Positions 1 to 32,000 of a stretch of 32,000 nt of DNA are shown here, in pieces. Origin of the DNA: Raphidiopsis brookii D9 (GTDB taxonomy: Bacteria; Cyanobacteriota; Cyanobacteriia; Cyanobacteriales; Nostocaceae); the NCBI GenBank assembly GCA_000175855.1, contig ACYB01000007.1, forward strand, positions 1-32,000. The letters are read 5' to 3'. The notes beneath the pieces were generated by a model. It saw only the letters and a program-made list of their open reading frames with translations, was not told where the DNA came from and did not search any database. Position numbers and translations under genes: made by a program. Every line of letters starts with the position of its first letter. Position 1 is the first letter of the stretch.

Positions 1-912
1 GATGTAAAAAACTTATATGAACAACATACTCAAGCTACGGGACAAATATTTACACCAGATGCTATAAACCATGCCTATTATTTAACCCAGGGACAACCTT
101 GGTTAGTTAATGCTTTAGCTCGTCAAGCGACAGAATTTTTAAATACGGATCCAAGTGTTCCTATCACTGTGGATTTAATCAATGAAGCTAAGGAAATATT
201 AATTCAAAGACAAGATACTCATTTAGATAGTTTAGCAGAAAGATTACGGGAAAATCGAGTGCAGGCAATTATTGAACCTATTTTATCTGGGGAACAATTA
301 CCGGACGTTCCCCAAGACGATATTCGTTTTGTTTTAGATTTAGGTCTTTGTCGTCAAGACACAGGTAGAGGTTTAGAAATTGCTAATCCCATTTATAAGG
401 AAGTTTTGCCGAGGGTGTTAGCATACACACCTACCATGTCCTTGGGAGTAATTGAGCCAGAATGGTTAAGTCCCACAGGGGAATTAGTACCGGAACAATT
501 ATTGGCAGCATTTTTGGAATTTTGGCGCCAGCATGGGGAACCATTATTCAAAAGTACACCCTATCCAGAAATAGCACCCCATTTAGTGTTAATGGCATTT
601 TTACATCGAGTGGTAAATGGTGGTGGAACCTTAGAAAGAGAATATGCCATTGGTTCAGGAAGAATGGATATTTGTTTACGTTATGGTCAGGTGGTATTAG
701 CAATGGAATTAAAGGTGTGGAGAAAAGGGAGTAAGGATCCATTAACCGCAGGTCTCAAACAATTGGATAAGTATTTATCGGGATTAAATTTAAAAACAGG
801 ATGGTTAGTGATTTTTGACCGTCGTCCAAATTTACCACCTGTTAGTGATAGAACAACTACGGAAATGGCTATTAGTCCCCAGGGAAGAAGTATTACGGTG
901 ATTCGTGGTTAA
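1..912 (+). CDS. 3' part of an ATP-binding protein with a C-terminal PD-(D/E)XK-like nuclease domain (5' end lies outside the window)
   Basis: Frame 1 is open from base 1 (DVKNLYEQHTQATGQIF...QGQPWLVNALARQ) and runs into the listed 169..912 ORF. The C-terminal GSGRMDICLRY...LAMELKVWRKG looks like a D...E.K nuclease core, as seen in AAA-ATPase-like/PDDEXK fusion proteins common in cyanobacteria. Confidence 0.6.
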   Translation, partial: DVKNLYEQHTQATGQIFTPDAINHAYYLTQGQPWLVNALARQATEFLNTDPSVPITVDLINEAKEILIQRQDTHLDSLAERLRENRVQAIIEPILSGEQLPDVPQDDIRFVLDLGLCRQDTGRGLEIANPIYKEVLPRVLAYTPTMSLGVIEPEWLSPTGELVPEQLLAAFLEFWRQHGEPLFKSTPYPEIAPHLVLMAFLHRVVNGGGTLEREYAIGSGRMDICLRYGQVVLAMELKVWRKGSKDPLTAGLKQLDKYLSGLNLKTGWLVIFDRRPNLPPVSDRTTTEMAISPQGRSITVIRG

Positions 913-1014
913 CCCAGGGTAGGAGTTGCTTTATTTTAAAAAACATTATTTTGTCTTCCACCCTAATATCTTACCTAATATCTTAAATATACCCACTCAA
1001 AATAGCACCCTCAT

Positions 1015-1052
1015 ATTTCTCGTTCAAGAGCGATCGCTCTTGAACGAGAAAT
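1015..1052. repeat. 38-bp perfect palindrome centred on a HIP1 site; possible bidirectional terminator
   Basis: ATTTCTCGTTCAAGAGCGA|TCGCTCTTGAACGAGAAAT is its own reverse complement. The centre is GCGATCGC (1030-1037) and the + strand runs straight into TTTTT. It lies about 100 nt after the stop at 912. Confidence 0.7.
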
Positions 1053-1520
1053 TTTTCAATCTGGGAGAAAATCTCAAATTATTCCGCAAATATGTAACGC
1101 CGGTTTTGTCCCGAATGGTTAAAAACTAATTAATACTTAACAAAACTTAACTTATATTAAAATACGGTAATAACAGTCATTAAGAAACCAGTAATGATCA
1201 ATCGCTCCGTAATTATTCGATTTGTCTATCGCATGACTTTTACTTTTATATGTGGTACTGGAGACTATAATGGTGCCATAGTGTCAAGTACTGGCTGTGT
1301 GTTGGTTTTGAGTTCTTTTGTTTTCAGAGGATAACCTCACTATATCAACCCCTCCTTTCACACTATCTTTTTAGGTAAAAGTATTGTTAATAGCAAACTA
1401 ACTCATCTTGGTATTAATACCTTTGTTTTAGCTGGTTAAATTAGCAATACTTACATTATTGTATGCTGTGATGCAATTTTCATCAATTAAAAGTCACGTT
1501 TATATTAGTAGGAAATTAAA

Positions 1521-3755
1521 ATGTCTAATTTGGCAGGAATTGATTTAGGGACTACAAATAGTCTTATCGCTTTCAAACTGGTTCAACCAGAAGTCGTAAC
1601 TGCTGATGACAACAGAGCTCCTGAAAGAACATTAACGCCTTCTGTTGTTGCTTGGGAGCAAAATGGTTTTGTAGTGGGAGAAAAAGCTCGTAACCAGTCA
1701 GTGGCCAATCCAGAAAAGGTGGTCAGATCTATCAAACGTTTGATGGGGAGAGATTTTGATGATCCTAATGTTCAAGAACACTTATCACAATTCTCTTTTA
1801 AAGTTACCCAGCATAGTGAGGGTGCTAAAAATAGCATCTCAGTCTGGTTAGATGGTAAAGAATACCAACCAGGAGATATATCAGCGGAGATCCTCAAAAA
1901 AGTTGTCCAAAACGCCCAAAATTACCTAAGAAAACAAAATAGAGAAAGTCAAATTACCCATGTAGTTGTCACCATCCCAGCTTACTTTAACGATAAACAA
2001 AGACATGCAACTGAGCAAGCTATTTACAAAGCAGGATTAGATCCCATCGAATTGCTCTCGGAACCAACCGCAGCGGCAATTTCCTATGGTTTTAAACCTG
2101 ATGAATCAGATGTCGTCAAGACTATTTTGGTTTATGATTTTGGTGGAGGTACCTTTGACTGCTCTCTAATTACAGCAGTAGAAAACCGTTTTATCGAGTC
2201 TGGTAAAGCAGGGGATTTATGGTTAGGAGGTGATGATATTGACTCCCAGATTACTAAGTTCGTTTTAAAACAGGTGGCACAGGAATGGGATATTGATATA
2301 GATTCTCTAATTGAGAAAATGCCTGAGTCACAGCGTCTTCGTTTTATGAGGGAGCTAAGTGAATCCGCAGAACAGGCAAAAATTTCCCTGAGTGGTAGTA
2401 ACTCAGCCCACATTATTCCGAACACTCCTCTGATTGATGAAGAGGGAATGGTAGTTCCAGTAGACGTGAGAATTACCCGCGAGCAGTTTGAGAAGATGAT
2501 TGAGCCAATGATAGATCGCACCATTGCTATCTGCTTGGATGCCCTAAAATTTTCAGACTATCCATTGGAAGCAATTGATATCGTTCTTATGGTAGGTGGT
2601 TCATCTCAAATTCCCCTGGTTCAACGTAAGCTTCGTGAATCCTTTGGCAAGGAAAAAGTGGTAGTTCACCCTCGTCCTATGTACGCTGTGGCTGAAGGGG
2701 CAGCTATTGTAGCGGCTAGTGGTATTCAGAAAGTTATCACCGTAGGGCGGGACTACTTTATTGAGCTAGTTGACAAGCCAGGACACAAAATAATTGAGCG
2801 TGGTGAGCAACTTCCGGTCAGCAAAAAACATACTTTTACTACTGAAGCTGATGGACAATGTCTCATTCACCTCAAATTTTTCACTTCAGATCAGGTAAGT
2901 GAGAACATTAATCATAGAGAAAAAAATGAGCGTATAGGAGATATGTGGTTGGTTCTTGACCAACCTTACCCAAAAGGAACAGAGATATCTCTCACAGCAG
3001 AATTGGATGAAAAGAACAGTTCTCTCCACATTTCAGCCTGTCTTAAACATAATCCCTCTGTTAAATTGAGTACTTCATTTTTACGTGGAAACCGGGATCA
3101 AATAACAAATGAAAGACTTGAAAAACTACTTGAAGATATAAACAAAGACCTAATTTTAACAGAATATGGGGTCAAAAATATCAGCCAGATAGCAGCTGAA
3201 ATAGTTCGCATTTCTCAGAATATGATTGGTAAGGATGGAACTGTTATCCTTGAAAGGAAAATGGAGGCAGAAAAAAAACTGCGAGAATTACAAATGATTT
3301 CTTCGAGGGACAATAGGCAGGTTGAATACTATATTAGTACATTCAAAATGGTTCTTGAATTGTGTCCTTTCCTTTTGTCTGAGACACAGAAATCACAAAT
3401 GCAAGATCTAGTCGAAAAACTGCAAAAGGCAAAAGAAGAACAAGACTTGAAGGATATACAAACATATTGTCAACAAGCACAAGTAGAACTCGAAAATTTA
3501 CTGAGTAGTGAGAGCCGTAGTTCATCTTTAATTCAACTCATATTGTTTACAATAGAAGCAATTGAAATTGCCAATCATCGAGACCAAACTCAAGCAAACT
3601 TAATGAGATCTAAGCTGGGTCAGGTATTGAATGCGATGGAGCGTGGTAATGAAGATGATGCAAATATTTTGTTACGAGAGTTACTACCCTATGTTGAACA
3701 CTGGGTCTCGCAAGACAGGGAAGGATCGAAGATTTATACAGGAATACATTCCTAA
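1521..3755 (+). CDS. Atypical Hsp70-family ATPase (744 aa) with a non-canonical C-terminal helical region
   Basis: Actin-fold/Hsp70 NBD motifs are present: GIDLGTTNS, VTIPAYFND, VYDFGGGTFD, LMVGGSSQIPLVQ. I did not see the canonical DVLLLDV-type linker or an EEVD tail. The last ~250 aa are rich in E/K/Q/L. Confidence 0.9.
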   Translation: MSNLAGIDLGTTNSLIAFKLVQPEVVTADDNRAPERTLTPSVVAWEQNGFVVGEKARNQSVANPEKVVRSIKRLMGRDFDDPNVQEHLSQFSFKVTQHSEGAKNSISVWLDGKEYQPGDISAEILKKVVQNAQNYLRKQNRESQITHVVVTIPAYFNDKQRHATEQAIYKAGLDPIELLSEPTAAAISYGFKPDESDVVKTILVYDFGGGTFDCSLITAVENRFIESGKAGDLWLGGDDIDSQITKFVLKQVAQEWDIDIDSLIEKMPESQRLRFMRELSESAEQAKISLSGSNSAHIIPNTPLIDEEGMVVPVDVRITREQFEKMIEPMIDRTIAICLDALKFSDYPLEAIDIVLMVGGSSQIPLVQRKLRESFGKEKVVVHPRPMYAVAEGAAIVAASGIQKVITVGRDYFIELVDKPGHKIIERGEQLPVSKKHTFTTEADGQCLIHLKFFTSDQVSENINHREKNERIGDMWLVLDQPYPKGTEISLTAELDEKNSSLHISACLKHNPSVKLSTSFLRGNRDQITNERLEKLLEDINKDLILTEYGVKNISQIAAEIVRISQNMIGKDGTVILERKMEAEKKLRELQMISSRDNRQVEYYISTFKMVLELCPFLLSETQKSQMQDLVEKLQKAKEEQDLKDIQTYCQQAQVELENLLSSESRSSSLIQLILFTIEAIEIANHRDQTQANLMRSKLGQVLNAMERGNEDDANILLRELLPYVEHWVSQDREGSKIYTGIHS

Positions 3756-3848
3756 TTAATTAATTTATTTACCCTGACAATACACTTGCCAAATCATACA
3801 CCAAAACTTGGAAAATAAGGTTATTAATTTAACTGGTGTTTTCCAAGT

Positions 3849-4403
3849 ATGTATATTCACAAAAAATTACTCATGAAAAGCAGAATTTGCGTGGTTTGTA
3901 GCTCTCCAATGTTGGAAGATTCTATTTGCAAAAACTGTGGGACAAATCTATCCACAATTTTAATGCTGGAAGGATTACCATCACGAAAAACAACATCCTC
4001 GGAAAAGGCAAAAATTTTACCCGATCAGATTAGTTTAGTGGTTTTAATTCTACTGCTAGGAACTGGAGTCGGAGGGTTCGCCTACTCTTTGTTATTTAGG
4101 CGACAATCACCAACTGTTCAAGTTCAAAATCAACCGACCATTAAAGCAACCATTCAAGAATTAAAGGTACAACCTCCTTCCCCCAATGTAATTTCTAGAC
4201 AACCTCATCAGAAAGGTTGCGGAGGCTTTTATTATACGGTGCGTCGCAGAAATTCTCTCTCACTTATTGCTTCACGTTTTTACGGAAATGGAAGTTTAGT
4301 GAAATTTATAGTCAATGCCAATCCCAGCTTGAAAAACAGAGAAGACACTCTGTATATAGGTGAACAGTTGTTTATCCCAAATCGTGAGGAATCTTGTCGA
4401 TGA
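3849..4403 (+). CDS. Membrane protein with an N-terminal zinc ribbon, one TM helix and a C-terminal LysM domain
   Basis: CVVCSSPMLEDSICKNCGT is a CxxC...CxxC pattern. The hydrophobic stretch ISLVVLILLLGTGVGGFAYSLLF is a likely TM helix. The C-terminal YYTVRRRNSLSLIASRFYGNGSLVKFIVNANPSL...LYIGEQLFIP is LysM-like. The start could instead be the internal Met at 3873. Confidence 0.75.
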   Translation: MYIHKKLLMKSRICVVCSSPMLEDSICKNCGTNLSTILMLEGLPSRKTTSSEKAKILPDQISLVVLILLLGTGVGGFAYSLLFRRQSPTVQVQNQPTIKATIQELKVQPPSPNVISRQPHQKGCGGFYYTVRRRNSLSLIASRFYGNGSLVKFIVNANPSLKNREDTLYIGEQLFIPNREESCR

Positions 4404-7018
4404 AACCAATTATAAATCTGTTTAAATCCCTATCCCAGTTTTTACTCAAAGGTGTTAATTTATCCCGCATTTTTTTGGATAAAGTCTCTGAATCTAAGTC
4501 AGACGCTCACAAAATTGAGTTGGTAGCAAAAAATCAATATTCTTTGGAACAGAAATATAAGACTGAGACTGAAAATGGATATTGGGAATTTCAAGAACTT
4601 GATGAGGCGATCGCATTATCAGATAAAATACTGAATAGATGGTCGCTGAGACCGAATTTGTTTGAGGTGATTTTGCGTCAATTATTTGAAGTTAATTCTC
4701 TTTTAAAAAAGCTTAAGAAGCAAAAAATTAGACTTGTTGGAGCTGCGGAAAAAGTTGCTCAGGCTCAAAATCTTGAAGCAGCATCCTGGAATAATCCTGA
4801 GCAAGATGAGGCATTATTCAATGCTAAAGACCTGTATCATAATTGCTATATTTTGGTTGAAAACCCGAAATTTTTACAAGCAGTCAACCGGTGTAAACAA
4901 CAACTTGACATACATGGACAGTTCAATAGTTTTGTGAAACAAGCTAAAGACTTAATTAGTAATTGGAAATTTCAAGAGGGGCTACAAAATTTAAGAAGTG
5001 CTGAAGAGTTGTTTGTAACATTATCCCTACAAGAAGAGATTGCATTTTGCTTGGGTCAAATTGAGTTGCAAGAAGAATTTGAGATGATCCAAACAGAAGT
5101 GTATAACTTAGCCCAGATGAAGGAATTTCAAGAAGCATTTAACAAACTTGAATCCATCTTGATTAAGTTTCCTTACCCAGATGGCAAAGAATTACAGGCA
5201 AAAATATATCAGATTATTGAGGGTAAAAAACGCTTTCAAGATGCACTTATTGCCGAAAAGCAAGGTGACTTAGACCAGGCTATGGATCAATACAAAAAAG
5301 CACTCAATATTTTGCCACAGTTAACGGAATGTAAGATTCGTCTAGCAATTATAGAAATAAAATCTCACAAATGGGAGGAAGCACTTTCTTATGTTGAAGG
5401 TCTGACTGTTGAAAGAGCAACTTACATTCGTGGATTTGCTTATGCCCAGCAAGAAAAATGGGAACAAGCTGAACAAGAATGGAGTTCTCTGTCTGATGCT
5501 GACACAAAGTCCCTATGTATTACGCTGATTAAAAGACAGAAATTATTCAAAATTCAAGAAATAGAGTGCTTTGTTAATGCGGGACAATTTGAGCAAGCTA
5601 AGCTGGCCAGTAAATCATTTCTAGATATATTTGGTCTGGATGACCTAGTGAAAAAAAATCTTGATAAACACATTCAACCCATGCTGAGTCAAATGTTTGA
5701 GAAGTCTCTCTGGGAAAATGAAAACTGGCAGGAGATAACCAAAAAAGCAGAGGAAACTTGGTTGGAATATCCCGATATCAGATCCTTACACAACTGGACT
5801 GTAGCTTCCTATTATTTGGCTCAAATAGATCCAAATAAACTATTGGAATTAATCACTCCCTGGTCTGCTGCTTTGGCAAATATTAACCAAGATCCTTCAT
5901 TACAAAATCTATTTTGGATGGGAAATAATACTGTCGACCTAAAAGAGGTATTCTCAGATCTAAAACAAACTCTTGATCAATTAATTGATCAAGTTAAAGA
6001 TAAAAATATTGAACAGTACTTCCAGTTACGAGATCACTTTCGTTTGGAGTTTACGGCCATAGAATCAATGGGAAATCCACCAATATCTGGAGTCAAACTC
6101 AATCACCTATTTCTCACTCCAGGCTGTTATAAACATTTTATTACCAGTTTACTGAATGATCCTTCATCTTCTATAGAAGAATTATACGATGGACTACCAC
6201 AGGAATCACTATACACAGCTTGGGGACTTGCAGTAGCAGCTTGTTTGGAAGGGGATGTGGAACGAGCTATTAAAATTAAACCACAAGGCAATCCCAGAAC
6301 GGATGCGGAAAAATATGGCTATCAATTTGTCTGTTATCATCAAGGATGTTACTATCTTGGGAAAAACCTTTGGCGCGAATCAGTATTTCCTCTTCAACAA
6401 GGTAAACCTCTAATTACATTGTCTTCCCAAAATTCTGATAGGATAGACCAACTCTGTGAAAAACAGCGTAAAGAAATTGAAGATTTGTCCGAACATCTTG
6501 AGTTTAGTGAATTTTGGTATGATCTTCTACAAACTAACTCCTCTAAGCTATATTTCAGCGAGTATAAGGCTAAAGAGGTTGTGAAAAAGATTGCTGACAA
6601 AACAATGACGGAAAATAAAGGTTTGCAAGAATTAAGAAAAATAAGTAGTATTTGTCCAGATAATCCTGTAGTAGATGATTACATTAACAGGATTAGCTTT
6701 AGTTTAGAACTAGAAAAAGTGCTTGAACAAATGCAGGAGGCAAACTTTCGAGAAGCACTAAACATGACCAAAAAATCGCCCCACCAGGAAAAAATTAAAA
6801 TTACTTTACTGGAGATCTGTTTAGAACTATTTAATAAGATTTCTAAGGAAGTTGAACCCCAAGAAATACCATGGACAGAAGTACCTCGATCAAAATTGAT
6901 ATTGATGTGTAATTTGGTATTATTCATGTACGATCTTGACAGCACCACGGTAGATTATCAAACCTACCGAGATTATCAAGCTATGCGTTCTAGACTGACA
7001 GGTTCGGATTATTATTAA
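4400..7018 (+). CDS. Large all-helical TPR-like protein (about 872 aa), function unknown
   Basis: The long ORF has ATG at 4400 overlapping the upstream TGA (ATGA), with GAGGA about 9 nt upstream. The track's TTG at 4394 is an alternative start. TPR-like segments include ALIAEKQGDLDQAMDQYKKALNILPQ...KWEEALSYVEGL. I recognised no catalytic motif. Confidence 0.75.
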   Translation: MKPIINLFKSLSQFLLKGVNLSRIFLDKVSESKSDAHKIELVAKNQYSLEQKYKTETENGYWEFQELDEAIALSDKILNRWSLRPNLFEVILRQLFEVNSLLKKLKKQKIRLVGAAEKVAQAQNLEAASWNNPEQDEALFNAKDLYHNCYILVENPKFLQAVNRCKQQLDIHGQFNSFVKQAKDLISNWKFQEGLQNLRSAEELFVTLSLQEEIAFCLGQIELQEEFEMIQTEVYNLAQMKEFQEAFNKLESILIKFPYPDGKELQAKIYQIIEGKKRFQDALIAEKQGDLDQAMDQYKKALNILPQLTECKIRLAIIEIKSHKWEEALSYVEGLTVERATYIRGFAYAQQEKWEQAEQEWSSLSDADTKSLCITLIKRQKLFKIQEIECFVNAGQFEQAKLASKSFLDIFGLDDLVKKNLDKHIQPMLSQMFEKSLWENENWQEITKKAEETWLEYPDIRSLHNWTVASYYLAQIDPNKLLELITPWSAALANINQDPSLQNLFWMGNNTVDLKEVFSDLKQTLDQLIDQVKDKNIEQYFQLRDHFRLEFTAIESMGNPPISGVKLNHLFLTPGCYKHFITSLLNDPSSSIEELYDGLPQESLYTAWGLAVAACLEGDVERAIKIKPQGNPRTDAEKYGYQFVCYHQGCYYLGKNLWRESVFPLQQGKPLITLSSQNSDRIDQLCEKQRKEIEDLSEHLEFSEFWYDLLQTNSSKLYFSEYKAKEVVKKIADKTMTENKGLQELRKISSICPDNPVVDDYINRISFSLELEKVLEQMQEANFREALNMTKKSPHQEKIKITLLEICLELFNKISKEVEPQEIPWTEVPRSKLILMCNLVLFMYDLDSTTVDYQTYRDYQAMRSRLTGSDYY

Positions 7019-7161
7019 ACCATTGACTGTTAAAATCATCATGGTTATCCATGCTTCCACTATCGAGCTTTGTTTGAAGACCTTGGGTTTACAAGTTATC
7101 TTTATTCGTTTTGCTTAGTAGCTTTGCTTTTTATCTCAATTGTTTATTAGGAGCAAAAATT

Positions 7162-7497
7162 ATGCCATCGTCTCATGCCAATCCTTATAAGGTTCTGAAT
7201 ATTACTCAAACCGCTTCAAAGGTTGATATAGTCAAAGCTGTTGCTATAGCAATGAAACTGAATGAATATCCCCTAAATGTTATTGCGTCTGCTCAAAAGC
7301 AACTTATAAGCACTAGGCAGCGTGTCTGTGCGGACTATTTGCTGCCCATATTTTCAAAAGTTATACGGTTCAAGAGGTCAGACTTGTCACTTTTGGAAAG
7401 TCCTACTCCACCTCTTGAGTTTTTACCAGAACTTGATGGTATAAATGAGGCAATTCATGATATTAACGGGTTTTTCTCCTTAGAAATGTTTGGATAA
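7162..7497 (+). CDS. J-domain-like protein lacking the HPD motif (111 aa)
   Basis: ATG at 7162 is preceded by AGGAG at 7149-7153. NPYKVLNITQTASKVDIVKAVAIAMKLNEYP...AQKQLISTRQRVCADYL follows J-domain helix I-III spacing (xPYxVLxIxxxASxxxIKxAY...HPD...AYxxLxDxxxRxxYD), but EYP replaces HPD. Confidence 0.6.
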   Translation: MPSSHANPYKVLNITQTASKVDIVKAVAIAMKLNEYPLNVIASAQKQLISTRQRVCADYLLPIFSKVIRFKRSDLSLLESPTPPLEFLPELDGINEAIHDINGFFSLEMFG

Positions 7498-7582
7498 GGT
7501 GTTGACACTCCCCGCTCTAAAGAGTTGACAACGCTAATTTTTTCTACCTTATCCTCCGTCATAATGGAAATAGCCATCTCAA

Positions 7583-8182
7583 GTGAATATGTTTAATCAA
7601 TTTGTTCAATTACTACTTCCTAATGCAAAATATATAAAAAAAATTGCATTTGATCGGATTCTGAGACCTTTTCGGGATAAGCAGTCTGCAACCGATCTAA
7701 TATCTGAATCTACGGAAACTTTGGAATTAAGCACTAAACAGCGTGACCAGATAATTGAAGAAATAAGAATCCTCCTGAAAAATGAAAAGACTTTACAACA
7801 AACCCTAAAAAAAGAACAGGATCAGAGGAATACTGCTAATGAACAGCTATTTTTGGAACTCCTAGGTATATTTGATACTCTGGAATTTCTAGTCGATTAT
7901 TTAAGTAACAGTCCGGAACCTAGTGCAAAATCTATTAAACGCTTATCAAAGCAGTTAGAAGTTTTACAGAGGAAACTTGTTGGTATACTTGAACAAAGGA
8001 AGGTAGAATTAATTGAGGATTTAAATCATACTAAACCTGATTTTAACCTATGTGTTGTTGTAGACCGTGAAGTCCGTAATGATCTGGAAGAACAGACTAT
8101 TACAAAAGTGGTTAAAAAGGGTTTTCGTATTGAAAATAGGGTTCTACGTCCCATTGAGGTAATCACATCTAAGCAACAATGA
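7583..8182 (+). CDS. GrpE-like nucleotide-exchange factor (divergent)
   Basis: It has a coiled-coil N-terminus. LFLELLGIFDTLEFLVDYL matches the GrpE LLPVxDxLERAL segment, and the C-terminal VVKKGFRIENRVLRPIEVITSK matches the GrpE beta-domain signature (KGYxLxxRVLRPAxVxV). The start is GTG at 7583 or ATG at 7589. Confidence 0.7.
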   Translation: MNMFNQFVQLLLPNAKYIKKIAFDRILRPFRDKQSATDLISESTETLELSTKQRDQIIEEIRILLKNEKTLQQTLKKEQDQRNTANEQLFLELLGIFDTLEFLVDYLSNSPEPSAKSIKRLSKQLEVLQRKLVGILEQRKVELIEDLNHTKPDFNLCVVVDREVRNDLEEQTITKVVKKGFRIENRVLRPIEVITSKQQ

Positions 8183-8382
8183 TAAGTAGTATTATTAATC
8201 AATACCTTAGCATTAGCCAAAAAATGTTGGTAGCACTCTTTATGTAGGTTAACACCATATAACCCAGAGAATTTTGGACAGTATGCTTAATCAGGAACAA
8301 ATGTCAAGAGGTGATAAGAAATTTAGTCACAGTTTGCTACCCTAAAATAATTAGTTATTACCACCAGTTGGTTTTTGTGATT

Positions 8383-9696
8383 ATGAGTTTAGAAATTAGT
8401 TTACAACCCACCCTAAAAGAAATTGCCCAAAAAACCCGTTTAGCTGCTCTTAATTTATCCCTATTAACCAGTAAACAGAAAGATTATGCTCTTGATACAG
8501 TTGCTTTGGCTTTAGAGTCTGCTCAAGAAGAAATCCTTCAGGCAAATATAGCTGATTGTCAAACTGCAATGTCTCAGGGTATCAGTAAATCATTATATAA
8601 ACGATTGTATTTAGATTCTAATAAACTACAAGAAGCGATCGCTGGTGTAAGAGATCTAGTCAAACTAAAGGATCCAGTGGGTCAAGTTCAAATCCATCGA
8701 GAAATTGACAGGGGATTAATTCTCAAGCGTATAACCTGTCCCTTGGGTGTGCTGGGGGTTATTTTTGAAGCTAGACCAGAAGCTGCTATTCAAATTGTTT
8801 CCCTGGCAATTAAATCAGGGAATGGAGTCATTCTTAAAGGAGGGAGAGAAGCAATAGGTTCTTGTGATGCCATAGTAAAGGCGATTAAACAAGGTTTATC
8901 CAAGACCGATATTAACCCGGATGTGGTACAGTTATTAACCACCCGAGAAGAAATATTAGAACTTTTAAATTTAGATAAATATGTAGATTTAATCATTCCT
9001 AGGGGTTCAAATTCCTTTGTCAGATTTGTGCAAGAAAATACTCGAATTCCAGTATTGGGTCACGCGGATGGAATTTGTCATCTGTATGTAGATAAAGCAG
9101 CAGATATTCATAAGGCAATTGATATTACTGTAGATGCCAAAACCCAATATGCAGCTGCATGTAATGCCATTGAAACCTTACTAGTACACAGTAGTATTGC
9201 CCAGGAATTTTTGCCCCAAGTTGCATCAGCTTTAGAATCTGAAAATGTAGAACTAAGGGGAGATAACCGAACCTTGGAAATATTACCAAAAATTGAATTG
9301 GCCACGGAAGAAGATTGGCAAACAGAATATAGTGATTTGATTTTGTCCATTAAAATAGTTGATTCCTTAGAAGACGCTATCGCTCACATCAGTGAGTATG
9401 GTTCACGGCATACCGAAGCGATAATCACAGAAGACTTGATAGCAGCCAATACCTTTCAAGCATTAGTCAATGCAGCAGGAGTATATCAAAATTGTTCCAC
9501 TAGATTTGCTGATGGTTTTCGTTATGGTTTTGGTGCAGAAGTGGGAATTAGTACCCAACAAATGCCACCTCGGGGACCTGTGGGTTTAGAAGGGTTGGTA
9601 ACCTATAAATATCATATAATTGGGGATGGACACATTGTGAAAACCTATACAGGCGATCGCAGGAAAGGGTTTACCCATAAAGATCTAGGAATCTAA
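8383..9696 (+). CDS. proA: Glutamate-5-semialdehyde dehydrogenase (gamma-glutamyl phosphate reductase)
   Basis: Full-length ProA-like sequence ([46 protein letters not shown]). I prefer the internal ATG at 8383 (MSLEISLQ...) over the GTG at 8311. Confidence 0.9.
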
Positions 9697-10667
9697 GAGT
9701 GTGATTGGGCAATACTGTAAAGTTTTCGAAAAGAATGCAATTTTTTAAAGAATCTGTCAAAATCAAAACTCAAGGGGTCAACCTTACCATTAGCCACATC
9801 TACAGCTCGATGAGTGGTGATTCTTTCATCGGGAACTTGGCTTTGGGCAATCAACCAAGCTAGGGAATTGTATTGCTCGTGTGTATAACCACTATGTTCT
9901 CTAATATCTCTTTTTCCCCAACCATCAGGAGGTGTTTCTAAAGAAACATGATAGGCAAAATTATTAACGGAAGGAGCTAATTTAGGATTAGTTTGAACTG
10001 TCTCTATTATGCCATCTGTATTTTTAAAAACTGAATTACCAGCGCCAAATGCTCTTTTATCGGGTGGTACTAAATAAATTACAGTTCCATCCCGGGCAAT
10101 GATGGCATGATAACTAGCTTGAATATCTTCATCCACATTATGGTTTTGAAAGTAATTGATTGCACTGCTAGCAGAATATGTTGTTTCATGTAAAACAATA
10201 ATTGGTTGGTTACTAACCGCCATACCCTTAGTATCCCGACTAAATCTTTCCCCATAGTTACTGGGATGCACTTGTGCTGCTGCTAACCTAGGTTGATACT
10301 TACTAAAGTTATTAGTTGTGATGTATTTTTTCACAACCTTTTTTTGTTTAATTCTTTCGATAAGTGACTGAGAAAAATTTTGTATTTGTATTGATTTCGG
10401 TTGTATTGTTTTTGATTGTGCCTGTAATAATTGTTTTGGGTATGGATTCACAACTACTGGTTGAGATGTTTCAGAATCACTCAAGGAGTTCTGTCCATAC
10501 TGTTCCCTTAGTACACCGGTAAAAATTACTATAATAAGGGTAGTCAACATCAAAAAGATAATGCTCACTCTTGTTGTCCAATCCTTTGCTCCTCTGACTA
10601 TCAGTTCGTGGGAAATTAACCTTTGCACAAACGAACTAACAGGTGAACTAAAATATTTCCACTTCAT
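9693..10667 (-). CDS. Membrane-anchored N-acetylmuramoyl-L-alanine amidase (Amidase_2/PGRP fold)
   Basis: It has an N-terminal TM segment ([20 protein letters not shown]). The C-terminal [10 protein letters not shown]...[17 protein letters not shown]...[10 protein letters not shown]...[11 protein letters not shown]...ITTHRAVD is typical of AmpD/PGRP-type amidases. Confidence 0.8.
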
Positions 10668-10711
10668 ATTACTAAAAGTTAACCTATAAATATTGAGCTG
10701 CGTTTCAAAAT

Positions 10712-13700
10712 ATGACCTATTCCTTTCTCGAACGTCTACATAGTCCCGAACATCCAGTTATAGTGTTTGATGGTGCAATGGGGACAAACCTACAAATTCA
10801 GAACCTAAAAGCCGAGGATTTTGGAGGTCCGGAATACGAGGGGTGTAATGAATACCTAATACACACCAAACCGGAAGCGGTGGCTAAAGTTCACCGGGAC
10901 TTTTTACTAGCTGGCGCGGATGTAATTGAAACTGATACTTTTGGTGGCACCTCCATAGTTTTAGCAGAGTATGACTTAGCAGATCAAGCTTATTATCTAA
11001 GTAAGAAAGCCGCTGAGTTGGCTAAACGTGTAGCTGGGGAGTTTTCCACTCCGGAAAAACCCAGATTTGTTGCTGGTTCCATAGGTCCAACCACCAAGCT
11101 GCCAACTTTAGGACATATAGACTTTGACACCATGAAATCAGCCTTTGCTGAACAGGTAACAGCTCTATTTGATGGCGGGGTAGACCTATTTATCGTAGAA
11201 ACTTGCCAAGATGTGTTGCAGATTAAAGCTGCATTAAATGGCATCGAGGAAGTTTTCAGCCAAAAAGGTGAAAGAAGACCGGTTATGGTTTCCGTCACCA
11301 TGGAAAGCATGGGCACAATGCTGGTTGGGACAGAAATTGCCGCCGTTTTAACCATTTTAGCACCATATTCCATTGATATTCTAGGTTTAAACTGTGCCAC
11401 TGGTCCAGACTTAATGAAACCACACATTAAGTATTTATCAGAACATTCACCTTTTGTTGTATCCTGTATTCCCAATGCGGGGTTACCGGAAAATATAGGT
11501 GGTCAAGCTCACTATAAACTGACTCCCTTAGAACTGCGCATGGCGTTGATGCATTTTGTTGAAGATCTGGGTGTCCAAGTGATTGGGGGTTGCTGTGGGA
11601 CACGACCGGATCACATTCAACAATTGGCGGAAATTGCTAAGGATTTAAAACCAAAGGTGAGACAGCCAAGTTTGGAACCTGCTGCTGCATCAATTTACTC
11701 CACACAAAATTACACACAGGATAATTCGTTTTTAATAGTTGGTGAGCGTCTCAATGCTAGTGGTTCCAAAAAATGCCGTGATTTGCTCAATACTGAGGAC
11801 TGGGATGGTTTAGTTTCCATAGCTCGCAGTCAAGTTAAGGAAGGGGCTCACATCTTAGATGTGAATGTTGATTATGTGGGGAGAGACGGGGTGCGTGATA
11901 TGCACGAGTTAGTTTCTCGGGTAGTGAATAATGTAACTCTCCCCCTCATGCTAGATTCCACCGAATGGGAAAAAATGGAAGCGGGTTTAAAAGTAGCTGG
12001 GGGTAAGTGTTTACTGAATTCCACCAACTACGAAGATGGAGAACCACGTTTTTTAAAGGTCTTGGAATTAGGGAAAAAGTATGGTGCGGGTGTGGTGATT
12101 GGTACTATTGATGAGGAGGGAATGGCCAGAACAGCACAGAAGAAGTTTGAAATTGCCCAGCGCGCTTATCGTCAAGCGGTTGAGTATGGCATAGCCCCAT
12201 CAGAAATATTTTTTGACACTTTAGCTTTACCGATTTCTACTGGTATAGAAGAGGATCGGAAAAATGGTAGTGCTACCATAGAGTCCATTCGTCGTATCAG
12301 GGAAGAATTGCCAGACTGTCATGTAATTTTGGGTGTATCTAATATATCCTTTGGTTTAAATCCAGCAGCGCGGATTGTATTAAACTCTATGTTTTTACAT
12401 GAGGCAATGGGAGCTGGGATGGATGCAGCTATTGTTAGTGCAAGCAAAATTTTGCCTTTAGCGAAAATTGACCCACAACATCAGGAGGTGTGTAAACAAC
12501 TAATATATGATCAGCGAAGATTCGAGGGGAATGTATGTGTATACGATCCCTTAGCTGAATTAACGAGATTATTTGCGGGAGTTAAGGCTAAACAGAATCG
12601 GGGAATTGATGAAAGTTTGCCCATTGAAGAGCGGTTGAAACTACATATTATTGATGGTGAGAGAATAGGTTTGGAGGCCCAATTAGCCAAGGCCTTGGAA
12701 CAGTATCCCCCCTTAGATATCATCAACACTTTCTTGTTGGATGGGATGAAGGTTGTAGGTGAATTATTTGGTGCTGGGCAAATGCAGCTACCCTTTGTTT
12801 TACAATCAGCAGAAACCATGAAAGCAGCGGTGGCTTATTTGGAACCATTTATGGAAAAGTCGGGAGCTGGTAGTAATGGGAAGGGGATTTTTGTGATTGC
12901 CACGGTTAAGGGCGATGTTCATGACATTGGTAAAAATCTGGTAGATATCATCTTATCCAATAATGGTTATAAGGTGATTAATTTGGGGATTAAGCAACCA
13001 GTAGAAAATATCATTCAGGCTTATGAAAAGCATCAACCTGATTGTATTGCCATGAGTGGTTTATTAGTTAAATCCACCGCATTTATGAAGGAGAATTTAG
13101 AGGTTTTTAATGAAAAAGGGATTACGGTTCCTGTAATTTTGGGAGGTGCGGCATTAACTCCTAAGTTTGTCAATCAGGATTGTCAAAACACCTATCATGG
13201 CAAGGTGATTTATGGTAAAGACGCTTTTGATGACTTGAATTTTATGGATAAATTAATGCCAGCAAAAGCAGCGGGTAAATGGGATGATTTACAAGGATTT
13301 TTGGATGAGGTTAAGGGAGATCTCCCAGAGATTAACACCCAAATTAAAGAGCAGATTAAGGAGGAGGTAAAACAGCAACCCAGGGAAGTAGATACCCAAC
13401 GTTCTGAAGCCGTGAATGCCAACATTGAACGTCCCCAACCACCTTTTTGGGGAAGTAGATTTTTACAACCCCAGGATATTCCTCTAGAAGAAGTATTGTA
13501 CTATTTAGATTTACAGGCTTTGATAGTAGGACAATGGCAATTTCGCAAACCCAAAGAAAAGTCTCAAGCAGAACACCAGCAGTTTTTAATTGATACGGTC
13601 TACCCCCTTTTAGAAAACTGGAAGCAACGTGTAATCCAGGAGAAATTATTGCATCCCCAGGTGATTTATGGATATTTCCCCTGTCAAGCAGTAGGCAATA

Positions 13701-14245
13701 GTTTATGGATTTATGAAACTACCCAGATTAATGGCAAAGATCCTGTAATTAGCACAACTTTTAAATTTCCTCGCCAACGCTCCGGGAGAAGATATTGTAT
13801 TGCTGATTTCTTTGCTCCCAAAGAGTCAGGATTAATTGATGTATTCCCCATGCAAGCAGTAACTGTGGGAGAGGTAGCAACACAGTTTGCCCAGAAGTTA
13901 TTTGCTGAGGATAAATACACTGACTATCTCTATTTTCATGGGATAGCGGTGCAGGTAGCTGAGGCACTAGCAGAATGGACTCACGCTAAAATACGCCAAG
14001 AGCTGGGATTTGGCAATGTTGAACCGAACAATATTCGGGACATTTTAGCTCAACGTTACCAGGGTTCTCGATATAGTTTTGGCTACCCAGCTTGTCCTAA
14101 CATTTCCGATCAGTACAAGCAGCTACAATTATTAGATGCTAAGAGGATGGGTATGTATATGGATGAAAGTGAACAATTGTATCCTGAACAGTCCACAACT
14201 GCAATTATTGCTTATCATCCGACAGCTAAGTATTTTACGGCTTAA
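10712..14245 (+). CDS. metH: Cobalamin-dependent methionine synthase
   Basis: This 1177-aa ORF has homocysteine-binding, pterin-binding, B12-binding (GDVHDIGKN = DxHxxG) and AdoMet-activation regions in the canonical order. Confidence 0.95.
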
Positions 14246-14513
14246 TTAGGAAAAAGTGAGGAAAATCTTATATCTTTGTTATCCAAATCCTGTCCTTATG
14301 GGGTAATGGATGATAATAATGTGGGTGTTGGTCTAAATTCCTCACTTCTTTTGTTCTCTTTAAATGTTTCCAATTGTCCATTAAGGCAACTTTAAGATAA
14401 TTTTGAGCATTTATTAGAGAATTAAAAGCTGAAAATATAAATGTCGTGGAGTGGATAAGGTCACTGATTAGGGGCTCCCGTACCAACTTCATGTTAATTA
14501 CAGATAAATTGTC

Positions 14514-16088
14514 ATGAATATGCCTAATTTTCCCTGGTTGACGACGATTATTCTTTTTCCAATAGCTGCGTCACTACTCATTCCTATCATCCCCGATAAG
14601 GAGGGTAAAACAGTCCGTTGGTTTGCCTTGATTGTGGGTCTTATTGATTTTGCCCTGATTGTCGCTGCTTTCTACACTGGTTATGATTTCTCTAATCCGG
14701 ACCTTCAATTGGTAGAAAGTTATTCCTGGATCCCACAAATAGATTTGAAGTGGTCTGTGGGTGTGGATGGCTTATCCATGCCTCTAATTATTTTGACGGG
14801 TTTTATTACAACTTTGGCTGCTTTAGCTGCATGGCCTGTAACCTTTAAACCAAGGCTATTTTACTTCTTACTTTTAGCTATGTACGGTGGCCAAATTGCC
14901 GTGTTTGCAGTCCAGGACATGTTGTTGTTTTTCCTGGTGTGGGAGCTGGAATTGATTCCCGTCTACCTTTTACTGGCTATCTGGGGTGGTAAAAAACGCC
15001 ATTACGCAGCAACTAAGTTTATTTTGTATACTGCTGGTGGTTCCCTATTTATTCTCCTGGGATCTCTAACTATGGCATTCTATGGTGATAATATCACTTT
15101 TGATATGTCATCCCTAGCCTTAAAAGACTATGCTCTCAACTTACAACTGCTACTATATGCCGGCTTTTTAATTGCCTATGCGGTTAAATTGCCTATCATT
15201 CCCCTCCATACCTGGTTACCAGATGCTCACGGAGAAGCTACGGCACCAGTACACATGTTGTTGGCAGGTATTTTGCTCAAAATGGGTGGGTATGCTCTAA
15301 TTCGCATGAATGCCCAAATGCTACCTGATGCCCATGCCTACTTTGCTCCGGTATTAGTTATTTTAGGTGTGGTAAATATCATTTATGCAGCTTTAACCTC
15401 TTTTGCCCAGCGCAATCTCAAACGGAAAATCGCCTATTCTTCCATATCCCACATGGGTTTTGTCACTATAGGTATTGCCTCGTTTACTGATCTGGGTTTA
15501 AGTGGTGCAGTTTTACAAATGGTCTCCCATGGTTTAATCGGTGCGAGTTTGTTTTTCCTAGTAGGTGCTACCTATGACCGGACTCACACCCTGATGCTGG
15601 ACGAAATGGGCGGGGTTGGTAAGCGGATGAAGAAAATTTTCGCTATGTTTACCACCTGTTCTATGGCCTCTTTAGCTTTACCAGGAATGAGTGGCTTTGT
15701 AGCGGAACTAATGGTGTTTGTGGGCTTTGCTACTAGCGATGCTTATAACCCCACTTTTAAGGTGATTGTAGTATTATTGATGGCAATCGGTGTGATTTTA
15801 ACCCCCATTTATTTGTTGTCAATGCTGCGGGAAATATTCTATGGTCAAGAAAACGACGAGTTAGTTTCTCACCAAGCATTAATTGATGCTGAACCAAGGG
15901 AAGTATTCATTATTGCCTGTTTATTAGTCCCCATTATTGGTATTGGTTTTTACCCCAAGTTGCTCACCCAAATTTATGATGCAACTACAGTACAATTAAC
16001 TCAAAGATTGCGGGACTCAGTCCCCACCTTAACTGCGGAAAAAGAAATACAACATGTTTCCGTAAATACCCCCATGATTGCCCAATAG
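14514..16088 (+). CDS. ndhD: NAD(P)H-quinone oxidoreductase (NDH-1) subunit 4
   Basis: This 524-aa polytopic membrane protein carries the NdhD/NuoM signatures ([41 protein letters not shown]). Confidence 0.95.
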
Positions 16089-16104
16089 TTCAGTTCTTGA
16101 TTCA

Positions 16105-16124
16105 TCCCCACCCTCAGGTGGGGA
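16105..16124. terminator. Stem-loop between the convergent ndhD and HEAT-repeat genes
   Basis: TCCCCACC-ctca-GGTGGGGA is an 8-bp perfect GC-rich stem with a 4-nt loop, lying exactly in the 40-nt gap between the two stop codons. There is no clear U-tract on either strand. Confidence 0.5.
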
Positions 16125-16128
16125 CTAC

Positions 16129-16887
16129 CTAAAACCAACCTTCCTGTTCTAGGGTTTCAATGAGTTGTAACCCACGGGGATCTCCCACTCCTAATAGTGA
16201 AGCTTTGGCATCTTCTTTAACTCCTAAGTCCTGATCCTCAGCAAAAGCTTGAATTAAGGCGTCTATGGCTGTAGCGTAAATAATATTGGAAGGTAACTCT
16301 TTACACAGTTGACCAATTGCCCAGGCGGAGTTACTGCGCACTCCTGGAGTAGGATCTTGAACTAAGGCTTCTATTAAAGGTGGTATAGCACGAACTATAG
16401 CTTCATAACCTATATTTGCCATTTGCGCTAAGGCACTAGCTGCCCATAAACGCACTGCGGAAATATCTGTTTTTAAAGCATCCGTGAGGGGGTTTAAACA
16501 ACGATGATCATGGCAATTGCCTAGTGCCCAAACTACACCCTTTCTCACATAGCCATTTAAATCAAGATTTAGCTGATTAATTAGGGGGTCAACCGCTTCC
16601 ATAGCAGTATTACGACCTAGGGCGTATGCCGCACTAACTCGCACTAAAGGACAATAGTCAGATAATAATTTAACTAGATATGGTATGGATCGCTGATCGG
16701 AAATGTCACAAAAAGCACGAGCAGCCAACATTCTTTGTTTAGAATCGGATGCTTGCAAGAGTTCTAGCATGGCATCAGGATCGGGTTTCACTATTTCCGA
16801 TTCCGAGGTAATTGGTTCTATATTATCTAGTGGACTTTGGAGATCTACTTCATCATCGAGCACATTAGCATTCTCTTTATCATACAT
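16129..16887 (-). CDS. HEAT-repeat protein (PBS-lyase HEAT-like repeats)
   Basis: It contains repeated units of the form xxVRxxAAxALGxxxxxxAVxPLIxxL (VRVSAAYALGR, VRKGVVWALGN, VRLWAASALAQ, VRSNSAWAIGQ). Confidence 0.8.
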   Translation of the reverse strand: MYDKENANVLDDEVDLQSPLDNIEPITSESEIVKPDPDAMLELLQASDSKQRMLAARAFCDISDQRSIPYLVKLLSDYCPLVRVSAAYALGRNTAMEAVDPLINQLNLDLNGYVRKGVVWALGNCHDHRCLNPLTDALKTDISAVRLWAASALAQMANIGYEAIVRAIPPLIEALVQDPTPGVRSNSAWAIGQLCKELPSNIIYATAIDALIQAFAEDQDLGVKEDAKASLLGVGDPRGLQLIETLEQEGWF

Positions 16888-16911
16888 AAAATCTTTTCAG
16901 TTAGTTAAAAA

Positions 16912-17382
16912 TCAGCCCTCAAGAGATTTTATCATCCAGAGGGATTGGGTTTGATAACCTAGCTGTTGATAAAGCTCTAGAGCAGGGGTATTAGTGGTGA
17001 ACACCTGGAGTCCAATTTGTGGGTCTCCCTTCTGTTTAGCCCAGTTTTCCACGTGCTGGATGAGGGTTTTAGCAATACCCTGTCTACGGTGGGTAGGTTC
17101 CACATAAAGTAAAAATATGTGGGTATGACGACTACCTGTTACCTGATCTATGGCATTACCAGCCCACAAACAAGCTATTGGAGACGGTTGCTGATTTTTA
17201 TATACCCACCATAAAGGCGTATCATTGGAAAGATAGTTCTCCACAGTACGGGACAGGTGGGAAAAATCTTGGTAGGGAAAAATTTCTTGGTAAGTACGCT
17301 GGATAAACTTGACCAAGATGGCCTTGTCTAGGATAGAACCTCGACGAAGAGAATAGTCCGGCAAAGGAAATTCCAAAGTCAA
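16912..17382 (-). CDS. GNAT-family N-acetyltransferase
   Basis: The acetyl-CoA binding motif is present in LYVEPTHRRQGIAKTLIQHVENWAKQKG (Q/RxxGxG/A type). It uses a TTG start. Confidence 0.8.
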   Translation of the reverse strand: MTLEFPLPDYSLRRGSILDKAILVKFIQRTYQEIFPYQDFSHLSRTVENYLSNDTPLWWVYKNQQPSPIACLWAGNAIDQVTGSRHTHIFLLYVEPTHRRQGIAKTLIQHVENWAKQKGDPQIGLQVFTTNTPALELYQQLGYQTQSLWMIKSLEG

Positions 17383-17555
17383 ACGTTAAAATTGTAACTT
17401 AAGGTGTAAACTGATAAATGATGAATGATTGTGCCAACTGGAGCGGGTGCAGCCATGTCGGCGGGTAGAAAGATCCTCGCACTGACAGCAGCCAAGGCAA
17501 CTAAAAATACTAAAACAACCAGCAGGGGAGCGATGTACTGACGAAAAATAGACAT
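17379..17555 (-). CDS. Possible small membrane protein (58 aa), below the ORF-track size cut-off
   Basis: Hand translation gives MSIFRQYIAPLLVVLVFLVALAAVSARIFLPADMAAPAPVGTIIHHLSVYTLSYNFNV. It has one clear hydrophobic helix. Its TGA overlaps the TTG start of the GNAT gene (GTTTGAC). Confidence 0.35.
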   Translation of the reverse strand: MSIFRQYIAPLLVVLVFLVALAAVSARIFLPADMAAPAPVGTIIHHLSVYTLSYNFNV

Positions 17556-17578
17556 GATCTGTAATAATCTGGGTGGTT

Positions 17579-17977
17579 TTAATGTTCATCCCGATCTAAA
17601 TCATCAAGGACTTTTTCACAGTACCAATTTTCTGGCATTCCTGGATAGTTTTGTTGGGCCTGTTCAATTAATCTTTCTGCAGCAGCTACATCACCAGATA
17701 GTCTGGCAATGAGTCGGTTTTTCAGGTAACTTCCTGTTATTTCCTCATCTACTTGTTGGACAGAACCGAAATTTGCCGGTTGTAACTGTCGTCGCAGTTG
17801 CCAAAATATTACGTAGTAGAGAGCACCAAAAATTAACACCAGGCTGACTGTTCCTAGCAGGGTAAGCAGGCTAAATCCCAAATATCCTAAAACTAATTGG
17901 GAAACTACATAACCCAATAGTAACCCCGTAATTACTAATACAATTGTACCAAGAATAATTACTGCTTGTGGTTCCAT
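17579..17977 (-). CDS. Hypothetical two-TM membrane protein with a soluble C-terminal helical tail
   Basis: There are two hydrophobic helices in the first ~60 aa, then IARLSGDVAAAERLIEQAQQNYPGMPENWYCEKVLDDLDRD. It overlaps the ampG 3' end by 19 nt. Confidence 0.6.
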   Translation of the reverse strand: MEPQAVIILGTIVLVITGLLLGYVVSQLVLGYLGFSLLTLLGTVSLVLIFGALYYVIFWQLRRQLQPANFGSVQQVDEEITGSYLKNRLIARLSGDVAAAERLIEQAQQNYPGMPENWYCEKVLDDLDRDEH

Positions 17978-19470
17978 AAATCCTCCTCTTCAAGTCCCGG
18001 TCTGTTTACTGTTAACGATTTATTATTCCAAGGGGCGGCTATAGGTAACAGTATTAATCCAGGTAAAGCTGCTAATATAGATAACAAAAAGAAATTAGGC
18101 CAACCAGTAGCTTTTGCCCAGTCCCCTGCAGGTGCTGAAAGTATGTCTCGACTTAGTGCCATAAGACTAGAAAATAGAGCAAATTGCGTAGTGGTAAAGT
18201 TATGACTACATAAGCTCATTAGATAAGCTACTGTAGCTACGGTGACTAGTCCAGCGCTGGTGTTTTCGATCATAATAGCGATCGCCAGGAGAGAGTAGTC
18301 TTTGCCAACAATAGCTAGTGTATAGTAACCCAGATTGCTGAGTAGTTGGAGGATTCCAAATACCCAAAGGGCGCGGTTGATACCAATTTTAGACATTATT
18401 ATTCCACCGAGGATGACTCCTGTAGTAGTGGCTATTAGTCCAATAATGTAAACTGTTGCTAGTTCCTGGTTATTAAAGTTAATTTCTTTGGCAAATAGGT
18501 TGGCTGTGATTCCCACGAGGGAGTCTCCCAGCTTATAGAGTATAATGAAGATAAGGATAATTAGTGCTTTAGTAATACCATATTTTTCTAAGAAGATTTG
18601 TAGTGGTAAGATTACTGCTTCTTGTAGGGTGTGTGGTGTTAGGTCTTGGGACTGTTCATTTAGTTTGGGTTTGGGCAAGATAATTGAGGCCAGAACCCAA
18701 GTTATTAGTAGTCCACCTAATATCCAATAAAAGACTTGCACGGGGATTGCCTGGGAAATTACACCCCCCACTAAAGCAGCAGTTATGGTGATAATCAGCA
18801 GGAGAAATATAATATCCTTAGTTTTTAAAAACCTATTCTGGGGGGAATTGTTTTTCTCTTGGGTTTCTGGTGGAGCCAAAAGAGTGGTAATGAGTCCCAC
18901 GGTCATAAATCCCGCCATGAGTAGGTATACCATATTCCATGACAGAAATCCTGCTAGCCATGCTGCTAAAGAAAAGGCAATAAATAGGGCTACCCGATAA
19001 CCTAAAACCCATACAGATGCTCCGGTTTCCAATTCTAGAGGCTTTAAAATTTCGGTTCTATAGGCATCCCCAGCAATATCTTGGGTGGCACTAAAAAAGG
19101 CAATAATAAATGATATAATAGCTAGGGTGATTAGCACCTGGGTGTTTTGGGTTGGTTGCTGTAATGCCATGGTTACTATTGCTAGCACTAGGCCCAATTG
19201 AGTAAGGAACAACCAACCTCTCCTCCCCCCTAAAAAGGATGGAGAAAATCTATCAATTAGGGGAGACCAAATAAATTTTAAGGAGTATGGTAGACTAACC
19301 AGGCTAAATAATGTGATTTTGGCAACCTCTACATCAGCATCTTTCATCCATAGTTGCAGGGTGCGAGTGGTGAGAAACAGTGGTAACCCGGAAGCAAAAC
19401 CGAGTAACAGCAAACTTCCCATCTTGCGACTGTAAAATGCCTGTTTTAGTGCTTGGATTTCTTGAATCAT
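17959..19470 (-). CDS. ampG: AmpG-family muropeptide MFS permease
   Basis: This 503-aa polytopic protein has an AmpG-like N-terminus (LLLGFASGLPLFLTTRTLQLWM...FIWSPLIDRF...GRRRGWLFLTQL). Confidence 0.8.
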   Translation of the reverse strand: MIQEIQALKQAFYSRKMGSLLLLGFASGLPLFLTTRTLQLWMKDADVEVAKITLFSLVSLPYSLKFIWSPLIDRFSPSFLGGRRGWLFLTQLGLVLAIVTMALQQPTQNTQVLITLAIISFIIAFFSATQDIAGDAYRTEILKPLELETGASVWVLGYRVALFIAFSLAAWLAGFLSWNMVYLLMAGFMTVGLITTLLAPPETQEKNNSPQNRFLKTKDIIFLLLIITITAALVGGVISQAIPVQVFYWILGGLLITWVLASIILPKPKLNEQSQDLTPHTLQEAVILPLQIFLEKYGITKALIILIFIILYKLGDSLVGITANLFAKEINFNNQELATVYIIGLIATTTGVILGGIIMSKIGINRALWVFGILQLLSNLGYYTLAIVGKDYSLLAIAIMIENTSAGLVTVATVAYLMSLCSHNFTTTQFALFSSLMALSRDILSAPAGDWAKATGWPNFFLLSILAALPGLILLPIAAPWNNKSLTVNRPGLEEEDLWNHKQ

Positions 19471-19503
19471 GTCTGGTGTTATGGTTGATCAACTAGATTA
19501 TTA

Positions 19504-19899
19504 CTAGCTTTTCACATTCTTGCTAGTCAGATCTATGAAATCTTCAATACTCTTAATATTTGGATCCCCTGATAAATATCCTATACCTCTATGTAGGTGC
19601 AAGCGAAATTGGGTAATTAGGGTTTCTGAGTCTGTTCCTAAACCGTCGTTATTACACCGTTGTTTTAGTGCTAATAGGAAAATATCCGCCATTTCTCCCC
19701 CAAATACTTTCCAGGTCAGTTCTACATTACTATCTTGGGGTATGGGTATGGGTGATGGGGGACTGTTTTCAGCTAGAGAACGACAAAACGCCCACCGACA
19801 TAGTATATTCCATTGTTCTATACGGGTGACACGTTTTAATTTCAACAGTTGATCCTTGGCCGTCTGGGATAGTTTAATTCTTTCTATGGGTGATTCCAT
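19504..19899 (-). CDS. dndE: DNA sulfur modification protein DndE
   Basis: Its size (131 aa) and N-terminus (IKLSQTAKDQLLKLKRVTRIEQWNILCRWAFCRSLAE) match the DndE family. It lies directly downstream of dndD. Confidence 0.8.
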   Translation of the reverse strand: MESPIERIKLSQTAKDQLLKLKRVTRIEQWNILCRWAFCRSLAENSPPSPIPIPQDSNVELTWKVFGGEMADIFLLALKQRCNNDGLGTDSETLITQFRLHLHRGIGYLSGDPNIKSIEDFIDLTSKNVKS

Positions 19900-19936
19900 T
19901 TTTATACCTAATATGATATTAACTCTCTTAGCCTAA

Positions 19937-21971
19937 TTACCAAAAATATCCTTCTTTGATACTTGTTTCTCTTTTTCCTGAATCATACTCTAAAACATAT
20001 TCTCGTGCGATCGCCTGATGTTCTCTGAGTATTGCTATTTCTTTCCTGGCTATTTCTGTATCTGTGGATAGTAAAATTACCTGATGGCTTGCTGTGGGGA
20101 AATATCTTTCCAATAGGTTATTTCTATGGGATGAGTCTAATCTTCCTAGGGGGGTGTCAATTGCCACGGGTAGTTGTTTTCCGGACACTTTTGCTAAACC
20201 CCATAAAAAGGCGATCGCCAAAAGTTGTTTTTCTCCTGCGGATAGTCTATGTTTAGGGACTAGTTTACCGTGGAGATCATACAATGAGAGTTGGAAACTT
20301 TTAGAATCAATTCCCACTCTATAGACCAAATCTGATTTATGTAGTAAATACAAAAAACAGTTTTTTACTTCCTCTTCTAATTTATTTAATTTCCTTAAAG
20401 TTAGTTTTTCTTTAAACAACTTTAAATTTTCTTGTACTCGATGGACTGAATCAATCAAATGTTGATTACTTCGATATTTAAGATTTTTGTTGGTATAACT
20501 ATTCAACTCTTTTTTAGTTTTATCAATGGTGGTAGTTAAATTGATGAACTGGCGATTGAGTATTTCCAGATTGGTATTTGCTCGACTCCATTCTTTTTCA
20601 GCCAGTTCTCGGATTTTTTGTAGTTTGATGTATGCTTCTGGTGGAGCAGCAGCTTGAATTTGCCTATCTAGACTGACAATTAATTCTAGACAATTGCGCA
20701 GTTCTAGCAGGAGGTTTTTGGCATTATTTTGGACTGTTGGCAAGCTATAGACCAGACGGTCTAAAGAAGTCAAAGTTTCCTCGTCTGCATGCAAGAAACA
20801 CTCTTGATAATTATTGGCTTTCACTGGTTCACTATCATATAATTTAGTAGATAAATCTACATATAAACTATCAATATCTTGAACCAGGAAATTTTCAATA
20901 CTGGTGATTGTTTCCAGTTCTAGATTCAATTGATTAAGGAAGGAAAGCAATCTTTTATCTCTGGTGGTTAAAATATCTCTAGCCACTTGATTTTGTAACT
21001 GTATTTGTTTAAGTCTTAACTCTTTTTGACCCTGGAGCTGAACTTGAGATAATAAATTACTAATTAACTGTAAAGGTAAAACACCGTCAGCCAATTGGCA
21101 CAAAGTTTTCCGGAGATTTTCCACCTTGCCAACCTGAGTTTCCCTCTCCCTATCCAGTTGACTGCGTTCCCCAGCAATTTTGCCACCTTCTGATATATAC
21201 TTATTTAGGGCTTCCTCATATTTAAACTTTAAATTTTTTACCTTGCTCCTCTAGGTCTTGCAGCTGAGCTTTCTGAGAATTTTTTTGCTCCATTTGTTCA
21301 TGTAAACGGTTTTCCAATTCTTCCAGCTTAGCCAAATCCCGATCATCAGCATTTTCCTTTTTTTTGCGATTGACTAATATTTCCAAATCTAAGGACAATT
21401 TATCTACCAATTCCAATCCCAAGAGTCCATTAATTGCATCCACCACTATGGGAGTAGGAACTTCCTGTTCTGCTAGTTCCTTGACCTGCTCACCATCAAA
21501 TAAAAATAAATTAGAAATACCCAAGGGCAATATATTTTCTATGTATTCGTCCCAGATATTGGCTAAAGACTGGGGCCAGGTTTCGTCCTCCCCCAAAATT
21601 CCTAGGGAATCCTTACCATCCTTGGGGTTTTTTTCCCAAGTTCTCACCACCCGATACCTCACGGGTTTATCATCCTCAATGTGTTCAAAAACCAACTCGA
21701 TTCTGGTTTTATTAATCGGGTCAGCTTTGTTATTCACACACTGGGTCAGAAAGTCACCATAACTTAAATTTCCCCTGGTGGAACATTGGGCCCTTGCTCC
21801 ATATAATGCCAAGCGAATAGCATCCATCAGGGTGGTTTTTCCTCCTCCATTCATCCCCCCCAAAAGAATAATTGGACGAATGTTATTCCGATCGATTCTG
21901 GTATCCAAATTAATGACTTGCTTACCAGCATAAGGACCAAAGTTTTGCAGTACAAGTTCTAAAAAAATCAT
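19937..21971 (-). pseudogene. dndD: DNA sulfur modification protein DndD (SMC-like ATPase), interrupted by a +1 frameshift
   Basis: The N-terminal ORF 21222..21971 carries Walker A (GGMNGGGKTT). The C-terminal ORF 19937..21124 carries LSAGEKQLLAIAFLWGL and Walker B/D-loop (LPVAIDTPLGRLD). The C-terminal frame stays open upstream to about 21250 and reads VKNLKFKYEEALNKYISEGGKIAGERSQLDRERETQVGK-VENLRK. Removing one base from the T6 run at 21234-21239 (A6 on the coding strand) joins both parts into one ~675-aa DndD. Confidence 0.85.
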
Positions 21972-22029
21972 AATTCCAGCAGTTCAAAAATCAAGATAGC
22001 AAGGATCACTAATAATCTAAGAATATTCT

Positions 22030-23673
22030 CTATTCCTCTTGCTTATATTCATGCTTCCTATATTTCATGCTCGCAAAACTCAGTGGTTGCTCTAGGGGTT
22101 TTTTATCTTCAGTCTTATATTCAGTGTTATTTTCCTCCCCCACCCGTGGGATATCTAATTGTTTAAATGCCTGACGAATTGTCGCTACATTACCTTCACT
22201 AGCTGCTAGACGTAGATCTCTTTTAAAATGGGCATAATTAATAGCCTCCTGTTGGGAACGGGAACTAGTTTCAAAGCACTTTTCTAAAGTTTCAAAAATA
22301 CCTACTCGGCGGGTTTTTTTCTTGAATTGTCTTTCTGTGTCTAGTAACTTTGCCATCAACTCTAATTCCATAGAGTTACCTGCACAGATTTGTTCTAATA
22401 CCTCCCACTCATCCCCACCTAATAAACTATAATCTGCGCCAGGTCGAGAATCTTTAAATTTTTCTCCTGTCACTTGTTCATATATTTGGGGTAAACTGTC
22501 ATCAAATTCGTGTTTTTCTTCCAGCCAAATACGGCGAATTTCACTCAGTTCTTCCATGGAGATTAGGGTGATATTGGCCATGTTTTCCGGTGCATTCTCT
22601 CTCATTTCTTTTTGTGCTGTTAATAATTTCCTTAACCAGTATTCTCGCCAAGATTTTGTATATGGCCCAGGTATGGGTTCAACCGACATTTCCCCATTTT
22701 TATTCCGTTCAAATAATTGAACTTCCCCCCAAATGCGACGAAAATCTCTTTTTTCTCGGTCATTTTCAATATCTAATTCCTTCCTAAACTCAACTATTGG
22801 TTGCATCCACTCTTTTTCTTGATCATTTTGAATCATTGCACTCAGGGATACATCACGATCAACTAGGGTACAAACCCAACAACCAAAACGAGAACTACCA
22901 CAACTTGGAGTAGATGTATCAACAACCAGCGGACATTCATTATCCTCCGTTGATTGCCTATACATCACAAATAGATCCTTGTTACTGTGTCCCCAAGGAT
23001 TATCCCACTGCATCAAATATAGCCAAACTTCATCAGTCCGCCAATCTTCTATGGGACTGTAAACCAGGGAATTGGGTAAATTGCCATTGGGACTCAGGCG
23101 ATCGCGCAGTCTTTTAGCCTCCATTTTTTTCATGGTAGCAGCGCGATTTTTACTTTCGGTTTTGCGAATACCCAGAACCAGGATTGTTTCTCCACTTTCC
23201 CTAACCATATTACGAATAAAACGGTTAGATGGACTTATTTTTAGACGTTCAGTACACCAGCGGAATTTTTGACGGGGAGCAGGATATCCCTTACCAATTA
23301 GACCCACCCAATAGGTCTCCTTTGTTTCTGGTTGTAAAAGGTGAGCTTGCATGGGAACTTGCTGTTCTTGGGCAGCTTTTTTGATATTTTCATGAGAAGT
23401 GCGTACCCAAGCGGAAACGTATGGATTTTCTACGCCTGTGTCTGTCGTAATGACGTGAATAGTCTTAGCTCTTTTTTCTGGTGGTAAATTAGAAATAGCG
23501 TTCCAAATCAGTTGTAAGATTGCCGTACTGTCTTTTCCTCCAGAATAACCAACCACCCAGGGTATGTCGTCCAAACAGTATAGTTGCTGAATTTCTTTTG
23601 TAAGAACTTGAATATACTCCACCAGCTCAGCTACAGTTCGATTCGGCGGGGTTTTACTTTCTGATGTCACCAT
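22030..23673 (-). CDS. dndC: DNA phosphorothioation protein DndC (PAPS-reductase-like ATP pyrophosphatase)
   Basis: It has a PP-loop (GYSGGKDSTA) and a Cys cluster (PSCGSSRFGCWVC). The 547-aa size and its position upstream of dndD-dndE also fit. Confidence 0.9.
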   Translation of the reverse strand: MVTSESKTPPNRTVAELVEYIQVLTKEIQQLYCLDDIPWVVGYSGGKDSTAILQLIWNAISNLPPEKRAKTIHVITTDTGVENPYVSAWVRTSHENIKKAAQEQQVPMQAHLLQPETKETYWVGLIGKGYPAPRQKFRWCTERLKISPSNRFIRNMVRESGETILVLGIRKTESKNRAATMKKMEAKRLRDRLSPNGNLPNSLVYSPIEDWRTDEVWLYLMQWDNPWGHSNKDLFVMYRQSTEDNECPLVVDTSTPSCGSSRFGCWVCTLVDRDVSLSAMIQNDQEKEWMQPIVEFRKELDIENDREKRDFRRIWGEVQLFERNKNGEMSVEPIPGPYTKSWREYWLRKLLTAQKEMRENAPENMANITLISMEELSEIRRIWLEEKHEFDDSLPQIYEQVTGEKFKDSRPGADYSLLGGDEWEVLEQICAGNSMELELMAKLLDTERQFKKKTRRVGIFETLEKCFETSSRSQQEAINYAHFKRDLRLAASEGNVATIRQAFKQLDIPRVGEENNTEYKTEDKKPLEQPLSFASMKYRKHEYKQEE

Positions 23674-23678
23674 GGTTG

Positions 23679-23698
23679 TAATTGGGGATAATTGGGGA
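23679..23698. repeat. Tandem decamer (TAATTGGGGA x2; TCCCCAATTA x2 on the dndC strand) 5 nt upstream of the dndC start codon
   Basis: There are two perfect adjacent copies at 23679-23688 and 23689-23698, inside the 187-nt divergent dndC/DGQHR intergenic region. Confidence 0.6.
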
Positions 23699-23860
23699 TG
23701 ATTTTATCAATATCAGTAGGGATTCAAGTTGGGAATCTAAATCAGACTTTACAAGGCTAATTTCAAGAAAGTATTGACAATTATAGTTTCATACCAGTAT
23801 GTAGTATTTTGGCAAAATACACAACCTAATCTCCTATTAAGTTTTTAGAAAATTAACTTC

Positions 23861-25413
23861 ATGGCAAAAATACCTCAAGATAACCGTAACATTTTTCCTC
23901 AGTACCCAGTAGGTCAACCTCCCCAACTCCCATCTCAAATTATGGTTCAACAAACGAAAATGGGTAATGTTACCGCTTATCTAGGCTCAGTTACTTTAGA
24001 ATGGTTTGCAAAAAAGGTTAAGTTCGCCTCTACTTTACCAATATTGCAAAATAAATATAATCCGGTTACGGATAACATTGAAATTGACGCGGATAGTATT
24101 GAGCAGATTCAAGAGCGTTCTCTGGATTGGTCACGTCAAAGTTCATTGTTACAATATCTAGCTATACATAGAAATCATAAGTTTCCACCAGTACTAGTTG
24201 TAATCAGTCAACCCTGGGTGAATGATGAAAAATCGGACTTATGGGATGGGGAGGGTCGTGCCAAAAAAGCAACTACTGATTTTATCCCTTCAGATGCAAA
24301 TAGTCATATTGGTTTATTGAATGTAGCGGAAGAAGATACAAGTATTTATGTTTTAGATGGTCAACATAGATTAATGGGAGTTCAGGGTTTATTAGAACTG
24401 TTAGAAAATGGAAGAATAGCAAGATATAACCGAGATAAAATCCCCACTGATAGTTATATAGATCTGTCAGAGTTGGTAGACCAATATAGGATTGATGTTG
24501 ACTATCTCAAACAATTACCCCAGGAAAAATTGGCATTGAATTTATTTGCGCAGTCAATAGTGGAGAAACCTACTCAGAAGCCAAACAGAGAGTCAGATCA
24601 ATTTTTGTGCATGTGAATTTAATGGCTACCCCCTTAACTAAAGGTCAACTGATCCAATTAAATGAAGATAATGGTTTTGCAATTGTAGCCAGAAAAATAG
24701 CAGTAAGTCATCCCCTGTTAGCGCACAGAGAGAATCGGAAACCTCGGATTAACTGGAACAGCGCCACGGTAGCAGCTAACTCCACCGTATTGACCACATT
24801 ACAAGCTTTACAAGACATGTCAACTAAATATTTGGGATACAAATTTCCCCATTGGCAACCCCAAATTAAGGGATTGATTCCCATGCGTCCAGACCCTGAC
24901 CAGTTAGGGGAAGGAATGAGGGAATTTCAACAGCTATTTGACCATTTAGCTACCCTACCTAGTTATAAGATTTTAGATCATGAGGATACACCTGTTTTAC
25001 GGCGATTCAGTTTTGAAAAAGGCGGTGGTGAGGGCAATATTTTATTTCGTCCTGTGGCACAAGTTGCCTTAGCAGAAGCTTTAGGAATTTTAGTTTTTAA
25101 AAATGGACTCTTATTAGAAAACATTTTTAAAAAGTTGCAAAAATTTGATCTTCAGGGTGGTTTTAGTCAAATGGAATTTCCTAATTCTGTATGGTATGGA
25201 GTTTTATATGATCCGAATAAAAAGCGAGTTCAAGTGTCTAAAAAAGAATTGGCAGTAAAATTATTAATTTATCTATTGGGGGGAATCAAAGACCGGATGG
25301 AAATTGCACAACTACGCAAAGCACTAGCAAGTGCTAGAACCAGAGAAGATCGTGCCATGGACTTTGATGGGAACTGGGTTAGTGATCAAGAGGTAGGACT
25401 TCCATCCATATAG
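23861..25413 (+). pseudogene. DGQHR-domain (DndB-like, ParB/Srx fold) protein of about 519 aa, interrupted by a -1 frameshift
   Basis: ORF 23861..24616 contains YVLDGQHRLMGV. The frame of ORF 24607..25413 is open upstream from 24502 and there reads KIGIEFICAVNSGETYSEAKQRVRSIFVHVN (the FxxxN second motif of DGQHR proteins). Adding one A to the A5 run at 24525-24529 gives a continuous ...LKQLPQEKIGIEFICAV... protein. Confidence 0.8.
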
Positions 25414-25448
25414 CATCTATATAGGAGTTAGATTACAAGCGGGGGGGA

Positions 25449-25922
25449 CTAGGATAAAAATCTAGAGAGATCAAATTCTCCATCTTCCCCATCAATTGTT
25501 TGATGTTCACGCTGTAAAAACAATAGAATTCTCTCCGTATAATTCACGGATCCTCTGATTTGAGTCTCTAAAATCTCTAACCCCCCATTAGCATATTCTT
25601 CAAAAATTTGATTACGTTGTTTTTCTTCTTCGTCATTATTAGGTGATAAAAGTTGAATATTCTCTGTTTCTACAATTGCCAGTAATTTGATCAACACATC
25701 ATATCCTGAGGTTGCAAAAACCTCTAATCTGATGGGAGAGGGATCCCTTTTCGAGATCTCTTCAAATGGAATACGCTTCTGATATTTAATACCTAAAGCA
25801 GCAGCAAAAGCAATCACATCAGCAAAGGTTTGAAAGGGACCTTGGGATCCATCATTAGCAACTAAAGCCTTAACAAAATCTGCTTTATCTCCAGCAATTC
25901 TAATTCTACTAGTTTCAGCCAT
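25449..25922 (-). CDS. 157-aa protein of unknown function; from memory it resembles the 'dnd system-associated protein 4' family (unverified)
   Basis: This clean ORF is the last gene of the convergent trio (FQTFADVIAFAAALGIKY...IFEEYANGGLEIL). The family assignment comes from recollection only, not from a search. Confidence 0.45.
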   Translation of the reverse strand: MAETSRIRIAGDKADFVKALVANDGSQGPFQTFADVIAFAAALGIKYQKRIPFEEISKRDPSPIRLEVFATSGYDVLIKLLAIVETENIQLLSPNNDEEEKQRNQIFEEYANGGLEILETQIRGSVNYTERILLFLQREHQTIDGEDGEFDLSRFLS

Positions 25923-25994
25923 AACTAGAAAACAGTTAACTCCTTTCTACTGCTACAATTTCACTGTACTCGAAACCATTAGGACTTTGACGGG

Positions 25995-28004
25995 TTAGGT
26001 AATATTTTCCCTACCTATTTGCAAAAAGTCCTCTTCACAGTTGGGTTTAGAAGAGTAATAGGTCAGGACATATTCCTTACCAATTCGCTCCATAATTTCG
26101 GACTCAACTTCCTCTCTCCATTGGGTCTTGGTCACCAGCACTACTAACTGATTAGCCAACTTGGGAATGGTGTGTGCAATGTGACGACGAGAGTTAGCAT
26201 CTAAACTGCCAAAGGGTGAATCCATTACTATGGGGAAGGTACTACTATCGGGAACCATCATGATTTTTTTCTTTTCACTCCATTCCCTTACTTTATCAAT
26301 AATACTGGCGATAAATGATAAACTGAGAATTTGATTTTCCCCGGTGGATGCTGCAACAGGAGCTTCTATTCCAGTTGTATTCTCTACTAAGGTCAGTTCA
26401 TATTTTTCGCTAATTTTGGGAATATATGGTGTAACGGAAATTTCTGAGAATATTTCTTGCACTCGTTTCTCTAATTGCAATCTAAATTGTTTTTCTTGTC
26501 TATTTTTCACTTCAGTTAATATATCAATAGCATCTTGGGTAGCAATAATTCGACGCTGGGCCAAAATCTGTCGTCCTTCATTTTGTTTTTGCTTGGCAAT
26601 TTGTTTGACTACAAGATCAATTTCTGTATTTAAGTGAGAAATTTCTTTTTGGTTTGATCCTTGCTCCCGATTTAAATCGTCAATTCTTGCTTCTATTTCA
26701 TCCAATCTCTTTTGTAACCCGCTAATGTCTTCATTTGGGTCTTTCCTCAAAATCTCCTCAATGCTATCTAAGTTCATCTCTATATCAGAAAGTGATGTCT
26801 TCAGCTGATAAATTCTTTCTTGTTCTCGATTGATCATCTCCAAAAATAATTGAGCTTGTTTTTCCAGATCATCTATTTGCGCTCCCATTCTAATTGCAGT
26901 TTCTTCCACGGAAGAAGATCCAGTTTTTCTCAAAAGTGATTTAACGTGAAAATGTCCATTCCCTCCTTCTTTTAGTTCTGCGCCACAAATGCACCTACCA
27001 CTTTTCATCAATTCGCTGACAAATTCTCTGGAAATACCAGATTTTAATTGCCCGCGCTCTTTGAAAGCCACAATAATTTGTCTGAATTTAACTGTTGTCT
27101 CATTTAATAATAATGTGTATGCCTGTTTGGAAATAGCTCTTTTCAAACTCTCCTTGGTTTTTTTTAATTCATCATAACTGTTGCGTTTTTGACTTTCTAG
27201 ACTTTCCCTTCTTTCTTGTAAATCCCTAACCGAACTCAATTCTACCAATCTGGCACTGATATCCTTTTTAAAAACCTGTTGATTTTCTAAATCTTGAGCT
27301 ATTTCCGTTTGTCTTTGGGAAATTTTACTAATTTCTCTTTCTAGTGTACTTTCTTGTTTTAATAATTGTTTAGTTTCCGCATCCCCAATAGCTGCCAATT
27401 CACTGTCTAAAGTTTTTTTAGCCTCCTTTAAATGTTTGGTTGCCAGATCAATCACCTTAACACCTAAAAATATTTCCGTAGCTTCAGCAATTTCAGCTTT
27501 TTTATCAGAGCGGACAATTTCTTCTATTCTTTCTCCATCAAAAAAGAAGTATTGATGTAAACTTACGGGCAATATATTATTGATTATTTCCTCTGGTTGC
27601 TCAATAGGAAAATACCACTTACCATCATCCCCCACAATTTGAATTGTTAATTTAGTTTTGGTAGCATCAATAGTAGTGGGATTTTTATAAACCCGACAGT
27701 TACGTTTTGCCCGGTAGCGAACCCCTTCATGTTCCCAACCTACTTCTACCCAACATTCTACAGCTTGATCCTCTCCTACTTCTGAAATCGCACGTTTATT
27801 AACTAGCTGCTCTGTCACCGCAAAAGCAGCTGTAAATTTTTCATATAGCACCCAGGTGAATCCATTTAATAAACTGGTTTTTCCCGCACCATTATTACCA
27901 TGAATTATGGTGGTATTCTGAAACTCTCCACCTGCTATGGCAATTTCCGGTGTTTGTCCATAAAAGGAACGAAAATTACAAAATTTAATCGAAGTTAATT
28001 TCAT
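25995..28004 (-). CDS. Second DndD-like / SMC-Rad50-type ATPase (669 aa), intact
   Basis: It has Walker A (HGNNGAGKTSLLNGF), a ~400-aa coiled-coil-like E/K/Q/L-rich middle, a signature-like STGENQILSLSFIASII and Walker B/D-loop (FPIVMDSPFGSLD). The C-terminal block aligns by eye with the dndD C-terminus in this same window (DTPLGRLDSSHR vs DSPFGSLDANSR). Confidence 0.85.
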   Translation of the reverse strand: MKLTSIKFCNFRSFYGQTPEIAIAGGEFQNTTIIHGNNGAGKTSLLNGFTWVLYEKFTAAFAVTEQLVNKRAISEVGEDQAVECWVEVGWEHEGVRYRAKRNCRVYKNPTTIDATKTKLTIQIVGDDGKWYFPIEQPEEIINNILPVSLHQYFFFDGERIEEIVRSDKKAEIAEATEIFLGVKVIDLATKHLKEAKKTLDSELAAIGDAETKQLLKQESTLEREISKISQRQTEIAQDLENQQVFKKDISARLVELSSVRDLQERRESLESQKRNSYDELKKTKESLKRAISKQAYTLLLNETTVKFRQIIVAFKERGQLKSGISREFVSELMKSGRCICGAELKEGGNGHFHVKSLLRKTGSSSVEETAIRMGAQIDDLEKQAQLFLEMINREQERIYQLKTSLSDIEMNLDSIEEILRKDPNEDISGLQKRLDEIEARIDDLNREQGSNQKEISHLNTEIDLVVKQIAKQKQNEGRQILAQRRIIATQDAIDILTEVKNRQEKQFRLQLEKRVQEIFSEISVTPYIPKISEKYELTLVENTTGIEAPVAASTGENQILSLSFIASIIDKVREWSEKKKIMMVPDSSTFPIVMDSPFGSLDANSRRHIAHTIPKLANQLVVLVTKTQWREEVESEIMERIGKEYVLTYYSSKPNCEEDFLQIGRENIT

Positions 28005-28015
28005 TGCTACACTAC

Positions 28016-28204
28016 TTATTTTACCGCTTCTTTAATTATTGCTAAAATGTCCTCATTAACTGCACCCTTGCTTTTTCTGGCCAGTCGCGATTTTTCCAAT
28101 CTACACACTTTTTCTATTATCTGTTTTACTTCAGGTGATGCAGCAGTAATTGGTGCTTGCACATCCTGGATTTTTAACTCTTGAGCTTCTAGTTCTCTGT
28201 TCAT
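28016..28204 (-). CDS. Small (62-aa) protein, first gene of the ATPase trio, function unknown
   Basis: ATG at 28204 is preceded by GGGGGGA about 8 nt upstream; the track's longer start at 28237 is less likely. It ends 11 nt before the ATPase start. It appears helical and charged (EVKQIIEKVCRLEKSRLARKSKG). Confidence 0.5.
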   Translation of the reverse strand: MNRELEAQELKIQDVQAPITAASPEVKQIIEKVCRLEKSRLARKSKGAVNEDILAIIKEAVK

Positions 28205-28293
28205 GACTATTTCCCCCCAGGTTTTGCCACCTATCATACCACAATATGTGTATGGAATGATTGGTCATCTAGAATTAAAATAAAGGGAAAGGG

Positions 28294-28508
28294 ATGAGGG
28301 GGATGAGGACCATGATCCGGGAAGTTGAAATCCGAGGCTTTAAATCGCTCTCTTGTTTGTAGTTGAACGTAACAGCAATGGTCAAACAAATATTCGTCGC
28401 CTTGAGTTAACCTCGGAACTAATTCAACTCAACCAAAAGTATCCTTTATCTCGCCTTTGGCTTATGGGAAATCTTGGAGGAGTGCCAAATATGGTCACCA
28501 AAAGATGA
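28294..28508 (+). pseudogene. Deletion relic of an AAA/ABC-type ATPase gene (N-terminal ~20 codons and C-terminal ~48 codons only)
   Basis: 28294-28362 reads MRGMRTMIREVEIRGFKSLSCL*, a typical SMC/AAA_15/21 N-terminal strand just before where Walker A should be. 28362-28508, in another frame, reads VERNSNGQTNIRRLELTSELIQLNQKYPLSRLWLMGNLGGVPNMVTKR*, which resembles the C-terminus of the same kind of protein. The several hundred codons in between are absent. Confidence 0.4.
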
Positions 28509-28601
28509 CATTCTCCCCGATTTCTGCACGAAATCTCCCCTAAATATTTCCCCTAACCTTGTAATATTAATCTCACTAACATACCATAGGAATCAAAAGC
28601 A

Positions 28602-29612
28602 ATGCGCAGAAGACACTTACTGTATCTTGGTACTGGTGCTACATTAGCACTCGCGACCCATGGTTGTACTCAGGGGGATTCCAAATCGACCCCCAATACC
28701 AATACTAGTGAAAATCCTGGTAAAATTACTATTGGTTTTTGGCCCGTAGCTTCTGGGTTACCATTATTTGTAGCAGATAAAAAAGGCTACTTTAAAGAAG
28801 CAGGTCTTAATGTGGAAGTAGCTCAATTTGCCTCCCCCAATCAAGTCGCTGAAGCTTTAATTGCTGGTAGATTACAGGGTACGGGTAATGGAGTGGCCAG
28901 TGGTGTGCTGGGCCTGTCTGAAATTACTTCACCGGGTCTGTTTAAAATTATTGCAGCTAATCCCAGCAATGTGGATTATAAACTAGACCAAATTGTAGTT
29001 GGTAAAAATAGCTCTATTAAATCTGTAACCGATTTAAAAAATAAAAAATTTGCCACAGGACCGGGAGCGCAAAATCTAGCCATTGCTCAAGCCATTTTAG
29101 CCGCAGCAGGGGTTGAAAAACCAGAAATCCAACAGTTAGAGATCCGCCAACATGTGGCAGCTATTGAATCAGGACAAATAGATGCTGCTTATACTCTAGA
29201 ACCTACTGGTACGGTTGGCAATCTTAAAGGTATCACCAGAGTTTTAGAAAATGGTGTGGTGTCTAAATATGTTTTAGGAGATCCTAAAGCACCCTGGTTT
29301 GGTGGTGCGGCGGTTTTAAGTACTCAATTCTTACAAAAATACCCCAAATCCACTGAAGCTTATATTAAAGCTTACCGTCGAGCTATTGCTGATATTAAGA
29401 ATCAACCGGATGGGGTGCGACAATATTTAGTCGGATATACGGCCATCTCTGGAGACTTAGTACAAAAAGTGCCCCTAGTTGGTTACACCATGTATGATGA
29501 ATTTACCGCTGAGGACATTAACTACTTCCAAAAATTCTTCGATTTTATGACTGACAAAAAAGTCTTTTCTAAAAAGGTAGATGTGGGTAGTCTGTTATAT
29601 AAAAATCCGTAG
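28602..29612 (+). CDS. ABC transporter substrate-binding lipoprotein (NMT1/NitT-TauT type)
   Basis: It has a Tat-like/lipoprotein signal (MRRRHLLYLGTGATLALATHGC). The periplasmic-binding fold sequence resembles aliphatic sulfonate/nitrate/bicarbonate binders, and it is followed by the cognate ATPase and permease. Confidence 0.8.
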   Translation: MRRRHLLYLGTGATLALATHGCTQGDSKSTPNTNTSENPGKITIGFWPVASGLPLFVADKKGYFKEAGLNVEVAQFASPNQVAEALIAGRLQGTGNGVASGVLGLSEITSPGLFKIIAANPSNVDYKLDQIVVGKNSSIKSVTDLKNKKFATGPGAQNLAIAQAILAAAGVEKPEIQQLEIRQHVAAIESGQIDAAYTLEPTGTVGNLKGITRVLENGVVSKYVLGDPKAPWFGGAAVLSTQFLQKYPKSTEAYIKAYRRAIADIKNQPDGVRQYLVGYTAISGDLVQKVPLVGYTMYDEFTAEDINYFQKFFDFMTDKKVFSKKVDVGSLLYKNP

Positions 29613-29645
29613 ATTGATCCGCTGAAATTCAAGATAATTTAGCAA

Positions 29646-30812
29646 TAAGTAAGTTGGACTGAAAAAACCAAACTATGTGAAGATAAATAAATAGGATATA
29701 CCGAGGTAATAAGATATGGGAGCTCGTTTAAGGGTATTTCTGACAAGTGAGGAAGATAAAACGCTGTTTAATCTAAGAAGTGCGGATGTACCACAGAAAG
29801 TCAAAGACCGAGCAGAAGTGATTAGGTTAAATGCACATGGATGGTACGTGGAAAAAATAGCAGCTCATTTTAACTGGACTTCACAAACAGTTAGAGAGGT
29901 TTTACATAAATGGGAAAAGTTTGGTCTAGAAGGACTGTGGGAAAAATCTGGTCGAGGAGGAAAACCGAAATACAGGGATTCAGACATAGAATTTCTGGAG
30001 GAATGCCTGAAAAAAGAACCACGTACATACAACAGTGTTCAATTAGCTCAAAAGTTAGAGACGGAACGCTCGGTTAAACTAAGTCCCGATAGGTTAAGAC
30101 GGGTACTAAAAAAAAGGGGATCATTTGGAAAAGAACCAGAAAAAGCCACAAAGGAAAACAAGACCCAGAAAGTAAACAAATCAAGCAAGCAGACCTAGAT
30201 ATGTTGGAATTATCCGCTGCTGGGGGAGAAATAGACTTGAAATATTTAGATGAATCAGGTTTTTGTATGTGGAGTGAACCGAGTTATACATATTACCAAA
30301 GAGGGGAGCAAAAAAACTTAGAGCAAACAAAACGCCGTGGTCGAAGACTAAGTATTATTGGTCTTCTTCAACCCTTAATTAGTTTTGTTTACGGTTTAGT
30401 AATTGGGGGGGTGAATCGCAAATCTTATATTGAAATGATGGAGCATGAAGCCGAAGAAGCAGAAAAACTGGGACGTATAAGAGTAATAGTACAGGATAAT
30501 GGTCCAATACATCAATGCAAAGAAGTGAGAAAGTTATGGTCAAAATGGGAGAGTCAGAATTTATACATTTTCTTTCTGCCCAAATATTGCTCTGAGATGA
30601 ATCCAATTGAATTAGAGTGGAAACACCTTAAAAAAGATGAGATATCGGGAAAAATGTTTGAAGATGAGTTAGAGCTTGCTTATGCCGTAATGGATGGAGT
30701 AAACGCTAGGGGAAAAAGAAATAAGCATAGTACAGAACGTATTAAATTTAACAACTCTTGCCTTTCTTAACCTTTCGTTACATAGCTATAAATTTCCCAG
30801 CCGACTTACTTA
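29646..30812 (+). mobile_element. IS630-family insertion sequence (~1.16 kb) flanked by a TA target duplication
   Basis: The imperfect terminal inverted repeats are AGTAAGTTGGACTG... (29648->) and ...CAGCCGACTTACT (->30810). TA is present at 29646-47 and 30811-12. The element carries a two-frame HTH + DDE transposase. Confidence 0.85.
29716..30770 (+). CDS. IS630-family transposase, two frames joined by a probable -1 programmed frameshift
   Basis: ORF1 (29716..30198) is the HTH part. ORF2's frame is open upstream and reads KKGIIWKRTRKSHKGKQDPESKQIKQADLDMLEL, continuing into YLDESGF...VQDNGPIH...YCSEMNPIELEWKHLK (DDE). The frames meet at the A8 run at 30108-30115 (CTA AAA AAA AGG). Confidence 0.85.
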
Positions 30813-30825
30813 ATTCAAGATAATC

Positions 30826-31614
30826 ATGGATTCAATTGTACAGACAAAGACTGCAAAATCGGAAGAATTTATTACGGTCAAAGGGTTGTGTAAGTCCTTT
30901 GCTGGACAACCTGTATACAAAAACTTTGACCTCAACCTAGACAATCATCAATTGGTCTCAATTTTTGGACCTAATGGGTGTGGTAAATCTACTTTAATCA
31001 ATATGATGAGTGGTTTAATTCCCCTGGATAAAGGTGAAATCAGAATCCATGGTAAACCTATTCACCGGACTCGGATTGGCTATGTATTTCAAAATTACCG
31101 AGACTCTCTTTTTCCCTGGATGAGCGCCTACGATAATATTGCCTATCCACTTCGTGTTAAAGGTATTTCTGAACGGGAGTGTCGTCATTCTGTAGAGCAT
31201 TTAATTGAGACTTTCAATATTTGTTTAGATCTAAAACGATATCCCTATAGTTTTTCTGGTGGACAGCAGCAGTTAGTTTCAATTCTCAGAGCGTTAGTTG
31301 CCCAACCGGAGGTGCTATTTTTAGATGAACCATTTTCAGCTTTAGACTTTGAAACTACCTTATTTGTACGGGATAAATTGCAAGAAATTTTCATGGCTAG
31401 TACCATTCCCATGTTGATGGTTGTACATAACCTAGAAGAGGCTATCTTTTTGGCTGATAAGATTTTATTATTAAGTAAACGTCCAACCCAGGTGGTTGAA
31501 ATGGTGAGCTTTGATGCTCCTCGACCTCGTACACCTGAAACCCTGACTTCTCGTAATTTTGTAGAAGTCAGTCGTTATTGTTTAGATATTTTTCGTCAGG
31601 AAATGCAAAAATGA
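30826..31614 (+). CDS. ABC transporter ATP-binding protein (NitT/TauT family)
   Basis: It has Walker A (GPNGCGKST), the signature FSGGQQQ and Walker B (VLFLDEPFSALD). Confidence 0.9.
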   Translation: MDSIVQTKTAKSEEFITVKGLCKSFAGQPVYKNFDLNLDNHQLVSIFGPNGCGKSTLINMMSGLIPLDKGEIRIHGKPIHRTRIGYVFQNYRDSLFPWMSAYDNIAYPLRVKGISERECRHSVEHLIETFNICLDLKRYPYSFSGGQQQLVSILRALVAQPEVLFLDEPFSALDFETTLFVRDKLQEIFMASTIPMLMVVHNLEEAIFLADKILLLSKRPTQVVEMVSFDAPRPRTPETLTSRNFVEVSRYCLDIFRQEMQK

Positions 31615-32000
31615 ATTTCCCATTTTCCATCAAGAACAAAAATTCAAACTCTGCTTTAAACTCCGATTTAATCCTGAACCGTTGTTTACCTTTAACTGGT
31701 GTTCTATTGTTTTTTGGATTGTGGTGGTTTATTGCTGTATCAGGATTTGTGAATCCTGTTTTGCTACCAACTCCCTTAGCAACAGTCCAAACCTTGATTG
31801 AGGGATTGTTTGGTGGTTCCATGTTCTCTGATTTAGCTACTACAGTTTTACGAACATTTAGCGCCTTTTTTCTAGCTACCTTATTTGGCATTCCCCTGGG
31901 TGTGGGATTGGGAAGTTCTGAAAAAATCTATCGTAGTGTGGAGTTTCTAATTGAGTTTTTTAGGTCTACACCTGCTAGTGCATTGATTCCCTTGTTTATT
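31611..32000 (+). CDS. ABC transporter permease, 5' part (continues beyond the window)
   Basis: It is not in the ORF track because no stop is reached. ATG at 31611 overlaps the ATPase stop (ATGA). Hand translation gives MNFPFSIKNK...LPLTGVLLFFGLWWFIAVSGFVNPVLLPTPLATVQTL...LRTFSAFFLATLFGIPLGVGLG, typical of a NitT/TauT permease N-terminus. Confidence 0.8.
   Translation, partial: MNFPFSIKNKNSNSALNSDLILNRCLPLTGVLLFFGLWWFIAVSGFVNPVLLPTPLATVQTLIEGLFGGSMFSDLATTVLRTFSAFFLATLFGIPLGVGLGSSEKIYRSVEFLIEFFRSTPASALIPLFI

Follow-up and report, generated by a model that had tools for sequence, protein, structure and literature searches.

With moderate confidence, we conclude that five co-directional genes of the cyanobacterium Raphidiopsis brookii D9 belong to an accessory, chromosomal and co-inherited cyanobacterial operon and, jointly with this, that the operon encodes a membrane-side, private Hsp70 machine. 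The genes lie in the window (the whole stretch of DNA that was analysed, 32,000 nucleotides), for which a preliminary description had claimed five packed genes on one strand with no described function. All five ORFs were confirmed on the + strand at 1521-8182, at the coordinates given beforehand, as were the intergenic gaps of 93, -4, 143 and 85 nt (in the order Hsp70, anchor, solenoid, J-like protein, GrpE), and no account of the five-gene system was found in the literature searched. The features are as follows.

1015..1052, +, terminator-like hairpin with a 17-bp stem and HIP1 GCGATCGC at its centre (hairpin scan and sequence)
1521..3755, +, atypical Hsp70, 744 aa
2049..2051, +, Glu177 codon of the Hsp70, aligned with E. 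coli DnaK R167 (1dkg/2kho)
3732..3752, +, last residues of the Hsp70, conserved in its family as I-x-T-G-[LI]-x-[RK]
3849..4403, +, Zn-ribbon/TM/LysM bitopic anchor, 184 aa from the first ATG
3888..3938, +, N-terminal Zn ribbon of the anchor, C14-C30
4029..4097, +, TM helix of the anchor, about residues 61-83
4233..4379, +, C-terminal LysM of the anchor, residues 129-177 (Pfam)
4400..7018, +, all-alpha solenoid, 872 aa
7162..7497, +, J-like protein, 111 aa
7267..7278, +, HPD replacement in the J-like protein, Y36-P-L-N39, family motif [Y/H]-P-x-[D/N]
7583..8182, +, divergent GrpE-like nucleotide exchange factor, 199 aa

Alignment of homologues makes the ATG at 3873 a more likely start of the anchor than that at 3849. 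The anchor and solenoid genes share a 4-nt ATGA overlap (cgATGAaac at 4400-4403), with the solenoid start inside the anchor stop codon, and a GGAG sits 8 nt 5' of the J-like start. Judged from its sequence, the terminator-like hairpin closes the upstream unit and is the left limit of the module's transcription unit. Beyond the module, the window holds a membrane-bound Amidase_2 gene two genes 3' of it and, elsewhere, a Dnd-like cluster.

Synteny in relatives had been set beforehand as a test of the module, and it held: gene order and strand are kept in 54 of the 59 cyanobacterial loci with enough flanking sequence, while the flanks vary from locus to locus. An arrangement shared by so many loci is far beyond chance. 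The order is retained in Nostocales, Pleurocapsales, Chamaesiphon, Planktothrix and Synechococcales MAGs, and the five-gene module is also present in Microcystis and Limnospira, which were retrieved apart from the locus set. A tie to filamentous forms or their septa, as first suggested, does not fit this distribution, which includes unicellular Microcystis, Pleurocapsales and Chamaesiphon. Around the solenoid gene exactly five ORF families are kept (78 loci), the next most frequent neighbouring family occurring in only 17 of the 78, and 4-nt gene overlaps recur among the loci. Pairwise identities across the five families are correlated (rho 0.71-0.94, 42 loci), as simple vertical descent would also give. 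The Hsp70 has a mean pairwise identity of 68%, and no locus examined had any of the four partner families away from the module. Trichormus variabilis ATCC 29413 carries the module (ABA20938.1), and the 90% cluster of its orthologue has no member from PCC 7120; N. punctiforme, with only one GrpE (PMC9239167), is thus without the module. A search for copies on plasmids or phages found none.

The five genes also respond together. In Limnospira indica PCC 8005, which has four intact dnaK genes, that of the module included (PMC8400943), genes _10362 to _10358 map to dnaK5 (737 aa), anchor, solenoid, J-like protein and GrpE, and under gamma radiation they rose 5.09-, 3.46-, 2.89-, 2.20- and 2.46-fold (p 3e-19 to 6e-5; PMC8400943 supplement), a response recorded for one organism and one stress type and accompanied by that of many unrelated genes. 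The convergent pep gene beside this module rose only 1.62-fold. A pilin-like gene lies near the locus.

Profile comparisons bear out the earlier view that the Hsp70, J-like and GrpE-like proteins form a private set, each divergent from its housekeeping counterpart. The Hsp70 belongs to the superfamily (Pfam PF00012, 2e-105, 353.7 bits against a gathering score of 20.6), but its 324, 320, 248 and 276 bits against the NCBIfam DnaK equivalogs NF001413, TIGR02350, NF009946 and NF009947 are half or less of the cut-offs (648, 822, 1019 and 1002 bits), and it scores 277 and 271 bits against HscA equivalogs with cut-offs of 620 and 708. An NBD (residues 1-400) and an SBD-beta (403-520) are followed by a nine-helix C-terminal domain (527-729), so that, unlike housekeeping DnaK, the protein ends in a helical domain of about 230 residues with its own conserved tail. 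This tail, which reads K-I-Y-T-G-I-H-S in the window, forms a beta-bridge in the AF2 model (pLDDT ~93). The GrpE matches Pfam PF01025 (2e-18, 67 bits against a gathering score of 25.8) and falls under every NCBIfam equivalog cut-off (best 42 bits against 176); by these scores it is a GrpE-fold member and not a housekeeping equivalog.

The J-like protein of the window has no Pfam match (DnaJ PF00226, 12.7 bits against a gathering score of 27.8). All 24 of 24 family members nonetheless touch Pfam DnaJ, the best E value of 7.8e-6 still being under the cut-off, and the family profile matches almost exclusively J-domain structures in the PDB; we therefore regard it as a divergent J-like fold, covering helices I-III of the J domain. 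Only about 110 aa long in its basic form, it differs from DnaJ in having no Gly/Phe region, Zn-finger, client-binding domains or HPD, the last being absent from 64 of the 64 J-like sequences listed, where the aligned site is [Y/H]-P/S/A-x-[D/N/...]. R167 of DnaK is the partner of D35 in the HPD of DnaJ, and the corresponding Glu177 of the module Hsp70 is at least 90-95% conserved within its family. Pam16/Tim16 and the J-like domain of ZipN/Ftn2/ARC6 likewise have the fold of a J domain but not its catalytic tripeptide, and the loss of HPD could mean that the J-like protein, like Pam16/Tim16, gives no ATPase stimulation. However, set against Pam16/Tim16 and ZipN/ARC6 as these are described, the module keeps a semi-conserved [Y/H]-P-x-[D/N] and has a partner Hsp70 with a matching change at R167, which suggests an interface that is re-tuned rather than dead. 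Counterparts of DnaK D8, K70, E171, D194 and T199 are retained in the alignment and, with these catalytic residues, a GrpE domain and a J-fold signal present, the Hsp70 is predicted to have a working ATPase cycle.

The 872-aa and LysM proteins lie outside characterised families in profile searches, as had been supposed. The LysM of the anchor (PF01476, 1.5e-6, 28.4 bits against a gathering score of 20.9; putative binding) was found in 60 loci, and in one clade the anchor consists of Zn ribbon and TM only (64-69 aa). The predicted Zn ribbon and TM helix are thus the invariant part of the protein, and the missing LysM indicates that membrane anchoring, not peptidoglycan binding, is the invariant feature. 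The envelope tether originally proposed stands as a membrane link, to which TM and SPOR domains fused to the J-like protein (loci L027, L055, L060 and L065; the L060 SPOR match, 5.4e-5, is above the gathering score) and N-terminal TM helices on the solenoid variants P0308 and P0315 add weight, whereas its LysM-peptidoglycan part is not universal.

The label 'TPR-like' for the solenoid applies to a short stretch: TPR matches, at residues ~280-336, are weak and single, and TPR-like repeats are recognisable only at about residues 230-340 of the 872. The protein as a whole is a larger, novel helical one, whose C-terminal ~480 residues carry many invariant Trp, His and Cys and are like no known family. 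Foldseek matched the AF2 model (about 43 helices, pLDDT 85.6) to generic TPR scaffolds with TM-scores <0.2, so that the fold gives no functional clue. A filament-forming TPR protein of Anabaena PCC 7120, All4981 (~650 aa, restricted to subsections III-V), is encoded in an operon that also has ATGA overlaps (PMC7002697); the peptides encoded by the all4981-all4983 primers, which were compared in place of the full PCC 7120 sequences, are absent from the solenoid, anchor and Hsp70 families.

The reading that we favour, at roughly even probability, is that an insulated, stress-induced Hsp70 machine works at the inner membrane, on its cytoplasmic side and in many cases with a peptidoglycan tether, and remodels either the solenoid itself or clients of the solenoid. 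The protein-protein contacts, insulation, client and physiological role that we infer would be as follows. The anchor, with its cytoplasmic Zn ribbon, one TM and usually a periplasmic LysM, would hold the assembly at the membrane; where the LysM is present, as in most lineages, it would also tie the assembly to peptidoglycan. The solenoid, translationally coupled to the anchor, would be platform or client. The Hsp70 would be the engine, triggered by its own J-like protein through an interface rewired on the J side (HPD to [Y/H]PxD) and on the Hsp70 side (R167 to Glu), which would prevent cross-talk with housekeeping DnaJ and DnaK, and the private GrpE would provide the reset step. The likely job would be the stress-activated, ATP-driven assembly, disassembly or repair of a solenoid-based envelope complex, with parallels in Hsc70-auxilin on clathrin and HscA-HscB on IscU.

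Such a machine resembles housekeeping DnaK-DnaJ-GrpE in its Hsp70 with intact catalytic residues and SBD-beta, its J-type partner and its GrpE-type factor, and presumably shares the DnaK-type ATP-driven cycle of binding and release; it differs in that its operon also includes the anchor and solenoid genes as obligate members. It also resembles HscA-HscB-IscU, Hsc70-auxilin-clathrin and DnaK1-DnaJ3-GrpE, in which a specialised Hsp70 and a private J protein serve one client or structure, the client being an alpha-solenoid in the case of clathrin and the site of action a membrane machine, the type IV pilus motor, in that of DnaK1-DnaJ3-GrpE (PMC9239167). However, the J partners of these dedicated systems retain HPD, the systems have neither a Zn-ribbon/TM(/LysM) anchor gene nor the module's solenoid family, and their contexts (isc genes, pilBTC) are unlike that of the module. 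Among its conserved neighbours there is no isc gene, which sets it apart from HscA/HscB, and there are no pil genes, which sets it apart from DnaK1-DnaJ3-GrpE, where grpE-dnaK1 is linked to pilBTC on its upstream side and the J partner is the TPR-bearing DnaJ3 (PMC9239167).

A bolder extension, which we regard as doubtful, is that the module represents an unrecognised class of membrane-tethered Hsp70 motor. In such a motor the recoded J-Hsp70 interface would be orthogonal to the main network, the tail would act as a pseudo-substrate or a handle for a TPR receptor, and ATP hydrolysis would be coupled to a peptidoglycan-bound anchor as the envelope is rebuilt after damage. If so, the pairing of the Hsp70 tail with a TPR-like receptor would be to bacteria what the EEVD-TPR link is to eukaryotes.

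It is unlikely that the module is instead a factor for division sites or peptidoglycan growth, recruited to septal or nascent peptidoglycan by LysM and SPOR, with the Hsp70 assembling or recycling a divisome or elongasome scaffold. In this view it would be analogous to FimV/HubP or FtsN-type proteins, but split. FimV/HubP have the same three elements (a periplasmic LysM, one TM and a cytoplasmic TPR-like scaffold), but the module divides these over two proteins in the opposite order, with the LysM C-terminal, couples them to a chaperone set and has no detectable sequence relationship. The anchor LysM, present in most loci, would suit such recruitment, yet one whole clade is without it; denuded septal glycan is what SPOR domains bind in other bacteria, and SPOR-like domains occur on the J-like protein in several lineages, though only in a minority. 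ZipN/ARC6 join an N-terminal J-like domain to a TM and a periplasmic or intermembrane domain, and the J-like-TM-SPOR variants recall this ZipN/Ftn2/ARC6 topology. The Amidase_2 neighbour in the window would fit as well, but it is not conserved at other loci, no divisome gene is linked, and close relatives without the module divide normally (PCC 7120, from cluster membership; N. punctiforme, from its GrpE count, PMC9239167).

A conflict or anti-phage system, in which the anchor would sense envelope or peptidoglycan damage and the chaperones would gate the solenoid as effector or decoy, had been among the candidate roles and now appears quite unlikely. Best E values against PADLOC-DB 2.0 are at noise level (0.003, to LeoC; others 0.012-0.05), the Hsp70, solenoid and J-like proteins have no match there at all, and no GTPase, nuclease, protease, NADase or pore domain occurs in the five families. 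The patchy accessory distribution and unconserved flanks are as a defence system would have them, and the Limnospira induction by gamma radiation is shared with restriction and CRISPR genes, and the window has its Dnd-like cluster; however, the loci are not within recognisable defence islands, sequence conservation is fairly high for a conflict system and no plasmid or phage copies were found. Hsp70 and GrpE sets do occur in GTPase-centred conflict systems, and the GAP1-N2 systems (Kaur et al., 2020; PMC7159879) resemble the module in having an Hsp70 that is not the housekeeping one and is paired with a GrpE of its own, together with DnaJ- or TPR-bearing partners in a conserved neighbourhood. 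These systems have a GTPase and FNIII-repeat proteins at their core and are found mainly in actinobacteria and firmicutes, whereas the module, with no TRAFAC GTPase among its five conserved families, falls outside them (PMC7159879).

Dedicated cyanobacterial Hsp70 systems couple type IV pilus motors to polysaccharide secretion (PMC9239167, PMC12288463) and employ TPR-bearing J proteins. With this precedent, and with the pilin-like gene near the Limnospira locus, the module might instead connect chaperones to type IV pili or to the export of surface polymers, as DnaK1-DnaJ3-GrpE does in Nostoc and Synechocystis and SglK-GrpS in Myxococcus. We hold this to be very unlikely, as pilBTC is not adjacent to the module in any locus, the conserved neighbours include no export gene, the J-like protein has no HPD, and N. 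punctiforme, in which DnaK1/J3 were defined, is without the module (single GrpE; PMC9239167). Several dnaK genes are usual in cyanobacteria and dnaK5 is stress-induced, but an ordinary extra stress paralogue with functionally unrelated neighbours is hardly tenable and is brought close to refutation by synteny, the five-gene order being held across cyanobacterial orders while flanks change, with overlapping start and stop codons, co-induction of all five genes and four partner families that keep to the module in every locus examined.

The five-gene feature (here, the module) is genuine and shows strong conservation. As a system it appears, as the preliminary description proposed, to be undescribed: neither the literature consulted nor the names used in databases ('Hsp70 family protein', 'peptidase M ... 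site', 'hypothetical') recognize the unit. The five plus-strand open reading frames claimed at 1521-8182 are all present exactly as claimed:

1521-3755, + strand, Hsp70 (744 aa)
3849-4403, + strand, Zn-ribbon/TM/LysM anchor, gene 2 (184 aa)
4400-7018, + strand, solenoid, gene 3 (872 aa)
7162-7497, + strand, J-like protein, gene 4 (111 aa)
7583-8182, + strand, GrpE-like protein, gene 5 (199 aa)

The 4-nt overlap between the anchor and solenoid genes was confirmed by a sequence check (cgATGAaac at 4400-4403), and GGAG lies 8 nt 5' of the J-like start ATG at 7162. A plus-strand scan identified a perfect 17-bp inverted repeat at 1015-1052, with the HIP1 octamer GCGATCGC at its centre and a T run following, as the strongest terminator-like site of the region. 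This hairpin is the end of the unit upstream of the module, and in the same scan nothing comparable separates any two of the five genes. Neither CIRCE nor an Anabaena-type LexA box was present in 56 upstream regions of module loci, and the only 8-mer shared by these regions was HIP1. A 247-aa open reading frame 5' of the module (169-912) matched nothing in Pfam at E<=0.001, and other loci do not keep it beside the module.

The solenoid family profile retrieved 78 genome loci, every one cyanobacterial, from taxa that include Nostocales, Pleurocapsales, Chamaesiphon, Planktothrix/Oscillatoriales, Leptolyngbya, Chroococcidiopsidaceae and Synechococcales MAGs. By tblastn and ORF clustering, exactly five families are conserved at module loci; the commonest neighbour beyond them occurs at 17 loci only, and neither flank of the module in the window is conserved elsewhere. 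The order Hsp70, LysM protein, solenoid, J-like, GrpE is kept in 48 of the 59 loci with enough flanking sequence, six more have all five genes with gene 2 in a short Zn-ribbon and TM form, and the remaining five are fragments. Thus, synteny across cyanobacteria, which the preliminary description had named as a check, is borne out (54/59 loci complete). Furthermore, pairwise identity in any one of the five families tracks that in the others (rho 0.71-0.94). Microcystis, Limnospira, Cyanobacterium aponinum, Crocosphaera, Spirulina and Lyngbya likewise encode the module-type Hsp70 paralogue, and the Microcystis and Limnospira loci contain the same five genes. Among genome collection species representatives, the window lineage, which is low in GC (~38%), has no close relative, and the closest matches are ~40% (solenoid) and ~54% (Hsp70) identical; copies of the window module at 96-98% identity occur only in metagenome assemblies, such as JGI 3300044622; L083 is a near-identical metagenome contig.

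The module belongs to the accessory genome: Trichormus variabilis ATCC 29413 has it, the 90% cluster of the orthologue there (ABA20938.1) contains no PCC 7120 sequence, and only one GrpE is present in N. punctiforme (PMC9239167). Five loci (L053, L062, L064, L077 and L078) hold decayed or partial modules, with solenoid fragments, J-like genes present or absent, and no Hsp70, which suggests that the module is being lost in some Nostoc, Lusitaniella and Pleurocapsales genomes. A further Hsp70-like gene lies within a few kb of the module in Stigonema ocellatum (L002) and Calothrix sp. HK-06 (L042); the one in L002 (15818-17161) is ~29% identical, and that locus also has another GrpE-like open reading frame.

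The module Hsp70 matches Pfam at 2e-105 and scores 248-324 bits against DnaK equivalogs (cut-offs 648-1019) and 271-277 bits against HscA equivalogs (cut-offs 620-708). Alignment to E. coli DnaK structures showed that the counterparts of D8, K70, E171, D194 and T199 are retained, and that the position of R167 is occupied by Glu177, a residue conserved in at least 90-95% of the module Hsp70 family. An AF2 model (pLDDT 85.6, pTM 0.75) contains an NBD, an SBD-beta and a nine-helix C-terminal domain, with the final residues in a beta-bridge (pLDDT ~93). These residues carry a family-wide motif, I-x-T-G-[LI]-x-[RK], which we liken to an Hsp70-binding peptide with its hydrophobic core and flanking basic residue; such a tail could dock in cis or offer a handle for the TPR-like region of the solenoid.

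Taken by itself, the J-like protein of the window has no Pfam match. Each of the 24 aligned relatives registers against Pfam DnaJ (best 7.8e-6), and a family profile searched against structures retrieved J-domain structures almost exclusively. At the HPD position the family has [Y/H]-P-x-[D/N] (Y-P-L-N in the window), and Nostocales members carry a C-terminal TPR extension. Gene 5 encodes a GrpE domain (2e-18) that scores under every equivalog cut-off. Hsp70 specificity is usually explained by J proteins with HPD, and in the DnaK-DnaJ complex the HPD residue D35 contacts R167 (5NRO complex, suppressor genetics). Because loss of HPD on the J side is paired with replacement of R167 by Glu on the Hsp70 side, we infer that the two changes would insulate the cycle of the module. 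Of the possible readings, the best supported is an Hsp70 cycle, private and insulated, that acts at the membrane either on the solenoid or by way of it. A widespread natural system seems here to have re-coded the J-Hsp70 interface and tied a chaperone to a membrane/peptidoglycan anchor.

The anchor consists of a conserved Zn ribbon (CPVC-x9-10-CPNC-x-TDLS..R.L.ELP), a single TM helix, a variable linker and a Cys-flanked LysM. At the six loci where gene 2 lacks LysM, it encodes 64-69 aa of Zn ribbon and TM helix, with 4-nt overlaps; the idea that these loci lack gene 2 was ruled out, as the gene there fell under the ORF size filter. A link between LysM presence and the N-terminal length of the solenoid was inconsistent across loci and was dropped. 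The J-like proteins of four loci (L027, L055, L060 and L065) continue past the J-like domain into a TM helix and one or two SPOR-like domains, that of L060 exceeding the gathering score (5.4e-5), and some solenoid homologues (P0308, P0315) have N-terminal TM helices. Together, the invariant Zn-ribbon and TM anchor, the J-like fusions and the TM-bearing solenoids place the system, by prediction, at the inner membrane, with putative peptidoglycan binding through LysM or SPOR as a frequent yet optional addition. The envelope tether originally envisaged is therefore broadly right, with one refinement: membrane anchoring is universal, and peptidoglycan binding is optional.

The solenoid itself has only weak Pfam TPR matches (residues ~280-336). 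Its AF2 model (pLDDT 85.6) contains about 43 helices and in a Foldseek search retrieved only generic TPR scaffolds (TM-scores 0.10-0.17); matches of the family profile to PDB sequences were confined to positions ~230-340. The invariant Trp, His and Cys residues are concentrated in the C-terminal ~480 residues, which resemble no known family. The family is compact: at E<=1e-30 it numbers about 102 representatives among 1.84 billion. Many orthologues are named 'Peptidase M, neutral zinc metallopeptidase site' by NCBI; we treat this as a pattern-match artefact, since Pfam, NCBIfam and PDB profile searches found no peptidase domain or HExxH.

In Limnospira indica PCC 8005, dnaK5 (_10362, 737 aa) is the sole dnaK scored as radiation-induced (PMC8400943). 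We mapped dnaK5 to the module by its length and by pep (_10357, 2058 nt), a convergent Peptidase_S9 gene of equal length that adjoins GrpE in the Limnospira loci L081 and L082. Fold changes from _10362 to _10358 are 5.09, 3.46, 2.89, 2.20 and 2.46 (p 3e-19 to 6e-5), with 1.62 for pep in the same data set (PMC8400943, supplementary tables). Thus, the five module genes respond together, in a gradient typical of one transcript. With four intact dnaK genes in this strain, the module supplies an additional Hsp70; the authors flagged dnaK5 for further study, its four partners unnoticed (PMC8400943). At 1-2300 in L081 and L082, on the strand opposite to the module and some 6 kb upstream of it, lie genes for a 357-aa DnaJ-domain protein and a KAP/STAND-like NTPase, a pair seen beside the module in Limnospira only.

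By analogy, the module may work like the dedicated systems HscA/HscB, Hsc70/auxilin/clathrin and cyanobacterial DnaK1/DnaJ3/GrpE, although it has none of the features that define membership of these. The All4981 operon of Anabaena PCC 7120 encodes a TPR filament protein and two ATGA-overlapping upstream genes (PMC7002697). It looked like the module, an identification that we did not adopt: neither its primers nor the peptides they encode have a match in the 82 loci, size and distribution differ, and PCC 7120 lies outside the orthologue cluster. All4144, a GrpE paralogue of PCC 7120, has been given without genomic context (bioRxiv 10.1101/2025.04.14.648684). A filament or septum role found no support, the module also occurring in Microcystis, Pleurocapsales and Chamaesiphon. 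Nor did a conflict system: the module is not a PADLOC system, plasmid and phage searches yielded no solenoid match, and it differs from the GTPase-centred Hsp70 conflict systems.

The module would offer a clean model for insulation between Hsp70 circuits, for the working of HPD-less J-like proteins and for the steering of cytoplasmic chaperone power to the envelope. Gain- and loss-of-function tests are straightforward, because some strains have it and close relatives do not, and its hosts include ecologically and economically important cyanobacteria (Microcystis blooms, Limnospira/Arthrospira, lichen and soil Nostoc).

In the window, an Amidase_2 gene lies two genes past the downstream end of the module, after proA, and is similarly placed in L083 and not at other loci; farther along, a Dnd-like DNA phosphorothioation/defence cluster occupies 19937-28004 on the minus strand:

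9693-10667, - strand, Amidase_2 (N-acetylmuramoyl-L-alanine amidase) protein, 324 aa, with an N-terminal hydrophobic segment
19937-21124, - strand, Dnd-like cluster member (weak SMC_N)
22030-23673, - strand, DndC-like (PAPS_reduct 4.5e-12 and a small Sp-DndD motif)
25995-28004, - strand, DndD-like (AAA_23/SMC_N)

What the first reader, a model, noticed from the sequence alone, without database searches (positions are those of the whole stretch)
25449..28237. Convergent three-gene module built around a second, intact DndD-like SMC ATPase: candidate PT-linked effector system
Three genes are tightly spaced (gaps of 11 and 72 nt) and converge on the DGQHR gene: a 62-aa protein, a 669-aa ATPase and a 157-aa protein. 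The ATPase is a clear paralogue of the island's own dndD, sharing the same Walker A context and the DxPxGxLDxxxR block, so the island encodes two DndD-family motors. With the DGQHR protein this makes a four-component set (DGQHR + small + SMC-like ATPase + small) in place of dndFGH. From memory it resembles the archaeal PbeABCD PT-dependent defence module and TIGRFAM 'dnd system-associated' families, but the gene order and orientation here are different and I cannot verify homology. No nuclease motif is recognisable in any of the four proteins, so the effector mechanism is open. This is the strongest candidate for a poorly described or undescribed defence module in the window.
Basis: partly seen in the sequence, partly recalled or inferred. 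Interest (0 to 1): 0.8.

Follow-up and report, generated by a model that had tools for sequence, protein, structure and literature searches.

The report
Helicase-less pbeBCD phosphorothioate defence remnant
The three genes are pbeB, pbeC and pbeD, the core of the already described Pbe phosphorothioate-dependent antiviral system; here they lack the pbeA helicase-nuclease and sit in an island where three genes carry frameshifts, so this is a reduced copy of a known system and not a new one.

Summary
The three minus-strand ORFs exist as described and converge on a DGQHR gene beside dndCDE. They are orthologues of pbeB (62 aa), pbeC (CxC zinc-hook ABC ATPase) and pbeD (TIGR04062 'dnd_assoc_4', DndE-like fold), in the canonical B-C-D order of the Pbe system (Xiong 2019; Aravind lab 2024).

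Two parts of the observation are wrong. First, the ATPase is not intact: a 1-nt deletion at about 26008 replaces its conserved last 24 residues (669 aa against 689 aa), and the 72-nt gap is an artefact of this (true gap 13 nt). Second, the DGQHR gene is itself frameshifted at about 24529, and dndD at 21244.

The window is Raphidiopsis brookii D9. The sister strain CENA303 is 99.8% identical and has all seven genes intact.

No pbeA is present. Other cyanobacteria carry a helicase-only PbeA, without the PLD/HKD nuclease domain, upstream of pbeB. Cylindrospermopsis, Sphaerospermopsis and Dolichospermum lack it at the locus, yet pbeBCD there is under purifying selection (dN/dS 0.03-0.25).

The DGQHR protein always pairs divergently with dndC and is absent from a solitary pbeBCD locus. 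It therefore belongs to the modification module and is not a fourth effector subunit.

Verdict: a known system in a reduced form, probably decaying in this strain, although the indels could be 454 sequencing errors.

The parts
28016..28204 (-). pbeB: 62-aa small protein of the Pbe / CxC-ABC system (the longest ORF runs to 28237, 73 aa)
   Evidence: ORF. It is annotated as 62 aa in sister strains. It is 54-100% identical across 10 cyanobacterial loci and aligns with the 55-59-aa pbeB of canonical loci L012-L014. dN/dS is 0.09-0.13. No library family hit.
25936..28004 (-). pbeC: CxC zinc-hook ABC ATPase (DndD sister clade). It carries a -1 frameshift at about 26008, so the ORF stops at 25995 (669 aa) instead of 25936 (689 aa)
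   Evidence: PADLOC PbeC PDLC02753 scores 1095.8 bits over the full length. TIGR03185 DndD scores below its cutoff. Motifs: Walker A at 27873-27899, CIC hook at 26985-26993, signature STGENQ at 26331-26348, Walker B/D-loop at 26199-26228. Frameshift shown. The lost tail is conserved family-wide.
25449..25922 (-). pbeD: 157-aa 'DNA phosphorothioation-associated protein 4', with a DndE-like fold
   Evidence: TIGR04062 scores 186.4 bits against a cutoff of 74.25. Precomputed PF27807. The AF2 model has pLDDT 84. The best PDB fold matches are DndE entries 7x4e, 4lrv and 5wtu with TM 0.58-0.62, while other hits reach at most 0.31. The hhalign alignment to DndE is collinear but not significant.
23861..25413 (+). 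Long DGQHR / DndB-like (ParB superfamily) gene, frameshifted at about 24529. It belongs to the dnd modification module and is not part of pbe
   Evidence: The two halves match TIGR03187. The intact 517-aa form matches TIGR03187 over residues 29-411 but does not match DndB TIGR03233. The A6-to-A5 deletion is shown. It is next to the dnd genes in all 12 dnd-linked loci, divergent from dndC wherever dndC was called, and absent from L004.
22030..23673 (-). dndC (PT sulfurtransferase), intact
   Evidence: TIGR03183 scores 698.5 bits.
19937..21971 (-). dndD, split by a +1 insertion at 21244 into 249-aa and 395-aa ORFs
   Evidence: The halves match TIGR03185 at 295.7 and 332.9 bits. The indel is shown against CENA303. 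It is unique to this strain.
19504..19899 (-). dndE, intact
   Evidence: TIGR03184 scores 132.8 bits and PF08870 scores 152.5 bits.

Best explanation
The module is pbeB-pbeC-pbeD. This is the conserved core of the phosphorothioate (PT)-dependent Pbe defence system, which the Aravind lab calls the 'CxC ABC ATPase-DndE' system. It lies next to a dndCDE plus divergent DGQHR PT-modification module in Raphidiopsis brookii D9.

Inferred mechanism, from the families and from the H. jeotgali experiments:
- PbeC dimerises through its CxC zinc hook. Together with the DndE-like DNA-binding (nick-binding) protein PbeD it scans DNA using ATP.
- PT marks written by DndCDE identify self DNA. Unmarked incoming DNA is blocked from replicating.
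- PbeB is an obligatory small partner or regulator.

The canonical motor-nuclease PbeA (PLD/HKD nuclease plus SF2 helicase) is absent from this locus. Other cyanobacteria keep a helicase-only PbeA.

In this strain, one-base indels disrupt dndD (needed to write PT), the DGQHR gene and the conserved C-terminus of pbeC. The island is therefore most likely inactive and decaying here. The same seven genes are intact in sister Cylindrospermopsis strains.
For: Identity:
- PADLOC PbeC scores 1095.8 bits.
- The CxC hook insertion is present in all PbeC sequences and absent from DndD.
- PbeD matches TIGR04062 above its cutoff, and its best PDB folds are DndE.
- PbeB, PbeC and PbeD all align with the products of canonical pbeABCD loci L012-L014, in the same gene order.
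- Protein sizes are 62, 689 and 157 aa, against 66 and 152 aa for H. jeotgali PbeB and PbeD (PMC6459918).

PT linkage: 12 of 13 loci carry dnd genes next to pbeBCD.

PbeA absence:
- The cyanobacterial 473-511-aa helicase matches PADLOC PbeA only at profile positions of about 241-681. The 493-aa copy from L003 matches TIGR04095 at 672 bits and is 51% identical to PbeA residues 250-698, with no PLD domain.
- No helicase is found in the window or in L001, L004, L005, L006, L016 or L019.

Decay:
- The window differs from CENA303 by exactly 3 indels, all in island genes and all unique to D9.
- D9-derived substitutions are 4 nonsynonymous and 3 synonymous in the island, against 0 nonsynonymous in the flanking genes.

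Function in the family:
- dndCDEA-pbeABCD reduced SNJ1 plaque formation about 10^4-fold.
- This defence was PT-dependent and left SNJ1 DNA uncleaved.
- pbeB, pbeC and pbeD were each absolutely required.
- The pbeA deletion strain kept weak resistance (PMC6459918).
Against: - The D9 genome was assembled from 454/GS20 reads at 27x with few Sanger reads (PMC2821919). Two of the three indels lie in A/T runs of 4-6 bases, so they could be sequencing errors and the island could be intact.
- The clustering of indels in the island is only weakly significant: about 0.17 on the aligned 14.9 kb, and about 0.02 if the intact housekeeping ORFs of the whole window are counted.
- No experiment exists for any cyanobacterial Pbe module or for any PbeA-less module.
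- The PbeD-DndE relationship rests on a Foldseek match of E = 0.18. Sequence tests did not support it.
- pbeA could be encoded elsewhere in the genome; I could not search the whole genome.
Confidence: 0.85

Rival explanations
1. A working PbeA-independent defence system. The pbeBCD triad, together with PT from dndCDE, is self-sufficient in Cylindrospermopsis and Raphidiopsis and blocks replication of unmarked DNA without any helicase or nuclease. On this view the D9 frameshifts are 454 artefacts.
For: - pbeB, pbeC and pbeD are under purifying selection within helicase-less lineages: L005 vs L006 gives dN/dS 0.09, 0.07 and 0.03; L001 vs L004 gives 0.12, 0.14 and 0.25.
- The seven genes are intact in the three other Cylindrospermopsis loci examined (L005 from strain CENA303, the metagenome contig L006, and L016), and all listed Cylindrospermopsis PbeC variants are full length at 689 aa.
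- H. jeotgali with pbeA deleted kept some resistance, and Pbe does not degrade DNA (PMC6459918).
- 454 homopolymer errors are plausible.
Against: - The resistance left after deleting pbeA was less than ten-fold.
- D9 also carries lineage-specific nonsynonymous changes in dndC and pbeC that cannot be homopolymer errors.
- One indel (T to TT at 21244) is not in a long run.
- pbeA may simply be encoded elsewhere.
Confidence: 0.25
2. One reading: DGQHR, PbeB, PbeC and PbeD form one four-component effector set, with the ParB-superfamily DGQHR protein and its C-terminal extension replacing PbeA or DndFGH as the effector.
For: - In Cylindrospermopsis the pbeD stop and the DGQHR stop are only 35 nt apart.
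- The long DGQHR (517-538 aa) is not a canonical DndB; it does not reach the TIGR03233 cutoff.
- It occurs in every dnd-linked cyanobacterial pbeBCD locus.
- ParB/DGQHR proteins have been proposed to act as NTPases or nucleases (PMC10853773).
Against: - It is next to the dnd genes in all 12 dnd-linked loci and divergent from dndC wherever dndC was called. The intergenic gap is 150-235 bp in the five loci where I measured it.
- It is separated from pbeD by DndB-like and HNH genes in L001, L003, L008, L010, L011, L019 and L020.
- It is absent from the solitary pbeBCD locus L004.
- Canonical loci have an ordinary dndB in the equivalent place.
Confidence: 0.08
3. The PbeC-PbeD pair is not a restriction module. 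It is a duplicated ABC-ATPase/DndE targeting module that cooperates with DndC, for example by giving PT modification a second site specificity or by regulating it.
For: - PbeC and PbeD are paralogues or structural analogues of DndD and DndE, which target DndC.
- The Aravind lab notes tandem DndDE and CxC-DndE systems in 22% of taxa that have a Dnd modification system and argues for functional cooperation (PMC10853773).
- This locus has no nuclease.
Against: - Deleting any H. jeotgali pbe gene abolished defence.
- pbeBCD occurs without dnd genes in L004, and 320 of 553 PbeAC pairs are solitary.
Confidence: 0.07

Closest known systems
PbeABCD of Haloterrigena jeotgali A29 (Xiong et al. 2019, PMC6459918), also called the CxC ABC ATPase-DndE-small protein system (Aravind lab, PMC10853773)
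   Same: - The gene order is pbeB-pbeC-pbeD.
- PbeC has the CxC hook and ABC motifs.
- PbeD is about 150 aa and PbeB about 60 aa.
- The module is adjacent to dndCDE.
- PADLOC PbeC matches over the full length, and all three products align with those of canonical loci L012-L014.
   Different: - There is no PbeA (PLD/HKD nuclease plus SF2 helicase) at the locus.
- The ~200-aa fifth gene that follows pbeD in L012-L014 is absent.
- pbeC is frameshifted in this strain.
- The host is a cyanobacterium and no function has been tested.
DndD-DndE pair of the DndABCDE phosphorothioation system
   Same: - PbeC shares the domain plan with DndD: Walker A, Q-loop, coiled coil, signature motif and Walker B/D-loop. 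It is about 25% identical to the island's own DndD.
- The PbeD model superposes on DndE crystal structures with TM about 0.6.
   Different: - PbeC is below the TIGR03185 cutoff, has a 16-residue CxC insertion at the coiled-coil apex and has a conserved C-terminal tail.
- PbeD has no sequence match to Pfam DndE and is about 30 aa longer.
- The pair is not needed for PT writing in the described systems.
Cyanobacterial Pbe variant with helicase-only PbeA (TIGR04095 'DNA phosphorothioation system restriction enzyme'), as in Nostoc NIES-4103, Calothrix, Funiculus and Okeanomitos
   Same: - pbeB, pbeC and pbeD are orthologous at 54-70% identity.
- The same long DGQHR lies divergent from dndC.
   Different: - Those loci keep the 473-511-aa helicase upstream of pbeB.
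- Most of them carry an Uma2 nuclease gene between pbeC and pbeD, and DndB-like or HNH genes after pbeD.
- The window has none of these.
DndFGH restriction module
   Same: It is an alternative PT-dependent restriction partner of dnd modification genes.
   Different: There is no homology, and no dndF, dndG or dndH is present in the window.

Membership tests
Pbe system (PbeABCD / CxC ABC ATPase-anchored system) | [quoted passage not shown] | tested here: met
   PADLOC PDLC02753 scores 1095.8 bits over residues 1-649. The CIC motif is at residues 338-340, inside an insertion that DndD lacks, and is conserved in L012-L014. DndD TIGR03185 scores below its cutoff.
Pbe system (PbeABCD / CxC ABC ATPase-anchored system) | PbeD: a protein of about 150 aa encoded immediately downstream of PbeC, the cognate DndE homologue | tested here: met
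   TIGR04062 scores 186.4 bits against a cutoff of 74.25. In the intact form the gene starts 13 nt downstream of pbeC. The same family follows pbeC in canonical loci. The DndE-like fold is supported only weakly (Foldseek E 0.18, TM 0.59-0.62), and the sequence tests were negative.
Pbe system (PbeABCD / CxC ABC ATPase-anchored system) | PbeB: a small protein of about 55-66 aa encoded immediately upstream of PbeC | tested here: met
   The 62-aa ORF lies 11 nt upstream of pbeC. It aligns with the pbeB of L012-L014, sharing the motif EP(I)..AP.EV..II..V..LEK.RL...DI..I.KE.
Pbe system (PbeABCD / CxC ABC ATPase-anchored system) | PbeA: a PLD/HKD endonuclease fused to an SF2 helicase, encoded upstream of PbeB | tested here: not met
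   Upstream of pbeB is an ABC-transporter gene on the opposite strand. No tblastn match to PbeA or to the cyanobacterial helicase is found anywhere in the window. All other window ORFs are housekeeping genes. The rest of the genome could not be searched.
Pbe system (PbeABCD / CxC ABC ATPase-anchored system) | PT-dependent protection against viruses without degradation of their DNA | not testable with these tools
   Shown only for H. jeotgali genes expressed in Natrinema (PMC6459918).
DndD (TIGR03185 equivalog) | Score above the curated cutoff, and no CxC hook | tested here: not met
   148.6 bits against a cutoff of 245.85. The CxC hook is present.
DndE (PF08870 / TIGR03184), for the 157-aa protein | Sequence match to the DndE models | tested here: not met
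   None of 46 diverse family members hits PF08870 even at E <= 10. hhalign gives probability 5%. Only the fold is similar.
DndB (TIGR03233), for the DGQHR protein | Equivalog score at or above 328 bits, and a gene co-directional with and immediately upstream of dndC | tested here: not met
   The intact 517-aa orthologue hits only the DGQHR domain model TIGR03187. The gene is divergent from dndC. The canonical DndB in L012 scores 501 bits.

The most novel reading that the evidence does not exclude
A PbeA-less pbeBCD triad, with no helicase and no nuclease at the locus, is kept under purifying selection in bloom-forming Nostocales (Cylindrospermopsis, Sphaerospermopsis, Dolichospermum). It may be a self-sufficient, non-degradative, PT-sensing blocker of foreign-DNA replication, or it may recruit a non-canonical effector such as the long DGQHR/ParB-like protein. 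If so, the PbeC-PbeD-PbeB core, and not PbeA, would be the actual immune effector of Pbe systems.
Probability: 0.2. Interest if true: 0.6.

Novelty: new member of a known kind. Interest (0 to 1): 0.3.

Why it matters
The finding shows that the supposedly undescribed module is the known Pbe core. This saves follow-up effort and corrects two errors in the description: the ATPase is not intact and the DGQHR gene is not intact.

The useful residue is comparative. Cyanobacterial Pbe loci have lost the PLD/HKD nuclease domain of PbeA, and three planktonic genera have lost the helicase from the locus altogether, yet they keep pbeBCD under selection. That offers a natural experiment on an open question: Xiong et al. 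reported no DNA cleavage, while the Aravind lab predicts cleavage. The question is whether Pbe immunity needs DNA cleavage or translocation at all.

For R. brookii D9 itself, the island is probably one more example of gene decay in a reduced genome.

Tried and rejected
- **Sequence-level PbeD-DndE homology.** Profile searches against PDB sequences found nothing. hhalign against a shallow DndE alignment gave probability 0.3-5%. A Pfam scan of 46 family members gave no DndE hit. Only the fold search pointed to DndE.
- **First AF2 model of PbeD.** With a 22-sequence alignment it was poor (pLDDT 55.7). It was redone with 63 diverse sequences (pLDDT 84).
- **PADLOC for PbeB, PbeD and DGQHR.** No models matched even at E <= 10.
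- **Promoter and terminator scan of 25300-28700.** Counts were no better than in shuffled sequence.
- **L015 (GCA_002321935.1) as a second Raphidiopsis-like comparator.** Rejected because many of its housekeeping genes are split, so the assembly is too noisy.
- **The lexA-adjacent helicase as a housekeeping gene.** Rejected. It stays linked to pbeB in Funiculus, where lexA is not adjacent, and it scores above the TIGR04095 cutoff.
Full report
**What is in the sequence.**
- Three co-oriented minus-strand ORFs lie at 25449-25922 (157 aa), 25995-28004 (669 aa) and 28016-28237. The last is a 73-aa ORF, or 62 aa from the ATG at 28204.
- They converge on a plus-strand DGQHR gene.
- Beyond the DGQHR gene lie dndC (22030-23673), a split dndD (21222-21971 plus 19937-21124) and dndE (19504-19899).
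- The rest of the window is housekeeping: Hsp70/GrpE, MetH, an NDH subunit, an MFS transporter and an ABC transporter. There is also an IS630-like insertion.
- There is no dndFGH, and none of the island's proteins hits a classical nuclease family.

**Identity of the three genes.**

*The 669-aa protein (PbeC).*
- It matches PADLOC's PbeC model PDLC02753 over its full length at 1095.8 bits.
- It matches NCBIfam DndD at only 148.6 bits, below the 245.85 cutoff.
- Aligned with the DndD of the same genomes, it shares several motifs:
  - Walker A: GNNGAGKTS in PbeC, GMNGGGKTT in DndD.
  - The FDGE Q-loop region.
  - The signature motif: STGENQ in PbeC, SAGEKQ in DndD.
- It also has a 16-residue insertion at the coiled-coil apex, absent from DndD, that contains C-I-C (residues 338-340).
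- This is the 'CxC zinc hook' that defines the sister clade of DndD described by the Aravind lab, who equate it with PbeC (PMC10853773).

*The 157-aa protein (PbeD).*
- It is TIGR04062 'DNA phosphorothioation-associated protein 4' at 186.4 bits against a cutoff of 74.25.
- The family has 573 representatives at the 50% identity level.
- A confident AlphaFold model (pLDDT 84, pTM 0.80) finds DndE crystal structures as its best PDB matches: 7x4e, 4lrv and 5wtu, with target-normalised TM 0.58-0.62. Every non-DndE hit has TM at or below 0.31.
- The Foldseek E-value is only 0.18 and the sequence-level tests were negative. I therefore treat 'DndE-like fold' as supported but not proven. It agrees with the published statement that PbeD is the DndE cognate.

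*The small protein (PbeB).*
- It has no library hit.
- It is conserved (54-100% identity) across cyanobacterial loci.
- It aligns with the 55-59-aa gene that precedes pbeC in canonical loci.

**Comparison with canonical Pbe loci.**
- Three distant PbeD homologues (40-44% identical) sit in loci L012-L014.
- Those loci read pbeA (657-706 aa), pbeB (55-59), pbeC (693-694), pbeD (152-154) and a conserved gene of about 200 aa.
- dndBCDE follows on L012 and L013. L014 is cut off inside a neighbouring DndD-like gene.
- In L012, the one PbeA I scanned, the helicase part (residues 250-695) matches TIGR04095 and the N-terminus matches a PLD anti-phage model.
- These sizes and this order match H. jeotgali PbeABCD, where PbeB is 66 aa and PbeD is 152 aa (PMC6459918).
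- The window's three genes are therefore pbeB-pbeC-pbeD in canonical order.

**What is missing.**
- No pbeA precedes pbeB. The neighbour is an ABC-transporter gene on the other strand.
- tblastn with PbeA sequences finds nothing in the window.
- In six other cyanobacterial loci a 473-511-aa SF2 helicase lies directly upstream of pbeB. These are an unclassified Nostocales metagenome genome, Cylindrospermum, Nostoc, Funiculus, Calothrix and Okeanomitos (L002, L003, L008, L010, L011, L020).
- The two helicases I scanned (L003, L010) match PADLOC PbeA models at about 550 bits, but only over profile positions of about 241-681.
- The L003 copy exceeds the TIGR04095 cutoff (672 bits against 600) and is 51% identical to canonical PbeA residues 250-698. 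These helicases lack the N-terminal PLD/HKD domain.
- Cylindrospermopsis/Raphidiopsis (window, L005, L006, L016), Sphaerospermopsis (L001, L004) and Dolichospermum (L019) have no helicase at the locus.
- Even so, pbeB, pbeC and pbeD in those lineages are under purifying selection. Within Cylindrospermopsis dN/dS is 0.09, 0.07 and 0.03. Within Sphaerospermopsis it is 0.12, 0.14 and 0.25.

**The DGQHR gene.**
- The intact orthologue (517-538 aa) matches the DGQHR domain model over residues 29-411, followed by about 105 unassigned residues. It does not reach the DndB equivalog cutoff.
- It lies next to the dnd genes in all 12 dnd-linked loci, and divergent from dndC wherever dndC was called. No dndC was called in L019.
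- In most loci it is separated from pbeD by a second DndB-like gene and/or an HNH gene.
- It is absent from L004, where pbeBCD stands alone.
- Canonical loci have an ordinary dndB in the corresponding role.
- I therefore assign it to the modification module and not to a four-subunit effector.

**State of the genes in this strain.**
- Exact-sequence look-up identifies the window as Raphidiopsis brookii D9, through accessions EFA74123, EFA74125, EFA74128 and EFA74129.
- Window 15936-29648 is 99.8% identical to C. raciborskii CENA303. The differences are 25 substitutions and exactly three one-base indels:
  - an extra T at 21244, in dndD;
  - A5 instead of A6 at about 24529, in the DGQHR gene;
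  - T4 instead of T5 at about 26008, in pbeC.
- All three indels are absent from L005, L006 and L016.
- The pbeC indel replaces the last 24 residues. The correct tail, KYYLTRQSPNGFEYSEIVAVERS, is readable at 25936-26007 and is conserved even in L012-L014.
- So the 'intact' ATPase is truncated, and the 72-nt gap is really 13 nt.
- D9 was sequenced on 454/GS20 at 27x (PMC2821919), so homopolymer errors cannot be excluded.
- Three observations argue against a pure artefact:
  - The indels fall only in island genes.
  - One of them is not in a long run.
  - D9-specific substitutions in the island are 4 nonsynonymous to 3 synonymous, while the flanking genes have none nonsynonymous.
- I judge real decay more likely than artefact, at roughly 60:40.

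**Mechanism.**

*Shown elsewhere (PMC6459918):*
- dndCDEA-pbeABCD reduced plaque formation by the virus SNJ1 about 10^4-fold.
- This depends on PT modification.
- It does not cleave viral DNA.
- It needs pbeB, pbeC and pbeD absolutely, and pbeA only partly.

*Inferred here:*
- A zinc-hook PbeC dimer with the DndE-like PbeD scans DNA using ATP.
- It distinguishes PT-marked self DNA from unmarked DNA.
- PbeB acts as partner or regulator.

In D9, broken dndD alone should abolish PT, and with it any PT-dependent defence.

**Novelty.** The families, the system and its tandem association with dnd genes are all published and are annotated by NCBI and PADLOC. The window adds a reduced and probably decaying member. 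The only element a specialist might find interesting is the clade-level pattern of helicase-only or helicase-less Pbe loci that are still under selection. In several genera an Uma2 nuclease gene is embedded between pbeC and pbeD.

Noticed in passing
window 29649-30810: An IS630-like element (ORFs 29716-30198 and 30201-30770 in different frames) is inserted between the substrate-binding gene and the ATPase gene of an ABC transporter. It is absent from the 99.8%-identical CENA303 sequence.
   Followed up: partly
L001 12205-12804; L002 8878-9477; L003 15230-15781; L010 7159-7815; L011 9336-9878; L019 12116-12676; L020 12159-12797: In seven other cyanobacterial loci an Uma2 (PF05685, PD-(D/E)xK) gene sits inside the operon between pbeC and pbeD. 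In the same clade PbeA has lost its PLD/HKD nuclease domain, so this may be a nuclease swap. The window has no such gene.
   Followed up: partly
L012 10465-11067; L013 9552-10163; L014 10472-11068: A conserved fifth gene of about 200 aa (33-44% pairwise identity, no Pfam, NCBIfam or PADLOC family) directly follows pbeD in canonical pbeABCD loci. It is absent from all the cyanobacterial loci.
   Followed up: partly
L016 8036-9926: Another C. raciborskii strain carries a 394-aa AAA_15/AAA_21 ATPase plus a 237-aa gene inserted between the ABC-transporter gene and pbeB. This suggests the site is a hotspot for defence genes.
   Followed up: no
L002 10030-10953; L001 14689-15534; L010 11695-12498; L020 20589-21038: HNH endonuclease genes are scattered through related islands. 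One of them (in L002) resembles the PT-DNA-binding restriction endonuclease family NF045808 but scores 126 bits, below the 180 cutoff. None is present in the window.
   Followed up: no
L002 6905-8809; L003 12406-14343; L010 7917-9830; L011 7359-9248: An SLH + DUF3370 gene (outer-membrane-type protein) is inserted between pbeC and pbeD in four loci. This is odd cargo for a defence operon and I have no explanation for it.
   Followed up: no
L015 (GCA_002321935.1, contig NPIK01000002.1): This 3.48-Mb assembly carries the identical 73-aa pbeB ORF but has many split housekeeping genes around it and no callable pbeC. It is probably an assembly rich in indel errors, so its apparent pseudogenes should not be trusted.
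   Followed up: partly
window 24607-25413 (C-terminal part of the DGQHR protein, residues about 412-517 of the intact form): The ~105-residue C-terminal extension beyond the DGQHR domain has no family assignment.
   Followed up: no
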